Shown here piece after piece: positions 1 to 64,000 of a stretch of DNA of 64,000 nt. The position numbers and the translations under genes were made by a program. Each line of letters begins with the position of its first letter. Position 1 is the first letter of the stretch. The stretch is taken from contig NZ_JBEQCS010000008.1 of the NCBI RefSeq assembly GCF_046054195.1, positions 14,090 to 78,089 of the forward strand, written 5' to 3'. This stretch comes from Celerinatantimonas sp. MCCC 1A17872. GTDB taxonomy: Bacteria; Pseudomonadota; Gammaproteobacteria; Enterobacterales; Celerinatantimonadaceae. Under the pieces are notes generated by a model that was given only the letters and a program-made list of their open reading frames with translations, was not told the DNA's origin and searched no databases.

Positions 1-2213
1 CAACAGGGCAAGTACGTGATTTAACGCCACTGATTGAAATGGTTCATGCTCGCAAAGGGATAGCCTGTGTTGGGGCAGACCTGATGTCGCTGGTGTTATT
101 AAAAGCACCCGGTGAGATGGGCGCTGACGTAGTATTTGGTTCAACTCAGCGTTTTGGCGTGCCGATGGGCTACGGTGGTCCGCATGCGGCATTTTTTGCC
201 ACCCGTGATGCGTATAAACGCTCAACTCCGGGACGAATCATTGGGGTATCCAAAGATCGCCGTGGTAAAAACGCTTTGCGTATGGCGTTGCAGACCCGTG
301 AGCAGCATATTCGCCGTGAAAAAGCTAACTCGAATATCTGTACCGCTCAGGTGCTTTTAGCCAACATCGCATCTTTTTATGCTGTCTTTCATGGCCCTCA
401 AGGGTTAAAAACAATCGCTCAGCGTATTCATCGCATGGCTTCTATTGTTGCTGCCGCAGCGCATGCGCACGGTGTGAGTGTTCGCTTTGATCAGTTCTTT
501 GATACCGTTACGCTTGATGGCATTGATAAAGAGCAAGTGCTTGCTCGTTCCCAGCAAGCTCAAATTAACGTACGCAGTGACCTAGATAATGCGGTTGCCG
601 TAAGCCTTGATGAAACCACAACGGCAGCTGATTTAGCTATTTTGCTAGAAGTTTTATTTGGTAAAAGTGAGCAGATTTCAGTGGACGCGTTAGATGAACA
701 AGTGCGCAGCCAGCCGAATATTGCCACAGAACTGCTGCGAGTGTCAGCGATTTTAACGCATCCAGTATTTCATCTGTATCGCAGTGAAACAGAAGTGCTG
801 CGTTATATTCGCCGCTTGGAAGGACGCGATTTGGCGCTTAATCACTCTATGATTGCGCTAGGCTCGTGCACGATGAAATTAAACGCAACCGCGCAGATGA
901 TTCCAATTACTTGGCCAGAATTTGCTAATTTGCACCCATTCTGCCCTAAGGAGCAGGCAGCAGGTTATACCCGGCTTATCGCCCAATTAGAGAAATGGCT
1001 GGTTAATATCACCGGTTATGATGCGATTTGCATGCAGCCAAACTCGGGCGCGCAAGGTGAATACGCAGGATTATTGGCTATTCGCCATTATCAAGCGAGC
1101 ATTAATCAGGCGCAGCGTGATATCTGTTTAATTCCAAGCTCGGCTCATGGGACTAACCCAGCATCAGCACACATGGCTGGCTTAAATGTAGTGGTTGTTG
1201 AGTGTGACAAAGCTGGCAACATCGATGTTGAAGATCTTAAAAGCAAAGCGCAAAAATATTCTGAGCAGCTTTCCTGCATCATGGTGACTTATCCTTCAAC
1301 TCACGGTGTGTATGAACAGAGCATTCGTCAGATCTGCGAGATTATTCACCAATACGGTGGCCAAGTTTATTTAGACGGCGCCAATATGAACGCGCAGGTA
1401 GGGCTGACTTCTCCAGGCTTTATTGGTGCTGATGTATCGCATCTGAATCTGCATAAAACCTTTGCCATCCCTCATGGCGGTGGTGGCCCAGGTATGGGAC
1501 CTATCGGCGTTAAAGCTCATTTGGCTCCGTTTGTTCCAGGCCACAGTGTGGTTAAAGGTGAATCAACCCAACGCGCTGTTTCAGCAGCACCATTTGGGAG
1601 TGCTTCGATTTTACCTATTTCTTGGATGTACATTGCGATGCTCGGCTCTAAAGGATTACGCCGCGCCAGTGAAGTTGCAATTTTAAATGCGAACTACATC
1701 GCTAAATCGCTTAGCGAGCATTATCCAATTTTGTATACAGGTAATAATGGTCGCGTGGCGCATGAATGTATTATCGATTTGCGGCCATTGAAAGAGCAAA
1801 GTGGTATTAGCGAACTAGATATTGCTAAACGCTTAAATGACTATGGTTTCCATGCGCCAACGATGAGTTTCCCAGTGGCTGGAACGTTGATGGTTGAGCC
1901 AACTGAAAGTGAGTCAAAAGCTGAATTGGATCGTTTTATCGAAGCGATGATAGCGATTCGTCATGAAGCAGACCAAGTGAGTGCAGGCCAATGGCCAAGT
2001 GATGATAATCCGCTGGTGAATGCGCCGCATACTTTGGATGACTTAATCGAAGAGAACTGGACGCATCCATATTCAAAAGATATTGCTGCCTATCCATCAA
2101 TTGCGGTTCGCGCTAATAAATTCTGGCCTTATGTGAATCGTATTGACGATGTTTATGGCGACAGAAATCTCTTTTGTTCGTGTCTGCCACTTGATGCGTA
2201 TCGTGAAGAATAA
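1..2213 (+). CDS. gcvP: Glycine dehydrogenase (decarboxylating), glycine cleavage P protein. The 5' end lies outside the window; the C-terminal ~730 aa are present.
   Basis: The ORF runs in frame from the window edge. It carries the PLP-enzyme motifs of GcvP ([18 protein letters not shown]) and matches the length of the C-terminal 3/4 of the ~955-aa protein. Confidence 0.9.
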
Positions 2214-2312
2214 GTGTTTGTGAGGGCGAGGAATGAAGTTGGTTAACGATTTAATGAAGATGGTTATTTTAATTAAGTTGGTTAATCGATCATTCTAGTA
2301 CTCTTTGATGAA

Positions 2313-2337
2313 GGCGAGCCGAGAGGTTCGCCTTTTT
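2313..2337 (+). terminator. Rho-independent terminator of gcvP
   Basis: GC-rich hairpin GGCGAGCC-GAGA-GGTTCGCC followed by a TTTTT run, ~100 nt after the gcvP stop codon. Confidence 0.6.
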
Positions 2338-2553
2338 ACTAAGTTGCCTTGCCTAAATTGTTCATGCCCATCAACGTGTCAGCTTGATCTTAGCTGGCAC
2401 GAAAATGCTCCAAAACGAGTTAACTCGTTGTCTGAGGCGCAGTCAAAAACAGACGTTCTAGTCTAGAAATTTTCGTCCTAACTTCGTGCGCGTTTTCACA
2501 TTCCAATATGAATAAATGTTCTTAAAATCATGTGATTATAAAATCTATGGGTT

Positions 2554-2702
2554 AGATAATAGGTGGAAAAACGCGCATACGCGTTTTTCCAGATGGTATA
2601 TTTAATAGAATGCTGATAAGTTCTTTTTATACAGATAGTTAACTGTGCGCGTTTTTACTGGCCAAACAAGATAAATGCGCATGCGCACTAATAAAATGTT
2701 AT
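2554..2702 (+). repeat. ~150-bp repeat, copy A. It contains two palindromes (AAAACGCGCATACGCGTTTT and AAATGCGCATGCGCACT) and ends in GTTATG.
   Basis: ~93% identical to 12870-13019. Both copies end 16-18 nt upstream of a cassette ORF start. Confidence 0.8.
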
Positions 2703-2718
2703 GCGTACTAGGAAATAA

Positions 2719-3048
2719 ATGGAATTACCTTCATACGAAAAAGATCATTATGAATTAGACAACGGAGAAGAAATTCACCGTGAATATCCTGATTCATTTT
2801 GGATCCCTGAGGCGGCCAAAAGAGAATCTCTAAAGCCTGGTGATATTGTTAAGCTTATTTTTCGCTTGGAAGAAACTAAAGGCTCGGATGAAATATCGGT
2901 TGAGCGCATGTGGGTGGAAGTAACAGAGGTAACCCCTCCTTTTTATAAAGGTACTTTAGACAATGACCCGATAGACAGTGATTGTGTAGTCTGCGGGCAG
3001 TCAGTTACTCTCAATCCATGCCATGTAATTGCAATTTATGAAGAATGA
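2719..3048 (+). CDS. Cassette-borne hypothetical protein, tentatively DUF2314-like
   Basis: 109-aa ORF followed directly by an attC site. The ERMWVEVTEV motif is reminiscent of DUF2314. Confidence 0.5.
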   Translation: MELPSYEKDHYELDNGEEIHREYPDSFWIPEAAKRESLKPGDIVKLIFRLEETKGSDEISVERMWVEVTEVTPPFYKGTLDNDPIDSDCVVCGQSVTLNPCHVIAIYEE

Positions 3049-3053
3049 AACAC

Positions 3054-3125
3054 ATAACAAGGCAAGGCAGCATCACACCTTTGGTGTTGGACTCGCTAAA
3101 GCTCGCCGCTGCTTGCGGCGTTATG
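3054..3125 (+). other. attC recombination site (integron cassette boundary)
   Basis: Starts with ATAACAA just after the stop codon and ends GGCGTTATGT. Carries internal imperfect inverted repeats. Confidence 0.55.
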
Positions 3126-3139
3126 TCGCAAGGTGATTT

Positions 3140-3409
3140 ATGGAATGGGCTCTTATCGAGGCTGAATTGATGGCAGCATTCGAATTACTGCCGAGCAATA
3201 CAGTAGAGTCTGATAACGGCTACAGAAAAGATGATTTCTTAGACCATATCAATGCAAATGAACTGCTGTTAGCTATGGAAGAGCTAGATGGGGTAATCGA
3301 AGATAATCCAAGCCCTTCTAAGGAGTTTTGGCATCACTTAATTAGTGCCTCAAAGCTGATGGGCAATATTCATCTAATCAAATATGAGTCCGTATTAAAT
3401 GCAACATAA
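3140..3409 (+). CDS. Cassette-borne hypothetical protein (89 aa)
   Basis: ORF bracketed by attC sites. No recognisable motif. Confidence 0.45.
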   Translation: MEWALIEAELMAAFELLPSNTVESDNGYRKDDFLDHINANELLLAMEELDGVIEDNPSPSKEFWHHLISASKLMGNIHLIKYESVLNAT

Positions 3410-3490
3410 CAAGCCGCTCAAATTCGTTCCGGCCACAAAAAGCGTGGCCTCCACCGGACTCGCCAACGCTCGCTGTTTAGCGGGGCATTA
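3406..3490 (+). other. attC site with a degenerate right end
   Basis: ATAACAA overlaps the stop codon. The right end GTTTAGCGGGGCATTAG is imperfect. Confidence 0.4.
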
Positions 3491-3498
3491 GAGGTCTT

Positions 3499-3789
3499 AT
3501 GGAGATCGTAGAATTTCATGGAGTAAGGTGTCTTGAAAAGCCGCTTGAGGATTGGCAGAAATTTGTATGCAAGCATCTTAAAGATATGGTTACCGACCCA
3601 GAGTGTGGAAAGCCATCGTCAGTAAATCGAGTGCTCCAAGATGGCAGTAGAACATCAGAGATTTTCTTAATAGTTAATGGTCCATTGCCAGACATTGAGT
3701 CGGGTACAAATTCACCTCTCATTAAAAAATCTGACCATATTGAGTGTGGCCAATGTTGGATTAACGTGTATGCATCAAAAAACCTCTAA
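3499..3789 (+). CDS. Cassette-borne hypothetical protein (96 aa)
   Basis: ORF between attC sites. Confidence 0.45.
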   Translation: MEIVEFHGVRCLEKPLEDWQKFVCKHLKDMVTDPECGKPSSVNRVLQDGSRTSEIFLIVNGPLPDIESGTNSPLIKKSDHIECGQCWINVYASKNL

Positions 3790-3870
3790 CAAAGCGTTGA
3801 AATCAGTCGCTGCGCTCCTTGGAACCTCCAAAAGCTACGCTTTTCCCGGCCCTTTAACACGGCGTTATAT
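3787..3870 (+). other. attC site
   Basis: TAACAAAGCG on the left and GGCGTTATAT on the right. Confidence 0.6.
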
Positions 3871-3882
3871 GTTGGAGAGTTA

Positions 3883-4287
3883 ATGCCACAATTAGAACAA
3901 ATATTGACGGAATGGCTTTCTAATAAATTAAGTGATTCAGAATATTATAAGTATCTTATTGACCATTGTAGTGAATGTGAAAGTAGATTCACACGAGGCA
4001 AGTTTTTACAGCTTAAACATTTTAATCGCGTAGTAGCTCGTGAAATTTTAGATGAGCTCGCACCTTGTGATTTTTGTAACAAGGAATTTACGATAGAGAA
4101 GCTTTTTTCATTACGCGATAATCCGAATTTTGAACTAATTAACAAACCAGATTTTGTTAATATTAGTTTTCCGTATTCAGGTGTAATGGGTCCAGAGCAA
4201 TATGCTCGATGTAAAAAATGTGGAAGTATACTTTTGTTTATCGCACCAGAACGGGAATTTAAAGGTTGGTGGGGTAAGGTGGGGTAA
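3883..4287 (+). CDS. Cassette-borne Cys-rich hypothetical protein (134 aa)
   Basis: ORF with CxxC…CxxC spacing (CSECE…CDFCN…CKKCG) followed by an attC site. Confidence 0.5.
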   Translation: MPQLEQILTEWLSNKLSDSEYYKYLIDHCSECESRFTRGKFLQLKHFNRVVAREILDELAPCDFCNKEFTIEKLFSLRDNPNFELINKPDFVNISFPYSGVMGPEQYARCKKCGSILLFIAPEREFKGWWGKVG

Positions 4288-4385
4288 AACATATAATAAA
4301 TCGCTGCAATTGACAAAATAACTGTCACGAATTTTGGTTCCCAAAATGTAGCGCCAGCTATTTTGCAACTGAGCTCAGCGTTAGG
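4285..4385 (+). other. attC site, family B (shared core …AATAACTGTCACGAATTTTGGTTCCCAAAATGTAGCGCCA…GCTCAGCGTTAG)
   Basis: Near-identical copies at 13452-13545 and 14102-14195. Ends GCGTTAGGG. Confidence 0.65.
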
Positions 4386-4393
4386 GCTCAGAT

Positions 4394-4723
4394 ATGAATC
4401 GAGCATTTGGGAAAGTATTCAAAAGCGAAAATGGCATTGGGTACGGCGTAATCAGAAAAACCAAGGAGCCATTTCCTGAAGTTTTATCGGCTTCGGAGGT
4501 CCTGGCCGAAGACGATTGTGGTAACTATTTGGTTTTACTAAATGATGCCGTTTGCTTCTGGGATCACGAAACAAATGAGATCGAGGTTCTTTCTAATTCA
4601 ATAGATGAATTCGTTTCAAGGTGCTCGACTCCAGAAGAAGTAGAACTAGAGCCAGGCCAAGTTGAATCGGCTTGGATAGACCCCAAGTTTGCGAAGAAAT
4701 TCGGCATCACGAGCAAGTCCTAA
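4394..4723 (+). CDS. Cassette protein, possibly SMI1/KNR4 (SUKH) immunity-like
   Basis: 109 aa with GNYLVLL…VCFWDHETNE, which resembles the SUKH C-terminal motif. Confidence 0.45.
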   Translation: MNRAFGKVFKSENGIGYGVIRKTKEPFPEVLSASEVLAEDDCGNYLVLLNDAVCFWDHETNEIEVLSNSIDEFVSRCSTPEEVELEPGQVESAWIDPKFAKKFGITSKS

Positions 4724-4755
4724 CAAACGCATTAAAGTGGGCGGAGCGTTATAAC
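4721..4755 (+). other. Very short (35 bp) attC-like site
   Basis: TAACAAACGC…GCGTTATAAC with only ~15 bp between the core motifs. Confidence 0.35.
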
Positions 4756-4760
4756 CCAAA

Positions 4761-5276
4761 ATGATCATTGAGCAAGCGCTAGAATTCCTAGGCAAACATC
4801 AGCCTTTGCCATCGGATGAAGAAATATCAGAAGCTGAGATTGATACTTTCAACGAAGTAAGAAAGTTCCTGATTTCAAACCCTGACGAACGTGCAATTCC
4901 TCTTGTACTAAATGCGTTTGGCGATGAAGACGGATTTGGCGTCTACCAGGTTTGTGATGACATATTTAGACCATTTAAACCTGAGGTTGTTTTACCTCAC
5001 TTAAAAAATGAATTGGCAAGTAAACATTACGGGGTTCGCTATTGGGCTGCCCAGTGGGCAATGGAAATCAATTCACTTGATATAGTTCCTGAAATAAACG
5101 CTATGCTAGCAACCCCGGAAGATACGGAGGCTCACTATTATTGTGTTGCCGCGCTCATGGATATATGGCAAAAGACAAAAAATCCGTTTGTGTCTAAGTC
5201 AATAATTGAATTAGGCGGTAAATCCAAGAATACAGATATCTCAGAGCTAATCGATGAACACAAAACACAAAAATAA
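4761..5276 (+). CDS. Cassette-borne hypothetical protein (171 aa)
   Basis: ORF followed by an attC site. Helical-repeat-like sequence. Confidence 0.5.
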   Translation: MIIEQALEFLGKHQPLPSDEEISEAEIDTFNEVRKFLISNPDERAIPLVLNAFGDEDGFGVYQVCDDIFRPFKPEVVLPHLKNELASKHYGVRYWAAQWAMEINSLDIVPEINAMLATPEDTEAHYYCVAALMDIWQKTKNPFVSKSIIELGGKSKNTDISELIDEHKTQK

Positions 5277-5280
5277 GGTT

Positions 5281-5334
5281 ATAACAAAGCAATGTTGCGG
5301 ACTCGCTCTGCTCGCGCGCAAATTGTGGCGTTAG
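5281..5334 (+). other. attC site
   Basis: ATAACAAAGC…GGCGTTAGTTG. Confidence 0.55.
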
Positions 5335-5739
5335 TTGTTAAAAAGTCCGGAGATATTAATGACGTCAAAAGAGGTAGTGATTTCATTTTGGGAAGCGATG
5401 AAATCCAATGATTTTACCAACGCTTGTGAATGGCTTTCCGAAGATTTTGAAGGTTTTTGGCCTCAGAGTTCCGAACTTATTGTTGGACGTAAAAATTTTA
5501 CAGCAATAAACAGTTATTATCCTGCAAACGGAAAATGGTTATTTGACATCAATTCTATAGTTTGTGAGGACAAAACGGTTGTAACGGATATATCAATCAC
5601 TGATGGTGAATTCAAAGCACGAGCAATAACATTTCACACAGTCGAAAATGATTTAATTAAGAAGCAAGTAGAATTTTGGCCAGAAGATTATCCAGCACCG
5701 GAGTGGCGCTCGAAATGGGTCAAAAGGGTAGAAGTGTGA
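5335..5739 (+). CDS. SnoaL/NTF2-like cassette protein
   Basis: The N-terminal pattern SKEVVISFWEAMKSNDF… is typical of the SnoaL_2/NTF2 fold. The ATG at 5359 is an alternative start. Confidence 0.5.
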   Translation: MLKSPEILMTSKEVVISFWEAMKSNDFTNACEWLSEDFEGFWPQSSELIVGRKNFTAINSYYPANGKWLFDINSIVCEDKTVVTDISITDGEFKARAITFHTVENDLIKKQVEFWPEDYPAPEWRSKWVKRVEV

Positions 5740-5747
5740 AATACAAC

Positions 5748-5850
5748 TAACAAAGCAAAACAATGGACGCTTAACGCTTCGGTGCTTGTTGTTTTAGGTT
5801 TTAAATGTGCTGTAACATTGGTGAAAGCGCCACTGTTTGCGGCGTTAAGT
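5748..5850 (+). other. attC site
   Basis: TAACAAAGC…GCGGCGTTAAGT. Confidence 0.55.
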
Positions 5851-5869
5851 TTTTCTTGAGTTGAAGTAG

Positions 5870-6229
5870 ATGAGCGAGCCATTTGATAGATCAATTCCTG
5901 GATACACAGAGCTGACGGATTGGCCTAAGCCACCGCTATATCCTGAAAAGATAACCGAAATATGTCTTTATCGAAATGGAGCGGTTGTTGTCGTAATACA
6001 TGGAGGTTTGAGCTTCAATTTTGAGCCAAGTCTTGGGCGCCTCTGTTATGGTGAGAGTCATAGAGACGAAAATGCTGCCTTTATTAAAAAGGACTCACCA
6101 TTCGAAGCGCAGCTATATGCTTATCTGGAAGCTGCGAGAAAGAAATTGAGTCATGAAGAGTTTTCTGTATCAGATATCAAGCTTTTCAATAATTGTTTTA
6201 GCAAAGCCAAGGTTTATTCTAGTGTGTAA
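5870..6229 (+). CDS. Cassette-borne hypothetical protein (119 aa)
   Basis: ORF between attC sites. Confidence 0.45.
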   Translation: MSEPFDRSIPGYTELTDWPKPPLYPEKITEICLYRNGAVVVVIHGGLSFNFEPSLGRLCYGESHRDENAAFIKKDSPFEAQLYAYLEAARKKLSHEEFSVSDIKLFNNCFSKAKVYSSV

Positions 6230-6328
6230 AAACAGAACAATACAATCAATACCCGCCAGCAAGTTGGCTCGGATCTCTGTTCCGGCGCGTCGCTCCTTCA
6301 CTACGGCCCGTTATTGTAGGCGTTAGCA
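6230..6328 (+). other. attC site
   Basis: Ends GTAGGCGTTAGCA. Confidence 0.45.
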
Positions 6329-6343
6329 GAATAGAAGGAATAT

Positions 6344-6775
6344 TTGATGTCAGTGGAAGAAGTGGTTAGAGGTTTTATTGAACAAGTAAGGTCTGGGAAA
6401 AATCCAGACTTAGTCAGCAAGTATCTAGCCCCAGTAGTTGTAGCGCATCAGATTGTTTCTGGAGTCTCAGAAGCAATTGAAAGAACACCTGAAAACTATC
6501 GTGAACATGTAGAAGAATTTTTAGAAGTTTACGGTCATTTCGAGCTCTCAATCGAAGAGTTTTTGGTTCAAGGTCAAAAGGTTTATGTGCGTTGGCGTCA
6601 AGACGGTCACCATGAAGGTGTAATTTATGGTTACGAGCCGACAGGTCTAGAACTTTCTACAGTAGGAAGCGCTGTGTACCGAGTTAGTGAAAATCAAATA
6701 GTGGAATATTGGATTCAACAAGAGAATCAAGGTTTACGAGAGCAGTTGGAAACCAACCTTAAGAAATTCAGCTAA
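6344..6775 (+). CDS. SnoaL-like ester-cyclase family protein
   Basis: EEVVRGFIEQV…YLAPVVVAHQ matches the ester cyclase/SnoaL N-terminal signature. Confidence 0.6.
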   Translation: MMSVEEVVRGFIEQVRSGKNPDLVSKYLAPVVVAHQIVSGVSEAIERTPENYREHVEEFLEVYGHFELSIEEFLVQGQKVYVRWRQDGHHEGVIYGYEPTGLELSTVGSAVYRVSENQIVEYWIQQENQGLREQLETNLKKFS

Positions 6776-6840
6776 CAAACGAGTATGTGTAGAGGCTTTT
6801 GTGTAGCGTCGTTACTCGCACAGTTAATTAGGTGTTAGCT
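6773..6840 (+). other. attC site
   Basis: TAACAAACG…GGTGTTAGCT. The internal TGTGTAGCGTCGTTACTCGCACAGTTAAT stretch recurs at 7799-7830. Confidence 0.55.
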
Positions 6841-6856
6841 TGCTCCCTTTGTGTAA

Positions 6857-7351
6857 TTAGCTCAAGCTGGCCCGAACATCTGCAATCGTGATAAATAACT
6901 TGTTTTCAGCATGTTGAAATGCAGTGAAGCCGTATTTCTCGTAAAAGTGCAATGCGCCATCTTTTGCGTCAACGATAACGACTGGAAAGGCTACAGTGTC
7001 ACTAGCTGTTAATAATTTACGAAGGGCATCAATGAGTAACCATTCGCCGAATCCTTGGCCTTTGTAGCGTTCATCAACGGCTAAACGGGCAATAAGTCCG
7101 CCAGACGTTGATGAATGGTGTTTTTTTTGAAGTTTGCTCGGTAAAGCTTTTAGATCAATTGGTGTCATGGTTAAGGTATAAAACCCAATAACTTTCGAGT
7201 TATCGGTTTCATCTTCCAGAACAAAGGTTCTGGTATTATCTTTTTTAGCTTGTTGACTGGCCATAACTTTCAGATAGTTATTGAGCGCGTTGATACCACA
7301 GTTGAATCGGTTTCTATCATGTTTAGCCTTGTCGAGAAGTACCGTATTCAT
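6857..7351 (-). CDS. GNAT-family acetyltransferase toxin (TacT/KacT-like), in an inverted cassette
   Basis: 164 aa with a GNAT fold (…FYEKYGFTAF…). Overlaps the upstream DUF1778 antitoxin gene by 4 bp. Confidence 0.7.
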   Translation of the reverse strand: MNTVLLDKAKHDRNRFNCGINALNNYLKVMASQQAKKDNTRTFVLEDETDNSKVIGFYTLTMTPIDLKALPSKLQKKHHSSTSGGLIARLAVDERYKGQGFGEWLLIDALRKLLTASDTVAFPVVIVDAKDGALHFYEKYGFTAFQHAENKLFITIADVRASLS

Positions 7352-7623
7352 TGTTGAGTTTTTCCTTCGTAGCGCTGGGCTGCCACTTTCAGTTTTGTAT
7401 TCGCTTTTGCTGGTTGGTCGAGAGCATCCATCAGTAACATAGCGTCAATTCTGCTTAGTTTGAGGGTTTCTTCACGCTCGATAACCTGTTTAGCTTTTTC
7501 AATGGCAGCGTTCAGTACAAAAGAATTAATGCTAGACATACCGGTAATGGCAGCGGCTGTAGTCAGTAAATCTTGTGTATCAACATCTACTCTGGCAGTG
7601 ATACGGGGTAATGTAGAGGCCAT
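7348..7623 (-). CDS. DUF1778 (RHH) antitoxin partnered with the GNAT toxin
   Basis: 91 aa preceding the GNAT gene. This is the typical type II TA arrangement seen in superintegron cassettes. Confidence 0.7.
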   Translation of the reverse strand: MASTLPRITARVDVDTQDLLTTAAAITGMSSINSFVLNAAIEKAKQVIEREETLKLSRIDAMLLMDALDQPAKANTKLKVAAQRYEGKTQQ

Positions 7624-7734
7624 AGTTTTCTCCTTTGTGTCAAAGTGTCACACAAAACATTATGGTATTAAAGTCAAAATTAATCAATAAAAGTGTCACT
7701 TTGGCACATAAATAACAAGTTGTTAAACCGTAAT

Positions 7735-7839
7735 TTGTAACGCGCGGTATTCTTGGTTTGCAGGTAATTTGGTTTTTATAAAGCTGTGTAGCAGCTTCTG
7801 TGTAGCGTCGTTACTCGCACAGTTAATTTGGCGTTATGC
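7735..7839 (+). other. attC site closing the inverted TA cassette
   Basis: Ends TTGGCGTTATGC and shares internal sequence with attC 6773-6840. Confidence 0.45.
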
Positions 7840-8541
7840 ATAAAAAAGAATAACCAAAATGATTAATGGTATTTTGAAAATTTCAGAAAGCATTTATATC
7901 TTGCTTAAATTCAGAACGAGAATTAAAACTGCCTAGTGATATTTTAAAATAATTAATTATTTATAATTAGTACTTTGCTTACGTAAATAAATTCGTTGCT
8001 CTCACTTGAGCATTATGGGCAATCAATCAGTGTATTAGCTGATTGTTTTTTATTGATAACAACAATATTAGCAGGATATTTAGCCTGTTACTTCATGCCG
8101 TGAAACTATAATGATTCGCCATTTCTCTAATCTAATTCTGAGGGTTAACTCAATATTTATTTCGTGTTGGAAGCATCTAATAGTGGCTATGACAGTAAGC
8201 ATGAAATACCTGTTGCCACAGCTTTGAAATGAAACTCTAAGCTATACGTAACCTGCCTGTTCGAAGAGGAAAAAAGTGGACAATCAGGAGTTTTAATTAG
8301 ATTTATATTGATAGATTTGTCTGTATTTAAAGGTTGGCTAAAAAAGAATATAAGTAAAAAACTGCTGAAGATGTTTTTTTCTAGGAATTAGTTATGAACT
8401 GGGCAAATAAAGTCTGAATTAAAATTATAAAAGAAAGTATTTCATATAATTGTCTGCATCTGTATATTACACTAATTAGTAGCCAGTCTTGTCATTGTAA
8501 TATATTATCGAGCTGATTTTTCGTAATGGACTATAACTGAG

Positions 8542-9789
8542 TTGTATATGGATGACGTTTTATCTTCTTGCCTAAATGCTGAAGGAATGTCAGCACAATG
8601 CGTTTATGACAAAATTAATCAAGAGCTAGAAACCGATGGTGATCGGTATAAGGATCTTGGTAGTTTTACTGCTGTACAAATGAATCCTCAAGCCCGTCAG
8701 TTGGTGATGGATAATATGGGTATCAACCTCATCAACCAAAACGAGTTTCCGCAAACAACTAAAATTCACCAGATCTTAGTAACCACATTAGCCACGCTAC
8801 TGCATGCGCCAGATCAACAGCAAGTGACGGGATGTTCGACATCTGGATCGTCTGAAGCTTGTGCGATTGCCATGGTGGCCCATAAAGGTCGCTGGAAAGA
8901 ACGTGCGGCATTGACGGATAGACCCAATATCGTTTTAGGTTCGAATGCGCATTTATGCTGGCGAAAATTTGCCACTTATTTCGATATTGAAGTTCGGGAA
9001 GTGGTATTTAAAGATTTTAATCAGTATCCACTCGAAGATATGTTATCCCTGGTGGACCAAAACACTATCTGTGTTGTTGCCGTTATGGGATCAACCTATA
9101 CAGGGTTCTGTGAACCGATCAAGGCTATTAATGATGGACTAACTGAGCTTAATCAGCGTCATGGCTGGAATGTTGGTATTCATGTCGATGCTGCTACTGG
9201 CGGCTTTATCCGTCCGTTTATAGATGACTCATCTTTACCTGACTGGGATTTTACTTTACCGCTGGTCCAGTCTATTAATTTGTCCGGGCATAAATATGGT
9301 TTGGTTTATCCCGGTATAGGCTGGTTAATATTGCGGGACGAGACCATTTTGCCCGACAAAATGAATATGACCGCCAGTTATTTAACTGGGGAGACTCAGT
9401 CTTTTGCTATTACTTTTTCTCGTTCATCCGCTTTAGTTATTGCCCAATATTTTAATTTTCTCTTTTATGGCATCGCAGGTTATAAGGCTGTGATAGCAAA
9501 TTGTCTAAAACATGCCAAACAACTAACGTCAGTGTTGAATAAATTAGATGGCATTAAAGTGATTAGCGAACAGACATTGCCAATAGTTGCTTTTTTACTA
9601 GAAGATGATACCGGTGAGTTGTCAGAGACATTTACCGCGCAACTTAAACAAAAAGGTTGGTTGATTCCCTGCTATATGATGCCAAGCAATATTAAACAGA
9701 AAGTAATGCGAATTGTCATTCGGGAAGATATGACAAATGCCCGTCTGGACGAATTAATTCAGGATATTTGTGAGGTACATGCCAGATGA
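8542..9789 (+). CDS. Group II PLP-dependent decarboxylase, glutamate decarboxylase (GadB)-like
   Basis: The NLSGHKYGLVYPGIGWLILRD block parallels GadB [21 protein letters not shown], and the C-terminal half aligns colinearly with GadB. Preceded by 700 bp of AT-rich non-coding DNA. Confidence 0.75.
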   Translation: MYMDDVLSSCLNAEGMSAQCVYDKINQELETDGDRYKDLGSFTAVQMNPQARQLVMDNMGINLINQNEFPQTTKIHQILVTTLATLLHAPDQQQVTGCSTSGSSEACAIAMVAHKGRWKERAALTDRPNIVLGSNAHLCWRKFATYFDIEVREVVFKDFNQYPLEDMLSLVDQNTICVVAVMGSTYTGFCEPIKAINDGLTELNQRHGWNVGIHVDAATGGFIRPFIDDSSLPDWDFTLPLVQSINLSGHKYGLVYPGIGWLILRDETILPDKMNMTASYLTGETQSFAITFSRSSALVIAQYFNFLFYGIAGYKAVIANCLKHAKQLTSVLNKLDGIKVISEQTLPIVAFLLEDDTGELSETFTAQLKQKGWLIPCYMMPSNIKQKVMRIVIREDMTNARLDELIQDICEVHAR

Positions 9790-9838
9790 ATGTTGTTTTG
9801 TGTTTGACCAAAGGATTGGGAATTGGGGCATATTGGAT

Positions 9839-11224
9839 ATGAAGAGTAACAAAAAAACAAATATGGGAATATTTCGTCCCCACCCAAAAATCGAAGCTAT
9901 ATTGTTGTCTTGCGTAATTGTATCACTGGTCGGATGTTTGTCTTTTCTTATCTATAGTAAGTCCAGTTCGGTATTAAAAAATGAAATTAAATTAGGTTTA
10001 TTGTCTAATGTTTCAGCTGCGGCAACAACGATTAACGGGGATTTGCACCGAACATTTAATAAAAATACTTCGCGGCAAGATCCTAATTATCTCGCCGTGG
10101 CAAACTCATTAGAGAAAATCAGGGAAGCCTCTCATAATGTTCGTTATATCTATACGAATATTTTAAAAGGGGGCAAGGTCTATTTTGTGGTAAATCCTAG
10201 TCCACAAAATGATAACGATGGCGATGGTGTACCCGATTTAGCTCCCGCGCTGATGGAACAGTATGAGAACCCTGCTCCGGAATTAGTTCAAGCCCTAAAA
10301 GACCATAAAAGTGTAGTGACCAGTCCATATCAGGATAGTTGGGGCCGATTTATCAGTGGTTATGCTCCTTTTTATGATTCTCAGGGGCGTTTTGTTGGCG
10401 TGCTGGGGATGGATTTGCAACTAAATGACTTTGATCAGCGGATGCACCCTATCACACTGATTTTTGAGAAAACCGCTATTATTGTCTTTTTTGTTGGCTT
10501 GATTGTTGGCCTACTGACTTGGTTTTCAAGACGTTATACGGGCTCTATTCTTTTAGATAATCAAAAACTTACCAGTAATCAAACCCACTTTGAACAGTAT
10601 TTACAATCAGAAACGGGGCATTACCGTCAAGTCATAGAGGCAATTGGGCAAAAAGTGAAGTCAATGCCTTTAACAGAGACAACTCAGGTTCAAGATATCG
10701 AGCAATGGATATCAGCCTGGAATAACTATTTTCAATCTAGCCAAAGCAAGATATTCAGTGAGGACAATTTTCATCTGGATAGTATGCTCAACCATATTGC
10801 ACTAGCAACGAGTGATGTCGTTGCGCTTGATATCAATCAAGAACCCTCGGTCCCCAATTATTTTTACGGCAGTTCTGCGCAATATGAGACGCTATTAAGC
10901 GAATTAGTGAAGGCTCTGCATATTCTTCATGTTGACCGGGAAGTGATGCAACTATTTGTCAGACTAGAAAATGAGCTGGTGGAGGAAGTCAGTTTAGCTA
11001 TCTCTGTCTGTGTAGCAAAAGATGGGGTATCGAGCTGTCAGGCACCTGTCTTTACGCCCGATTTTTCTTTTGCTGAGACTTATAGTGTCCAGCAGATCCA
11101 GTTTTTCAGTACTGTTGCCAGGATAGAAGAATTGGGAGCAAGTATTGATTGGATTGATGACAAGACACAACAAGGATATCAGCTGACCTTTTCTGTCAGT
11201 AAATACAGGGAAGTCGAGCAATGA
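9839..11224 (+). CDS. Membrane sensor with a periplasmic Cache-like domain and an uncharacterised cytoplasmic domain
   Basis: Two TM segments flank a domain carrying the dCache-like motif GYAPFYDSQGRFVGVLGMDL. The ~230-aa C-terminal region has no HAMP, MCP, kinase or GGDEF motif. Start is uncertain; the ORF opens at 9770. Confidence 0.6.
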   Translation: MKSNKKTNMGIFRPHPKIEAILLSCVIVSLVGCLSFLIYSKSSSVLKNEIKLGLLSNVSAAATTINGDLHRTFNKNTSRQDPNYLAVANSLEKIREASHNVRYIYTNILKGGKVYFVVNPSPQNDNDGDGVPDLAPALMEQYENPAPELVQALKDHKSVVTSPYQDSWGRFISGYAPFYDSQGRFVGVLGMDLQLNDFDQRMHPITLIFEKTAIIVFFVGLIVGLLTWFSRRYTGSILLDNQKLTSNQTHFEQYLQSETGHYRQVIEAIGQKVKSMPLTETTQVQDIEQWISAWNNYFQSSQSKIFSEDNFHLDSMLNHIALATSDVVALDINQEPSVPNYFYGSSAQYETLLSELVKALHILHVDREVMQLFVRLENELVEEVSLAISVCVAKDGVSSCQAPVFTPDFSFAETYSVQQIQFFSTVARIEELGASIDWIDDKTQQGYQLTFSVSKYREVEQ

Positions 11225-12360
11225 GGAAGATAGCCCCTTTTATTTTGGTACTAGCCGCATTTGGGATACAACTTTCTTCGGGGATCAACTACATCACTTT
11301 CCCGTTGATTCTGCAATCGCAAGGGGTGAACAATTCCATGATTGGTTTGATTATGTCCTGTGACATTTTCGCCCTGATCGTGTTTTCACAGCGAATTTCT
11401 GTGGTTGTAAAAAAGTTGGGAGTACTGAATTCCATCATTATTTGTTCGGTTGTTCGAAGTGTGGTGGTCTATTTCTTATCTGCAAATCATATGGTTATCG
11501 GCTGGGTTTTAGGAATGTTTGCTTATGGCCTGATGACCAATGCATTATTGGTGATAGTGCAAACCTGGCTAAATCTGATGTCTGCAGGAAAAATCAAAGG
11601 GCTGATCATGGGCCTGTTTTCATCTTGTTTATCTCTGGGCATTGCGATGGCACCTATTGCAATACGGTTTATCGATATGACCAGTCAACAACCATTTTAC
11701 CTGAGTAGTGTGATATCGCTTCTGGTGTTAGTGGTGATGATCTCGGTTATCTCGACACGTCCCAGTTTTCATTCAGACAAAAAGGCTCGGATCGTATTTG
11801 TATTCAAACATTCAAAAATTATCATGTTATCGGCAGTGGTTGGTGGGTTCTGTTTTTTTGGATTACCGTCGTTTTTAACGATTTACGGGATAAAAAATGG
11901 TTTATCACCAGAAAATGCTGCGCTGTTACTGACCATGTTTATGTTGGGTAGTGTCACACTTGGTTTGTTGGTCAGTACATTGTCCGCGTTTATTAATCAT
12001 TATCAGCTTATTTTTGTTTGTGTATGTTTATCTGTTGTATGTGCATCTTTTCTTTCTTTATCAATTTACGCCAATCTGGGTGTGGCTTTGGGATTGCTCT
12101 ATCTGTGGGGCGGTTGTATGGGAGGAATATATGCGCTTGGACTTAATGTGGTGGGTGAGCAGTTTCGCCGTGAAGATCAAATGTCAGCCAACATGACTTA
12201 CACCATGATGGATGCTATCGGTGGTGTGATTGGTTTGTGTATTATTGGCACCAGTATGGATTGGGTGGGTAGTGAAGGGCTTTCTTATACCATTGTTGTG
12301 GCATCCATGCTTTATCTGATTTTTGTTTTCCGCCAACTAGCTCAGCGATTTACTTATTAA
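11221..12360 (+). CDS. MFS transporter
   Basis: 379 aa with ~12 hydrophobic segments. Overlaps the sensor gene by 4 bp. Confidence 0.75.
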   Translation: MRKIAPFILVLAAFGIQLSSGINYITFPLILQSQGVNNSMIGLIMSCDIFALIVFSQRISVVVKKLGVLNSIIICSVVRSVVVYFLSANHMVIGWVLGMFAYGLMTNALLVIVQTWLNLMSAGKIKGLIMGLFSSCLSLGIAMAPIAIRFIDMTSQQPFYLSSVISLLVLVVMISVISTRPSFHSDKKARIVFVFKHSKIIMLSAVVGGFCFFGLPSFLTIYGIKNGLSPENAALLLTMFMLGSVTLGLLVSTLSAFINHYQLIFVCVCLSVVCASFLSLSIYANLGVALGLLYLWGGCMGGIYALGLNVVGEQFRREDQMSANMTYTMMDAIGGVIGLCIIGTSMDWVGSEGLSYTIVVASMLYLIFVFRQLAQRFTY

Positions 12361-12485
12361 GTCTGCAACGGTTAAAGAGCACTGCGTTTCAATATCGGTT
12401 TGTTGCAATTGGTGATAACTGTTTTAATAAAGCTTGAGTTTTTAATTAAAATTGTGACGGATTGAATAAACAAATTTAAATAAAA

Positions 12486-12513
12486 AAGCGAACCACATGG
12501 TTCGCTTTTTTAT
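12486..12513 (+). terminator. Rho-independent terminator of the decarboxylase-sensor-MFS operon
   Basis: AGCGAACC-ACAT-GGTTCGCT followed by TTTTTTAT. Confidence 0.65.
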
Positions 12514-12869
12514 TTCGCTTGTCTCAATTTTATTTTTTGGCAAAAAAGTTAACTATTGTATAACATCTTTCGTTTGCATTGTTTCACAGTGATATTTATG
12601 GTGAAAGTGAATGAATACCTTAATCCAATATAGGTAGGTTTTTTCTGTTCTAATGCTGTAACCACGCATACGCATTTCTTCCTGAAGACCTTTCAGAAAT
12701 GGGCTTTTTAGACTCATAATAACTCCTTACCTCATGATGCTGTATATATGCACAGTGTTATTTGAGATTCTCGGATATCAAGGGAAACAGTGAAAAATTT
12801 TTGCGCGTTTATACATGAACAAATTCATATTATTTATGTTTATTAACAAGTTATGTGTTTTCGATTTGA

Positions 12870-13019
12870 GATAATAGGTTCGGAAAACGCGCATGCGCGT
12901 TTTCCCAGATAGTATATTTAATAGAATGCTGATAAGTTCTTTTTATACAGATAGTTAACTGTGCGCGTTTTTACTGGTCCAACAAGATAAATGCGCATGC
13001 ACACTAATAAAATGTTATG
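12870..13019 (+). repeat. ~150-bp palindrome-bearing repeat, copy B
   Basis: See copy A at 2554-2702. Ends GTTATG 16 nt before the GTG start of the next ORF. Confidence 0.8.
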
Positions 13020-13035
13020 TTTCAGGAGAGTTTAA

Positions 13036-13455
13036 GTGACTCAACAAAAACCAGAAGATTTTGTGAGTGAATATAAAGATATAGATTTTGGGAAACTGAA
13101 GTTGTATCGGGTCGAAGGCGCAAATATAACTCCGCCTACGCCATCTAAAAATGTAATTTCAACTGCTCTTTACAGAGGTTATATAGCTGAATACAAACTA
13201 ACTAAAGATGGGACACTTATCCTTTTGAGTTATAGTTATCCTACAAGCCGTAAAGAGTATAAAACGGATGCTGTAAATGAGATAGTGCATGGCGATTTTT
13301 CATTGGAGTTTAGAGAATCATTCTTTGGTACAAAAACCATTGTACCATTTCATAATGGCAAAATAGTTATTGATAAAAGCCAGTGGCGCATTATAGAAAA
13401 GTCTGGTTTAAACCCAGTTGAAATGATATTAAATAAATCAGAGAAAAAAACATAA
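13036..13455 (+). CDS. Cassette-borne hypothetical protein (139 aa, GTG start)
   Basis: AGGAGAG RBS 6 nt upstream of the GTG. Followed by a family-B attC. Confidence 0.5.
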   Translation: MTQQKPEDFVSEYKDIDFGKLKLYRVEGANITPPTPSKNVISTALYRGYIAEYKLTKDGTLILLSYSYPTSRKEYKTDAVNEIVHGDFSLEFRESFFGTKTIVPFHNGKIVIDKSQWRIIEKSGLNPVEMILNKSEKKT

Positions 13456-13545
13456 CAAATCGCTTCAATTGATAAAATAACTGTTACGAATTTTGCTTCG
13501 CAAAATATAGTGCCAGCTATTTTGCAACTGAGCTCAGCGTTAGAA
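13452..13545 (+). other. attC site (family B)
   Basis: ATAACAAATCGCTTCAATTGATAAAATAACTGTTACG…GCGTTAGAAG. Confidence 0.65.
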
Positions 13546-13564
13546 GCAATAGATCAAAGTTAAT

Positions 13565-14104
13565 ATGAACTGGCTTGAATTTAAAAAAATATCAGAAAGA
13601 GAATTTAAATATATAGAGCTTGAAGGTGGACTTTTCGGATACCAGATGCAGCCTGGAACAAAGTGGAATAAAGGGTTATCTGATGATCAAATTAGAAAGC
13701 TAGAAGACAAATTTGGCTTTAAATTATCAAATGATTATCGAGATTTTATTAAAGTGATGAATGGAATTGATACTGAGCTTATATCAATTGATCCGTTTGA
13801 ATTAGAAGATGATTCATATTCTCAGCTGTACTATGAATACCCGAAAGATTGCGAACGGATATCAGCGTTACTTGAAGAAATTGATAAATTTAAAGAATGT
13901 ATAGATGAAGTGTTAACTGATGCGGGGTTTAGCGTTAGTGACATCGAGGGATATGTTCCAACTTATGCGCATAGGTCTCTCGTTGTCTTCAAGGACAAGT
14001 CGCTATCACCTGTGATTTCAGTTTGGGGTAGCGATGTCGTTGTGTTGGCGGAAAACTTAGAAGAATATTGGATTAAAGAATTGGGATTAGAATATTGTTT
14101 CTAA
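13565..14104 (+). CDS. SMI1/KNR4 (SUKH-1) family immunity-like protein
   Basis: LSDDQIRKLEDKFGFKLSNDYRDFIKVMNG is the classic SUKH N-terminal motif. Confidence 0.65.
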   Translation: MNWLEFKKISEREFKYIELEGGLFGYQMQPGTKWNKGLSDDQIRKLEDKFGFKLSNDYRDFIKVMNGIDTELISIDPFELEDDSYSQLYYEYPKDCERISALLEEIDKFKECIDEVLTDAGFSVSDIEGYVPTYAHRSLVVFKDKSLSPVISVWGSDVVVLAENLEEYWIKELGLEYCF

Positions 14105-14195
14105 CAAATCGCAGCAATTGACAAAAATACATGTCACGAATTTTGGTTCCCAAAATGTAGCGCCATATATTTTTGCAACGATGCTCAGCGTTATA
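14102..14195 (+). other. attC site (family B)
   Basis: TAACAAATCGCAGCAATTGACAAAAATACATGTCACG…GCGTTATAC. Confidence 0.65.
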
Positions 14196-14210
14196 CTACT
14201 TAGGTAGGCT

Positions 14211-14610
14211 ATGGGATCACAAATAAAAATCTATCACTTATTTGTACATGAAAAATCGGGCAAATATTTTTTGCTTGAAGAGGTCCGTCGTAGTTTCTCG
14301 AACGTAAATGAATCAGATTATGTTCGAGTTTGCGATGAGGTTGAAAATAAAGTTGCAAATTTTGTTTCTACTGAACACCTGATACGAGTTGGAATAATGG
14401 AATATTTGCCATTGGGCGAGTATTATATTCAGCAAAAAATGGAGATATTCTTGATATTTATTATTGCGTTAATTTGCTGGATGATCGGTACATTATTTTA
14501 GGAACAGGAAATAGCGAAAAATTGTTTCTAGAAGAAGCTCTAGAGGAGTATCCAGATGAGGTTGATGCAAAACATATTCACAAGATTTCAGTAGAATATG
14601 TGAAAAAGTG
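14211..14610 (+). pseudogene. Cassette ORF disrupted by a frameshift at an A6 tract (14433-14438)
   Basis: Frame 0 ends in a short hydrophobic tail (IFLIFIIALICWMIGTLF). The +1 frame continues with a protein-like sequence (GDILDIYYCVNLLDDRYIILGTGNSEK…VEYVKK) to a TGA at 14608. One extra A in the run restores a 133-aa ORF. Confidence 0.4.
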
Positions 14611-14618
14611 AGCATTCT

Positions 14619-15083
14619 ATGACTCTTGATCTTGAAAAATTAATTCTTCTCTATGATGAAAATTTCATGGAGCTTAGTGTTAAAGGAGTGTTCAAAGAGT
14701 TCCTGGGTATCCCATTTGGAATAAATTTGAATAGTTGTAAAATTAGTTCATGTAAGTGTTTCACAGATTTTTTGCTTCCAACAATAAAATTCTCTAGATT
14801 TGATGAGTGGTTTGTGGATGAAAAAGCAGAGGAAGTTGAATACATCAAAAAGGCCTTATTATTCAACGCGCCTATATCTCTTGATAAAGACTCGATTCGT
14901 CTAGAAATAGAGAGTGTAAATCGATACTTGGAAGAAAATAAAATAGAACAAATTATCGAAATTGAAGGTTTTAATGAGTCACTTGAATATGGATATAAGT
15001 TCAATTTCAATTGGAACCACTGGTCAATGGTGGGAGTAAGTCAGAACTATTATTTGGCGTATCATTGGTATACAACAGAATAA
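14619..15083 (+). CDS. Cassette-borne hypothetical protein (154 aa). It shares a cassette with the preceding frameshifted ORF.
   Basis: Starts 8 nt after the upstream stop with no intervening attC. Confidence 0.45.
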   Translation: MTLDLEKLILLYDENFMELSVKGVFKEFLGIPFGINLNSCKISSCKCFTDFLLPTIKFSRFDEWFVDEKAEEVEYIKKALLFNAPISLDKDSIRLEIESVNRYLEENKIEQIIEIEGFNESLEYGYKFNFNWNHWSMVGVSQNYYLAYHWYTTE

Positions 15084-15193
15084 AATATACGAGGCCATTA
15101 AAGTGACGGCTTTCCCGTCAGTTGTTCTGTGGCTTTAGCTACATCGATACAAAACAATCAACTCTAAAGCTGCGTGTTATAACGGCGTTAGGG
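15084..15193 (+). other. attC site
   Basis: Ends GCGTGTTATAACGGCGTTAGGGC. Confidence 0.5.
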
Positions 15194-15208
15194 CTACATG
15201 GGTAAGGT

Positions 15209-15886
15209 ATGGATTTAGAAGCAGGTTTTTGGGTTAGAGATTTCGAGGTTGATCAAGTAGATTCGCAAATCATCCCGAAGGTAGGTGAACAGCGCATAGT
15301 TTATATTTCGCTAGACTCTGAACCGGAAAAAGGAAAAAAATATTACGTTTTATGGTTTCCTCCCTATTCAGCAATTAATGGCTGGGATGATAATCCCAAT
15401 GAAATTAAGAGAACGCATGTCGTTGAATGCACATTAACCTACCTTGAAAGCTTCCCATTTACAGATGAACAAATTAATAGTTTCGTTGACAAGTGGATTA
15501 TTGCTAAAGACAAAAGTAAGTATCAAGCAAATATCTTGAGTGTTACTCCATTTTTAGAATTCTGTGAAAATTACGAGGGGCATGATTATTTCTCCTTTCA
15601 GCGATGTGGTTATCCTGATGGGAGCACAAAAATGATATGGGAACTGTCTCGTGAATACCAAAAAGCTAAATTTGGTAGCAACCTTATATACATAACTGGT
15701 TGTGTTCCTGAGCAATTTTTCAGTGCTGTGATTGATGTCAGTGATAGCACAAAGTGTCGCGTTAAGTTTCATGAGCATTATGATCCCGGCATAGAACAAT
15801 GCTTAGTTATTAACTATGAGCTAAAAGGAGATGAACTAAAGTTTTTTAAAGAGGCAATAGAAAATGCTATTGAGCTTAAGCCTTAG
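15209..15886 (+). CDS. Cassette-borne hypothetical protein (225 aa)
   Basis: ORF followed by an attC site. Confidence 0.5.
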   Translation: MDLEAGFWVRDFEVDQVDSQIIPKVGEQRIVYISLDSEPEKGKKYYVLWFPPYSAINGWDDNPNEIKRTHVVECTLTYLESFPFTDEQINSFVDKWIIAKDKSKYQANILSVTPFLEFCENYEGHDYFSFQRCGYPDGSTKMIWELSREYQKAKFGSNLIYITGCVPEQFFSAVIDVSDSTKCRVKFHEHYDPGIEQCLVINYELKGDELKFFKEAIENAIELKP

Positions 15887-15889
15887 AAA

Positions 15890-16012
15890 CATCCCTAATA
15901 AGAGTTTCTCGTAAATACCTACCGCGATGCGGCCGAGGTTTTGTGGTTTCGCAGCGCTCATATTAATACCCAAGTCGCTCGTGCTTGTTCGCTGGTGAGG
16001 CAGGCGTTATAA
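15890..16012 (+). other. Last attC site of the array
   Basis: Ends CAGGCGTTATAAC. No further attC-like ends lie downstream. Confidence 0.5.
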
Positions 16013-16280
16013 CTTAGAAAATAATACGAAACTTCATGATTTAGAATATCCGCAACTAAAAGCAATCGTTCCGAAAATTTAGATATTGCCCTTGAGGCCA
16101 AGACATTAATTATATCGCAGCCTCGAAAGTTTGGTTAGGTGAAGGTGTCACTGTATCTGAAGCTGTCATTATCGAAGGTGCTTTCGAGTTCTGCTGTTGT
16201 ATAATGGTCGTTAAAATGGCTCGCAAGCTGCTTTATGGTTTCGATTAAACTGTTTTAGATAAGCGTTACCGGTCAGGATT

Positions 16281-18311
16281 TCAGTCGATTCTGAATCGAT
16301 CGATTTTCTCTTTCATCATTCGCATCACCTGCTCAAGTTGGTCTCCAGTATTTTCTAGTTGTCCGGAACGATTTGCCGTTTGAACGGATACATCACTGAT
16401 GGTGTTCATATTCCTATCAATTTCATTAGCAACCACTCCTAGCTGTTCTGAGGCACTGGCAATTTGTTCATTCATCTGAGTAATGGTGCCTACGGCGGCT
16501 TTGATCCCGCTGAGAGATTCATCCACTAAACTGACTTTTTCAACGCTGTTCTGGGCTAATGTTGCGGTACGCCCAATGACATTGACCGCTTGGCTAGAGC
16601 CTTCTTGCAGTGCTGAAATAATGTTGTTGATCTGTTGGGTCGATTCCTGTGTTCGTTGCGCCAGAGAGCGTACTTCATCTGCTACAACGGCAAAGCCTCT
16701 GCCTTGTTCTCCGGCGCGAGCAGCTTCGATTGCGGCATTCAACGCCAATAGATTGGTTTGTTCAGCAATCGCTCGAATCACTTCTACTACCGAGCCAACC
16801 TGTTCACTTTGTCCGTTGAGTGTTTCGATTGCCTGATGGACGTGATTTACTTCATCTGCCAGATTTTGAATGGTATTCACGGTATCTTGAACCAGACGGC
16901 GCCCATTTTCTGTAAGGGTGTCGGCCTGTTCTGCTGCATTGGCAGCTTCCTGAGCATTTTGTGCCACATCGTTAACGGTACTGGACATTTCCGTCATAGC
17001 CGTTGCTGCTTGTGTCGTTTCAGATTTTTGCAGCTCAATATCCTTTTGTGTTTCTTTCGAAACGTTGATGATGTCAACTACTGCTGTTTGTGCCTGACGG
17101 TTAGAAACCGAAACATCGGCAATGAGTGTTTTCAGTTTCAAATTCATTTGATTGAGTGACTGACTGAGTTGACCAATTTCATCTTTACTATTGACGGTGA
17201 TGACGGTGGTCAGATCCCCCTGAGACACGGTATTTGAAAACGTCAGTGCACGATTAATCTCCGCCACCATTCGTGAGGAAAGCCATATAGCAACCGAGAT
17301 GCTAATGAGTGCCGAGATGGCGATGAGTATAGAAAGATTCATCATCGCGGAACTTCGCTTGTCATTAATTTCTTGCATAGCTTGCGCCATCGAGGTCTGC
17401 ACATTGGTTTCCGCTTTATCGGCTTGACTGATAAAGCGCTCAAATGCAGTATCAAAGCCAGCATCGGAGTTGGCGGTATTAATTTTTTGTGTGTTGTAAT
17501 TATTAAATCGTTTTTCGGTGACAGAAATGAAAGTGGTTATCTGGCGAATGAGTTCAGCTTTATTTATTTGAGAGGTCTCTTGCGCTGTTTGAATCGCTTG
17601 GGCTGCATCTTGAAAATTCTTCAGGATATTTTCAATGTGGTTCTCTTCATCACCGGAAAGTAATTCTTCCAAAAACAAATGACCATTTGCCAGCAGGTAA
17701 CGTGCATTACCTAACTGTTCCAGATTGCGCATCAATCCTTGATTGAGCGATTGATTGGTCCAGGTCATCAGAGCAGACTGAAGCGTTTCATAAAGTTGAT
17801 CAAACTTCTGATCTTCGCCGCTACCGGCGGACATTGAGTTAGCAAAATTCGAATAACGTTGTTCGGCCATTTGCTTAAACACATCGATATTTTTGATCAC
17901 TTCGTTGAGGGAGTCTCTGACGTTGGGATCCTGACTGGCAAAAAAGATTCCTTCGTCATTTTTTCCGCCGTCAAGAACGGCTGTGGCATACCAGCGAGAT
18001 TGTTTTAGTAATGACCAGACTTCATTAATATCTTCAGCTTTGTCGCCACTGACAATTTCTTCAAATTTCAGGTGTGCCTCTGTCGCCAGTAATTTTATTT
18101 CCATCGTTGCATCTACTTGTGGTGCAAACACGACACCGGCTTGCTTGCCTGCTTCACCTATTTGGTGAACATACTTTAATCCCCAGAATCCACAGTTCAG
18201 GGTCAGTAATACCATGAGCAAGGAGAATAAAAGGAATTTTGCGCGAAGCGAATGAAAGAACATTCCGCTAGAAGCGGAAGTGGAACTGCTGATTGTTGAA
18301 GAAGCCACCAT
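16281..18311 (-). CDS. Methyl-accepting chemotaxis protein with a large helical periplasmic sensor
   Basis: Two TM segments, a HAMP domain and the MCP signalling domain (…[35 protein letters not shown]…). Confidence 0.85.
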
Positions 18312-18927
18312 AGAAATACCTGTTATGATTTACTCATTCCGACAGACAGTTTTGCCAATGCTGGCATCATACTGCTGTGTTTTCAGCTATTGCGTATGAG
18401 AGAGTATTCTCTGCTGTTTAGAAAGTGTAGACCAAAAAGATGGTGCGATAATGGTGCTTGGGAAATATGAAAGATTTGCTTAACAAAAAGGGCGTTTGAG
18501 AACATCCATTTTATGATGATAGTGGGTGCTGATTATTTGTATTCATCCGAATTCAAAGTCAGACATTATCGCCGGCATTAGTGATATTCACTTGTTGGCA
18601 ATGATGAAAATTAAATACCTTCTTTAATTTTATGGATGTCTCTATTAGCAAAATTCTCCATTAAGCTTAGCTATTTTTAAAGCTGATATGACCTTGCTGG
18701 ATAATCATATAATCTTCGCTATTGGTTTTTCTGGATATACATAACCTTTAAAAATAATTATGTTATTTGAAATTAGCACAAATCTCGGTTGCTAATGATT
18801 AAACGCTAATCGATATCCTTATAAGTCATGGCCATATCAATAGTTAATCGATGACTTTATATTGAACGATTAAAGTGATTGCAACTATCTATTTTTCAAA
18901 CAGTTTTGTATAGAGTCAGAGGGTACA

Positions 18928-19548
18928 ATGGAAGAGCAAAGTCAATATTTCACAGTTCATATTCCTCAAAAAGGGCCAATGGCTGGAATAGCTAATTGGA
19001 AACATTATTACTTTTTAGGGATAACAAGAGGTGAACTTGATTCTATTAACTTAAACTTTCAACAGGTTAGTGGCTTACTTAATATGATTGGTGTTAATTC
19101 ATTCATCGCCACTGGTTTAGCGGTAGATCCTATTTATGCAATCAACCGGACTCAAGAGACGATAGCTACGCCTTGGCTCAACATGTATGCCGTGTTAGCT
19201 CATTATCAAAGCGATATCATTAACGTTGCATACCAAGAGAAAAAGCCACTGTTTCTACCTGAAGAATGGTCGCGAGGTTTATTCTCGAAAAATTCGGGCT
19301 GGCCTGAGTCTTTAACAAAAAAACACGATTATCAGCTTAATGGCTATCAAATGTTTATTCTCCCATTCCTTGTTCCTGACCATACAGAGCTTGTTGATCT
19401 GACCCAATCGATGAAAGCGCCAGACGGTTCTATGGAAGTGTTTTGGTTTAGCTACTTTGATACGACCAATCCTGAACGGTTACTTAGTGACTTGGTGTCA
19501 CTTAAAAGTTTTATATTAGAACAAAGACAAGAACTGATCATACAGTAA
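18928..19548 (+). CDS. Hypothetical protein (206 aa)
   Basis: Long ORF with an unbiased composition and no recognisable motif. Confidence 0.45.
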   Translation: MEEQSQYFTVHIPQKGPMAGIANWKHYYFLGITRGELDSINLNFQQVSGLLNMIGVNSFIATGLAVDPIYAINRTQETIATPWLNMYAVLAHYQSDIINVAYQEKKPLFLPEEWSRGLFSKNSGWPESLTKKHDYQLNGYQMFILPFLVPDHTELVDLTQSMKAPDGSMEVFWFSYFDTTNPERLLSDLVSLKSFILEQRQELIIQ

Positions 19549-19699
19549 ACCTACTTTTTAGATTTACAGGCCGAGTGTTGTGTTTTTCTAACTGAGCTTG
19601 GTGTGATATCGAGATTGTGTTTGAATGCGCAAGTATTAAGAAATTATAAGAGTACCTAAAGCCTAGGCTAGCTAGTTTATTTTTTGATGAAGAGATCTT

Positions 19700-20164
19700 A
19701 TGACCTTGCAAGAAGAGTACTGTGAACTAGTATTGAACCATCTTAATCGCCTAAATAATAAGTTTGAAGCTCAGTTATCTGAGTTTGTAAACCAAGCGTT
19801 TAGTGATGATGTAAAGCACCTTACTATCGAATACTATTCACCTTGTTTTAGCGATGAGTTTTCAGTTTATTTTTATGCCCTGGATAAATCTGCAAATCGA
19901 GTTGGCGATATTCATAAGTTTTTAGAGCATTGTGCAGTGGTTGTCCCTGCTGAGATCTTTGACGATGAAAAATACGAGGACATAGACCCTTGGAGTACTG
20001 CCTCAGAGATTTTAGTGTCATGGCTTAGAGAACGTTGGCAAAATGTCGGAAGCCAGCAATATCCGGCATTTGTGGCTCATCATGACAGCCATTTCTTACG
20101 AAATCTGGCTGATGGCTCTCGGACTAACTGGGATGAATTAGCCAATGCAATGGCTAAACTTTAA
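19700..20164 (+). CDS. Hypothetical protein (154 aa)
   Basis: ORF only. Confidence 0.45.
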   Translation: MTLQEEYCELVLNHLNRLNNKFEAQLSEFVNQAFSDDVKHLTIEYYSPCFSDEFSVYFYALDKSANRVGDIHKFLEHCAVVVPAEIFDDEKYEDIDPWSTASEILVSWLRERWQNVGSQQYPAFVAHHDSHFLRNLADGSRTNWDELANAMAKL

Positions 20165-20231
20165 AGTGTTGTCGCTGTGATATAAATGATAGCAGTGACG
20201 CTCTTAACCACTTAAAAGTGAGCTGACTTGT

Positions 20232-20639
20232 TTAGTCTTTCTCTTTATCAAAACCCTGACGTGCTTTTTTAATCTCTGACCAGTTTGAAGCTATCCAATC
20301 CACTAAACTTTGCATTGGCACTAAAATACTTAAACCTAAATCGGTTAGCTCATATTCCACTCGGGGAGGCACTTCAGGAAAAACAGTGCGCGTGACAAAT
20401 CCATCTCGCTCTAAGTAGCGCAGTGTGGTGGTTAGCATTCTTTGCGAAATGCCATTGATCATCCTTTGTAATTCAGAAAATCGAGCCTTGTGATTGTAGG
20501 AGCGTGCTATGGTTACAATGACTAAAATGCTCCATTTATCACCAATTTTTGCAAGAAATTCACGAACCACTTTCGCATCATCGCTTGTACAAAGTAGTCC
20601 TTCAGGCCCAAACATGTTCTCTTGTGTCTTTTCTTTCAT
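20232..20639 (-). CDS. HxlR-family winged-helix transcriptional regulator
   Basis: GDKWSILVI…RFSELQRMINGISQRMLTTTLRYLERDGFVTR matches the HxlR signature. Confidence 0.8.
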   Translation of the reverse strand: MKEKTQENMFGPEGLLCTSDDAKVVREFLAKIGDKWSILVIVTIARSYNHKARFSELQRMINGISQRMLTTTLRYLERDGFVTRTVFPEVPPRVEYELTDLGLSILVPMQSLVDWIASNWSEIKKARQGFDKEKD

Positions 20640-20814
20640 ATCAGTTACCTCAACCTCACTCCCTGATTTTAAAGTGCCTTCTTGTTTTATACAAGCTAAC
20701 TATTCATACTTTTAGTATACAAAAGTAACCATTGTCGTCACAAAGCATGAGTCAAGTTGAGAGTGCCAACTGACAACACAGTAATGAGCTTTTAAACGAA
20801 AGGGTAGGATAAAT

Positions 20815-21771
20815 ATGACAGTTAAAACCGAATTTACTTTGACAAATACTTCTTCTTTAAATGAGCCGTCCCAAGTAACGACCGGTAGTAACCTCGGATA
20901 CTGCCGTTATAGTGTGGGCGATTTTGTAGTGACAACTATTTCTGATGGAAGCGTTACGTTCGATATCAGTCAATTATTGCTAAATATTACGTCTGAAGAG
21001 CTCGACAAAATTCTTAAAAAGAATGCGCTAAGTAAAAATTTTAACATGCAGGTGAATCAATTTTTGATTCAGACCCAAGAAAAATTAATCCTCGTCGATA
21101 CTGGGTTAGGGCGCGGCATCTTGCCAACAACTGGGTATCTTATCGACAATCTAGCTGCAGCTGGATATCAACCTGAGCAGGTCGATGCCTTGCTACTCAC
21201 CCATATGCATGGCGATCACATTGGTGGGCTTAGTGTTAATGGGATTGCTACTTTTCCCAATGCGTCACTTTATATTAATGAAAAAGAGCTTAATTATTGG
21301 TTGGATAAGACAAATTTAGCCAATGAGAGTGATGCGAATAATCAACGTCTATTTGAATATGCCCCTAGTATGATTGAACCCTACAAACGCTCCGAAAAGT
21401 TGCATTTATTTGTCGCTGGTGAGCAGATAGTCCCAGGCATCCGCTCGTGTGATTCTTCTGGTCACACTTTAGGTCATACCAGTTATCTGGTTGAAAGTCA
21501 GGGAGAAAAACTCTGCATCATTGGAGATATTATCAATGTTGGCCCCGTTCAATTTGAAAATGTCCGTGCGCGAATGAAAGGTTTTGATAGTGACCCTAAG
21601 AGCGCTGAAAAAACGAGAATAAAAACGTTTCATGAGGTATCGCAAGATGGAACATTGATCGCAGCCACTCATCTTGATTTTCCCGGTGTCGGTTATTTAC
21701 GCCAAGAGCACGATATTTTTGTTTTCACACCTTTAACAAATAAAAGTGATGATTCGGTTATCACGCTCTGA
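20815..21771 (+). CDS. MBL-fold metallo-hydrolase
   Basis: THMHGDHIGG metal-binding motif. Divergent from the HxlR regulator. Confidence 0.75.
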   Translation: MTVKTEFTLTNTSSLNEPSQVTTGSNLGYCRYSVGDFVVTTISDGSVTFDISQLLLNITSEELDKILKKNALSKNFNMQVNQFLIQTQEKLILVDTGLGRGILPTTGYLIDNLAAAGYQPEQVDALLLTHMHGDHIGGLSVNGIATFPNASLYINEKELNYWLDKTNLANESDANNQRLFEYAPSMIEPYKRSEKLHLFVAGEQIVPGIRSCDSSGHTLGHTSYLVESQGEKLCIIGDIINVGPVQFENVRARMKGFDSDPKSAEKTRIKTFHEVSQDGTLIAATHLDFPGVGYLRQEHDIFVFTPLTNKSDDSVITL

Positions 21772-21801
21772 TAGCCGATAAACACAACTGAAATACTTGC
21801 A

Positions 21802-23013
21802 GTGAACTCCCATCAAACGATAGGCACTTTCGTGAATAGTCAGATAAATAAAGATAATAAAACTGGATTGAAATTTATATTAGTTTTGGGGGCGTTGATG
21901 GCTTTCACTTCTTTTTCAACGGATATTTATCTTCCTGCAATGCCACAAATGTCAAAAGATTTAAATGGTGATGCAGAATTAACAATTACCGGGTTCTTAA
22001 TTGGCTTTGCTATTTCTCAACTTATTTGGGGGCCAATTAGCGACAGGTTTGGTCGTAAACTGCCGTTATTCCTAGGTGTGATTGTATTTATCATCGGATC
22101 AATAGGTTGTGCTCTGTCTGATAACATCACTGAAATTGTTTTTTGGCGAGTATTTCAAGCTATTGGCGCGTGTACCGGACCAATGCTTTCGCGAGCAATG
22201 ATTCGTGATTTATATACTCGCAAACAAGCGGCTCATATGTTGTCGACATTGATGATTATTATGGCAATAGCCCCTATTGTTGGACCACTGTTAGGAGGGC
22301 AAATCATCAAGGTCACCTCGTGGAAGGCTATTTTTTGGCTACTGAGCGCTATTGGTGTGGTAATGTCTTTGGCATTATTCACACTGCCTGAAACGTTACA
22401 AAAACATCAAAGGAATCACTACTCTATTATTCAGTCTTTCGCAAATTATATAAAGTTGTTGGGTAATTGGAAGTTTATGCGTTTTACACTATGCATTACT
22501 TTTTATTATATCGCAGCTTATGCCTTTATTACTGGCTCGCCATTTGTCTATATTAGTTATTATAAAATTTCTCCACAAAATTATGGATGGTTATTTGCTA
22601 TTAATGTAATTGGTGTGGTTGGCTTGAGCTTTATCAATAGATTCTTAGTGGTTCGTTATAAACTAGAATCATTGTTATTAGTCGCATCTTCCATTGCCAT
22701 GGTGGCTGTAGTGATTTTAGCCATATCCGTCAGAGTTGATTTTGGCGGTATTTATCTAATGATTGCGACAATCTTTGTCTTTTTCTCAATGAACGGAATT
22801 ATTGCTGCGACCTCAACGGTGGCAGCATTAGATGATGTTCCTGAGCTTGCGGGGGCTGCATCTGCGCTAATTGGAGCAATGCAGTATGGCAGTGGGATTG
22901 TATCGTCTTTGTTTTTGGCATGGTTTTGCGATGGTACGCCATGGACGATGGCATGGATTATCGCGCTTTTTACCATGCTCAGTACGCTGATGATTTATCT
23001 TAAAAGTAGATAA
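21802..23013 (+). CDS. MFS efflux transporter, Bcr/CflA subfamily
   Basis: N-terminal FSTDIYLPAMP…GPISDRFGRK motifs and 12 TM segments. Confidence 0.8.
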   Translation: MNSHQTIGTFVNSQINKDNKTGLKFILVLGALMAFTSFSTDIYLPAMPQMSKDLNGDAELTITGFLIGFAISQLIWGPISDRFGRKLPLFLGVIVFIIGSIGCALSDNITEIVFWRVFQAIGACTGPMLSRAMIRDLYTRKQAAHMLSTLMIIMAIAPIVGPLLGGQIIKVTSWKAIFWLLSAIGVVMSLALFTLPETLQKHQRNHYSIIQSFANYIKLLGNWKFMRFTLCITFYYIAAYAFITGSPFVYISYYKISPQNYGWLFAINVIGVVGLSFINRFLVVRYKLESLLLVASSIAMVAVVILAISVRVDFGGIYLMIATIFVFFSMNGIIAATSTVAALDDVPELAGAASALIGAMQYGSGIVSSLFLAWFCDGTPWTMAWIIALFTMLSTLMIYLKSR

Positions 23014-23365
23014 ATTATGTATAGTTAGATGCCTATTTGCGCCAATTTAGTTAGATGGTGTATTCCTCTTGGGATAATTTCATTATTTCCTGTGTCATGA
23101 TTGAGTTGGAAAATGGGATCTTCCAGCGCTGGTCAGCGAAATGGGCCTGATACCTTTGTTTATCGTGAAGAAAGTACTCATGGAAGTAAGTAGTCACAAG
23201 CTTCGGTACATGAGGGAGTAAATGCGTAAAACGTTACCTTAGAACTGTCTCATTAATGGGGAAGTGGATAGTCATACCAATATTAAAAATTTTATGTCAT
23301 AACTCTGTTTTTACATGTGATAGGCTAGTATGGTAGATGTAAATGGATAAATGAGACGAAAAATT

Positions 23366-24436
23366 ATGCAAATGACAATGCGCTGGTTTGGTCCAGTAGA
23401 AGATAAAATTTCTTTAAAAGATATTAGGCAAGTGCCCGGTGTTACCGGTGTCGTTGGCGCACTGTATGATGTGCCCGTGGGTGAGGTATGGCCGCAAGAC
23501 AAAATAGATGCATTGGTTAATCAGGTCCATGCTGCGGGTCTAAAGATGGAGGTCGTTGAAAGTGTCAACATTCATGATGACATTAAAATTGGACTCTCTA
23601 GCCGAGATAAACTGATAGAGAATTACAAGCAAACGATTCGAAATTTAGCAAAAGTTGGTGTGAAAGTTATTTGCTACAATTTCATGCCGGTTTTTGACTG
23701 GATCAAAACTGATATGAACTATGTTCTTGATGATGGTTCATTGACCATGGCATTTGAAAAAAAGGATATCGATAAAACACCAGAAGAAATTTTACACGAA
23801 GTTTTAGATAATTCTAATGGCTTTGCTCTTCCGGGATGGGAACCTGAACGTTTAGAGAAAATTCAAGAATTATTTACTAAATATAAAGATGTTGATGAAC
23901 AAAAACTTCGCGAAAATTTAGTCTATTTTTTAGAGAAAATCGTACCCGTATGTGAAGAAGTCGGAATAAAAATGGCTATTCATCCTGATGATCCACCATA
24001 TTCTATTTTTGGCTTACCACGTATTGTTAAAAATCGTAGTGATCTTGATTGGATATGTAATGCTGTTAATTCTGAAGCAAATGGTATTACTTTGTGTGTA
24101 GGTTCTATAGCTGAAGATCCTCAAAATAATGTCTATGAAATCTTAGCTGAATTCACTGCGCGCAAACGTATTCATTTTGCCCATGTTCGAAATATTAAAT
24201 TAATTCAAGATAAAGATTTTTATGAATGTGCACACCCGTCGCAATACGGCTCTTTAAATATGTATGAAATAATGAAGGCCCTTCATGAAAATAAATTTAA
24301 TGGTTATATCCGCCCGGATCATGGCCGTTCTATCTGGAATGAGACAGGTCGTCCTGGATATGGTCTTTATGATAGAGCTCTAGGCGTAACATATCTATTG
24401 GGATTATGGGAAGCGTTAGAAAACAGCAAGTCATAA
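23366..24436 (+). CDS. uxuA: D-mannonate dehydratase
   Basis: MQMTMRWFGP… matches the UxuA N-terminus MEQTWRWYGP, and the length is right. Start could be 23351, 23366 or 23372. Confidence 0.8.
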   Translation: MQMTMRWFGPVEDKISLKDIRQVPGVTGVVGALYDVPVGEVWPQDKIDALVNQVHAAGLKMEVVESVNIHDDIKIGLSSRDKLIENYKQTIRNLAKVGVKVICYNFMPVFDWIKTDMNYVLDDGSLTMAFEKKDIDKTPEEILHEVLDNSNGFALPGWEPERLEKIQELFTKYKDVDEQKLRENLVYFLEKIVPVCEEVGIKMAIHPDDPPYSIFGLPRIVKNRSDLDWICNAVNSEANGITLCVGSIAEDPQNNVYEILAEFTARKRIHFAHVRNIKLIQDKDFYECAHPSQYGSLNMYEIMKALHENKFNGYIRPDHGRSIWNETGRPGYGLYDRALGVTYLLGLWEALENSKS

Positions 24437-24578
24437 ACGGGGATTTTGCTTGATTAACAAATTAGAGATGACCGTTTTATCACAGAGCAAAGGCAGTTTT
24501 TGACCTAGGGATTCATTTTAGTTCAGGGGCTTTATAGCAGCGGCAAAGGTCGTTGTAGGTAAAGCTCCTTTTCACTAA

Positions 24579-24851
24579 GGTGATGTCTATTGGCGAGTCT
24601 ATGATAGTTGCTCGCTTGCCTGGGAAACTATCGAGACGGTAAAAGCCGTGATGGATCGGGTTCGTTATCTTGATTTAACTCGGGAACTGACAATGGAACA
24701 GGTTTTAGTTGAACATCAGACAATTATCGATGCGCTAGCTGATAAAAATGCCCATCTAGCAAGAACTTTGTTGCAGCAACATTTAACTGATTACCCACAA
24801 GTTATTGAATCGATTCGTCAGCGCTATCCTGATTGGTTTGCTGAACAGTAA
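24579..24851 (+). pseudogene. Remnant of a GntR/FadR-family (UxuR-like) regulator; only the C-terminal FCD portion is present
   Basis: …HQTIIDALADKNAHLARTLLQQHLTDY is FCD-domain-like. No HTH-encoding N-terminus lies upstream in any frame. Confidence 0.4.
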
Positions 24852-25150
24852 AGTTGAACCAGAGCTCAGTTATAGACTTAGTGTGTGCCTTACCCATGTT
24901 AATTTAGCTAGATAATTAGAAAATTTTACGACCGATAACAGAGTGTTTTAGTTGTTATGATGCGTATCAGACACAGCTTTTTTATTGGGTTGTTTTGTGA
25001 GCCTGACTCAACTGAATTTTTAAGATTAAGGGCGAGTACTTGCTATATTTGTCTCGATAGTTTCTGCTTTTTTAAGTTGTTGGCTGGATTTTATAGAGGA
25101 GCAGTCGATACTTATTAGCGAACACAAACTTATCGCAAAAGGAAGTAAAT

Positions 25151-27067
25151 GTGAGAGCACTGGGTTTAAAGTCAGTACTTATTATATCAATACTCTCATT
25201 AGTCGGTGTATCGGTTGCCATTTCTAACTATCTCTCTTATGCCAGGCAAAAAAGTAACTTGTCTGCACAAATTATTCAGGCTCATCAGCGGCTGGTGGCC
25301 GACCAGTCTCATTTAGTTGAACAGTTTATCAGTGAAAAAATCCAAGGTTTAAAAGGGTTAGGCGAAAAATATAAAGCAGCTTTGCTACCGGCTCATAATG
25401 CTCAAGAATATGTCGAACTAAGCCAACTGTTTGCGACGACTTTAAATACCGGAAGTTCCTTTATTGGTCTAGAAAAATCAGGTGATGCGTATTGGAATTT
25501 AACCAGTTCTAGCTGGCCTGATCATAAATTTGAAGGTGATATTCGCAAGATGCAATATTACCAAGATGGTCGTAAGGCCATAACCCCGTTAATTACTGCA
25601 CCATATCCAGATGAAGCTGACCCAAAAATTTACTGGATTAGTATGGTGCAGCGTATTGAGCAGGGGATGATTGGTGCTGATATGAAACTCGGGTTTTTAA
25701 ATAAGCTGGTGGTGGATGTCGCTAAAGAGCAAAAAGCGGTCGCATTGATCCTTAATCAAGACTCCATGGTGCTAGCATCATCTGAACCTGATGCCATCAA
25801 ACCGGGCGAAAAAGCTCTGAATGTCGCTTGGTTAAAACCTTCCGTTGAGAGTGTGGTTCAAAACACTCAAACAACTTATGAGCTTAAGCGTAAGGCGGGA
25901 GAGTTACTCTTTTCTCACCGAATCAATGTCGCTAATCAACATTGGTATTTTGCCATTATCGTTGATAAATCAGATGTTTTTGCAAGTCTTGTTGCTGCCC
26001 GTCATGCTGCCATGATTACGACTGTCATTCTTATCTTAGTGAGCATTGTGGTGGCCTTTTTGGTGATACAGCTTGTTTATCGGCCTATCTTGTCGCTTAA
26101 ATCAATGGTGAGTGGGTTATCCAGTGGGGATGCTGATTTAACGCAGCGACTAACGGTCTCGACCAACGATGATTTAGGCCAGATAGCTCAGAGTGTGAAT
26201 TTGTTTGTCGATAAATTGCAATCGATGATGAAAGATATTCGCCGAGCAACGTTAACGCTTGCGGATAATATCGAACAGATGGAGCAGTTTTCTAAAGATA
26301 ACTCAGCAATGCTCAACCACCACGTGACCGAGACGGAGCAGGTTGTTACAGCGATTGACCAAATGAGTGCAACTGCCAGTGCCATGGCTAATGACATTGC
26401 TAATGCTGCTGATTTGGCGCAGCGTACCAATGAAGAAAGTTTTGAATCTAGCAAGCTGGTAGCTAAATCGCAGAACAATATTGCTTCATTGATTAATGGT
26501 GTCGATAACGCCTCAGAACGCGTGAATGGCATGAATGAAGAAACTAAAAATATCAATACGATATTAAAAGTCATCGGGGAAATTTCAGAGCAAACTAATC
26601 TATTGGCGCTTAATGCCGCGATAGAAGCTGCTCGTGCTGGTGACCAAGGACGTGGGTTTGCTGTGGTCGCTGATGAAGTTCGCCAACTGGCGATGCGCAC
26701 TCAGCAGAGTACGAAGGAGATTGAAGAAGTTCTAAATCGCCTTGTGTTGGGAAGCCAAGATATTGTAACTGCGATGGAGCAGACGAAAAATCAGTGCGAA
26801 CAGACAGCGCAAGAGGCGCAAGGTGTTGCGACTGGGTTAGAGGTTGTTATTCAGTCGGTTGCTGAAATTAACGATTTGAGCCAACAGATAGCCACCGCAG
26901 CTGAAGAACAAACGAGTGTTACAGAGCATGTGAGTATGAATATGAATGCACTGAATGAAATTGTCAGTAATTTAGCGAGTAATGGCGAAAAAACGCATTC
27001 AGGCATGAAAGCTGTAGCATCGGTGAATCAACAGCTGACTGAGATTGTTGAGCGTTTTAAAGTTTAA
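25151..27067 (+). CDS. Methyl-accepting chemotaxis protein with a dCache_1 sensor
   Basis: TM, ~260-aa periplasmic domain, TM, HAMP and MCP domain ([35 protein letters not shown]). Confidence 0.85.
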
Positions 27068-27227
27068 TCATGCAAAATGCGCTAGCCTCGTGCAAGAGGG
27101 CAAATAATATCAATGCCGACTTACTGGCTGATTATCCTAAATAGATACAAACATATGGCCCAAAAGGGCATATGTTTGATAGGCTCGTTCAAATAATAGA
27201 TAAGCCAGAAACAGCCGTAAGATAAAA

Positions 27228-27665
27228 ATGTTAGGTAAATGTGTGATTGCTGAATATTTTGATGATGGCGAAGTAAGAGAAGAGTTTTGCCTTGAATTCA
27301 TCTCACTATGGGATGGCTGGTTAGGCCCTGAGCATTACCATAAACTAGATGAAGTAACGCCATCGCAATGGCAGCGGTTTCATCATCTTATTGCGTTGTT
27401 ATTTGCAAAATATGATTTATACGCCGTTGATTTAGAGAACTATTCGGCAGAAAAACTCACTCAATTCGATAACTTCTTACCCTCTTATGAGCAAGATTTA
27501 AATCGTGGGGCGAGTGAGTTCACAATGCTTATTATTCCTTCTCTTCACGCATTGCTTGTTGAAACATGGGATTACACTTATATCCTTTATCATCAAAATA
27601 ATGGCGCGGTTGAAGCGCTCAGTCCATTCGTTGGGCAAAGCCAACTCTTTCACTTTAGTGATTAA
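27228..27665 (+). CDS. Hypothetical protein (145 aa)
   Basis: ORF only. Confidence 0.4.
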   Translation: MLGKCVIAEYFDDGEVREEFCLEFISLWDGWLGPEHYHKLDEVTPSQWQRFHHLIALLFAKYDLYAVDLENYSAEKLTQFDNFLPSYEQDLNRGASEFTMLIIPSLHALLVETWDYTYILYHQNNGAVEALSPFVGQSQLFHFSD

Positions 27666-27700
27666 TTTAAGTTTTTTATGGCAATATCGCAGAGATAAGT

Positions 27701-28021
27701 ATGATAACTTTAACCAACCATCTGCTGGGGGCGTATATTGACGTAGCGCGATACCCTAAGTTGAGTGAAGTAATTCCTGATAAGAAGCTTGAGATTGTCG
27801 AGCTGATTGAACCTGATGAAATCGTGTTAGTCGCCGCTCGCTATCAGCCCTTTTTAGAGGGGATTGAAGCAGCTCCACTGGCGGTAACACTTGGTGATGA
27901 AATGTTGTTTATAGGAACAAGCGAAGATAATTCTGGGTTTATTTACTACGTGGATATTGAGTTCGGAGTATTCTTACTTGAGCAATCACTGAAGGATTTT
28001 GTCAGTGCTCTTGAGCGCTAG
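27701..28021 (+). CDS. Hypothetical protein (106 aa)
   Basis: ORF only. Confidence 0.4.
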   Translation: MITLTNHLLGAYIDVARYPKLSEVIPDKKLEIVELIEPDEIVLVAARYQPFLEGIEAAPLAVTLGDEMLFIGTSEDNSGFIYYVDIEFGVFLLEQSLKDFVSALER

Positions 28022-28476
28022 ATTCAATAATGGCCAATTTCCTTGCCCATTATAATGCCAAGCATCTTTTGAAATCTGCGATTTGTTATAGCAGTGTTTA
28101 TATTCTTTAGTGGTTTGGTTATTCAGTGATTTATGAGATCGTTTTTTGGATGTTCTCGCAACCATCTATCTGTGATTTTCCTGACTTTATTCAGATTCCT
28201 GAATAAACAAAATCTAGTATTTCCGTTCGATGTTTCCGATTAAATTGTGTTCAAATCTTTAGTCTTAAGTTATCTCATTAAAAATGATAGACAAATCTAC
28301 AAATAACATATAAGTATGGTAAATACATGTATTCTATTTACATGTAAATGATTTCATTTGACTCATTAATACGATAGCGTGGAAAGGGGATACATCATGC
28401 TCTATGAATAGGTCATTGAGGTAATTGCAGAGGAAGTTCTTCCTCTGTGTAATAGTCTTTTGGCCAGAGCTTTACT

Positions 28477-28989
28477 TTGAACCAACTGAAGCTTCAAATA
28501 CCGTTTTTAGGTGAAGTGAAATCCTATATTGAGACGAATAAGGAAACGATCATGAAATGGCAAAAAGACGCACTAGAGATAGATACCAACACCGAGAGGT
28601 TAAATGTTTCTCTAATCCACCAGTTTCTATGTGAACAATCAAGATGGGCCAAAGGTATTCCTCTCGAAACGGTCGAAAAATCGCTATTACGCTCTATCAA
28701 CTTTGGCATCTATAGTCAGAGTCAACAAATTGGCTTTGCCAGATTGATCTCTGACTGTGCAACGTTTGCAAATTTAGTTGATGTTTTTGTGTTACCTGAC
28801 TACCGCCATCAAGGTGTTGCTACGTGGTTGCTGAACTGCATCGTTGAACACCCGGATTTGCAAGGGTTAAGACGATGGACTCTGGCTGCCACACCTGAAG
28901 GTAAAAACCTGTATCGAAAAATAGGGTTCACTGAACTTGCTAAACCCGAGATTTTTATGGAGCGTTTTTCCCCTTCAATTTATCGGTAA
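28477..28989 (+). CDS. GNAT-family N-acetyltransferase
   Basis: …VDVFVLPDYRHQGVATWLL… acetyl-CoA binding motif. Start may be the ATG at 28552. Confidence 0.7.
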   Translation: MNQLKLQIPFLGEVKSYIETNKETIMKWQKDALEIDTNTERLNVSLIHQFLCEQSRWAKGIPLETVEKSLLRSINFGIYSQSQQIGFARLISDCATFANLVDVFVLPDYRHQGVATWLLNCIVEHPDLQGLRRWTLAATPEGKNLYRKIGFTELAKPEIFMERFSPSIYR

Positions 28990-29270
28990 CGGAGCGTTTG
29001 AGATAGGTAACTTCTTCTCTAGTAAACTTTTGTGTAGTTCAAAACATTGAAGAAAGCCATTCATAACAAACCATGCTGCCCTCATGCATATAATTAACTG
29101 TGGCCAATTTTTGTTGACCACTACAATGAATCATCAATCCCAATTTTTGAAATGGCCGAGTAAGTTTTAATTTAATGAATTCTCTAATATAAATAATAGC
29201 TTATCGACTTAAATGATAGATGCTTATTGCAGTGCTGTTTCTATTAAAGAACGCCGCTTTATTACGGGAT

Positions 29271-30875
29271 TTAATTTGCCAATCTTTGCACTTGTTCCCA
29301 ACGAATTCCAAATTTAGCTAAATACTTTTGCAAACGAGATGAGTCGTTATGGCTGGCTTTGCGGGTGCGGCTCACATCGAATAAGGCTCGTCCAGCTGAT
29401 GCAAGTGAGCTTTGGTTCGCGCAGACACTTAGCACATATTCAAGTTGGTGGCGATCAAAGCTATCTAGCGATGCAAGCGTTTCATCGCTTAGTAACTGCA
29501 CCGCTAAGGATACTGATTTTGTAGTATTTGGTTGCCAGTCAGCGCTCAGGCGTTGGGTTTCTTCATGCACATCACTTAGCGCAATTCGTGACGAATCAGC
29601 CAATGTGCAAAGCCGAGTAATGGATGAGCCTAAATCGCGAAAATTTCCGCGCCAAGTCGCATTAGCTGAATAGGCAAAGTTAAGGTAGGCGGTGCGAGCT
29701 TCTTTATTAAAGCGAATTTTGTTGCCATGTTTTTGGCTAAATTTTTGTAATTCAAATTCAATATTGGCTTCAATATCTTCTTTTCTGTCTTTAAGCCCCG
29801 GCAGTTCATAACTCCACAGATTAATTCGGGCGAGTAAATCTTCGCGAAACTCACCCTTATTCACTGCTAATTTCAAGTCACGATTGGTTCCGGCAATTAG
29901 CTGAAAATTACTTTGAATTTCTTTATCGCTGCCCACTGGATGAAATGACTTATTCTCAATCGCTCGCAGCAACATTGCTTGCTCTTCAAGGCCTAATTCT
30001 CCAACCTCATCTAAAAATAATAAGCCATTATCAGCTGCTTTTAAGAAACCTCCGCGAGCAGTGGCAGCTCCTGTAAACGCACCTTTGGTGTGTCCGAATA
30101 ATGCCGCCATCGCGTTTTCACCTTTTAAGGTGGCGCAGTTTACGGTAATTAACTCGCCTGTAAGGGCGGCGCGTTTTTTCTTCAGTTGATAAATACGTCC
30201 AGCTAGCTGACTTTTCCCGGCACCCGTTGGCCCCGTGAGTAAAATAGGGGCGTCAGAGCGAATCGCCACTTTTTCGATCTGGGCAATCATGGTGTTAAAC
30301 GCCGCACTTCGAGTAGCAATCCCACCTTTTAGAAAGTCGGTGCCGTGTTCGTGTTCAGCATCAAAACGGGTTGCTAGCTGATCGTATTTAGATAGATCCA
30401 GATCGATGATCTGAGTCCGCCCTTTGGCTTTGTCTTCTTGTGAGCTATCTGGCGATGTTTGAATTAATCGCCCCGGGAAATGGTGGCTTTCAGTGAGCAA
30501 AAAGCAGCAAATCTGAGCCACATGAGTCCCAGTGGTGATATGAAACAGGTAGTCATTTCGGTCAATATCAAACTCCAGGACCGAGCAAAAGTCATATAAC
30601 TTGGCATAGACTTCACCAAAATCCCAAGGGTCTGCAAAATCAATGCAGTGCAGTGTGACTTTTGTTTGTGCTGAGATGGTCTCAATATCCACCGCAACAT
30701 TATTGGCTAGGTGCCAGCTTGCATCAGGATAAATCAGATGTAACTCGTCAATCATAAGCGAGTCTTGGCTGACCAGAGAAATATTGGGACGCCATCTTTG
30801 CCAGCGTTTTTTGCCTCGTCCAACCGAATCAAGTTGAGTCCCTAACAGACTCACCACCACCGTTTTTTTAACCAA
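29271..30875 (-). CDS. rtcR: Sigma-54-dependent RNA-repair transcriptional activator RtcR
   Basis: N-terminus MVKKTVVVSLLGTQLD…RWRPNISL parallels the E. coli RtcR CARF-like domain. Has an AAA+ sigma54 domain (GPTGAGKS…GAFTGA) and a C-terminal HTH. 534 aa versus 532 aa in E. coli. Confidence 0.85.
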   Translation of the reverse strand: MVKKTVVVSLLGTQLDSVGRGKKRWQRWRPNISLVSQDSLMIDELHLIYPDASWHLANNVAVDIETISAQTKVTLHCIDFADPWDFGEVYAKLYDFCSVLEFDIDRNDYLFHITTGTHVAQICCFLLTESHHFPGRLIQTSPDSSQEDKAKGRTQIIDLDLSKYDQLATRFDAEHEHGTDFLKGGIATRSAAFNTMIAQIEKVAIRSDAPILLTGPTGAGKSQLAGRIYQLKKKRAALTGELITVNCATLKGENAMAALFGHTKGAFTGAATARGGFLKAADNGLLFLDEVGELGLEEQAMLLRAIENKSFHPVGSDKEIQSNFQLIAGTNRDLKLAVNKGEFREDLLARINLWSYELPGLKDRKEDIEANIEFELQKFSQKHGNKIRFNKEARTAYLNFAYSANATWRGNFRDLGSSITRLCTLADSSRIALSDVHEETQRLSADWQPNTTKSVSLAVQLLSDETLASLDSFDRHQLEYVLSVCANQSSLASAGRALFDVSRTRKASHNDSSRLQKYLAKFGIRWEQVQRLAN

Positions 30876-31026
30876 TTCAATCTATCCAAATAGATATATT
30901 TATATCTTTATTTCATCATTTAACTGTTTTTTCTGCAATTAAAAAATAGCCTTAGAAATTAAATTTAAAAAAATAACCAAATAAAAACAAATTGTTAAAA
31001 ATAAATTTTAATTTTTCATCTGCGTT

Positions 31027-31042
31027 TGGCACGTCACTTGTA
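31027..31042 (+). promoter_or_regulatory. Candidate sigma-54 promoter for the SPFH-rtcB operon
   Basis: TGGCAC-N5-TTGTA, with GG at -24 and GT instead of GC at -12. Sits ~150 bp from the rtcR start and is preceded by an A/T-tract-rich region. Confidence 0.5.
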
Positions 31043-31134
31043 ATAGTTAAATTGTTGTAATTGTTCGGAGTGTTTCGAAATAGCACCCTGGTGCGATAGG
31101 CTCTGCCTAAATCGTATGCCAGATTACAGCGTGA

Positions 31135-31187
31135 TTTTAAGTCTCGGTCGGCGAGATGTTTGGGTTCGATTCCCAACTTAAAAACCA
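31135..31187 (+). ncRNA. tRNA-like minihelix element 1: acceptor stem, hairpin, canonical T-arm and ACCA
   Basis: TTTTAAG pairs with CTTAAAA. TCTCG-GTCGG-CGAGA hairpin. T-arm TTGGG-TTCGATT-CCCAA. Ends A-CCA. No D-arm or anticodon arm. Confidence 0.45.
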
Positions 31188-31257
31188 ATGGATAGCTCAA
31201 TGGTAGAGCAACGAACAGCAAATTCGTGTGTCGTGGGTTCAACTCCCACTCCGCTTA
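31188..31257 (+). ncRNA. tRNA-like element 2: D-arm, anticodon-like arm and T-arm, with an imperfect acceptor stem
   Basis: D-arm GCTC-AATGGTA-GAGC. Arm ACGAA-CAGCAAA-TTCGT. T-arm GTGGG-TTCAACT-CCCAC. Only 4-5 of 7 acceptor pairs form, and position 33 is not U, so this is not a functional tRNA. Confidence 0.45.
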
Positions 31258-31423
31258 ATAGAAAAATCGGTGTGAAAGTCGTTATTACCGCTGGTTGGAT
31301 ATCGCTTTTTAATAGCGGGTTATGGCAAGCAGGATAGCTCCCCATAACACAAGTTAATCAGCCATTTTCAATCAAGTCATTAACATTTCACACCATCCCG
31401 TTTGGGATAATGAGGAAAATAAG

Positions 31424-32578
31424 ATGTTTAAGAAAAAAATTACAGTTGCAGATAACGAACGAGTATTGGTCTTCAAAGCAAATCAGCTTTGTGAAGTGTT
31501 GATGCCTGGTGAATATAAATTCAAAGGCTTCTCTCAAGAACCAGAGCTTAAAACTTACGATATTGGCAAGCTCTATTTTGCCGAAGAAAATACGGTTCGT
31601 TGGTTTAAAAAATACCCAATTTTAGCTGAGCATATTGACCATTATTACGTCGAAGATAGCCAAACAGCGTTGCTGTATCTTGACGACCAACTTCAAGGGG
31701 TGGTGAGCCCTGGCTGCCATCTATATTTGTGGCGCGATGCTGGTGATATCCGTTTGGATATTATCGATATCAGCGAGCAATTGCAGTTGGATGAAGCGGT
31801 GTTAAATGCCATTCGTAAAGTGGGTGCAAATGCCGGGAGCAAGCTGTTAAAAAGCAGCCGTACTCAGGCTATTACGCCAGTTAAAGAGTTTTTAATTCCT
31901 CTGGAACATGCCGCTTTATTGTATGTAGATGGTTGTTATCAACGCCAGTTACCACCAGGGCGCTACGGCTTTTGGATGTTTCATAAAAATGTCGATGTGA
32001 AAACTATCGATGTGCGTAACAAAATGTTGGAAGTGTCGGGTCAGGAAATTTTAAGCAAAGATCGGGTTAGCTTGCGCATCAACCTCAACGCGAATGTGAA
32101 AGTGGTCGATGCTGAATTGGCGCTGTTAAGTACGGAAACCGTGATGACGTATGTCTATAACACTTTGCAGTTAGCTTTGCGTGAGGCGGTTGGTGTGAAG
32201 ACTCTCGATGAGTTGCTGCTTGATAAGCTCTATGTCAATGAAACCGTCAAAGAGCTGGTGGTGGAACCTCTCAAAGCGGTCGGTGTTGAGCTGTTAAGTG
32301 TCGGGATGAAAGACATCATTTTACCAGGTGATATGAAAGCGATTTTAAATCAGGTAGTTGAAGCGCAAAAAGCAGCCGAAGCGAATGTGATTAAACGCCG
32401 TGAAGAAACCGCGGCTACGCGTAGCTTGAACAATACCGCGAAGATGATGGAGAACAACCCAACGTTGCTGCGTCTTAAAGAGCTGGAGTCGCTAGAAAAA
32501 ATCTCCGAAAAAATCGAAAACCTGACCGTTTACGGTGGGTTAGAAGGGTTGATGAATGGCGTTGTAAAAATCGCCTAA
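31424..32578 (+). CDS. SPFH/band-7 (slipin-like) domain protein with a unique N-terminal domain
   Basis: The C-terminal half has SPFH-like β/α repeats and a coiled-coil (…EAQKAAEANVIKRREETAA…). First gene of the RtcR-controlled operon. Confidence 0.65.
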   Translation: MFKKKITVADNERVLVFKANQLCEVLMPGEYKFKGFSQEPELKTYDIGKLYFAEENTVRWFKKYPILAEHIDHYYVEDSQTALLYLDDQLQGVVSPGCHLYLWRDAGDIRLDIIDISEQLQLDEAVLNAIRKVGANAGSKLLKSSRTQAITPVKEFLIPLEHAALLYVDGCYQRQLPPGRYGFWMFHKNVDVKTIDVRNKMLEVSGQEILSKDRVSLRINLNANVKVVDAELALLSTETVMTYVYNTLQLALREAVGVKTLDELLLDKLYVNETVKELVVEPLKAVGVELLSVGMKDIILPGDMKAILNQVVEAQKAAEANVIKRREETAATRSLNNTAKMMENNPTLLRLKELESLEKISEKIENLTVYGGLEGLMNGVVKIA

Positions 32579-32625
32579 AGTAAGTTTAAGAAACGGTGGC
32601 CTTTGGCCGCCGCTAAGGAATAAAG

Positions 32626-33852
32626 ATGTGTGAACAGCATTACAACATATTAACTGGCGAGAATCGCGTGGCGATTAAAGCGTGGACCAAAGGCGTGCCG
32701 TTTGAACCTGATGCGTTAGCGCAGCTGAGTAATATTGCCGCGATGGATATTGTTCATTCGCATATTGCTGTGATGCCAGATGTGCATGTGGGCAAAGGGG
32801 CAACGATTGGCAGTGTTATTCCATCGACTAAAGCCATCATCCCATCAGCGGTGGGAGTGGATATTGGGTGTGGTATGGTTGCGTTAAAAACCAGTTTAAC
32901 GGCCAGCCAGCTGCCTGATAATTTATCAGCTATTCGTAGTGCATTTGAAGCTGCTGTGCCACATGGTAGAACCTCAGGACGAGGTAAAAATGACCGTGGG
33001 TCTTGGGGTAATATCCCTGATCTTGTGGCTCTTGAATGGGTAAAGTTAGAAGCTCAGTTTGAGCGTATCTGTGAAAAACACCCGTCGATTCGAAGCAGCA
33101 ACAATGTTCACCATTTGGGTACGATGGGCACCGGAAATCACTTTTTAGAGCTGTGCGTGGACGAAAATGAACATATTTGGCTCATGCTGCACTCCGGCAG
33201 TCGTGGGGTCGGTAACCGGATTGGTTCATATTTTATTCAACTGGCTCGTAAAGAGATGGAACGTCATCAGAGCCAATTGCCAGATATGGATTTAGCGTAT
33301 CTGCAAGAGGGAAGCGAATATTTTGATGATTATGTTGAAGCGGTGCAGTGGGCACAGGATTTCGCTGCTAAAAATCGTGAAATCATGATGATCAATGCTC
33401 TCAATGCGCTGCGCCAACAGATCCCAGTTAAGTTTGAAACGGCGAGTATCGCAGTGAATTGTCACCATAACTACGTATCGCGGGAACACCATTTTGGTAA
33501 AGACTGCTATGTGACTCGAAAAGGTGCGGTGCGCGCTGAAAAAGGCGAGTTAGGGATTATTCCCGGTAGCATGGGCGCAAAATCGTTTATCGTGCGGGGG
33601 CTTGGTAATGCACAAAGCTTTAATAGCTGTAGCCATGGTGCCGGTCGAGTGATGTCTCGGACCAAAGCTAAAAAAGTCTTTAGCATAAAAGATCAGATTG
33701 CGGCGACCCAAGGGGTTGAGTGTCGTAAAGATGCGGCTGTAATTGATGAGATCCCGCATGCTTATAAAGATATTGAGCAGGTGATGGCGGCACAAAAAGA
33801 CTTAGTAGAAGTTGTGCATACTCTTAAACAGGTCGTATGCGTTAAAGGATGA
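32626..33852 (+). CDS. rtcB: RNA-splicing ligase RtcB
   Basis: 408 aa. Metal- and GMP-binding motifs HNYVSREHHFGK…, NSCSHGAGR and the His-Gly ladder. Confidence 0.9.
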   Translation: MCEQHYNILTGENRVAIKAWTKGVPFEPDALAQLSNIAAMDIVHSHIAVMPDVHVGKGATIGSVIPSTKAIIPSAVGVDIGCGMVALKTSLTASQLPDNLSAIRSAFEAAVPHGRTSGRGKNDRGSWGNIPDLVALEWVKLEAQFERICEKHPSIRSSNNVHHLGTMGTGNHFLELCVDENEHIWLMLHSGSRGVGNRIGSYFIQLARKEMERHQSQLPDMDLAYLQEGSEYFDDYVEAVQWAQDFAAKNREIMMINALNALRQQIPVKFETASIAVNCHHNYVSREHHFGKDCYVTRKGAVRAEKGELGIIPGSMGAKSFIVRGLGNAQSFNSCSHGAGRVMSRTKAKKVFSIKDQIAATQGVECRKDAAVIDEIPHAYKDIEQVMAAQKDLVEVVHTLKQVVCVKG

Positions 33853-33947
33853 GAGTAGTCAATATAAGTGGTGGCGAGTTGGCAAGCCATTAGTCGGTAA
33901 TGAAAGTTGAGTTGTTGGCAATTCGCCATGATGATAGGGGTTGTATT

Positions 33948-34760
33948 ATGAAAGTTGTCACAAGCCAAGTGTTGCAAAATGCGGTTGCGGAGAATGTACG
34001 CCAAGAAATTGTTGCGCGCATCGCTCAAGCAGAAGCAGAGCATCAGGTTAAAGTCTTGTATGCTGTTGAATCAGGTAGCCGAGCCTGGGGGTTTGCATCA
34101 ACCAATAGCGATTATGATGTGCGATTTATCTATGCGCACGAAGCTGACTGGTATCTGAGCATGGATGTTGAGGACCAGCGTGATGTGATTGAATATCCGA
34201 TTGTCGATGAGATAGACATCAATGGGTGGGATGTGCGAAAAGCGCTTCGATTATTTCGCAAGTCAAATCCAGCGATGGTCGAGTGGTTAAGTTCGGCTCT
34301 GATTTATGCTGATGATGGCGTCTTCGCTCGTGAATTGAGGCCACTTCTTAAAACGAGTTATTCGTTAAATAAGGGAATATTTCATTATTTAAATATGGCG
34401 CGAACAAACTATCGCGGTTATCTCAAAAGCCAGGAAGTACGTGTTAAAAAGTACTTTTATGTATTGCGCCCGCTACTGGCAATTCGTTGGTTGCTGAAAT
34501 ATCAAAGCGTTGCGCCCATTGAGTTCGAAAAACTATTAACGCTGCTTGATGAAGCGGATGTTCGAGAGCAGGTTGAGCGCTTATTAGTGCTCAAGCGTAA
34601 TGGACAAGAGCTCGATAGTGGGCCGCAGATTGTGCTCATCAATCAGTTTATTGAACAAGAGCTAAATCGCTATGAAACGCTCAAGCCACTACCTAATGAC
34701 TCGATGGCTGACAGCGCGACACTCAATCGAGTTTTTAGATGTGTGCTCAACAGCCTCTAG
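33948..34760 (+). CDS. RtcB-associated Pol-beta-superfamily nucleotidyltransferase (RlaP-type)
   Basis: GS…WG…SDYD nucleotidyltransferase motif (VESGSRAWGFASTNSDYDVRFIY). Confidence 0.7.
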   Translation: MKVVTSQVLQNAVAENVRQEIVARIAQAEAEHQVKVLYAVESGSRAWGFASTNSDYDVRFIYAHEADWYLSMDVEDQRDVIEYPIVDEIDINGWDVRKALRLFRKSNPAMVEWLSSALIYADDGVFARELRPLLKTSYSLNKGIFHYLNMARTNYRGYLKSQEVRVKKYFYVLRPLLAIRWLLKYQSVAPIEFEKLLTLLDEADVREQVERLLVLKRNGQELDSGPQIVLINQFIEQELNRYETLKPLPNDSMADSATLNRVFRCVLNSL

Positions 34761-34895
34761 CTTTTCTGATATGTTTGGCTGCTCAAACGGGCAGCCCTTT
34801 TTTAGTTGGGGCGTTGGTTAAGCCCTAATCGGTGAGTTAGATGAAGGTTGGCAGACGTTGTGATAAATCCATATACACCCAGTTCAATCGCCGCT

Positions 34896-35453
34896 ATGTT
34901 AGATAGCTATCAGTATCTAGTGATTATCGATATTGAACATACCTGCACGGCTGATGGTTCGATTGTGGCTGATGAGCGCGAAATTATTGAAATCGGCGCG
35001 GTCATTGTCGATTCTCAAAATTTTGCACCGGTTGCGACGTTTGGCCGTTTTGTAAAGCCCGTACAGCATCCGATATTGGATGATTTTTGTGTTACGTTAA
35101 CGGGTATTCAACGCGCTGATGTTGCCAGTGGTGAAGGTTTCAAAGAGGTTCTTAGTGCTTTTAACCAATGGCGAAAAACTTATCGAGATTATTTGCTCTG
35201 TTCCTGGGGCAGTTATGATCAGGTGCAACTTGATTTAGACTGCCGCTATTATGCTCTGGCGCCTATTTCTGCTGAGCCTTTTTTCAATCTCAAAAAAGCC
35301 TTTGCTAAAGTGCAGCGGCTCAAATCGCAAGTCGGAATGAAGCGCGCCATGGCGCATGTTGGCCTAGCTCAACAAGGCGCTCATCACCGAGCGTTAAGCG
35401 ATGCGCAAAATATTGCTCGATTGCTGCCGTTTATATTTTTAAAAGATAAGTAG
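34896..35453 (+). CDS. DEDDh 3'-5' exonuclease (KapD/ERI-1-like)
   Basis: Exo I motif LVIIDIEHTC, then …EIIEIGAV… and a C-terminal H…D. Start uncertain; alternative TTG at 34848 or GTG at 34857. Confidence 0.65.
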   Translation: MLDSYQYLVIIDIEHTCTADGSIVADEREIIEIGAVIVDSQNFAPVATFGRFVKPVQHPILDDFCVTLTGIQRADVASGEGFKEVLSAFNQWRKTYRDYLLCSWGSYDQVQLDLDCRYYALAPISAEPFFNLKKAFAKVQRLKSQVGMKRAMAHVGLAQQGAHHRALSDAQNIARLLPFIFLKDK

Positions 35454-35686
35454 CCCCTAAAGATAGATTGCGGGTGGTCAGTTAAGTGTTATCGCCCATG
35501 AAATCGAATTTTTGGCCGATATCAGCTTAAATTCCCTCAAACTCATATCATGGTATGATTCAATTAATTTAAAAGCCAAAATCATCTGATTTAACGCCTT
35601 TGCTCACTTAAATTGAGTAAAAGTGCTTTTTTGTGTCTTTTTCCACATCTGCTCGGAATTATCAGAACAAATTAGGAGTAAACAAA

Positions 35687-36673
35687 ATGAGTTTAAGCCA
35701 AAGTAAATTGGCCATTATTGGGATGGGCCATGTTGGTTGTGCGTTAGCTCACCATCTAACTATCGGCAACTTTTGTGATGAACTTGTTCTGATAAATCGG
35801 CGCAAAGAAAAAGCTTGGGCTGAGGCTGAAGATTTAAAACACTCCTTAGGTTTTTCTGAAAGTCGGATGCGCATTTATGCCGGTGATTACACCGATTGCG
35901 GCGATGCCGATATCGTCGTGCTAGCCGTGGCCGCGCCTTATCAAGAGGGCAATACTCGCCTTGATATGCTCGATAAAGCCAGCCAGATTGTCAGTGAAAT
36001 CGTGCCACAAGTCATGCAAAGTGGCTTTGCGGGGATATTCATTGTGATTACCAACCCAGTTGATGCGATTAGCTACTTGGTCCATAAGATTTCTGGTATC
36101 CCTTCACATCGGGTCATCGGCACAGGCACCTCACTTGATTCAGCTCGGCTGAGATATTTTTTGGCAGAAACGATGGATGTCGACCCACGCAGTGTCGAAG
36201 CCCTATGCATGGGCGAGCATGGCGATTCTCAGATGATCCCATGGAGTCAGGTGACAGTTGGCGCTAAAAGCTTTACTCAAATTTTGCACGATAATCCAGA
36301 ACGACTCGAAGGCATTGATATTCACAAGGTTCAGCAAGAAATTAGTCAAATCGCCTATCAGGTGGTGAAGGCTAAAAGTGCAACCGATTATGGTATCGCT
36401 GCTGTTGCGGCGCGTATGATTAAAGCAATTGTTCGAGATGGCAATATTGTGATGCCTGCCTCTGTGATGTTAAACGGTGAGTATGCACAAAATGATGTGT
36501 ATGCCGGCGTCCCGGCAGTGATTACCCGAAATGGGATTAAAGAGTTGGTGACCTATCATCTAACTGATTCTGAAATTAGCGCATTTAAACAGTCAATCGC
36601 TGTGTTAAAAGATGCCAACCGCCAGATGCTAAGTGCACTTGGCTTGGAAACTCATGCGGGAAAATCAGAGTAA
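35687..36673 (+). CDS. ldh: L-lactate dehydrogenase
   Basis: NAD-binding KLAIIGMGHVG and the LDH signature MGEHGDSQ. AGGAGTA RBS 7 nt before the ATG at 35687. Confidence 0.75.
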   Translation: MSLSQSKLAIIGMGHVGCALAHHLTIGNFCDELVLINRRKEKAWAEAEDLKHSLGFSESRMRIYAGDYTDCGDADIVVLAVAAPYQEGNTRLDMLDKASQIVSEIVPQVMQSGFAGIFIVITNPVDAISYLVHKISGIPSHRVIGTGTSLDSARLRYFLAETMDVDPRSVEALCMGEHGDSQMIPWSQVTVGAKSFTQILHDNPERLEGIDIHKVQQEISQIAYQVVKAKSATDYGIAAVAARMIKAIVRDGNIVMPASVMLNGEYAQNDVYAGVPAVITRNGIKELVTYHLTDSEISAFKQSIAVLKDANRQMLSALGLETHAGKSE

Positions 36674-36772
36674 TTAGCGTTTTTCGAGCAGTGTTTAGTT
36701 GCCGATAAGTCAGAATAAATTAAACGCTAACTGCTCGATATATTGGTTTAATATGGCCATCAATCCAGCGCA

Positions 36773-37798
36773 TCAATGGGATAAAAATTGAGTGATAGCG
36801 CTAATGATTTGCTGGTGAATCAGCATACGCTGTGCCATTGAATCTGGGCAAAGCTTTTGCAGCGCTGGAATCTTCTTTTTACTCATTTTGCAGCGGTTAA
36901 ACCCATCAAACAGACTCGCTTGGGGAATATTAAGTTGGGTGCTGTTGGGTTGGGTCATGGTTATCTGCTTTTTACCTAAAGTGATCACAAGCGCTTTGAG
37001 GTAAGTCTGATTGGCTTTTGCGCTAAGAACACCAAGGTATTCAGGTGCAATAGCCACAACGGAGTGAATCCGTTTGTCTAAATATGATTCCAAGAGCTTG
37101 GTTTGATTGGCTTCATTAAGCGTGATTTGGTGGGATTTAAACCACTGACAATCAATTTTTTTTGCTGTGTTCCCATCACATAAATGCTGATAAGCCGAGC
37201 GGTTAATCGCCGAACCTGCCAGCATCAATCCAGTGGTTGCGCCAAAGGCAAAGCCAACAAAATGAATTTTTGTGGAATCGATGTGTTTGCGCCATTTATT
37301 ATCGGCTAATAATGCTGTTAAAACGGTTTGGGCAAGCTGTGGTCGCTGCCAGATAAAATTGACCGCATCCTTGGGACTCATTGCTCTGGGTGGATTAATT
37401 TCAGCTACGATAAATCCTTTTGTTGCAAGAGCTGAACTGAGCCATGCACCTGAGTTATCCGCACTTCGAAGCCCACCATGAAGCAGAATAACGAGTGGAT
37501 GAAGGCCGGCTTTGACAGTTTGGCTAGCGACGGCTTTTTCTCCTTGAAAGAGTGCATTTGAGCCGATTTCAATTGTTGTTGGGGGCGCTATATATTTTGC
37601 GCCATCGGGGTACCAAAGCGTCACGCTGCTTTTAAAAGCATCTTTGTCTAAATGATATTGCACCGTTGCAGGCAGAGCCGCCGATGCTTCCATCGCGTGC
37701 GCTGCAAAAATAGTAAGTGAGAGTGTAACGACTGCGAAAATACGATAAATAAAGAGTGATAATCCATATCTTGTCATAAATAAGTCCCAGAGATGCAC
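36773..37798 (-). CDS. Secreted alpha/beta-hydrolase-fold protein (dienelactone hydrolase/PAF-AH-like)
   Basis: N-terminal signal peptide. LLHGGLRSADN. The nucleophile-elbow position reads GFAFG, with Ala where Ser/Cys is expected. Confidence 0.5.
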   Translation of the reverse strand: MHLWDLFMTRYGLSLFIYRIFAVVTLSLTIFAAHAMEASAALPATVQYHLDKDAFKSSVTLWYPDGAKYIAPPTTIEIGSNALFQGEKAVASQTVKAGLHPLVILLHGGLRSADNSGAWLSSALATKGFIVAEINPPRAMSPKDAVNFIWQRPQLAQTVLTALLADNKWRKHIDSTKIHFVGFAFGATTGLMLAGSAINRSAYQHLCDGNTAKKIDCQWFKSHQITLNEANQTKLLESYLDKRIHSVVAIAPEYLGVLSAKANQTYLKALVITLGKKQITMTQPNSTQLNIPQASLFDGFNRCKMSKKKIPALQKLCPDSMAQRMLIHQQIISAITQFLSH

Positions 37799-37952
37799 TT
37801 TGCTAAAGGCCTACCAAAAGTGAAATTACAATATCCTGTAAAGCTTAAGATAGCGAGCAAATAACTTAGTATGATTATTGGGTTCTGATTAGTATTGTAA
37901 TGAGCTAATTGATATGAGTGCTGAATAGAAAAATTCGTAACACGGAGGTTTA

Positions 37953-38699
37953 ATGACTAAATACGCTGTGCTCAGTGATATTCACAGTAATATTTATGCA
38001 CTGCAAGCTGTTGTGGCTGATGCAAGAGAGCAGAATGTTAATGGATTTATTAACTTAGGCGATATCCTTTATGGCCCAATTGCGCCTCGAGCAACATATG
38101 ATTATTTACAAGAGTTAGGGGCAATTACGATTTCTGGCAATCAAGACCGACAGATATATTGCTCTAGTGCCGATGAAATCGCGAATAATCCAACAATGCA
38201 ATTTATTTTGGCTGATCTTGGGCCGCAGCCACTCGCGTGGATGAAGGCTTTGCCTTTTGATTTGCACATCAACGAGCAAATTTATGCTTGTCATGGGACG
38301 CCGCAAAGTGATTTAGTCTATCTATTAGAAAATGTCTGTGAAGGTTTTCCAAAGCTTAAGTCGGATGGTGAAATTCTTGCTCAGTTAAATGGTATTTCTT
38401 CAGCGCTTATTTTATGTGGACATACGCATATTCCCCGTTGTGTCGAACTCTCAACTGGGCAGCTTGTGATAAATCCAGGCAGCGTTGGCTTGCCAGCTTA
38501 TCGAGATGATGATCCTTGTCATCATGCTATGGAAACATTTTCATCGCGAGCATCGTATGTGATTATCGAGCAGCAATTAGAGCAAAACTGGCAGGTTGCC
38601 TTTCGCAAAGTCAGCTACGATGCTTCCCTTGCCGCTCAAAAAGCCCAAAACCAAGGCCGGCTAGATTGGTACCAAGCGTTGACCACAGGGCGCTGCTAA
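37953..38699 (+). CDS. Metallophosphoesterase (calcineurin-like)
   Basis: YAVLSDIHSN…GDILYGP…GHTH motifs. Confidence 0.7.
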   Translation: MTKYAVLSDIHSNIYALQAVVADAREQNVNGFINLGDILYGPIAPRATYDYLQELGAITISGNQDRQIYCSSADEIANNPTMQFILADLGPQPLAWMKALPFDLHINEQIYACHGTPQSDLVYLLENVCEGFPKLKSDGEILAQLNGISSALILCGHTHIPRCVELSTGQLVINPGSVGLPAYRDDDPCHHAMETFSSRASYVIIEQQLEQNWQVAFRKVSYDASLAAQKAQNQGRLDWYQALTTGRC

Positions 38700-38868
38700 T
38701 CATTGATTGGCCATAAAGGTGTATTTTTTTGTCGCGCGCTAAAGTCATTTGGCAATATTTTCTCTGACTTGTACAAATTCGGCTGTTCATCGTATTTAGA
38801 GCCGTGTGCTAGCTTAATTCCATGTCGTTTTTATCTTTTAAACGAGCAAGTATGGAATAAAGAGCGCT

Positions 38869-39996
38869 ATGGCAACTGCATTTTTTTCTATTCCAGATAT
38901 CTATTTCGGCGATCATTCGCTTCGCTTCTTAGCCAAACTATCTCAGCATAAAGTCGCTATTGTGACGGATGCTTTTATGGCTTCTTCGGGTAAAACTCAA
39001 GAATTAATTCAAGCAATGCCTGATGCCCGTGTTGCGGTATTTTCTGAGGTGACACCGGACCCGAGTGTTGATGTTTTAAAAGCGGGCGTGAAGCAATTGC
39101 AACATTTTCATCCAGATACAATCATTGCGCTGGGCGGTGGCTCATCACTTGATGCGGCAAAAGGCATCAAAGTGACTCTAGAAGATTATGATCAAAGCCA
39201 GAAAATTGAATTAATTGCGATACCGACAACCAGTGGTTCTGGTTCAGAAGTAACTTCGTATGCGATTATCTCAGACCCTGCAAATGGGCATAAATACCCA
39301 CTCATTTCCAAAGAGTTAGTCCCTGATTGCGCAATTCTCGATCCGCAATTAGTTATGAGTGTGCCAACGCATGTCTCGATGGATACGGGCATGGATGTGT
39401 TAACCCACGCCATTGAAGCCATTGTATCAACCGGTGCTAATGACTTTAGTGATGCACTTGCGCAAAAGGCTATCGCTTTGACCACCATGAATTTACCACT
39501 GATTTTTCAAAACCCACAAGATATCGTTGCGCGTGAACATATGCACAACGCGTCATGCATGGCGGGGATGGCATTTAATAGTGCCGGCCTTGGACTGGTG
39601 CATGCGATGGCCCACGCGATTGGCGGAATGTTACACATTGCCCATGGCCGAGCTAATGCCATGTTATTGGCGTTAGTCATTGAGTTTAATGCCAAAGATA
39701 ACAATGCGAAAACCCTCGCAAATTATCATCGTTGTGCCCAGATGATGGGGATTAAAGAAGACAGTGATACAGCGGCCATTGCTGCAATGGTTCGCATGAT
39801 TCGTTTCTTTAATCAACGCTTTGGTATTGCTAATACCTTGATCGAAATGGGCAAAAATAGCGCTGAGCTTGAAGCGTTGCGCCCATCTATCGTGGCGGCT
39901 GCGCAAAATGACCGCTGCCTTGCTAGCAATCCTCGTTCAGTTGGTGAGAGCGAGCTTAGCGAGTTGTTTAATCGCGTTGCCGGGCTATCTGGATAA
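38869..39996 (+). CDS. Iron-containing alcohol dehydrogenase (EutG/PduQ-like)
   Basis: ALGGGSSLDAAKG NAD motif and an Fe-binding His cluster (HAMAHAIGG). First gene of the BMC operon. Confidence 0.85.
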   Translation: MATAFFSIPDIYFGDHSLRFLAKLSQHKVAIVTDAFMASSGKTQELIQAMPDARVAVFSEVTPDPSVDVLKAGVKQLQHFHPDTIIALGGGSSLDAAKGIKVTLEDYDQSQKIELIAIPTTSGSGSEVTSYAIISDPANGHKYPLISKELVPDCAILDPQLVMSVPTHVSMDTGMDVLTHAIEAIVSTGANDFSDALAQKAIALTTMNLPLIFQNPQDIVAREHMHNASCMAGMAFNSAGLGLVHAMAHAIGGMLHIAHGRANAMLLALVIEFNAKDNNAKTLANYHRCAQMMGIKEDSDTAAIAAMVRMIRFFNQRFGIANTLIEMGKNSAELEALRPSIVAAAQNDRCLASNPRSVGESELSELFNRVAGLSG

Positions 39997-40101
39997 GATT
40001 GTCTTGCGCTTTCAAGCTGGTAAAAAAAGTGCAGCGTAAAGGCAAAAACAATAAATCCAAACCTCATAGTCTAATAGTATCGATTGTTTTGGGGAGCAGT
40101 T

Positions 40102-40794
40102 ATGAATGATGTCCAAGTGCAGGCCGCTCTAATTACCCGGCAAATTATGCAGGAGTTAGTAAAAAAAGAGGCCGTTGCCGTTAACTCTTGTACCCAATTA
40201 TCAACAAAACTTGCGGTTCCTGTTGGAATATCGAATCGGCATGTGCATTTAAGCCGCGAAGATATGGACGTCTTATTTGGCAGTGGCGTTGAGCTAACTC
40301 GTTATAAAGCGGTCAAGCAGCCCGGCCAATATGCAGCTGATCAGACTGTGGTTTTGCGCGGCCCAAAAGGGGAGATTCAACGAGTCCGTATTCTTGGGCC
40401 GTTAAGAAGCGCCACTCAGATAGAGATTTCAATTGCAGATAGCTTCACCTTGGGAGTTAAAGCGCCACTTAGGATGTCTGGAGAGTTAGATAATTCCGCT
40501 GGTATTGAGATAGTGGGGCCTCGGGGCGTGGTGAAAAAAGATCATGGTGCAATCGTTGCCTGGCGACATATCCATATTTCACCTCAGGATGCTGAGCATT
40601 TTCAGCTCAGTGATGGTATGCAAATTGATGTTCAAACCCAAGGTGCTAGAGGCGGAATCTTGCAGCATGTGGTCGTTCGCGTGAGCTCTGATGCGGTGCT
40701 TGAAATGCATCTTGATGTTGAAGAAGCCAATGCACTAGGGCTTAAAAATGGTGATTTAGTTTATGGCTTAAGCAAGGCTTGCTCCCATGGCTAA
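40102..40794 (+). CDS. pduL: Phosphate propanoyl/acetyl-transferase PduL
   Basis: VPVGISNRHVHLS… and a second …AWRHIHISPQD repeat, characteristic of PduL. Confidence 0.85.
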   Translation: MNDVQVQAALITRQIMQELVKKEAVAVNSCTQLSTKLAVPVGISNRHVHLSREDMDVLFGSGVELTRYKAVKQPGQYAADQTVVLRGPKGEIQRVRILGPLRSATQIEISIADSFTLGVKAPLRMSGELDNSAGIEIVGPRGVVKKDHGAIVAWRHIHISPQDAEHFQLSDGMQIDVQTQGARGGILQHVVVRVSSDAVLEMHLDVEEANALGLKNGDLVYGLSKACSHG

Positions 40795-41623
40795 AGCCCA
40801 TACGCGAAGGCTTAAAGAGTTGGCAGCGCTGATGCGCCATCATGCGTGTCATCGTCGCCACGGGCCTTATAAAGTTGGAGTCGATTTAGGAACGGCGAAT
40901 ATTGCGCTAGTCGTGGTTGATTACGCCAATCAACCGGTGACAGGCATTAGTTATCCATCAACGGTTGTGAAAGATGGTGTTGTGGTGGATTACCTAAAAG
41001 CGAGCGAAGTCGTATCTATGCTCAAAGCTCAGTTAGAAGAGCGCCTTGGTGAGCCTTTGAAATATGCTGCCACAGCGATTCCTCCGGGAATTTCCTCAGG
41101 TGACACGAAAGTAATTGTTAACGTAGTTGAAGCGGCTGGATTTACGGTTACCAATGTGATGGATGAGCCAGTTGCAGCAGCAGTTGCCTTAAACATCACC
41201 GATGGTGCCGTCGTAGATGTTGGTGGTGGCACAACTGGGATGAGTGTGTTTTGCAATAACCAAGTTATCTTTAGCGCCGATGAGCCAACTGGCGGCACAC
41301 ATATGACATTGGTCGTTGCTGGCGCTTTGAATCTTCAATACGAGCAAGCAGAAGCGTTAAAAATTGCAAAAGAGAATGAAGCGCAAGTCTTTGAGCTGAT
41401 TCGGCCAGTTGTTGAAAAAATGGCGACGTTAGTTTGTGGATGGCTGGGGCAGTATCCAGTTAAAAAATTATGGCTGGTGGGCGGGGCAAGTAGTTTCTCG
41501 CAGTTTGCCGATGTATTTAGTGGTGTGACGAATGTTCCCAGTGTTGTGGCCCCTGAGCCGCTATTAGTAACGCCATTGGGAATTGCTATCAAGGCAAAAG
41601 AGGTGGCATCTGTTCATTTATGA
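40787..41623 (+). CDS. eutJ: EutJ-like actin-fold ATPase/chaperone
   Basis: KVGVDLGTANIALVVVD… and …DVGGGTTGMSV motifs. 8-bp overlap with pduL. Confidence 0.8.
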   Translation: MAKAHTRRLKELAALMRHHACHRRHGPYKVGVDLGTANIALVVVDYANQPVTGISYPSTVVKDGVVVDYLKASEVVSMLKAQLEERLGEPLKYAATAIPPGISSGDTKVIVNVVEAAGFTVTNVMDEPVAAAVALNITDGAVVDVGGGTTGMSVFCNNQVIFSADEPTGGTHMTLVVAGALNLQYEQAEALKIAKENEAQVFELIRPVVEKMATLVCGWLGQYPVKKLWLVGGASSFSQFADVFSGVTNVPSVVAPEPLLVTPLGIAIKAKEVASVHL

Positions 41624-42309
41624 AAAATCCATCGTTTGAGCACAAACTTGATGCAATGATTTTTGCAATCCTTGAGCAAAAACGCTTAAAAGCCAAGTTG
41701 CTGCGAGTGGTTATCACCGGTTCTGATATGCGCTCATTAGAGCGGATCTTTGCCTGTATCGATGCGTTATATCATCGTGGTTACGCCATTGCGATATCGT
41801 TTTCATATTCAGCTTTTAACTCGATGCTCGCCCAAGTTTGTCAGCGTTGGATAGAGGTGAAAAAGCTTAATATCACAACAGATAACTGTGGCCCTCATTT
41901 ACCAAAAGATGACTATTACGGCGTTTTTTTCCCGGCATTGTCGATGAATAGCTTGGCTAAAATAGCTCAGTGTCTGAATGATAATATTGCCTGTGAATGG
42001 GCATTTGATGCGCTTGCATGCCGGCGCCCTGTCTATGTCACACTCAGCGTCGATGAGGACGAAAGTCATTTTTCCAGCACAATGCGCCAATGCCTGAGCG
42101 ATTACGTCAAAGCTCTTAAAGGCCTTGGGGTACACGTGCTCACCCAAGCTTGCCCAGCGGCTCATAACCGCCGACAGCTAATCACTGTTGCCGACGTTCG
42201 TAAGATGCAAAAGCTGACATCTTTGTCTGTCGAGGCTGATGCGCTAATTACCCCAGCGGCACGGGATGAAATCAATCGTTTACAACTTGTTCTGAATAGA
42301 AAAAGTTAG
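41620..42309 (+). CDS. Hypothetical microcompartment-associated protein, possibly PduM-like
   Basis: Occupies the PduM position (after PduL, before the vertex protein). C-terminal …LITPAARDEINRLQLVL resembles PduM …VVTAMARDAANARNIQLI. Confidence 0.4.
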   Translation: MKNPSFEHKLDAMIFAILEQKRLKAKLLRVVITGSDMRSLERIFACIDALYHRGYAIAISFSYSAFNSMLAQVCQRWIEVKKLNITTDNCGPHLPKDDYYGVFFPALSMNSLAKIAQCLNDNIACEWAFDALACRRPVYVTLSVDEDESHFSSTMRQCLSDYVKALKGLGVHVLTQACPAAHNRRQLITVADVRKMQKLTSLSVEADALITPAARDEINRLQLVLNRKS

Positions 42310-42318
42310 GAGGAACAT

Positions 42319-42591
42319 ATGTATCTGGCCAAAGTGACTGGTGCAATTGTATCAACCACCAAGCATGAATCTTTAATTGGAACCAAGTTATTGGTTGTGA
42401 GCCGCATGGATGCGAATCATCAGATAACTGGCTATCCAGAAATTGCTGTTGATTGCGTTGGTGCGGGCAATGGTGAAGTGGTGATCGTTGCTGTGGGTAG
42501 TTCGGCTCGTAAAAGTCGCGAGCAGGTAAACTCAGTGATTGATGCTGCTGTGGTGGGAATTGTTGACTCTCTCGAAGTGAATGATGATTAG
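42319..42591 (+). CDS. eutN: BMC vertex protein (EutN/PduN/CcmL, BMC-P)
   Basis: 90 aa. MYLAKVTGAIVSTTKHESLIGTKLLVV… is typical of BMC-P. Confidence 0.85.
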   Translation: MYLAKVTGAIVSTTKHESLIGTKLLVVSRMDANHQITGYPEIAVDCVGAGNGEVVIVAVGSSARKSREQVNSVIDAAVVGIVDSLEVNDD

Positions 42592-42624
42592 GCGATAAAA
42601 ACTCGATGATTTAAGGCCACTATT

Positions 42625-43143
42625 ATGAGCGTCAATCAAACCCGCGAAAGTCGAAGTCTTGATCATCTCATTGATCAGGCAATTGACCAATACGCTTATG
42701 AGCCAGTGACAACGCTAAGCTTAAACGATGCGATGACACTGGGGCGATTGGCCCACGAACAAGCGCATCAAATAGGTGTTGCAATCGTCTTTAGCATGCT
42801 CGATTCAATGGGCTATCAACGTTACTTTTTCAGCATGGATAATGCACTGCTAGTCAGCCACCAATTGGCGTATCGCAAGGCTTGGAGCGCGGTTGCTTTA
42901 AAAATGCCAACGCATGAGCTAGCAAGCCTTTGTCAACCCGGGCAAAGCTTGTATGGGCTGTTGAATCACCCAGATATCTGTTGTGTTGGGGGCGGGCTAC
43001 CTTGTTGGCATAAAGGACAACTGTTAGGTGCAATTGGCATTAGTGGCGGAAGTGTCGAGCAGGATATGTCGGTTGCCAGCAATACTTTGTTTAAATTTAG
43101 CCAGTCTCGTTATTTACTGACGTCGTCACCATTGGCGGTGTAA
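42625..43143 (+). CDS. DUF336 (GlcG / PduO C-terminal-like) haem-binding family protein
   Basis: …GGGLP…GQLLGAIGISGGSVEQD signature. Confidence 0.7.
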   Translation: MSVNQTRESRSLDHLIDQAIDQYAYEPVTTLSLNDAMTLGRLAHEQAHQIGVAIVFSMLDSMGYQRYFFSMDNALLVSHQLAYRKAWSAVALKMPTHELASLCQPGQSLYGLLNHPDICCVGGGLPCWHKGQLLGAIGISGGSVEQDMSVASNTLFKFSQSRYLLTSSPLAV

Positions 43144-43164
43144 GCCAAATCAGCCGAGGTTGTT

Positions 43165-44373
43165 ATGCCATCATCTGAGCGCGGCATTTTAGTCATTAAT
43201 TGTGGTTCATCATCGCTGAAATTTTCAGTGTTGCCGCAGGATAAGGATACTCCACTTTTTTATGGTATCGCGCAAAAGCTGGGGTTATCCGATGCCGAGA
43301 TCACCTTTCATGATGAGCAAGGACAAACTTGTTGTTACCCACTTAAACGCAGCTCTCACCAATGTGCGTTAGAAACATTGTTTGCCTATATGCGCCAGCA
43401 TTCAATGCTAGGGTCGTTATGTGCGATTGGTCATCGCGTGGCGCATGGCGGGAACCTCTTTAGCCATTCGGTATTGATTAATGATGAAGTGATTGCTCAA
43501 ATCCGAGGGCTTTGTGCGCTTGCTCCGCTGCATAATCCAGCGAATTTAATTGGTATTCGCAGCGCCTTGGAATTATTACCTGATATTCCCCAAGTCGCTG
43601 TATTTGATACCGCTTTTCATCAAACTATCCCCGCCAAAGCATATACTTATGCAATCCCTTTGGAATATCGCGAATTGTATCAGGTGCGCCGATATGGCTT
43701 TCATGGCAGCTCGCATCGCTACATTACCGCAGAAACTATTCATCGGTTGGGGTTAAATCCGGCGCAATGTGGGATTGTGATTGCTCATTTAGGCAATGGC
43801 TCATCGGTTTGTGCGGTAAAAAATGCGCAAAGCGTGGATACCTCGATGGGAATGACGCCGCTCGAAGGCCTAGTCATGGGAACTCGTTGTGGCGACCTAG
43901 ATTGCGGAGTCCTCGCATATTTAGCACGGTGCACTAAACAGTCGATTGAGTCGTTATATGAGTTAATGAACAATCAGTCCGGTTTACTTGGCTTATCTGG
44001 TATATCGAGTGATTTTCGCGCTTTACAAAGCGAAAGACTATCGGGAAACCCCCAAGCAACACTTGCCATCGATGTCATGATCCATCGTCTGGCGCGTCAT
44101 ATTGGGGGGCATATGGCTTCGTTAGAGCATTTGGATGCATTAGTGTTTACCGGTGGAATCGGTGAAAATTCGCCGCTGGTTCGAGAGTTGACCGTTAAAA
44201 GTCTGGCGGTTTTTGGTTTTCGTTTGGATGAGCGGCAAAATAACGCAATGTGCTGCGGTGAAAGCGGCATTATTTCGCAACCTAACACCCCTGTGGTAAT
44301 GGTTATTCCAACCAATGAAGAAAAAATGATAGCCAAAGATGCAGCCGATATTGCACAGGGTATTGCATTGTAA
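43165..44373 (+). CDS. Acetate/propionate kinase (AckA/PduW family)
   Basis: ILVINCGSSSLKF and the phosphate-binding motif FHGSSHRY. Confidence 0.85.
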   Translation: MPSSERGILVINCGSSSLKFSVLPQDKDTPLFYGIAQKLGLSDAEITFHDEQGQTCCYPLKRSSHQCALETLFAYMRQHSMLGSLCAIGHRVAHGGNLFSHSVLINDEVIAQIRGLCALAPLHNPANLIGIRSALELLPDIPQVAVFDTAFHQTIPAKAYTYAIPLEYRELYQVRRYGFHGSSHRYITAETIHRLGLNPAQCGIVIAHLGNGSSVCAVKNAQSVDTSMGMTPLEGLVMGTRCGDLDCGVLAYLARCTKQSIESLYELMNNQSGLLGLSGISSDFRALQSERLSGNPQATLAIDVMIHRLARHIGGHMASLEHLDALVFTGGIGENSPLVRELTVKSLAVFGFRLDERQNNAMCCGESGIISQPNTPVVMVIPTNEEKMIAKDAADIAQGIAL

Positions 44374-44729
44374 TTATTAGCTCTACCAAGGCATTTATGT
44401 GGGTTATCTTATCCATTTCATCGCTATTTATATCTGCTGTTTTTAGTTTTTATCCCCCTCGTTGGCAGCGTCTGCGTTCGCTTGTTTTCTCTTTTGAATA
44501 AACCTGCAATTTATTGCATCTATCTAAGCGATGACCGCAAAAGAATCCCCCTAGGGGGCAAAACATTTTTCGGTAATCTTCATATGATGAAGATGCTAGG
44601 GAGGGTTGATCTTTGGTAGTTGCAAAACTAATCACAAAAGGTCCACTCCTCTAGTTAAAACGCATCAAGGTGAGCCGGGAGCGCTTAAGCCTTTTTGCTT
44701 TAATTATCATCGAAATTGCCGAGGTAGAT

Positions 44730-45011
44730 ATGCAACAAGAAGCATTAGGTATGGTTGAAACAAAAGGGTTGGTTTCTGCCATTGAAGCCGCCGATACCAT
44801 GGTTAAGTCTGCCAATGTGACACTGGTTGGTTACGAAAAAATTGGTTCAGGATTAGTCACTGTTATGGTCCGCGGTGATGTCGGAGCGGTAAAAGCTGCC
44901 ACCGATGCAGGATCCTCTGCTGCGGCGAAAGTTGGCGAATTGGTTTCTGTCCACGTCATTCCTCGTCCACATGTCGAAGTCGAAAAAATTCTACCCAAAA
45001 CGCTTGAGTAA
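44730..45011 (+). CDS. BMC-H shell protein (PduA/EutM-like)
   Basis: [35 protein letters not shown] 6 nt upstream of the ATG. Confidence 0.85.
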
Positions 45012-45026
45012 TCCATTTAGAGGGGC

Positions 45027-45818
45027 GTGACAATGAAAGAGAATCTTGTTGAGCAGATTATTTCTGAGGTAATGAATAATCAAAGTCATGTCGGTGAGCC
45101 AAGCCAAACTACGAAAAGCGGCCCATGTGGGTTAACTGAGTTTGTGGGTAGTTCTGAACTTGGTCATACCATCGGTTTAGTGATAGCAAGCGTCGATAGC
45201 CAGCTGCACGAAGTGATGAATATCGATACTAAATATCGCTCCATCGGTATTTTGGGCGCTCGCACAGGTGCCGGCCCACACATTTTTGCAGCCGATGAAG
45301 CGGTTAAAGCCACGAACAGTGAAATTGTCGCCATTGAGCTGTGCCGAGACACTGAAGGTGGTGGCGGCCATGGCTCTTTAATTATCTTTGGCGCTGAAGA
45401 CGTATCAGATGTGCGCCGCGCGGTGGAAGTTGCTCTGTCCGAGCTCAAACGCACTATGGGCGATGTTTATGGCTCACCCGCTGGCCATTTGGAATTTCAA
45501 TACACAGCTCGGGCCAGCTATGCGCTTAATAAAGCGTTTGGTGCGCCAATTGGCCGCTCATTCGGTATGACTTGTGCCGCTCCTGCCGCTATTGGGGTTG
45601 TGATCGCAGATACTGCTGCCAAAGCTGCGGTAATTGAGCCTGTTGCCTATTCGAGCCCGCAAAAGGGAACTTGTTTTAGCAACGAAGCCATATTTACTTT
45701 TGCGGGGGATTCTGGCGCCGTTCGCCAGGCCATTGTAGCGGCTCGAGAAGTTGGGTTGCAGTTACTCTCAACGATGGACTCAGCGCCAATTAAATCAACG
45801 ACAACTCCATATATTTAA
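45027..45818 (+). CDS. pduB: Tandem-BMC-domain shell protein (PduB-like, BMC-T)
   Basis: 263 aa with two permuted BMC domains and a GGGG loop, PduB-like. Confidence 0.75.
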   Translation: MTMKENLVEQIISEVMNNQSHVGEPSQTTKSGPCGLTEFVGSSELGHTIGLVIASVDSQLHEVMNIDTKYRSIGILGARTGAGPHIFAADEAVKATNSEIVAIELCRDTEGGGGHGSLIIFGAEDVSDVRRAVEVALSELKRTMGDVYGSPAGHLEFQYTARASYALNKAFGAPIGRSFGMTCAAPAAIGVVIADTAAKAAVIEPVAYSSPQKGTCFSNEAIFTFAGDSGAVRQAIVAAREVGLQLLSTMDSAPIKSTTTPYI

Positions 45819-45855
45819 GTTCATTGGTGCGCGTTTAAGTGGCGTGTAGTAAGGA

Positions 45856-47376
45856 ATGGCTAGTATGAATGATACTGAAATTACTCAGGCGGTCGCGCAT
45901 GTTTTGAGTAAATATACCCAAACAAACCCGCCTGAAGAGCATACCTGTCAGAGCGAAAATTCAAGCTTTGAGTTGGATAGAATCGTTGCTAAGGCTTTGG
46001 CCGAGAAGTTTTCAACCGCTGCCGTTGAGCCGCTATCTGCTCCAACGATTGACTCTCATGCAGGTGTCTTTGCAGCGATGGATGAAGCAATTGGTGCAGC
46101 TTTACAGGCTCAGATCCAATATCGGCATTGTTCAATGCGTGATAGAGAAAGCTTTATCAGTGGGATCCGCAGCATTTTTATTCAGGAGTCAATTCTTGAA
46201 AAAATTTCGCGGATGACAGTCGATGAAACAGGCATGGGCAATTACGATGATAAATTGATTAAAAATCGAATTGCTGCCACTAAAACCCCTGGTACCGAAG
46301 ATCTCACAACGTTTGCGTTATCTGGTGATGATGGCCTTTCATTGATGGAATATTCGGCTTATGGGGTGATTGGCTCGATTACCCCAACCACCAATCCAAC
46401 CGAAACCATTATCAACAATACTATTGGCATGTTGGCTGCTGGAAATACCGTGGTATTTAGCCCACATCCGCGCTCAACCAAAGTATCGCTCTATACCATC
46501 GATTTAATTAACCGCAAACTTGCTGAGCTTGGCGCACCTAACAACTTAGTTGTCACAGTTGCCAAGCCATCGATTGAGAATACCAATGCGTTAATGAATG
46601 ACCCGCGGGTCAACATGCTGGTTGCAACGGGTGGGCCTTCGATAGTGCGCGCCATTATGTCGACCGGGAAAAAGGCAATTGGTGCTGGAGCCGGGAACCC
46701 GCCTGTGGTCGTGGATGAAACGGCCAATGTGGAAAAAGCCGCTCAAGACATCATCAACGGCTGTGCCTTTGATAATAATCTGCCGTGCATCGCCGAAAAA
46801 GAGCTGATTGTCGTTAATGAAGTGGCTGACTATTTGATTCATTGCATGAAAAAATGCGGCGGTTATTTATTGTGCGATCCCAAATTAGCTCATCAGCTGC
46901 AGAATCTGGTCATCAATGCCAAAGGCACTGGCCCTAAAACTGAGTTTGTCGGTAAGAACGCCCGTTATCTTTTGGAACAGTTGGGAATTGACGCGCCAGC
47001 TGACATAAAAGTGATTCTCATTGAAACAGAACGAGACGACCCATTTGTTGTGAATGAGTTGATGATGCCGATTTTGCCAATTGTGCGCGTGGGCAACGTC
47101 GATGAAGCGATTGATTTGGCAGTAAAAGTTGAGCATGGCAACCGTCATACCGCGATGATGCATTCGATGAATGTAGAAAAATTAACCAAAATGGCCCGTT
47201 TAATCCAGACCACTATTTTTGTCAAAAATGGGCCATCGTATGCCGGAATTGGTGTGGGTGGCGAAGGCCATACCACCTTTACGATTGCAGGCCCTACCGG
47301 TGAAGGGCTGACTTCGGCCCGCTCGTTTGCCCGGCATCGGCGCTGCGTGATGGTCGAAGCGTTGAATGTTCGCTAG
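45856..47376 (+). CDS. CoA-acylating aldehyde dehydrogenase (EutE/PduP-like)
   Basis: 506 aa. ALDH fold with a catalytic Cys region (…NNLPCIAEKE…) and an N-terminal ~40-aa extension that may act as an encapsulation peptide. Confidence 0.85.
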   Translation: MASMNDTEITQAVAHVLSKYTQTNPPEEHTCQSENSSFELDRIVAKALAEKFSTAAVEPLSAPTIDSHAGVFAAMDEAIGAALQAQIQYRHCSMRDRESFISGIRSIFIQESILEKISRMTVDETGMGNYDDKLIKNRIAATKTPGTEDLTTFALSGDDGLSLMEYSAYGVIGSITPTTNPTETIINNTIGMLAAGNTVVFSPHPRSTKVSLYTIDLINRKLAELGAPNNLVVTVAKPSIENTNALMNDPRVNMLVATGGPSIVRAIMSTGKKAIGAGAGNPPVVVDETANVEKAAQDIINGCAFDNNLPCIAEKELIVVNEVADYLIHCMKKCGGYLLCDPKLAHQLQNLVINAKGTGPKTEFVGKNARYLLEQLGIDAPADIKVILIETERDDPFVVNELMMPILPIVRVGNVDEAIDLAVKVEHGNRHTAMMHSMNVEKLTKMARLIQTTIFVKNGPSYAGIGVGGEGHTTFTIAGPTGEGLTSARSFARHRRCVMVEALNVR

Positions 47377-47399
47377 TTCGTTTTAAGGTGGAGCTGAGC

Positions 47400-47699
47400 A
47401 TGAAAGTTCGAATTATCAATGCGCCAGGGGCCGATGTTTTAGCCATGCTAAAACGGCGAATTTCACCCGAGCTAAGACAAAGCATCGATTTGGTCTGCAC
47501 CGATGCAATTGGGTTAGTGCTATTGCCGATTCCTGATCTGTATTTTTATGCAGATAAAGTCAGCAAAAGGGCCAATGTCACAGTCACTGAGATCTGTGGA
47601 ACTTGTCCTCAGCATGTCACCACCCTTGGCATTTTTGGCGAGCTTTCCGCAGTAAGAGACGCGGTTCAAGTGATAGAGGAGGACTCAGAGAGTTTCTGA
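47400..47699 (+). CDS. Permuted BMC-domain shell protein (EutS/PduU-like)
   Basis: ~100 aa. The pattern …IDLVCTDAIGLVLL…ANVTVTEI…GIFGELSAV fits a permuted BMC fold. Confidence 0.55.
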   Translation: MKVRIINAPGADVLAMLKRRISPELRQSIDLVCTDAIGLVLLPIPDLYFYADKVSKRANVTVTEICGTCPQHVTTLGIFGELSAVRDAVQVIEEDSESF

Positions 47700-47707
47700 G
47701 TGAACCG

Positions 47708-48316
47708 ATGAATAAGCTCCTCATCTTAGCCGGTGATTTTTCAGAAGATTATGAAGTAATGGTGCCTTTTCAGGCGCTAAAAATGCTCGGATTTGATGTT
47801 GATGTGGTATGCCCGGGAAAGTTAAGTGGTGAATGTATAAAAACAGCGATTCACGATTTTGAAGGGGATCAGACTTACAGCGAAAAACCTGGCCATTTGT
47901 TTGTATTAAATGCCTCGTTTCGCGATCTCAACCTTGCTGAATATAGCGGTTTATATATCACCGGTGGGCGTTCATCAGAGTATTTAAGACTGGATGCAAG
48001 GGTGTTGCATGTTGTGGATTATGCCATTCACTTTGCGCTTCCCATGGCAGCGATTTGCCATGGAGTCCAGATCTTGGTTGCAGCTAATGTGCTTAAAGGA
48101 AGAAAAGTAACAGGGTATCCGAGTGTGAAACCTGAAGTCGAACTTGCGGGTGGGCAATGGGTTAGCGCTTGTGATGATGGGGCAGTAACCGATGGCAATT
48201 TGGTGACGGCTCCCACTTGGAAAGCGCATCCGGAACTGTTACGTGCGTTTATTCATTTGCTTGGGATTCGCTTCATGCAGAAGGCATCAGGCTCTGTCGC
48301 AAGGCTAAATAATTAA
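47708..48316 (+). CDS. DJ-1/PfpI-family protein (class I glutamine amidotransferase-like)
   Basis: Nucleophile elbow AAICHGVQIL and the overall DJ-1 fold pattern. 9 nt after the EutS-like gene. Confidence 0.7.
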   Translation: MNKLLILAGDFSEDYEVMVPFQALKMLGFDVDVVCPGKLSGECIKTAIHDFEGDQTYSEKPGHLFVLNASFRDLNLAEYSGLYITGGRSSEYLRLDARVLHVVDYAIHFALPMAAICHGVQILVAANVLKGRKVTGYPSVKPEVELAGGQWVSACDDGAVTDGNLVTAPTWKAHPELLRAFIHLLGIRFMQKASGSVARLNN

Positions 48317-48362
48317 GGTGTGATCTCGCTGTCTCGCCTTATCATATTTCGGGAGTAATTCT

Positions 48363-50912
48363 ATGTTAGAGAAAGGTTTTTCTAATCCGACCGATCGTGT
48401 TGTAAGACTCAAAACCATGATTCTGCAAGCTAAACCTTATGTAGAATCCGAACGAGCCGTGCTAGCAACCGAGGCCCATAAAGAGAATCAACATTTGCCT
48501 GCTGTTATGCGCCGGGCAAAAATGGTTGAAAAAATATTCAATGAATTGCCGGTGACTATTCGCCCTGATGAGCTGATTGTTGGGTCGGTAACCAAGCATC
48601 CGCGTTCGACTGAAATCTGCCCTGAGTTTTCATTCGATTGGGTAGAAAAAGAGTTCGAGACGATGGCTTCGCGAATGGCTGACCCATTTATTATTGAAAA
48701 ACAAACCGCTCAGCAATTACATGATGCATTTTTGTATTGGCCGGGTAAAACCACCAGTGAGCTGGCTTCGTCATATATGTCCCAGTCAACGCATGACAGT
48801 ATGGATAATGGCGTCTTTACGGTGGGTAACTACTATTTTGGCGGTGTTGGGCATGTTTGTGTCGATTATGGCAAAATTCTGAAAATTGGTTTTCAAGGAA
48901 TTATCGACGAAGTCACAAGTGCGCTGGAAAATTTAGACAGAACTAAACCTGATTACATTAAAAAAGAACAGTTCTACCATGCAGTATTGATTAGCTATCA
49001 AGCTGCGATTAATTATGCGCATCGTTATGCCGACGAAGCGGCGCGACTTGCTCAGCAAGAGCATAATCCGCAGCGAAAACAAGAACTCCAGCAGATCTCC
49101 AAAAACTGTCGCAGAGTCCCTGAATTTGGCGCAACTACCTTCTGGGAAGCCTGCCAAACATTCTGGTTTTTGCAAAGTATGTTGCAAATCGAATCCAGTG
49201 GCCATTCCATTTCACCGGGACGTTTTGACCAGTACATGTATCCATATTTAGCGGGCGATCATGCAATATCTGATGAGTTTGCCCAAGAGCTGGTGGATTG
49301 CTGCTGGATAAAACTCAACGATATCAATAAAACGCGTGATGAGGTCTCAGCTCAAGCATTTGCCGGTTACGCAGTGTTTCAAAATTTATGTGTTGGTGGC
49401 CAAAATGAACAAGGTTTAGATGCAACCAACCGTTTGAGTTATATGTGTATGGAAGCCTGCGCTCACGTTAGTTTGCCGCAGCCGTCATTTTCTATTCGAG
49501 TTTGGCAAGGCACGCCAGATGAATTTTTGTTCCGAGCTTCAGAAGTGGTTCGCTTAGGGCTCGGTGTGCCAGCGATGTATAACGATGAGGTGATTATTCC
49601 AGCGCTGCAAAACCGTGGTGTGTCACTTAAAGATGCTCGAAATTATTGCATTATTGGCTGCGTTGAACCGCAATGCCCGAATAAAACAGAAGGTTGGCAC
49701 GATGCAGCATTCTTTAATGTGGCAAAAGTGCTCGAAATTACCCTGCACAATGGCCGGGTTGGCAATAAACAGCTAGGGCCAGTGACGGGTGAAATGACCC
49801 AATGGCATAGTATCGAAGACTTTTATAGCGCATTTGAAAAACAGATGGCGCATTTTGTCCATAACTTGGTTGAAGCGTGTAATAGCGTCGATATGGCACA
49901 TGCCGAACGCTGTCCTCTGCCATTTTTATCCGCCATGGTTGATGATTGCATTGGTCGAGGAAAATCTTTGCAAGAGGGCGGTGCTATCTATAACTTCACG
50001 GGCCCGCAAGCTTTCGGGATTGCCGACAGTGGCGACTCTGTTTACGCAATGCAAAAACACGTGTTCGATGAAGGAAAAATCTCGCTTGAAGAGCTAAAAG
50101 GCGCATTGGATGCAAACTTTGGCCATGGGGTCGGTGAGAAAGTTGCAAGTAATACATCAAACTCTTATGCCGAACAAGATGTCTATGCCGTGGTTAAACG
50201 AATTATCGATCAAAATAGTTCGTTATCTCCGGCGGCAATTAAAGACGAGGTCTATCGTCAGTTAAATACAGTTTCTAACTCTGCGGTTGTGAGCACTGGC
50301 AATCTGTCTCGCTATGAAGAGCTACGCCATCTTTTGGAAAATACCCCGTGTTTTGGCAACGATATTGATGATGTTGACTACGTTGCTCGTCGGTGTGCTC
50401 TGGTTTATTGCAAAGAAGTTGAAAAATATACAAATCCTCGTGGCGGCCAGTTCCAGGCCGGTATTTATCCGGTGTCGGCTAATGTGCTCTTTGGTAAAGA
50501 TGTTGCCGCTTTACCTGATGGACGATTGGCAAAAGAGCCGCTCGCCGATGGGGTTTCACCTCGTCAGGGTAAAGATACCCAAGGGCCAACCGCTGCTGCT
50601 AACTCAGTGGCGAAACTTGATCACTTTATCGCATCAAATGGCACGCTATATAACCAGAAGTTTTTGCCATCAGCCTTAAAAGGTGAAAATGGTATTCGTA
50701 ACTTTAGTGGTTTGGTTCGCAGTTACTTTGATAAAAAAGGGATGCATGTGCAATTTAATGTGGTCGACAGAGACACCCTTATTGAGGCACAAAAACATCC
50801 TCAGGAGCATCAGGATTTAGTGGTTCGAGTGGCGGGGTATAGTGCGCAATTTATTGTACTGGCTAAAGAAGTTCAGGACGATATTATCAGCCGAACTGAG
50901 CAGCATTTTTAA
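48363..50912 (+). CDS. Glycyl radical enzyme of the PFL-like family. The dehydratase/lyase subclass could be 1,2-propanediol dehydratase or choline TMA-lyase; undetermined.
   Basis: 849 aa. Glycyl-radical motif VRVAGYSAQF near the C-terminus and catalytic Cys-x-Glu (IIGCVEP). Confidence 0.9.
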   Translation: MLEKGFSNPTDRVVRLKTMILQAKPYVESERAVLATEAHKENQHLPAVMRRAKMVEKIFNELPVTIRPDELIVGSVTKHPRSTEICPEFSFDWVEKEFETMASRMADPFIIEKQTAQQLHDAFLYWPGKTTSELASSYMSQSTHDSMDNGVFTVGNYYFGGVGHVCVDYGKILKIGFQGIIDEVTSALENLDRTKPDYIKKEQFYHAVLISYQAAINYAHRYADEAARLAQQEHNPQRKQELQQISKNCRRVPEFGATTFWEACQTFWFLQSMLQIESSGHSISPGRFDQYMYPYLAGDHAISDEFAQELVDCCWIKLNDINKTRDEVSAQAFAGYAVFQNLCVGGQNEQGLDATNRLSYMCMEACAHVSLPQPSFSIRVWQGTPDEFLFRASEVVRLGLGVPAMYNDEVIIPALQNRGVSLKDARNYCIIGCVEPQCPNKTEGWHDAAFFNVAKVLEITLHNGRVGNKQLGPVTGEMTQWHSIEDFYSAFEKQMAHFVHNLVEACNSVDMAHAERCPLPFLSAMVDDCIGRGKSLQEGGAIYNFTGPQAFGIADSGDSVYAMQKHVFDEGKISLEELKGALDANFGHGVGEKVASNTSNSYAEQDVYAVVKRIIDQNSSLSPAAIKDEVYRQLNTVSNSAVVSTGNLSRYEELRHLLENTPCFGNDIDDVDYVARRCALVYCKEVEKYTNPRGGQFQAGIYPVSANVLFGKDVAALPDGRLAKEPLADGVSPRQGKDTQGPTAAANSVAKLDHFIASNGTLYNQKFLPSALKGENGIRNFSGLVRSYFDKKGMHVQFNVVDRDTLIEAQKHPQEHQDLVVRVAGYSAQFIVLAKEVQDDIISRTEQHF

Positions 50913-50975
50913 ATCGCATCGAACAGGCCGTTCGATGAGCGGCCTGCAGTCTTTTCAAGATTAAAGAGCAGTGCT

Positions 50976-51896
50976 ATGAATAACGACGTTGATTATAATG
51001 CGCAGGGTGTTCTTTTTAATATTCAGCGATATTCGCTCCATGATGGTCCGGGGATCCGCACGATTCCTTTTTTTAAAGGTTGTCCACTTTCATGTAAATG
51101 GTGCAGCAATCCAGAGTCTCAGAATCCACATCCAGAAATCGTTTATAACCAGATAAGTTGTGTGCATTGTGGTAAATGTCTCGCAGCTTGTCCTGAGCAT
51201 GCAATTGCTCTGAGTAATCCATTTTTCATTGACCGGGATAAATGTATTAACTGTGGTCATTGTGCGGATGTTTGCCCAACTGGGGCGCTTGAGATCAAAG
51301 GTAAAACGATGTCGGTTGAGCAGGTGTTGCTTGAGCTTAAAAAAGAGGAAAATCTGTTTCGACGATCTGGTGGTGGTGTGACACTCTCCGGGGGTGAACC
51401 GCTCCAGCAACCGGTATTTGCTCGAGAACTACTCAAAGGGTGTAAAGAAAAAGGCTGGCATACGGCGATGGAAACCACTGGATGTGCGCCCAAAGAGGTG
51501 ATTGAAGATGTGTTTCCATGGGTTGATTTGGCATTAACTGATATTAAAGCGCTGAATCCCAAGATTCATAGAGAAAATACCGGTGTGGACAACACGCTGA
51601 TTTTAGAGAATTTGATGCGTATTTCGTTTATCACGAAAGTAGTGGTGCGGATCCCGGTGATTCCTGGTGTAAACGATAATCCAGATGAAATTCGCGCAAT
51701 TGGGGAATTTGCCAGATTACTCTCCAATGTGGATACCATTCATCTATTGCCTTATCACACCTATGGCCAAAATAAATATTCTCTGCTGGGGCGAATTTAT
51801 CCCATGGGAGATACACCTGTTATGGCCGATGAACAAGTTGAGCCTTTACGTGACGTGATAGAATCACTTGGCTTTCAGTGTCACATTGGTGGCTAG
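50976..51896 (+). CDS. Glycyl-radical-enzyme activating enzyme (radical SAM)
   Basis: CPLSCKWC radical-SAM cluster motif plus two ferredoxin-like Cx2Cx2Cx3C motifs. Confidence 0.9.
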   Translation: MNNDVDYNAQGVLFNIQRYSLHDGPGIRTIPFFKGCPLSCKWCSNPESQNPHPEIVYNQISCVHCGKCLAACPEHAIALSNPFFIDRDKCINCGHCADVCPTGALEIKGKTMSVEQVLLELKKEENLFRRSGGGVTLSGGEPLQQPVFARELLKGCKEKGWHTAMETTGCAPKEVIEDVFPWVDLALTDIKALNPKIHRENTGVDNTLILENLMRISFITKVVVRIPVIPGVNDNPDEIRAIGEFARLLSNVDTIHLLPYHTYGQNKYSLLGRIYPMGDTPVMADEQVEPLRDVIESLGFQCHIGG

Positions 51897-51921
51897 CTTT
51901 TGTAACCCTTAGCTGTTTGAT

Positions 51922-51956
51922 AAGCCATACATTGATTTGTGTGGCTTTATTTTTAT
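51922..51956. terminator. Hairpin terminator between the convergent activase and BMC-H genes
   Basis: AAGCCATACA-ttgattt-TGTGTGGCTT followed by TATTTTTAT. Confidence 0.5.
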
Positions 51957-51980
51957 CTGCTTAGTCGCAATGGTTCATTG

Positions 51981-52547
51981 TTATTGGCCACTTTTGTCGG
52001 AGTCTGCTTTGGGAGCTGCTTTTTTAGTCGTTTTTCGTGGGGCTCGTCGGGTTCTCGTTGTCGCAGTTTTACTGGTAGGTTTGGTGGCTGGTTTAACAGG
52101 CGTTGATTCTGGCCGTTGTATTAAAGCTGTCGTTTGGTGAGGGGCATTAAGCGTGCTCTGCGTTGGTTTTTTATCTGATGTCGCAACTTGTTTTAAGCTT
52201 TTTGATGCTTCAGTGTCATTGGGCGCAGGTGTTTTTTGGGTAGTCGGTGCAGGTGGCGCTTTAACCGTTTCGGCAGTATTTATCAGAGCATCTAGTCCGT
52301 TGGCCGTGCGTGCAATCACGCGATGCGCCCAGACTTTTCCCATTCGGTTGGCGGCAGCTACGCCAGAGGCAACCGCGGCGTTAATTGCGCCGACATCACC
52401 TTCGAGTTTTACTGTGACCAAGCCATTGCCTTTGGTTAGCTCATAGCCGATTAGTGTGACATTGGCTGATTTTACAGCAGCATCAGCAGCCTCTATCGCG
52501 GCGGTTAAGCCAACGGTTTCGATTAAACCTAAACTATGGTTAGACAT
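51981..52547 (-). CDS. BMC-H shell protein with a ~100-aa Lys/Thr/Pro-rich disordered C-terminal tail
   Basis: The N-terminal 90 aa form a canonical BMC domain (LGLIETVGLTAAIEAADAAVKSANV). The tail is low-complexity (…KPTQSTLNAPHQTT…TRRAPRKTTKKAAPK…). AGGAGA RBS. Confidence 0.8.
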   Translation of the reverse strand: MSNHSLGLIETVGLTAAIEAADAAVKSANVTLIGYELTKGNGLVTVKLEGDVGAINAAVASGVAAANRMGKVWAHRVIARTANGLDALINTAETVKAPPAPTTQKTPAPNDTEASKSLKQVATSDKKPTQSTLNAPHQTTALIQRPESTPVKPATKPTSKTATTRTRRAPRKTTKKAAPKADSDKSGQ

Positions 52548-52576
52548 ACTGTTCTCCTAATCGAATTTTCATGATG

Positions 52577-53743
52577 TTATGCCGCGCAGTTTGCTCGATG
52601 AGCGTCTTCTCGTAATTGCTCCGCTTTATCTATTTTTTCCCAGGGGAAGATATTGCGACCAAAATGGCCGTAGCAAGCTGTTTTTCGATAACGCGGAGTG
52701 AGTAAATCCAAGTGTTGGATAATTTGATAAACACTTAGCTCAAAATGTTCTTGGATTAAGCCGAGTATTTTTTCTTTGGCAATGGTTTCGCTACCAAATG
52801 TTTGAATATCTATAGAAATTGGGGCAGGGACCCCAATGGCCCAAGCCAGCTGAATTTCACATTGTGATGCAAGCCCTGCGGCGACAATATTTTTAGCGAT
52901 ATAGCGGGCGACATACGCGCCAGAGCGGTCCACTTTGGATGGGTCTTTACCTGAAAAAGCGCCACCTCCGTGGTGAGCAGCACCACCATAGGTATCAACA
53001 ATAATTTTTCTGCCTGTTAGTCCACAATCGGCGGCGGGGCCCCCGATGACAAATGGTCCGGCTGGATTAACGAGCAGTTGTGTATCATGTTTTAGCCATG
53101 CGTTTGGCAATACTGGTTTAATAATCTCTTCAATCACCGCTTCTTGTAACTGTTTTTGGCTGATATCGATGTGGTGCTGAGTGGATAGCACGACTGTTTG
53201 AGCTTGTATTACGTGGCGCTGGTTAAATCGCAAACTCACCTGAGACTTAGCATCAGGCAATAGAAAATCTAGCGTATGACTTTTACGAACGAAGGCATGT
53301 CGCTGCATTAATCGATGAGCAAACAGCAGTGCCGCAGGCATATATTCGGGCGTTTCATCGCAGGCATATCCATAGGTGATGCCTTGATCGCCAGCCCCTT
53401 GTTCTTGATTATCTTTGGCTCGAATAGCATCGCTGATATTCAATGACTGTTGGCCAAGTAAGTTAATCAGCCGGCAATGTTTGGCATCGAATCCTTTGTC
53501 GGCACTGTCATAACCTATCTCTTCGATGGTGCGATGGACAACTTGCTCAATATCAAATGTGGCCGATGAGCTAATTTCACCGGCTAAAACGATAGCATCA
53601 GATTTTAGAAGGCATTCACAGGCAACTTTTGCGCTTGGATCGCGAAGCAAAAAGCCATCTAGAATGGCATCACTGATTTGATCTGCCATTTTATCTGGAT
53701 GTCCTTCACCGACTGATTCTGATGTGAACAGATGACTATCCAT
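52577..53743 (-). CDS. metK: S-adenosylmethionine synthetase, divergent paralog
   Basis: MetK motifs LFTSESVGEGHPDK, GAGDQG and …GGGAFSGKDPSKVDRS. Only ~50% identical to E. coli MetK by eye. Confidence 0.85.
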   Translation of the reverse strand: MDSHLFTSESVGEGHPDKMADQISDAILDGFLLRDPSAKVACECLLKSDAIVLAGEISSSATFDIEQVVHRTIEEIGYDSADKGFDAKHCRLINLLGQQSLNISDAIRAKDNQEQGAGDQGITYGYACDETPEYMPAALLFAHRLMQRHAFVRKSHTLDFLLPDAKSQVSLRFNQRHVIQAQTVVLSTQHHIDISQKQLQEAVIEEIIKPVLPNAWLKHDTQLLVNPAGPFVIGGPAADCGLTGRKIIVDTYGGAAHHGGGAFSGKDPSKVDRSGAYVARYIAKNIVAAGLASQCEIQLAWAIGVPAPISIDIQTFGSETIAKEKILGLIQEHFELSVYQIIQHLDLLTPRYRKTACYGHFGRNIFPWEKIDKAEQLREDAHRANCAA

Positions 53744-53895
53744 TGCCCGCCAGTGTGATGATTCATTTCTTGTTAAGAATAAAAGAGCGATGGGCTAAGC
53801 GACATACACTATCTTGCGTGAATAGGGGAATTTTTTGCGCTGTTGATAAACTTTGAGCAGATTCATCATCTGTGGGGGATTGATTTTTTACAAGC

Positions 53896-54948
53896 TCAAA
53901 GTGTATCCACTTGCATACGCCGATACTCGGATGGCGCTTCGCCTGTTTCTTTTTTAAAGATACGACAAAAATAATTCGAGTCTTGCCATGATAACTCCAG
54001 CGCAATGGCGTTGATTTTTAATTCACTAAAGATAAGCAGTGAGCGAGCAATTGCTATTTTTCGCCCTGTGACATAATTAGAAAAACCGACACCGGTATGT
54101 TTCTTAAAGGCTCGACTGAGATAACAGGAGCTAACATACGATTTTTCGGCAATGCTATCTAATGTGACGTTAGTGAGAATATCATGCTCAATGTGAAATT
54201 TCGCGCGGCGTAAAAAATCCATATTATTACTCATGTTTTTAAAGGCGTGAGTAAATAATTTTTGAGATATTTTCATGAGTTGAAAAATTAACTGAGAATA
54301 GATGAGCTTATTTAAACTACTTTGGTGTACCTTTTGAGAAAGCATATTTAAGCTGTCTAATTCAACCTGATAGTTATCATCGGCTGATTCTAAATAAAGG
54401 TGAATAGTATCTAATAGCGTTAAAATAGCGCATTTAGCGGTTTGCAGCTCTTGATGAGAATCTAAGAATGCCTGATTGATATGGTTAAATATGAAGTCAT
54501 GCCAGAGCGGATAATCGCAGCTTTCAAGCATTTTGTTTAAGTCTTTTTTCAGCGTGCGAGTTGCGGCTATATCGTTATCATTGCAGCCGAGATTTTTTTT
54601 GATTGTTTCGACTAATGTTGTTTTTTTGACCGGTTTAAGCAGATAGTCCTCTACTTTAAGATTGATCATGGCGCGCAGCAGATCGAAGTCGTCATTCGCG
54701 GTGGTCACGATAACTTTGGTATCTCGGTTTTTAGCTTTGAGGTATTCAATCACCTCTTTACCATTGGGTAACGGGATATTGATATCAACAAACATCATGT
54801 CGATCTGTGTTAGTTTATCAATCAGATCAATTGCTTTTCGGCCTGTTGATGCTTCATGAAGAACCGCATTATCCACACATTCTGAAATGATCCGATGCAA
54901 AGATTCAAGTTCAATAGGCTCATCTTCAACAACAATAATATTGTACAT
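53896..54948 (-). CDS. Response regulator with CheY receiver and AraC-type HTH (YesN-like)
   Basis: Receiver (…MMFVDINIPLPNGKEV…) and a C-terminal AraC HTH (…SYVSSCYLSRAFKKHTGV…). Confidence 0.8.
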   Translation of the reverse strand: MYNIIVVEDEPIELESLHRIISECVDNAVLHEASTGRKAIDLIDKLTQIDMMFVDINIPLPNGKEVIEYLKAKNRDTKVIVTTANDDFDLLRAMINLKVEDYLLKPVKKTTLVETIKKNLGCNDNDIAATRTLKKDLNKMLESCDYPLWHDFIFNHINQAFLDSHQELQTAKCAILTLLDTIHLYLESADDNYQVELDSLNMLSQKVHQSSLNKLIYSQLIFQLMKISQKLFTHAFKNMSNNMDFLRRAKFHIEHDILTNVTLDSIAEKSYVSSCYLSRAFKKHTGVGFSNYVTGRKIAIARSLLIFSELKINAIALELSWQDSNYFCRIFKKETGEAPSEYRRMQVDTL

Positions 54949-54980
54949 AATGTATCTCGCTACATGTTGTTCATCTAAAT

Positions 54981-56228
54981 TTATTGTTTGTACTGGATTG
55001 GAAATGTCAGTGTAATAGTCGTGCCACCCATTGGTTTAAATGGGCTAGCAATTTCCAATTTTGATTGCTCTCCAAATAAAAGTTGTAAACGGTTAATGAT
55101 ATTATTAATGCCAATCCCTCCTTTTTGGCGGTTTTGGTTCCCGGAAAGAATGTGTTCAATATCGTCAGGTGATATGCCATTGCCATTATCTGATAGGGTA
55201 ATAATGACATTTTCACCATCATCTTTAGCATAGATATCTAATTGGCTTTTTGTTTCTCTTGGTTCGACAACATAATTAAAGAAATTTTCTACTAAAGGCT
55301 GCATAATTAAAAATGGGCAGATAATTTCTAGATATTTTGGGGCAATGTCACAGGTGTAATCAAATCTATCTCCCATTCTTACTTTTTGGATAGACATATA
55401 ATTTTGCACATATTTTACTTCGTGGCCTAAAGTAATTAAGCCGCGGCTATTTTTACGCAATAAATAACGCATCATATCTGAAAATTCATGCACCATGGTT
55501 TCGGTGCGTTGGGCATCTTCAAGATAAGCCAAGCGGCCAATCGTATTGAGGACATTAAATAAAAAATGAGGATTCACCTGATACGACAATGCTTTAAATT
55601 CAGCCTCATGAAGGGAGCGTTCGATTTCCATGCGTTTACGCAGTTCATCGGTTAATTCAAGCTCTTTTTGGTGGAGTTCACGTTGAATTGTATTGGTGTA
55701 TGCTTGCTCAACCAGATAAGAAACTAGATTAAACAGTGCATAAGAGATAGCCGAAAAGCGCTCATAAGGCATGGTTTGAATCGTCGAATCTTGAGATACA
55801 TTGAGTTGCAACTCATCGCGCAGATGGTTTTGCTCAAGAATATACTCAATAGCCTGCTCGTTGTCTTTCTCAACGTGGACCTGGCCTGAGATAAATGCGC
55901 CCAGATAGTGGCCATTAATCATAATCGGTACGGCACATTCGATGAATCCGCAATCACAGCGATAGACAACCGGTTTTTGTGCTTTCATCGCGGCCCTTCC
56001 GCCAGCATCATCGTTGTCGTAACAAATTTTGGCAAGTTCAGGGTTATTGCGAAAGTGAATGCATCTAGCGCAAAAGCCACTGGGGTGGGTTACCGGTACG
56101 CCATTCTCATCAACAATCACAAGCGCAACCATCATGGACTTACTGAAGTTATCTTGTAAGGTTTGCAGGCGTGCGACATCGATATATTCAGTAAGTTTAT
56201 AATGAGAAGCCATGATGGATACCTTCAA
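54981..56228 (-). CDS. Cytoplasmic sensor histidine kinase with an N-terminal PocR-like domain (YesM/LytS-type)
   Basis: No TM segment. N-terminal Cys-rich PocR-like region. [13 protein letters not shown]-box and a HATPase_c domain. Confidence 0.75.
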
Positions 56229-56598
56229 AAAATCTACATTACAAAATATATAAAAAGGTAAAAATTAATTAATTGAGAATGTTCACAGGTAAAAGATTTT
56301 AAGATTCACCACCGAACAATGGCGCAAGAATTGTGACTTAATAAATCATCTTTTTGTGGGTAATGTGATGCAAAGTGTCCAATTGTCATATTTTTAATAT
56401 ATCTTTGTCGCGAAGTTTTATTGGCTAAACAAGCCATTTTATAAAAGGGCTTTATAAAACGAATAGAGACAGAGTTTATGTTTATCCTTTAAGCTATAGC
56501 GGTGATGATGTAAGTAAAGGTGTAAGCGTTATTACCTTGTTTATTAATAGGTTGCATGTAACAATGGCTATGAATTTTGAGCGTTATAATAGGATTTT

Positions 56599-57072
56599 AT
56601 GCAAGAGCACTGTCGGGAATATCTTGAGCATTATTTAAATTCGTTACCCAAAGAGATTGCTCAGCAATATCAATCTTTTAGTGCAGATTACTTTTGCGCC
56701 AGTCAACACAGTGCCGACTTATGTGCCAAGCTCATTTTTTGTGGTGAAAAACGCGCAACTTGTAGCATGGATTATTGGTATCGCCACGCGGGTGAAACAA
56801 GACCTATGCCTGGTCATTTGCAGGTTGTGACCACATTTTCTGGCGAGCCTGTCTGTGTCATTGAAACCCTAAGCGTAACAACCTGTCGATATTGTGATGT
56901 CACTGCAGAATTTGCCTTTGCTGAAGGCGAGGGCGATAAAACCCTTAAATGGTGGCAAAAAGCGCATTGGGATTTTTTCTCAAAAGAATGTGCTGAATTA
57001 GGCATTGAGCCAAATGAGCAAATGTTGTTAGTGTTAGAGCACTTTAAAGTGGTTTATCCACGTAGTGTCTAA
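56599..57072 (+). CDS. ASCH-domain protein
   Basis: 157 aa with ASCH-like topology. Tentative. Confidence 0.5.
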   Translation: MQEHCREYLEHYLNSLPKEIAQQYQSFSADYFCASQHSADLCAKLIFCGEKRATCSMDYWYRHAGETRPMPGHLQVVTTFSGEPVCVIETLSVTTCRYCDVTAEFAFAEGEGDKTLKWWQKAHWDFFSKECAELGIEPNEQMLLVLEHFKVVYPRSV

Positions 57073-57193
57073 TATTCAAAAAGATGATTTAAATGGCTGA
57101 AGTTAGTTTACAAGGACATCACTCTGTTGTTATTTAACATATTGAATACACAGGTTACTTTTAGTGAAATATACAATTTAGCGAGAGCACTAA

Positions 57194-57805
57194 ATGGCAT
57201 TTTTGGTCGATAATTTATACAGTTTTTGCCAGCAAGAGATAAAAAATTTTATTAAAGCGCATCCAAGTGAAACATTTTATGCGTTCGCTATTGATGCCAA
57301 CCTATTGTGTTTTAATAGTGAAGAGCAGTTTCAAAAGACATTAGCTCAATATCATGCAGTATGGCAGCGCAAAGCGCGGATGATCTCAAGCTGGGATGAT
57401 TTATCAGAACAAGATTTAAAAGATGTTGAACATCTTTTGGGTATTTATGAAAAGTATCAAGGACTCGACAGAACTGATACCAAACAGTGCCTAGCAATTA
57501 TTAATAAACAAAGAGAAAAACTGCAGGGACAAGAAAATCCATATAACAGCCAAGCAGAAATTGAATCACTGAAAGCCAATACGGGCGATTGGGCTTATCA
57601 GGGATTTAGTGAAATGGCTGAGCAAGATGGCTTTGATTTTGAACTCTATGATGTTCATTACGAATTGGATGAACAAGACCAGAGCTCAAGTGATTACGCG
57701 AATGCTATGGATGAGCTGATAAAACGGCTAACAGCAAGTGATACTTTTGCAGGTCTTAAAACTACAACAGATTTTTCAATTCATCGTGTGGAACATGATG
57801 ATTAA
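57194..57805 (+). CDS. Hypothetical protein (203 aa, acidic C-terminus)
   Basis: ORF only. Confidence 0.45.
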   Translation: MAFLVDNLYSFCQQEIKNFIKAHPSETFYAFAIDANLLCFNSEEQFQKTLAQYHAVWQRKARMISSWDDLSEQDLKDVEHLLGIYEKYQGLDRTDTKQCLAIINKQREKLQGQENPYNSQAEIESLKANTGDWAYQGFSEMAEQDGFDFELYDVHYELDEQDQSSSDYANAMDELIKRLTASDTFAGLKTTTDFSIHRVEHDD

Positions 57806-58038
57806 CATTTAAACTAATTGAACGTTAAATAGATAAAGCTCCGTGAGCTCAACTTAAAAGTGCAACACTTGCCAATATCAGCCAGCCAATGGCTTTTCTG
57901 TAAAGATAATCGCTGAGCTTGCTGGCTTAAGCAATTTAGCTTGCATAACTTACATTTGTCCATAGGATCTCTGTATACCCCAAGGTTGTCGCAAAGTGTA
58001 TTTCGTTGCACTTTGCTTTTTTTGCGATAGGAAAACAG

Positions 58039-58941
58039 ATGCCAAGCATTTCTACTGATACCAATACCTGGATCCCTAAGAAGGGGCAGCCACTTAGTTT
58101 TAGCCAATCCCATGATATAAACCCTGTCATTTTGCCCGATGAACACTCTGTTGGTTTGGCGATGTTTAATCAGCTGCAAGAGGTTGCTAACAACAAACAA
58201 GGCGATATCAATATTGCTTTGTTAGGGGGCAGAGGCGCGCAGGCATTGCATAAACATTTAGGTGAATTAGCCAAAGGTTCTTCTATTGATGCTCTGTTAG
58301 CACGGCTCAATGTCTTCACCCAAGATGCGCTTGCCCCAATGCATATGGATAATGGCCTTAGCTTTGTGCGTGATTTTGAGCGCTTATTAGGTGATGATTT
58401 TTTCAAAAAAATTAAATCATTCACTCCGATGCAAACTCAAACGGACGACATTCTTCATGAGATGGACAAGTATCTAGATAAAATGAATGCGCTCGGTGGG
58501 TTGGATGTGTTCTTTTTAGGGCATGGCCCGGAAGCGCAAGGCGCATCGCATCTGGCTTACATTAAACCGGGATCTGGCGCTGATATTAACGATATCGCGG
58601 GTATTATTCCTATTTCAAACACAATTTTAGAGCACCATATCAGCAAATTTAAAGCAGGCGGAAGCTCTGTTAGCGCTGAAGATGAAGCAGAATGTCGCAG
58701 CGCTAAATATATTTTAACACTGGGCCCTGCTGCTATTTTAAGTGCGAAAAAAATTGTGCAATCAGTGGTGGATGCCGATTCTGCTCCGGCTAAAAAAATC
58801 ACCTATAAAAATGTTCTCAATACCACTTTGGCAACTGAGCATGACGCAATACTCGCTCAGCTTGATAAAAACCCTGGGCTTTGGGTTCGTTTTCATCCCA
58901 ATGTTGTTAGCTATGTCTTGCCAAACGTGTTGCAAGATTAA
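58039..58941 (+). CDS. Glucosamine-6-phosphate deaminase / 6-phosphogluconolactonase-superfamily protein (NagB-like)
   Basis: …NIALLGGRGAQ… and …FFLGHGPEAQGASHLAYIKPGSG parallel the NagB GIGPDGHIAFNEP region. RBS precedes the ATG at 58039. Confidence 0.45.
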   Translation: MPSISTDTNTWIPKKGQPLSFSQSHDINPVILPDEHSVGLAMFNQLQEVANNKQGDINIALLGGRGAQALHKHLGELAKGSSIDALLARLNVFTQDALAPMHMDNGLSFVRDFERLLGDDFFKKIKSFTPMQTQTDDILHEMDKYLDKMNALGGLDVFFLGHGPEAQGASHLAYIKPGSGADINDIAGIIPISNTILEHHISKFKAGGSSVSAEDEAECRSAKYILTLGPAAILSAKKIVQSVVDADSAPAKKITYKNVLNTTLATEHDAILAQLDKNPGLWVRFHPNVVSYVLPNVLQD

Positions 58942-59079
58942 TCGATGAGAGTCGTCCTAAAAACTGTCAACCTATTTTAGGACGGCTCAAAAGCAGCAGA
59001 TAAGACGATGAAGAGTATGCTTGCAGTCAATAGGTTAAACAGTTGCAAAGCCGCTTAATTTAAGCTTGGCGACTTAACG

Positions 59080-59673
59080 TTATTGATCCCAAAGTGAAAG
59101 AATATGCTCGCTAGCAGCAAAAAGTGCTTGGGCTGATGCGCCATCACGGGCCTGAATTGAAATTCCTTTTATGAAGGTATCAATGGCCATCGTAAATGTG
59201 TCGATATTAGTGGTTGCTGGTAATTCGCCTTCATCAACTGCGCGTTTTACACATTCTTTGAGTGCTTGATAAGATTTTTGTCGAGCGTGACGCGTTAGCT
59301 CTTCCACTGCCTTATTTTCTTCGCCGCAGTTTAATCCTGATAGTACCGCCATACATCCAGAAGGCGAGGTTTTGGATGTTTGGACACTAATGGTCTTATG
59401 GAGCATATTTTTTAGAGCTTGTTTGGCACAAACGTCTTGGTTTTTTAACTCTGAAATAAACTCGCCACAAGTTTGTGAGTAGTGGCGAAAGCACTCTTCG
59501 TACAGAGATTGTTTTGAGCCAAAGGCGGCATAAAAACTCGCTGAAGAAAGACCCAGCGTTTTGCGAAGTTCGGCTAGAGATGTGCTCTCAAAGCCATTTT
59601 CCCAAAAAAGATTCATGGCTTGTTCAATAGCATTGTCTCTATCAAACTCTCTTGGGCGTCCAGTTCTGGCCAT
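59080..59673 (-). CDS. TetR/AcrR-family transcriptional regulator
   Basis: N-terminal HTH (…GFESTSLAELRKTLGLSSASFYAAFGSKQSLY). Confidence 0.8.
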   Translation of the reverse strand: MARTGRPREFDRDNAIEQAMNLFWENGFESTSLAELRKTLGLSSASFYAAFGSKQSLYEECFRHYSQTCGEFISELKNQDVCAKQALKNMLHKTISVQTSKTSPSGCMAVLSGLNCGEENKAVEELTRHARQKSYQALKECVKRAVDEGELPATTNIDTFTMAIDTFIKGISIQARDGASAQALFAASEHILSLWDQ

Positions 59674-59762
59674 TGATTTGTCCTCTTTTTCGGGGAAATT
59701 TATATGTGAAGTATTTTACTTATGGATTGATAGGTCCACAACCATGTTGAGGCAAATTTGCG

Positions 59763-60422
59763 TTAGCGAACTTTAGTTTTCGATGGTGATGCTTCGATAT
59801 CAAATCCTGCATTTATCCATTCAAATAGGCCATTTTGATAAACTTTTAATTCAATGTCATGGCTTAAAAGATGTTTCATTGCACTGATGGCTTGAATGCA
59901 ATAAATACCTTCGCAGTAAATCACAATGGTTTGCTCGCTCTGGGGAGAAAACTGAGCGCTCCATTGCTCAAATTGTTCAACCGCAATATTTATGGCACCA
60001 GGAATATGACCTTTTTGATATTCCAGCTCAGAGCGTACATCAATGATCAATAAGTCATCTTGGCGACTCAGCTTTTCAAGAAGTTCTCTAAGGTTGATTT
60101 TTAGCGAGTTCTCGGCGATTAACGTAGTCAATGGTGTGTTCGATTGTGTTAACTCTTTGACATACTGATAAAGCGTTAATACCTCATCATTGTAGAGCCT
60201 ATAGTAGACACGAATACCTTGTTTACGAAAGCTCACCAGATGCTGCTGGCGCATCACTTTAAGGTGAGCCGAGATTGATTTTATGGAAATATGCATGGTT
60301 GATGCTAAATCTTCGACGCAATACTCCCCAAAACTGAGTAGCTCTATCAGTTGGAGTCGCGTTTCGTTGCCCAAGGCCTTGGCTAGCGCAGCAGCATTTT
60401 CAAAAAATTGTTTCTCAAACAA
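59763..60422 (-). CDS. ArsR/SmtB-family HTH regulator fused to a rhodanese domain
   Basis: ArsR HTH (LLSFGEYCVEDLASTMHISIKSISAHLKVM) and a C-terminal rhodanese with an active-site Cys (IVIYCEGIYC). Confidence 0.75.
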   Translation of the reverse strand: MFEKQFFENAAALAKALGNETRLQLIELLSFGEYCVEDLASTMHISIKSISAHLKVMRQQHLVSFRKQGIRVYYRLYNDEVLTLYQYVKELTQSNTPLTTLIAENSLKINLRELLEKLSRQDDLLIIDVRSELEYQKGHIPGAINIAVEQFEQWSAQFSPQSEQTIVIYCEGIYCIQAISAMKHLLSHDIELKVYQNGLFEWINAGFDIEASPSKTKVR

Positions 60423-60528
60423 AGAACAAACCCAGAGATGCTAGTGAAAGCGTGATTATATCATATAGATGGGCGTAGTCCTTGCCCAGTTGCCAAGGAC
60501 TCGCCCTAGAGGGTTGGGGAAAAAGAGT

Positions 60529-61923
60529 TTATTGATAAAGCTTGTAAATTGCGTTTTGGTTTAGATCTTCGGCCGCCTCATGGATCCCCTCGGAGATAGT
60601 TGGGTGCGCATGAATGGTTCCAAGAATATCATCGTAGGTTGCATTTAAAGTTAAACTCAACGCGCCTTCATGGATCATATCGCTCGCGCGAGGGCCTAAA
60701 ATATGTAAGCCGACAATTCGGGCCGTCTGTGCATCCACAATCCATTTGACCAGGCCAGTCTGGTTATGAATCACGGTTTTGGCGTTATCACCAAGTGATG
60801 AAAGGCCAACTTTGATGGTTTTATATTGTTTTTTCGCGGCTTCTTCGGTTAAGCCTACGCTGGCAAATTCGGGTTGTGTGTAGACACAGGCAGGAACCGT
60901 TTTTGAGCTATAGTCACTTTGTTGACCGGCAATATTCTCAGCCGCCACAATCCCTTGTGCTGATGCTACATGCGCTAACATATAGCCACCGGTACAATCG
61001 CCAATTGCATAGATGTGTTCGATGTTCGTTTGCATCTGTTCATTTACATCAATGGCTCCTCGGCTGATGGCAACCTGTGTGTTTTCTAAGCCAAATCCAT
61101 GAGTTAGTGGTTTGCGACCGACTGCCATTAGCACTTGCGTTGCTTCTAAATGAAGTGGTTGGCCTTGATTATCAACACTGACTGTTAGTTTGCCATCATC
61201 TAAGGCTTGAATCTCTTGGACCTTCGCATTGGTGTAAATTGAAATGCCTTCGCGCTCTAAGAGCGTCGCCAGTTCTTGGGTTAATTGCTGGTCCATATGC
61301 GGCAGAATTTTGGGGGCTGCTTCAATAATGGTCACTTTTGCGCCGAATCGATTCAGCATCTGTGCAAATTCAATTCCGATGACACCGCCGCCAATAATGA
61401 CCATCTCTTTGGGAACAGATTCAAGACACAGGGCTTCATCGCTGGTGATCACCCCTTTTAAATGAGCACCTGGAATATTAACAATGGCGGGCTCTGAACC
61501 GGTGGCTAAAATGAGTTGTTCAAATTCGATGTGTTGCTCAGTGCCATCGGGGTAAAGAAGCAATGCTTCTTTTTCATTAATCAGTGAGGCATTGGCTCGA
61601 ATCAATTCAACGCCTTTTGCTGGAATGAGTTGGTCAAGATTAGTCGTGATGTTGTTAATAATTTGATTTTTTCGGGCTTGGAGTTTGTGCATATCGACGC
61701 TGATGTGCTCGACATTTAATCCAATTGTCTCGGCATGCGAGCATTCAGCTAATAATTCTGATGTATACAGCATAGTTTTGGTTGGAATACACCCTTGATG
61801 TAGACAGGTTCCTCCTAATTTATATTTCTCAACAACCGTTACTTTTTTGCCTAATTCAGCCAGTTTAATTGCCGCTACATGGCCACCTGGGCCACCACCG
61901 ATGACGAGTACATTCGTTTTCAT
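60529..61923 (-). CDS. Dihydrolipoyl-dehydrogenase-family FAD/NAD(P) disulfide oxidoreductase
   Basis: FAD motif VIGGGPGG, redox-active disulfide GGTCLHQGCIPTK, and a C-terminal dimerisation domain. Confidence 0.8.
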   Translation of the reverse strand: MKTNVLVIGGGPGGHVAAIKLAELGKKVTVVEKYKLGGTCLHQGCIPTKTMLYTSELLAECSHAETIGLNVEHISVDMHKLQARKNQIINNITTNLDQLIPAKGVELIRANASLINEKEALLLYPDGTEQHIEFEQLILATGSEPAIVNIPGAHLKGVITSDEALCLESVPKEMVIIGGGVIGIEFAQMLNRFGAKVTIIEAAPKILPHMDQQLTQELATLLEREGISIYTNAKVQEIQALDDGKLTVSVDNQGQPLHLEATQVLMAVGRKPLTHGFGLENTQVAISRGAIDVNEQMQTNIEHIYAIGDCTGGYMLAHVASAQGIVAAENIAGQQSDYSSKTVPACVYTQPEFASVGLTEEAAKKQYKTIKVGLSSLGDNAKTVIHNQTGLVKWIVDAQTARIVGLHILGPRASDMIHEGALSLTLNATYDDILGTIHAHPTISEGIHEAAEDLNQNAIYKLYQ

Positions 61924-62172
61924 ATTTTCCTCATTTTCCTATTATTCTATCTTTCTATAGATTAATGGAATAATGTCTTGTTCTTCGGTATCATTATTTG
62001 ATTCAAATCAAATTTGACGAACTCTTTCCACTAGGAGGAATGTTTTGTTCACTCATTATTGTGAGGGTGGATGAATTAATGTGAAGTTTTGTTTTGATGT
62101 GCATTATTGGTGAAATATAGATTTATATTCTATTTTTCTATCTATCTTAAAATAATATTTTAGAGAAAAACG

Positions 62173-62664
62173 ATGAGTCATATTGTGATGTTCTGCCTTT
62201 TTGTTGGGATAGGCTCCACCATTGTCTTAGATGTTTGGGTTGAAATTGTTAAAAAGGTAACGGGTATTCCGCCGACCAACTGGGGCGCGGTTGGGCGCTG
62301 GGTTAGTCGGATTCCAAAGGGGCTGTTATTTCTCGATACCAGCGATACACGAGATTTTAGTTCGTTTGAAAAAACGCTTGGCTGGTGTTTCCACTACATC
62401 ATTGGTGTGGCTTATGCGGTGTTATTGCTTTTATTAGGTGGCGTTTCATTTATCGCGCATCCAACGCTTATGCCTATTTTCCTGATTGGGGTTTGTTTGA
62501 GTTCGTTGGCAGGATTAATGATTTTGATGCCATGCTTAGGCGGTGGATTCTTCGCTCGCAAGGTTCCCAATCCATTCACGATTATCGTTTATATTATCAT
62601 TGCTCATATTCTTTTCGCTCTGGGTCAATACGTCTTTTCCATCATGTATAACGTCATCTTTTAG
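62173..62664 (+). CDS. Small integral membrane protein (DUF2938-like)
   Basis: 163 aa with 4-5 predicted TM helices. Confidence 0.5.
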   Translation: MSHIVMFCLFVGIGSTIVLDVWVEIVKKVTGIPPTNWGAVGRWVSRIPKGLLFLDTSDTRDFSSFEKTLGWCFHYIIGVAYAVLLLLLGGVSFIAHPTLMPIFLIGVCLSSLAGLMILMPCLGGGFFARKVPNPFTIIVYIIIAHILFALGQYVFSIMYNVIF

Positions 62665-62684
62665 ATAAAATCTGGTCGTATTCA

Positions 62685-63293
62685 ATGAAAATCCAAACCA
62701 TTGGATTGTATATTTGTTTAGTTCTTTTAGCTCCGTTCAGTTACGCGCAGGACCATTTTCAAGAAGGTGTTAACTATCAAGTAGTGGCTCAACCCGCGAC
62801 TAAACAGCCACAAATTATGGAGTTTTTCTCCTATGGTTGCCCACATTGCTTTGCACTTGAGCCGATTATGCTTTCCCTTAGAAAGCAGGTTCCCGCTAAT
62901 GTTCAGTTTAAGCGCACTCATGTGGCATTTGTTGGTGGAGATAGTGGCCCTTTGTTACAGCGCGCGTATGCAATCAGTGATGTGTTGGGCGTTGAGAAAA
63001 AATTCACGCCCATCTTCTTTTTCCATATCATGCGATTGCACCATTTTATCGACTCAACGCAGGCGCTTCGTCAAATCTTTATCGATAATGGTGTGTCGGC
63101 CAGTGATTTTGATGGCAGTGTGAATAGTTTTTTTGTGAACAATATGATCGCGCAAATGGATGCACGAACACAGGCTTATCATATTCGAGGTGTTCCGACC
63201 GTAGTGATTAATGGCCGCTATCAAATTGTGCCTTCATCGATCAAATCGGTTCAGCAATATATTAATTTAGTGAATTTTCTGCTGAAGAAGTAA
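62685..63293 (+). CDS. dsbA: Thiol:disulfide interchange protein DsbA
   Basis: Signal peptide. Thioredoxin-fold active site FFSYGCPHCF. Confidence 0.8.
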   Translation: MKIQTIGLYICLVLLAPFSYAQDHFQEGVNYQVVAQPATKQPQIMEFFSYGCPHCFALEPIMLSLRKQVPANVQFKRTHVAFVGGDSGPLLQRAYAISDVLGVEKKFTPIFFFHIMRLHHFIDSTQALRQIFIDNGVSASDFDGSVNSFFVNNMIAQMDARTQAYHIRGVPTVVINGRYQIVPSSIKSVQQYINLVNFLLKK

Positions 63294-63382
63294 CGTTCAA
63301 AAGTCTGACATGCCCATTGGCTGGTAGCACTCTCAAGTGCTACCAGCCAATGGGCATGTCAGAACAACCCTAAAGACTGGAA

Positions 63383-64000
<618 letters not shown>

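What the first reader, a model, noticed from the sequence alone, without database searches (positions are those of the whole stretch)
51981..53743. Divergent metK paralog co-oriented with a shell protein inside the GRM locus
The MetK encoded here keeps all catalytic motifs but is strongly diverged from enterobacterial or Vibrio housekeeping MetK. Its ATP/Met-binding loops are replaced by, for example, ECLLKSDAIVLAGEISSSATFD. It lies 30 bp upstream of a BMC-H shell gene on the same strand, directly opposite the radical-SAM activase.

This suggests a locus-dedicated SAM synthetase supplying the activase. The enzyme could be compartment-associated or co-induced with the locus. A second metK is presumably present elsewhere in the genome.
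Basis: partly seen in the sequence, partly recalled or inferred. Interest (0 to 1): 0.65.

Follow-up and report, generated by a model that had tools for sequence, protein, structure and literature searches.

The report
GrpR: microcompartment-linked second SAM synthetase
The gene is a real, intact SAM synthetase of the already named GrpR type, an accessory copy that travels with and appears co-regulated with glycyl-radical propanediol microcompartment loci, so this is an ordinary new member of a known kind.

Summary
Window 52577-53743(-) encodes a 388-aa methionine adenosyltransferase. A 29-nt spacer with an AGGAG ribosome-binding site separates it from a BMC-H shell gene (51981-52547, -). The pair converges on the glycyl-radical enzyme and its activase.

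It is not new. The locus is gene-for-gene orthologous to E. coli grpA-N plus grpP-S (GRM3/Grp propanediol microcompartment). RefSeq already names the orthologue [quoted passage not shown]. Axen et al. 2014 listed SAM synthetase as a GRM3 ancillary gene and proposed SAM supply.

- **Phylogeny:** the window protein falls in a GrpR clade apart from housekeeping MetKs (187/200 bootstraps).
- **Sequence:** it keeps 15/15 catalytic residues and 10/11 clade signature residues.
- **Context:** the order PocR-kinase, AraC-regulator, MetK, shell gene recurs in 7/7 contexts examined.
- **Copy number:** all 539 E. coli genomes with grpR also carry housekeeping metK.
- **Regulation:** a conserved 33-bp box lies upstream of both metK and the shell/enzyme operon, which predicts co-regulation.

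No encapsulation peptide is evident. A second metK in this genome (Celerinatantimonas sp.) could not be checked.

The parts
52577..53743 (-). grpR-type methionine adenosyltransferase (accessory MetK paralogue), 388 aa
   Evidence: It matches PF00438, PF02772 and PF02773 and scores 565 bits on TIGR01034. Identity is 66% to E. coli GrpR against 59% to E. coli MetK. It falls in the GrpR clade in 187/200 bootstraps. It keeps 15/15 catalytic residues and 10/11 clade signature residues.
52548..52576 (-). 29-nt metK to shell-gene spacer with an AGGAG ribosome-binding site and no predicted terminator
   Evidence: Sequence read; terminator scan.
51981..52547 (-). grpS-type BMC-H shell protein (BMC domain, residues 5-80) with a roughly 100-aa low-complexity, basic-ended C-terminal tail
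   Evidence: It matches PF00936 and is 48% identical to E. coli GrpS. The tail is conserved in character but not in sequence.
53806..53838 (-). conserved 33-bp 'Grp box' (GCAAAAAATTCC-N9-GCAAGATAGTGT), 63 nt upstream of the metK ATG; predicted activator site and promoter
   Evidence: It is conserved in the regulator-to-metK intergenic alignment of 8 loci. The pattern gives 2 hits in the window against 0.01 expected. A looser pattern hits 10/10 GrpR loci and 0/79 housekeeping metK loci.
53896..54948 (-). grpQ-type response regulator with an AraC-type HTH
   Evidence: It matches PF00072, PF12833 and PF00165 and is 54% identical to E. coli GrpQ.
54981..56228 (-). grpP-type sensor histidine kinase with a PocR sensory domain
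   Evidence: It matches PF10114, PF06580 and PF02518 and is 69% identical to E. coli GrpP.
51922..51947 (.). hairpin between the convergent activase and shell genes; terminator-like on the + strand
   Evidence: 10-bp stem followed by a T-run on the + strand.
50976..51896 (+). grpN-type glycyl-radical-enzyme activase (radical SAM), the presumed consumer of SAM
   Evidence: It scores 379 bits on TIGR02494 and is 69% identical to E. coli GrpN.
48363..50912 (+). grpM-type glycyl radical diol dehydratase
   Evidence: It matches PF02901 and PF01228. It is below the CutC equivalog cut-off. It is 82% identical to E. coli GrpM.
44537..44569 (+). second copy of the Grp box (GCAAAAGAATCC-N9-GCAAAACATTTT), upstream of the grpH-like shell gene
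   Evidence: The same position is conserved in E. coli, V. salinus and a third locus.
38869..48316 (+). grpA to grpL orthologues: Fe-ADH, phosphotransacylase, EutJ-like, flavoprotein, BMC-P, DUF336/HbpS-like, acetate/propionate kinase, BMC-H, BMC-T, aldehyde dehydrogenase, BMC-H, DJ-1/PfpI
   Evidence: Pfam assignments. Collinear with E. coli grpA-L at 34-95% identity.

Best explanation
The gene is the Celerinatantimonas orthologue of GrpR, the accessory methionine adenosyltransferase of GRM3/Grp (glycyl-radical 1,2-propanediol) microcompartment loci.

**Shown here**
- It is a catalytically intact MetK.
- It belongs to a paralogue clade separate from housekeeping MetK.
- It sits in the conserved unit PocR-kinase, AraC-regulator, MetK, BMC-H shell gene, next to the glycyl radical enzyme and its radical-SAM activase.
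- It has its own upstream 33-bp direct-repeat box, which is repeated in front of the shell/enzyme operon.

**Inferred mechanism**
- When 1,2-propanediol is sensed anaerobically by the PocR kinase, the AraC-type regulator probably activates both boxed promoters.
- MetK and the tailed shell protein would then be made together with the compartment.
- The extra MetK would convert methionine plus ATP into SAM. This would sustain the activase, which cleaves one SAM to methionine and 5'-deoxyadenosine for each glycyl radical it installs.
- The housekeeping, methionine-repressed metK would then not limit activation or re-activation of the dehydratase.

Whether the enzyme acts in the cytosol or at or inside the shell is open. 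The cytosol is the default, because no targeting extension is visible.
For: - **Identity:**
- **Catalytic residues:** 15/15 are conserved in the window protein and nearly invariant across 59 clade members.
- **Similarity:** all 120 best database hits are closer to E. coli GrpR (66-100%) than to E. coli MetK (58-66%).
- **Phylogeny:** the NJ tree separates 59 GrpR-like sequences, including the window protein, from 64 housekeeping MetKs in 187/200 bootstraps. E. coli MetK groups with Wigglesworthia MetK, not with E. coli GrpR.
- **Context:** the same neighbours occur in E. coli, V. salinus, V. natriegens, Raoultella, Brenneria and two metagenomic contigs.
- **Locus orthology:** 18 of 19 E. coli grp genes have collinear orthologues in the window.
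- **Copy number in E. coli:** grpPQRS is in 539/5426 complete genomes, and every one of these carries two metK-type genes.
- **Shared box:** it lies upstream of grpR and grpH in the window and in E. coli. It is present in 10/10 GrpR loci and 0/79 housekeeping metK loci.
- **Literature:**
  - GRM3 ancillary SAM synthetase and the SAM-supply hypothesis (PMC4207490).
  - Co-induction in C. beijerinckii (PMC6384099).
  - GrpPQ- and 1,2-propanediol-dependent grpR expression in UPEC (PMC11724981).
Against: - No experiment in the papers I could read shows that GrpR supplies the activase or is needed for propanediol fermentation. Lundin et al. 2020, which deleted each grp gene, could not be read.
- SAM demand of an activase is stoichiometric with activation events and small compared with cellular methylation, so the need for a dedicated enzyme is not obvious.
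- The source genome could not be searched for a housekeeping metK.
- The box was defined from the same sequences it was then counted in.
- The published GrpQ footprint on fimS does not clearly match the box.
- The kinase and regulator genes have lower G+C (0.37-0.40) than metK (0.46), which is unexplained.
Confidence: 0.75

Rival explanations
1. Encapsulated or shell-tethered SAM regeneration. GrpR works at or inside the microcompartment, possibly held by the disordered basic tail of its invariably adjacent shell partner GrpS. There it re-makes SAM from the methionine released by an encapsulated activase, using ATP from the locus's propionate/acetate kinase.
For: - metK and the tailed BMC-H gene are adjacent and tightly spaced in most contexts.
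- The tail is retained in character across taxa, with a low-complexity linker and a basic end.
- Metabolosomes are known to recycle cofactors internally (general knowledge; coenzyme A recycling is cited).
Against: - GrpR has no conserved N- or C-terminal extension and no amphipathic encapsulation-peptide-like segment. Its tails are 0-25 aa long and unrelated in sequence.
- The shell tail is absent in Brenneria, where the protein is 101 aa.
- The shell gene is missing after metK in one context.
- Nothing I could read reports GrpR in purified compartments.
Confidence: 0.15
2. Housekeeping metK that happens to lie beside the locus, as the only metK of the genome.
For: It is a fully intact MetK. 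The rest of the genome could not be inspected.
Against: - It is placed in the GrpR clade, not with housekeeping MetKs.
- It carries the GrpR signature residues.
- The four-gene synteny is conserved across families.
- The locus-specific upstream box is absent from 79 housekeeping metK loci.
- In E. coli the orthologue is always a second copy.
- The window branch is the longest in the clade, which suggests weaker constraint than on an essential single-copy gene.
Confidence: 0.04
3. Regulatory or moonlighting role. GrpR belongs to the regulatory unit with the kinase and regulator. It would modulate signalling (for example through the local SAM level or a protein contact) rather than feed the activase. 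Alternatively it is a functionless hitch-hiker.
For: The gene always follows the kinase and regulator genes rather than the enzyme genes. C. beijerinckii shows the same order.
Against: - Full conservation of catalytic residues across 59 clade members argues for selection on catalysis.
- The gene has its own conserved promoter-like box separate from the regulator genes.
- Retention across Vibrio, Enterobacterales and Celerinatantimonas argues against a hitch-hiker.
Confidence: 0.05

Closest known systems
E. coli GrpR (WP_001001003.1), 'propanediol utilization system methionine adenosyltransferase GrpR' of the grp locus (UPEC CFT073-type, GRM3)
   Same: - Same clade, at 66% identity.
- Same signature residues.
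- Same neighbours: GrpP kinase, GrpQ regulator, GrpS tailed shell protein, and the GrpM/GrpN dehydratase and activase.
- Same upstream 33-bp box.
   Different: - The window protein is the most divergent member seen. Its nearest relative outside its own near-identical (98-100%) sequences is 69% identical.
- The grpPQRS unit converges on grpN instead of following it, an arrangement also seen in Vibrio, Raoultella and Brenneria.
- There is no grpO permease orthologue.
- The host is a marine Celerinatantimonas.
GRM3-locus MetK of Clostridium beijerinckii DSM 6423 (CIBE_4889)
   Same: It is a SAM synthetase inside a GRM3 locus, directly after a histidine kinase and a response regulator. It is strongly co-induced with the compartment genes (PMC6384099).
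   Different: It comes from a Firmicute. I did not have its sequence, so it is untested whether it belongs to the same paralogue clade or was recruited independently.
Housekeeping MetK of E. coli (PDB 1FUG, 1RG9, 7LL3)
   Same: Same fold family and length. The alignment is gapless over residues 2-381, and all catalytic and binding residues are identical.
   Different: - Only 58.6% identical, and in a different clade.
- Eleven fixed substitutions, at E. coli positions counted with Met1: T44C, V107I, L122I, M123T, R162L, T228A, M255A, S300A, Y301W, T309V/I, P338V.
- A different upstream region: the Grp box replaces the housekeeping context.
Cofactor-supply genes of other metabolosomes, such as PduO, PduS and PduGH for B12 in Pdu compartments (named from general knowledge)
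   Same: The logic is the same: a locus carries its own enzyme to make or regenerate the cofactor its signature enzyme needs.
   Different: The cofactor and enzyme family differ. The Pdu proteins are known compartment components, and GrpR is not shown to be one.

Membership tests
Methionine adenosyltransferase (MetK; TIGR01034, PF00438/PF02772/PF02773) | Three-domain architecture and a full-length match above the curated equivalog cut-off | tested here: met
   All three Pfam domains are present with E-values of 1e-38 to 1e-65. TIGR01034 scores 564.9 bits against a 309.4 cut-off, covering profile positions 1-375 of 377.
Methionine adenosyltransferase (MetK) | Catalytic, metal-binding and substrate-binding residues. 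In E. coli literature numbering these are H14, D16, K17, E42, E55, Q98, D118, K165, F230, D238, R244, K245, K265, K269, D271. The residue list comes from established knowledge. | tested here: met
   15/15 are identical in the window protein.
Methionine adenosyltransferase (MetK) | Enzymatic formation of SAM from ATP and methionine | not testable with these tools
   This needs an enzyme assay.
GrpR (accessory MetK of GRM3/Grp loci) | Phylogenetic placement with GrpR proteins rather than housekeeping MetK | tested here: met
   Identity is 66% to E. coli GrpR against 59% to E. coli MetK. The split between GrpR-like and housekeeping sequences is recovered in 187/200 NJ bootstraps. The window protein has 10/11 clade signature residues.
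GrpR (accessory MetK of GRM3/Grp loci) | Gene order PocR-kinase, AraC-type regulator, MetK, (BMC-H), adjacent to the glycyl radical enzyme and activase | tested here: met
   Window. The same order occurs in 7/7 homologue contexts and in the annotated E. coli locus.
GrpR (accessory MetK of GRM3/Grp loci) | Coexists with a separate housekeeping metK in the same genome | not testable with these tools
It is also not in the gene-position index. In E. coli the feature is met in 539/539 grpR-positive genomes.
GrpR (accessory MetK of GRM3/Grp loci) | Expression under locus control (1,2-propanediol, GrpP/GrpQ) | tested here: inconclusive
   There is only sequence evidence. A 33-bp box is shared between the metK and grpH upstream regions and conserved across taxa. 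Expression has been measured only in homologous systems.
GRM3 / Grp glycyl-radical propanediol microcompartment locus | Glycyl radical enzyme plus cognate radical-SAM activase, next to BMC-H, BMC-T and BMC-P shell genes | tested here: met
GRM3 / Grp glycyl-radical propanediol microcompartment locus | GRM3 ancillary set listed by Axen 2014: acetate kinase, peptidase, flavoprotein, EutJ homologue, SAM synthetase, two-component pair, DUF336 | tested here: met
   All seven are present. The list comes from PMC4207490.
GRM3 / Grp glycyl-radical propanediol microcompartment locus | Signature enzyme of the 1,2-propanediol dehydratase type rather than choline lyase | tested here: met
   It is 82% identical to E. 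coli GrpM over 850 aa. The CutC equivalog scores 561 bits against a 1050 cut-off. Substrate specificity itself was not assayed.
Housekeeping metK orthologue | Clusters with housekeeping MetK of related Gammaproteobacteria | tested here: not met
Encapsulation-peptide-bearing compartment cargo | Conserved N- or C-terminal extension (a short amphipathic helix on a linker) relative to non-compartment homologues | tested here: not met
   The N-terminus is flush with E. coli MetK. The window C-terminus is only 4 residues longer. C-tails in the clade are 0-25 aa long and unrelated in sequence.

The most novel reading that the evidence does not exclude
GrpR and the tailed shell protein GrpS form a functional pair. 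The disordered, basic-ended tail of the shell hexamer would dock the SAM synthetase on the compartment. Methionine released by the encapsulated activase would then be turned back into SAM on the spot, using ATP from the locus's own acyl-phosphate kinase. That would be a SAM-recycling module built into a bacterial organelle.
Probability: 0.12. Interest if true: 0.6.

Novelty: new member of a known kind. Interest (0 to 1): 0.15.

Why it matters
The finding extends the GrpR-type accessory SAM synthetase and the Grp/GRM3 propanediol microcompartment to the marine genus Celerinatantimonas, with its most divergent member so far. The comparison also gives two usable by-products. One is a set of 11 residues that separates GrpR from housekeeping MetK. 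The other is a conserved 33-bp box in front of both grpR and the shell/enzyme operon, which is a testable candidate operator for the GrpP/GrpQ system. The biological question of why a glycyl-radical organelle carries its own SAM synthetase, and whether it works inside the shell, remains open. It was already posed in 2014.

Tried and rejected
- **Genome scan for a second metK:** a genome-contig scan with the window MetK was meant to find the source genome and a second metK. It returned no Celerinatantimonas record. I used those loci as the housekeeping outgroup instead.
- **Gene-position index:** looking up the window protein found no record, so the assembly could not be reached.
- **Plasmid search:** no match.
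- **RNA families:** Rfam at gathering threshold on the whole window, and at E<=1 on 51800-54100, found no SAM riboswitch or other RNA near metK.
- **Promoter scan:** no sigma-70 consensus promoter was found in the regulator-to-metK gap. By eye I saw no tandem MetJ boxes there (not formally scanned).
- **Papers not held:** Lundin et al. 2020 (J Bacteriol), Jorda et al. 2013 and Zarzycki et al. 2015 could not be read. Whether a grpR deletion has a phenotype therefore stays unknown to me.
- **GrpQ footprint:** I compared the published footprint on fimS with the box. The similarity is weak and the spacing differs, so I do not use it as support.
- **First NJ attempt:** the run with 201 taxa timed out. 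I repeated it on 123 non-redundant taxa.
- **Box half-sites:** single half-sites of the box occur at chance frequency. Only the composite 33-bp pattern is specific.
Full report
**What is at the coordinates.** The window carries an ATG ORF at 52577-53743 on the minus strand (388 aa). It is followed by an ORF at 51981-52547 (188 aa).
- The first ORF has the three S-adenosylmethionine synthetase domains. It scores 564.9 bits on the metK equivalog TIGR01034, whose cut-off is 309.4.
- It aligns to E. coli MetK structures without a single gap over residues 2-381 at 58.6% identity.
- The second ORF is a BMC-H shell domain (residues 5-80) with a roughly 100-residue Pro/Thr/Lys-rich tail.
- The spacer is 29 nt, contains AGGAG, and has no predicted terminator.
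- Both genes converge on the radical-SAM activase (50976-51896, +) and the glycyl radical enzyme (48363-50912, +). A hairpin lies between the converging genes at 51922-51947.

The string ECLLKSDAIVLAGEISSSATFD does not replace binding loops. It aligns position for position with E. coli [22 protein letters not shown] and keeps Glu42 and Glu55.

**The locus.** Upstream on the same strand lie a PocR-domain histidine kinase (54981-56228) and a response regulator with an AraC-type HTH (53896-54948). The genes at 38869-51896 on the plus strand encode the following:
- Fe-alcohol dehydrogenase, phosphotransacylase, an EutJ-like protein and a flavoprotein;
- a BMC-P vertex protein, a DUF336/HbpS-like protein and acetate/propionate kinase;
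- BMC-H, BMC-T, aldehyde dehydrogenase and another BMC-H;
- a DJ-1/PfpI protein, the glycyl radical enzyme and the activase.

This is exactly the GRM3 gene set that Axen et al. 2014 described. [quoted passage not shown] **It has a name.** The closest database sequence is annotated as coming from Celerinatantimonas sp. MCCC 1A17872 (100%). All other top hits are 63-69% identical proteins from Vibrio, Raoultella, Klebsiella, Brenneria, Pectobacterium, Atlantibacter, Enterobacter and E. coli.
- In E. coli the four-gene unit occurs in 539 of 5426 complete genomes.
- RefSeq annotates it as grpP (sensor kinase), grpQ (response regulator), grpR ([quoted passage not shown]) and grpS (shell hexamer), as part of grpA-grpS.
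- The window locus is collinear with that locus for 18 of 19 genes at 34-95% identity. The dehydratase is 82% identical, MetK/GrpR 66%, and grpO has no orthologue.

**Paralogue, not housekeeping.**
- All 120 best hits are closer to E. coli GrpR (66-100%) than to E. coli MetK (58-66%).
- I built a neighbour-joining tree of 59 non-redundant GrpR-like proteins and 64 housekeeping MetKs. The housekeeping set came from the genome scan plus E. coli MetK.
- The GrpR-like set, including the window protein, is separated from all housekeeping sequences in 187 of 200 bootstraps.
- The window protein groups with the Vibrio members on the longest branch. E. coli MetK groups with Wigglesworthia MetK.
- Fifteen catalytic, metal- and substrate-binding residues (list from established MetK enzymology) are all present and nearly invariant in the clade.
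- Eleven positions are fixed differently in the two groups, and the window protein has the GrpR state at ten.
- A blastn search with grpR finds at least one metK-type gene in all 5426 E. coli genomes and exactly two in the grpR-positive ones (5966 places in 5427 records). In E. coli, GrpR is therefore always an extra copy.

**Conserved context and a shared control element.** In seven homologue contexts the order PocR-kinase, AraC-regulator, MetK recurs next to the glycyl radical enzyme and activase. These are E. coli, V. salinus, V. natriegens, Raoultella planticola, Brenneria corticis and two metagenomic contigs.
- The order is usually followed by the BMC-H gene. In V. natriegens the shell gene exists but was not called.
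- The convergent layout of the window is the common one.
- The regulator-to-metK gap (100-190 nt) contains a conserved element.
- The composite pattern GCAARANAWTCC-N9-GCAARAYAKTKT hits the 64-kb window exactly twice, with up to three mismatches allowed and 0.01 hits expected. One hit is at 53806-53838(-), 63 nt before the metK ATG. The other is at 44537-44569(+), upstream of the grpH-like shell gene.
- In the E. coli locus the nearly identical composite pattern (position 9 is K rather than W) again hits exactly twice, in the same two places. The grpH-upstream copy is also conserved in V. salinus and another locus.
- A looser form occurs in 10/10 GrpR-type loci and in none of 79 housekeeping metK loci.
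- The element is a direct repeat with 21-bp periodicity and lacks a -35 consensus. That fits a site for an AraC-type activator (inference).

The pattern was derived from these same sequences, so the counts overstate independence. The published GrpQ footprint on fimS does not clearly resemble it.

**Expression evidence from relatives.** In C. beijerinckii DSM 6423 the GRM3-locus MetK (CIBE_4889) also follows a kinase and a regulator. It is induced by log2 9.12, 8.08 and 6.58 on L-rhamnose relative to glucose, like the rest of the locus (PMC6384099). In UPEC CFT073, grpR was used as the reporter of the grp cluster. It is down in the grpP/grpQ deletion with 1,2-propanediol under anaerobic but not aerobic conditions (PMC11724981).

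**Mechanism.**
- Shown: an intact MetK of the GrpR clade, in conserved synteny, with a locus-specific upstream element shared with the shell/enzyme operon.
- Inferred: co-induction by the PocR kinase and AraC regulator, and supply or regeneration of SAM for the activase. The activase consumes one SAM per glycyl radical formed and releases methionine and 5'-deoxyadenosine (radical-SAM chemistry, summarised in PMC6325248).
- Open: location. GrpR has no conserved terminal extension. The window protein is only four residues longer than E. coli MetK, and C-tails in the clade are 0-25 residues long and unrelated in sequence. Nothing in the sequence therefore points to encapsulation.
- The partner shell protein keeps a low-complexity tail with a basic end in most taxa, but the tail is absent in Brenneria. 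Tethering by that tail is speculation.

**What could not be done.** The clade placement, the E. coli precedent and the long branch make a second copy very likely. The genetic study of all 19 grp genes (Lundin et al. 2020) is not in the library. From memory only, its abstract reports that 8 of 19 genes were required and that GrpP/GrpQ mediate induction by 1,2-propanediol. I do not recall the grpR result.

**Verdict.** It is already described and named, so it is a new and unusually divergent member of the GrpR family inside a standard GRM3/Grp locus. Interest is low. The residual interest lies in the predicted operator and in the unresolved question of where GrpR acts.

Noticed in passing
window 53806-53838 (-) and 44537-44569 (+); L085 18335-18367 and 5455-5487: A conserved 33-bp direct-repeat box (GCAARANAWTCC-N9-GCAARAYAKTKT) lies upstream of both grpR (metK) and grpH. 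It is found in every GrpR-type locus fetched and in none of 79 housekeeping metK loci. It is a candidate operator of the AraC-type regulator GrpQ, and I did not find it described in the papers I could read.
   Followed up: yes
window 51981-52270 (-), the C-terminal roughly 100 aa of the shell protein; L001 11197-11742, L003 11198-11713, L087 9237-9815, L088 9200-9802, L004 about 11185-11757: The GrpS-type BMC-H proteins carry a long low-complexity tail (Pro/Thr/Ala/Glu-rich linker with an Arg/Lys-rich end). The tail is conserved in character but not in sequence, and it is missing in Brenneria (101 aa). Its function is unknown.
   Followed up: partly
window 53896-56228 versus 38869-53743: The kinase and regulator genes have clearly lower G+C (0.40 and 0.37) than metK (0.46), the shell gene (0.50) and the rest of the locus (0.44-0.50). 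The flanks are 0.35-0.42. This may reflect different histories or constraints.
   Followed up: no
window 29271-35453, tRNA at 31186-31257 (+): An RNA-repair cluster lies here: an RtcR sigma-54 activator (minus strand) facing an SPFH/Band-7 protein, the RtcB ligase, an RlaP-family nucleotidyltransferase and an RNase T-like exonuclease. A tRNA-Cys(GCA) gene (ARAGORN; Rfam 49.9 bits) sits in the divergent promoter region. It could be an ordinary tRNA or an operon-associated tRNA-like RNA.
   Followed up: partly
window 35633-38699: No orthologue of the E. coli permease grpO was found. Immediately upstream of the grpA-like gene lie an LDH/MDH-family dehydrogenase (35633-36673), a 341-aa ORF with no Pfam match (36773-37798, -) and a calcineurin-like phosphoesterase (37953-38699).
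   Followed up: no
L001/L002/L085 (E. coli), between grpO and grpP: In E. coli, a fragmented group II intron reverse transcriptase/maturase is inserted between grpO and grpP. In V. salinus (L003), an integrase fragment and a ParE/Phd toxin-antitoxin pair are inserted between grpS and grpN. The junction around the grpPQRS unit seems to be a hotspot for insertions.
   Followed up: no
L086 9248-10495: In one metagenomic context the gene after metK is a second PocR-domain histidine kinase instead of the shell gene. The box upstream of that metK is degenerate.
   Followed up: no

Follow-up and report, generated by a model that had tools for sequence, protein, structure and literature searches.

The gene at positions 51,981–52,547 (minus strand) of the window, a stretch of 64,000 nucleotides from Celerinatantimonas sp. 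MCCC 1A17872, is with a probability of about 0.95 the Celerinatantimonas ortholog of GrpS, a BMC-H protein of the PduK-like clade belonging to the Grp (glycyl-radical 1,2-propanediol) microcompartment, of which GrpS is probably a minor hexamer. According to the list of open reading frames, Pfam and the homologs, the grpS-like product has 188 aa and consists of a BMC-H domain followed by a long C-terminal tail. The initial annotation took such a tail to be rare on a hexameric shell protein. This view could not be maintained: long unstructured C-terminal tails define the PduK-like BMC-H clade and are present, at a length of at least 30 aa, in 130 of the 143 nearest 50%-identity cluster representatives. 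The basic composition, also regarded as unusual, is indeed uncommon (net-basic tails were found in 1 of 111 members of the GrpS family and in about 12 of 123 representatives of the wider clade), but a long tail as such is the rule in this clade and, apart from the charge, the gene is an unremarkable ortholog within a locus of known type.

Several independent comparisons support the assignment to GrpS. The annotated protein that is 100% identical is that of Celerinatantimonas sp. MCCC 1A17872 itself, and the best homologs of the 188-aa protein are of the GrpS type. The top matches are tailed BMC-H proteins of Vibrio and Enterobacterales, E. coli GrpS among them, and a neighbour-joining tree placed the window protein inside the GrpS group. 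GrpS of E. coli CFT073 (c4548, ‘propanediol utilization system shell hexameric protein GrpS’ in RefSeq) has 181 aa as compared with 188 aa and occupies the same final position in its cassette. The two proteins are 46% identical over their full length and 67% identical in the BMC domain; the BLASTP alignment covers residues 1–180 of the window protein, with the tails collinear. Both tails are predicted by AlphaFold2 to be disordered, and their distal parts are homologous and carry a basic tip. However, the E. coli tail, with a pI of 5.8 as against 10.5 for the window tail, is acidic and has an IPVVN-like (FPVVN) and an S-C-M-D motif, whereas the window tail has neither, contains no Cys and extends 12 residues further past its Lys/Arg cluster. 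The loci differ as well, since the window cassette is inverted, convergent with the main operon, and has no grpO permease, unlike the E. coli grp locus. Neither the window protein nor E. coli GrpS was matched by a GrpS-specific NCBIfam model. Annotated grpS genes are present in 539 of 5426 complete E. coli genomes.

The main grp operon (positions 38,869–51,896, plus strand), recognized by Pfam, NCBIfam and the E. coli RefSeq annotation, is collinear gene for gene with E. coli grpA–grpN. Its shell genes comprise an EutN/CcmL gene (the BMC-P vertex type) at 42,319, a BMC-H gene at 44,670, a PduB-like gene at 45,027 and a BMC gene at 47,388, and the glycyl radical enzyme and its activase are encoded at 48,363–51,896. 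The 3′ end of the operon converges on grpS, from which it is separated by 85 bp; this spacer contains a terminator-like hairpin followed by a run of T after the activating-enzyme gene (51,922–51,947, plus strand, from a terminator scan), although the predicted RNA fold of the spacer is weak (z = −1.9). The initial annotation described the gene as lying apart from the main operon and next to metK. The position is correct, but it is not an oddity of this genome, as it corresponds to the conserved grpPQRS cassette. On the minus strand, grpS is preceded by a grpR-like methionine adenosyltransferase gene, a metK paralog (52,577–53,743; Pfam S-AdoMet_synt N/M/C, TIGR01034 metK) that bears the name grpR in E. 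coli RefSeq, and the first two cassette genes are, from Pfam, those of a grpP-like PocR histidine kinase (54,981–56,228) and a grpQ-like AraC-type response regulator (53,896–54,948). The grpP–grpQ order is kept in E. coli, in two Vibrio genomes and in contig L005. The complete grpP(HK)–grpQ(RR)–grpR(metK)–grpS cassette, with grpS last, was found in contexts L001–L006, and the metK–grpS pair also in L007, which is truncated by the end of its contig. The metK stop lies just 29 nt ahead of the grpS start, on one and the same strand, and the intervening spacer has no predicted terminator-like site; the two genes are probably co-transcribed.

The BMC domain together with a short C-terminal helix occupies residues 1–92 (52,272–52,547, minus strand), as delimited by Pfam, PDB alignments and AlphaFold2, which bears out the canonical domain of about 90 aa described initially. 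It is a single, non-permuted PF00936 domain (residues 5–80, E = 2.5e-24, 85.5 bits against a cutoff of 24.5) with a pI of 6.7, and residues 4–94 are collinear with the solved BMC-H chains of PduA, HO BMC-H and a GRM2 shell protein. Judging from its sequence, the domain keeps the residues that would let hexamers tile into shell facets: the triad is K26/N29/R80, with K26 and R80 invariant and N29 conserved in at least 90% of 53 homologs. R80 corresponds to R79 of PduA, with an offset of one residue past the pore loop, which reads LTKGNGL. The role of K26, N29 and R79 in inter-hexamer tiling is known from mutagenesis of PduA. The PRPH motif is replaced by ARTA, and the AlphaFold2 helix spans residues 85–89.

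The remaining residues, 93–188 (51,984–52,271, minus strand), form the tail, which was defined by composition, a coding-frame test, the charge profile and AlphaFold2. It starts at the junction motif of the clade, ETV(K), aligned as NTAETVK, and its 96 residues include 19 T, 14 K, 13 A, 13 P, 8 S and 5 R. Of the tail residues, 7% are aliphatic or aromatic (FWYLIMV) and 66% are disorder-promoting. The pI is 10.5 and the net charge +12 over the 96 residues, or +13 over the 94-residue stretch that was scored against the family. In the AlphaFold2 model built from a 53-sequence alignment, residues 94–188 lack secondary structure and have a pLDDT near 50; the solved structures aligned from the PDB cover the BMC domain and none of them includes a tail. 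The tail is thus in frame, low in complexity, strongly basic and predicted to be disordered, as the initial annotation had proposed.

The distal polycationic segment PVKPATKPTSKTATTRTRRAPRKTTKKAAPK (residues 150–180; 52,008–52,100, minus strand), identified from the charge profile and BLASTP, lies within a 32-residue stretch (149–180) that has 11 K/R and no D/E, and its counterpart in the BLASTP alignment is the distal part of the E. coli GrpS tail, PVKPSIENTKPTK...AAKKGSRSSGKK. Inside it, the Lys/Arg cluster TRTRRAPRKTTKK (residues 164–176; 52,020–52,058, minus strand) is, in the consensus alignment, the counterpart of the basic tail tip of the family and matches the family consensus KKxxRxxxKKxR. 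The string RRAPRKTTKK, initially placed at the end of the protein, is present within TRTRRAPRKTTKK but is not terminal, as the 12 residues AAPKADSDKSGQ follow the cluster. Taken by itself, the cluster is unexceptional for a tail of this composition (2005 of 20 000 composition-preserving shuffles reached the same, p ~0.1), so its meaning rests on its conserved position across the family.

The isolated tails of the window protein and of E. coli GrpS had no Pfam match at E values up to 10. The tail-only homology search yielded nine word candidates, none of them significant, and is a weak negative because the self-match was lost too, presumably through composition filtering. A scan of genome contigs with three tail-derived peptide patterns detected no locus with a matching tail and no close ortholog of the window tail among species representatives. 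The same scan was flooded by the generic pattern EAADAAVK, which is common to all BMC-H proteins. The tail has no tandem or histone-like repeats, the only repeat in the gene being a 12-nt unit in 1.9 copies.

At the level of architecture, by contrast with its weakly conserved sequence, the tail is well represented. The search for homologous tails in other loci suggested at the outset found it conserved as a feature, for example in GrpS orthologs, and more than 100 homologs have tails of comparable length. In the GrpS family the mean tail length is 82 aa (sd 16), while the sequence is not conserved. A cluster of at least five K/R in 12 residues occurs in 95% of 111 homologs and falls within the last 25 aa in 99%. 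Among representatives sharing at most 50% identity, the last 20 aa contain on average 6.0 K/R as against 2.8 expected, with enrichment in 115 of 123. A typical GrpS tail is acidic with a basic tip; the mean net charge is −4.3 and lineages range from −23 to +13, the window tail ranking first of 111 as the most basic. The mid-tail motifs IPV[VI]N and S-C are present in 78% of the 111 members and absent from the window tail. Since the Vibrio relatives, too, either lack these motifs or have degenerate versions of them, they are not universal to the GrpS family. AlphaFold2 modelling of E. coli GrpS, inspected for docking of the IPVVN motif on the BMC domain, gave no structure, with a pLDDT of about 57 around the motif.

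The ETVG junction is common to GrpS, PduK-type and basic-tailed BMC-H proteins and absent from PduA and GrpH, and one basic-tailed relative is encoded where PduK would be expected in a B12 PDU locus. From these sequence features, GrpS, PduK-type and other tailed hexamers appear to be one clade that shares a plan consisting of the BMC domain, the ETVG junction, a long disordered spacer and a basic tip. The conserved part of the plan is the tip, the charge of the spacer being free to invert.

Published examples of tailed BMC-H proteins are CmcE, EutK and PduK (PMC12058022), and BMC-H extensions of up to 200 aa have been described (PMC8217296). PduK resembles the window protein in its canonical BMC domain, its S-x-E-T-V-G junction, its long, largely unstructured C-terminal extension with a basic end, and in being the one tailed hexamer of its locus. 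It differs in its genomic slot and partner genes and in its C-terminal motif CNLCxDPxCPRxKGE, thought to bind an Fe-S centre. Membership of PduK was ruled out, as the window tail has no Cys; the earlier statement that a PduK-type Fe-S motif is lacking was therefore right. The tetracysteine motif was readily found in about 35 other matches of the same homolog search. CmcE (GRM2) and EutK (Eut), the other tailed BMC-H proteins of enteric metabolosomes, are grouped with PduK as BMC-H proteins with flexible C-terminal extensions of 40–70 residues; by themselves they assemble no ordered arrays, and they associate with canonical BMC-H (PMC12058022). The extension of CmcE is shorter, at 30–40 aa (PMC6971018), and that of EutK ends in a folded helix-turn-helix nucleic-acid-binding domain, whereas the window tail has no detectable domain or fold. 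EutK was rejected for lack of this domain; the NCBIfam EutK model scored 62.9 bits on the window protein against a cutoff of 218.

A further comparison can be made with PhaM, PhaF and AlgP, granule-surface proteins whose basic, histone-like C-terminal tails anchor the granules to the nucleoid (PMC13052382, PMC3556143). Their plan is analogous, with an organelle-binding N-terminal module and a Lys/Ala/Pro-rich, basic, disordered C-terminus whose non-specific binding to DNA keeps the granules spaced out over the nucleoid (PMC13052382, PMC3556143). They are not homologous to the window protein, as the N-terminal module is different and the window tail has no database match, so the analogy is one of working only. 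The KPAA, AAKP and PAKKA-type repeats, a hallmark of PhaF and AlgP, are absent from the window tail, which is rich in T, K, A and P but non-repetitive.

As for the function of the tail, we tentatively favour, at somewhat less than even odds, a role as an electrostatic tether, in which an outward-facing tail would bind a polyanion through its basic tip and disperse the microcompartments. The C-termini of BMC-H proteins lie on the concave, cytosol-facing side, so that up to six flexible tails of about 95 residues could project outward from each hexamer. The basic tip would then hold on to a polyanion of the cytoplasm by its charge, nucleoid DNA being the most plausible one; microcompartments would stay scattered instead of aggregating at the poles, and their inheritance would be helped. 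In the genome studied here the usually acidic spacer has turned neutral to basic, making the whole distal third polycationic, which would strengthen or broaden polyanion binding and remove any interaction of the tip with its own spacer possible in acidic versions. That the tail of the window protein faces outward, which polyanion it would bind and that it would serve in positioning are all inferred, in a model that combines two precedents, the phenotype of the PduK deletion and the granule tethering by PhaM, PhaF and AlgP. Loss of PduK leaves well-formed Pdu microcompartments stuck at the poles, and its flexible C-terminal extension, located on the outward concave face, has been proposed to control positioning (PMC9132943). 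An outward tail that affects positioning or clustering would agree with these published data (PMC9132943).

Several observations weigh against a tether. No resemblance to a histone-like DNA-binding domain could be detected in the window tail, repeats of the KPAA/PAKKA type are missing from it, and its K/R cluster does not stand out from composition-preserving shuffles. Since most family members have a net-acidic tail, DNA binding would be disfavoured in them anywhere but at the tip, and the terminal K/R residues of PduK-type proteins lie in or near the Cys motif, where they may serve a different purpose. In E. coli, the single deletions of shell genes that abolished 1,2-propanediol catabolism in the study of Lundin et al. 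(2020) were reportedly those of grpE, grpH and grpI, not of grpS. If deletion of grpS indeed leaves this catabolism intact, any role of GrpS would be accessory.

A broader version of the tether, which we consider a speculative one with roughly one chance in four, extends it to the whole PduK-like clade: the basic tip would be a general positioning handle that binds the nucleoid or other polyanions non-specifically and provides for spacing and inheritance of metabolosomes by passive tethering, without a system of the ParA/McdAB type. Carboxysomes are positioned by the McdAB system. For Pdu, Eut and GRM organelles, to our knowledge, the sole lead is the tailed minor shell protein PduK, which prevents polar aggregation. 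A plan shared by the clade would predict in a simple and testable way what happens when tail tips are mutated or tails are exchanged, for which the charge-inverted Celerinatantimonas tail is a ready natural variant. If the prediction holds, this protein, with its polycationic, histone-H1-like distal tail, would be the extreme case found in nature and would lend itself well to a test.

Two other explanations appear unlikely, to a similar degree. The tailed hexamer could mix with canonical ones, possibly within hetero-hexamers, and its bulky C-terminus, next to the inter-hexamer contacts, could bias facet curvature and shell size and stop runaway sheets or tubes, sequence-specific partners being irrelevant. 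Such a modulation of assembly is consistent with the conserved length and unconserved sequence of GrpS tails, with the shift of recombinant shells to large particles caused by CmcE, a C-terminally elongated GRM2 BMC-H (PMC6971018), and with the behaviour of three tailed BMC-H proteins of K. pneumoniae, which form no ordered sheets or tubes alone and co-purify with canonical BMC-H (PMC12058022). It leaves unexplained the retention, in 95% of members, of a K/R cluster at the far tip, some 70–100 residues distant from the inter-hexamer contacts, and the microcompartments of the PduK deletion mutant are well formed and altered in location only (PMC9132943). Alternatively, the tails could act as an entropic bristle or charged brush and coat the microcompartments with a hydrated polymer layer that prevents adhesion among them and to other structures of the cell, with no dedicated partner and a sign of charge that is free to drift. 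The extreme low complexity of the tail, the absence of predicted structure and the wide drift of composition and charge between lineages with retained length are as expected for a brush, and polar aggregation in the absence of PduK would fit a loss of repulsion (PMC9132943). However, with a pure brush no position should be conserved, contrary to what is seen for the basic tip, for the ETVG junction and, among enterics, for the IPVVN and S-C motifs; moreover, a polycationic brush in a nucleic-acid-rich cytoplasm would bind rather than repel.

Recruitment of a client is a good deal less probable. The tail would dock a soluble factor on the shell exterior, most obviously the co-encoded SAM synthetase GrpR, in which no encapsulation peptide is present, so that SAM made beside the pores would feed the radical-SAM activating enzyme. 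The adjacency of metK and grpS on the same strand, 17–54 nt apart in all six contexts examined, speaks for such a link, as does the translated C-terminus of GrpR, which presumably ends at about the same position as that of housekeeping MetK, with no obvious extension. There is no co-variation, however: although in the window tail the IPVVN and S-C motifs are gone and the charge is inverted, GrpR is still 73% identical to that of a relative, and PduK-like tails with basic tips also occur in loci devoid of metK.

Finally, an origin of the tail by read-through or frameshift of an ordinary 90-aa BMC-H gene into non-coding or unrelated sequence, a possibility raised in the initial annotation and one that could be entertained since frameshifts commonly leave low-complexity extensions and four database homologs (P0018, P0070, P0236 and P0193) look frameshifted, with Arg-rich junk tails, is effectively refuted by the codon usage, by the stops in the other frames and by the collinearity of the tail with that of E. 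coli GrpS, including PVKP...TKPT...KK, as well as by the equivalent tails with a conserved tip in more than 100 homologs. The tail is part of one intact open reading frame of 188 aa that starts with ATG, preceded at a distance of 5 nt by a Shine–Dalgarno sequence, GGAGA (52,553–52,557, minus strand, read directly from the sequence), and stops at 51,981–51,983. With the base composition of the window, 96 codons free of stops have a probability of about 0.002. The codon-usage score is positive in the annotated frame only (+0.29, against −0.06 and −0.53 in the other two), and both alternative frames contain many stop codons.

The feature at window positions 51981–52547 (−) is one ORF of 188 codons with an ATG start, and a Shine–Dalgarno sequence, GGAGA, can be read five bases 5′ of this ATG. 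The product is a BMC-H protein, in which the BMC domain is detected once by Pfam (PF00936, residues 5–80, E = 2.5e-24) and which is collinear with solved BMC-H chains (HO BMC-H, the GRM2 shell protein and PduA) over residues 4–94, where the alignment ends. K26, N29 and R80, the hexamer tiling triad described for PduA, are all present; across the family, K26 and R80 do not vary, and N29 is conserved in at least 90 per cent of proteins. As this triad is retained, the protein should, judging from its sequence, be able to take its place in a shell facet.

The tail (residues 93–188) is rich in T (19), K (14), A (13), P (13), S (8), Q (6) and R (5), counts zero Cys and only 7 per cent aliphatic and aromatic residues, and has a pI of 10.5 versus 6.7 for the BMC domain. 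AlphaFold2, supplied with a 53-sequence alignment, gave a pLDDT of ~50 from residue 94 onward and predicted no secondary structure. The ORF, the composition, the pI and this prediction together bear out the proposal of the initial annotation that the BMC domain is followed by a basic, low-complexity, disordered tail. The RRAPRKTTKK sequence described as its end does occur, inside TRTRRAPRKTTKK (residues 164–176), but 12 further residues follow and it is not terminal. An artefactual origin of the tail by frameshift or read-through is effectively excluded, because 96 sense codons without a stop are improbable by chance (P ~0.002 at the base composition of the window) and a codon-usage log-odds score trained on neighbouring genes is positive in the annotated frame only (+0.29, against −0.06 and −0.53); many stop codons also interrupt both alternative frames.

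A protein identical to the window protein is part of the annotation of Celerinatantimonas sp. MCCC 1A17872. The window protein shares 46 per cent identity with E. coli GrpS over the full length, and the tails align too (PVKPA-TKPTSK…APRKTTKK in the window, PVKPSIENTKPTK…AAKKGSRSSGKK in E. coli). Read 5′ to 3′, the main grp operon (38869–51896, +; Pfam, NCBIfam) encodes an Fe-alcohol dehydrogenase, PduL phosphotransacylase, an EutJ-like ATPase, a flavoprotein, an EutN/CcmL vertex protein, an HbpS-like protein, an acetate/propionate kinase, a BMC-H, a PduB-like BMC-T, an aldehyde dehydrogenase, a second small BMC protein, a DJ-1/PfpI protein, a glycyl-radical enzyme and its radical-SAM activase. 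Each of these genes has its counterpart, in the same order, in the grp locus of E. coli CFT073 type (grpA through grpN in RefSeq). Convergent with the operon, across an 85-bp spacer with a terminator-like hairpin (51922–51947), is a four-gene cassette (−) for a PocR histidine kinase, an AraC-type response regulator, a metK paralog and the tailed BMC-H, the order being that of grpP, grpQ, grpR and grpS in the RefSeq annotation of E. coli. Synteny, best homologs and tail collinearity thus identify the window gene as the ortholog of grpS.

The intact cassette is also found in E. coli (loci L001, L002, L004), Vibrio salinus (L003), contig L005 and Vibrio sp. FJH11 (L006). In L007, a truncated contig, metK again lies upstream of the tailed gene and is 73 per cent identical to the window paralog, and grpR-grpS occurs in 539 of 5426 complete E. 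coli genomes. The position beside metK and outside the main operon had been correctly noted, but it is a conserved arrangement and no peculiarity of this genome. The joint between operon and cassette (window 51897–51980) is structurally plastic between genomes: it holds the grpO permease and a group II intron reverse transcriptase in E. coli (L001/L004 13389–17538), an integrase and a PhD/ParE toxin-antitoxin pair in V. salinus (L003 10516–12288), and in the window just the convergent spacer, with the permease gene absent. In Vibrio sp. FJH11 (L006 1–4381) the cassette is upstream and divergent, adjoining a MIP channel.

Two ORFs of the operon are probably called too far upstream. The GrpH-like BMC-H (44670–45011, +) most likely starts at an internal ATG, giving a protein of 93 aa, 49 per cent identical to the tailed one, and the DJ-1/PfpI (GrpL-like) ORF (47603–48316, +), when begun at TTG 47603, shares 97 nt with the BMC gene before it, whereas GrpL of E. 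coli has 191 aa.

Tails of this kind on hexamer shell proteins had been considered rare, a premise that does not hold for long tails as such. Among the 143 best new representatives of 5448 HMMER matches, clustered at 50 per cent identity (P0121–P0263), 130 continue for at least 30 residues past the BMC domain, and the tail averages 82 aa in 111 close homologs. This agrees with reports of BMC-H extensions that reach up to 200 residues and group together on the tree (PMC8217296), of a single BMC-H with a long flexible tail in every enteric metabolosome (CmcE, EutK or PduK; PMC12058022), and of a PduK homolog in GRM4 loci (PMC6325248). A BMC-domain alignment and NJ tree covered the GrpS family, ~35 proteins of PduK type, identified by their CNLCxDPxCPRxKGE motif, and a number of basic-tailed proteins, one of which takes the place of PduK in a B12-dependent PDU locus. 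All three share the junction motif G[IL][DE]x[LMI][IV]xSx[ED]TVG; an S-x-E-T-V-G junction follows the BMC domain in all ~55 tailed representatives aligned and is not present in canonical PduA or the window's own GrpH. The window protein groups with PduK and EutK in this tailed, ETVG-junction clade, but is neither of them, lacking the Cys motif of the former and the HTH domain of the latter. The class of tailed shell proteins and the GrpS gene name were both known beforehand; we add the identification of this gene as grpS, the junction and basic-tip plan across the clade, and the charge-inverted polycationic tail of this ortholog. The shared plan of domain, junction, spacer and basic tip was not found described in the literature we consulted.

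Recurrent features of the 111 GrpS-family tails are the junction motif, IPV[VI]N in mid-tail (78 per cent), S-C (78 per cent) and a terminal cluster of at least 5 K/R in 12 residues (95 per cent; inside the last 25 residues in 99 per cent). In 123 representative tails (at most 50 per cent identity), the last 20 residues average 6.0 K/R versus 2.8 expected from shuffles; 115 ends are enriched, 79 of them individually at p ≤ 0.05. The spacer is typically acidic, the net charge of the tail averaging −4.3 (sd 3.7), or −10 without the tip. The window tail keeps the junction (as ETVK) and the K/R cluster, and lacks IPVVN and S-C, which are not universal in the family. Its net charge of +13 is the highest of the 111, the spacer alone contributing +6; local charge rises to +7 per 15 residues near residues 160–177, and the distal third has 11 K/R and 0 D/E in 32 residues. 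Since net-basic tails recur in ~12 of the 123 representatives, such charge inversion is uncommon, though not unique. Compared with composition-preserving shuffles of the tail itself, the K/R cluster does not reach significance (p ~0.1); its significance derives from its conserved position across the family.

In enterobacterial GrpS tails (P0004–P0120), IPV[VI]N[LIV][DE] is followed ~8 residues on by S-C-[ML]-D, with its single conserved Cys, in variable acidic sequence. Both resemble short linear interaction motifs and are missing from the window protein and its Vibrio relatives. The AlphaFold2 model of E. coli GrpS also has an unstructured tail, with pLDDT slightly raised near the IPVVN-like motif.

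In other shells, the termini of BMC-H proteins sit on the concave face, which is turned towards the cytosol; by analogy, we infer the same for the window protein. The concave face and C-terminus of PduK face the cytosol (PMC9132943), and Pdu microcompartments without PduK are well formed yet confined to the poles (PMC9132943; summarised also in PMC13052382), its flexible C-terminal extension having been proposed to touch other cellular elements and control positioning (PMC9132943). PhaM, PhaF and AlgP, which resemble the window protein by analogy only, attach PHB or polyphosphate granules to the nucleoid via basic histone-like C-termini, and their loss leaves granules aggregated or fused (PMC13052382, PMC3556143). 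Combining the PduK phenotype, the conservation of the tip and this analogy, we tentatively favour, with a probability of about 35–40 per cent, a reading in which the disordered spacer would hold the basic tip ~10 nm off the shell and the tip would tether the microcompartment to a polyanion, for which DNA is the most plausible candidate, and thereby disperse the organelles; in this genome the whole distal third would join in. Alternatively, the tail could act in shell size or assembly, a role reported for CmcE (PMC6971018). It might also form an entropic or charged brush without a partner, or recruit the co-encoded SAM synthetase GrpR. The charge-inverted variant would serve as a useful reagent for finding out what the tails of this clade do.

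Elsewhere in the window, tRNA-Cys(GCA) (31186–31257, +) lies between rtcR (29271–30875, −) and 31424–35453 (+), in the divergent intergenic region of an Rtc RNA-repair locus (RtcR, then an SPFH/Band7 protein, RtcB, RlaP nucleotidyltransferase and an RNase T-like exonuclease); a tRNA gene directly 5′ of an rtcB operon may not be there by mere chance. A 341-aa ORF (36773–37798, −) that lies close upstream of the grp locus gives no match to Pfam at E ≤ 0.001. Nine small ORFs (89–171 aa) run on the same strand at 2719–6775 (+), with Pfam matches mostly absent or weak (SUKH/SMI1-like, two SnoaL-like, DUF2314-like), an organization that recalls an array of immunity-protein or orphan genes.
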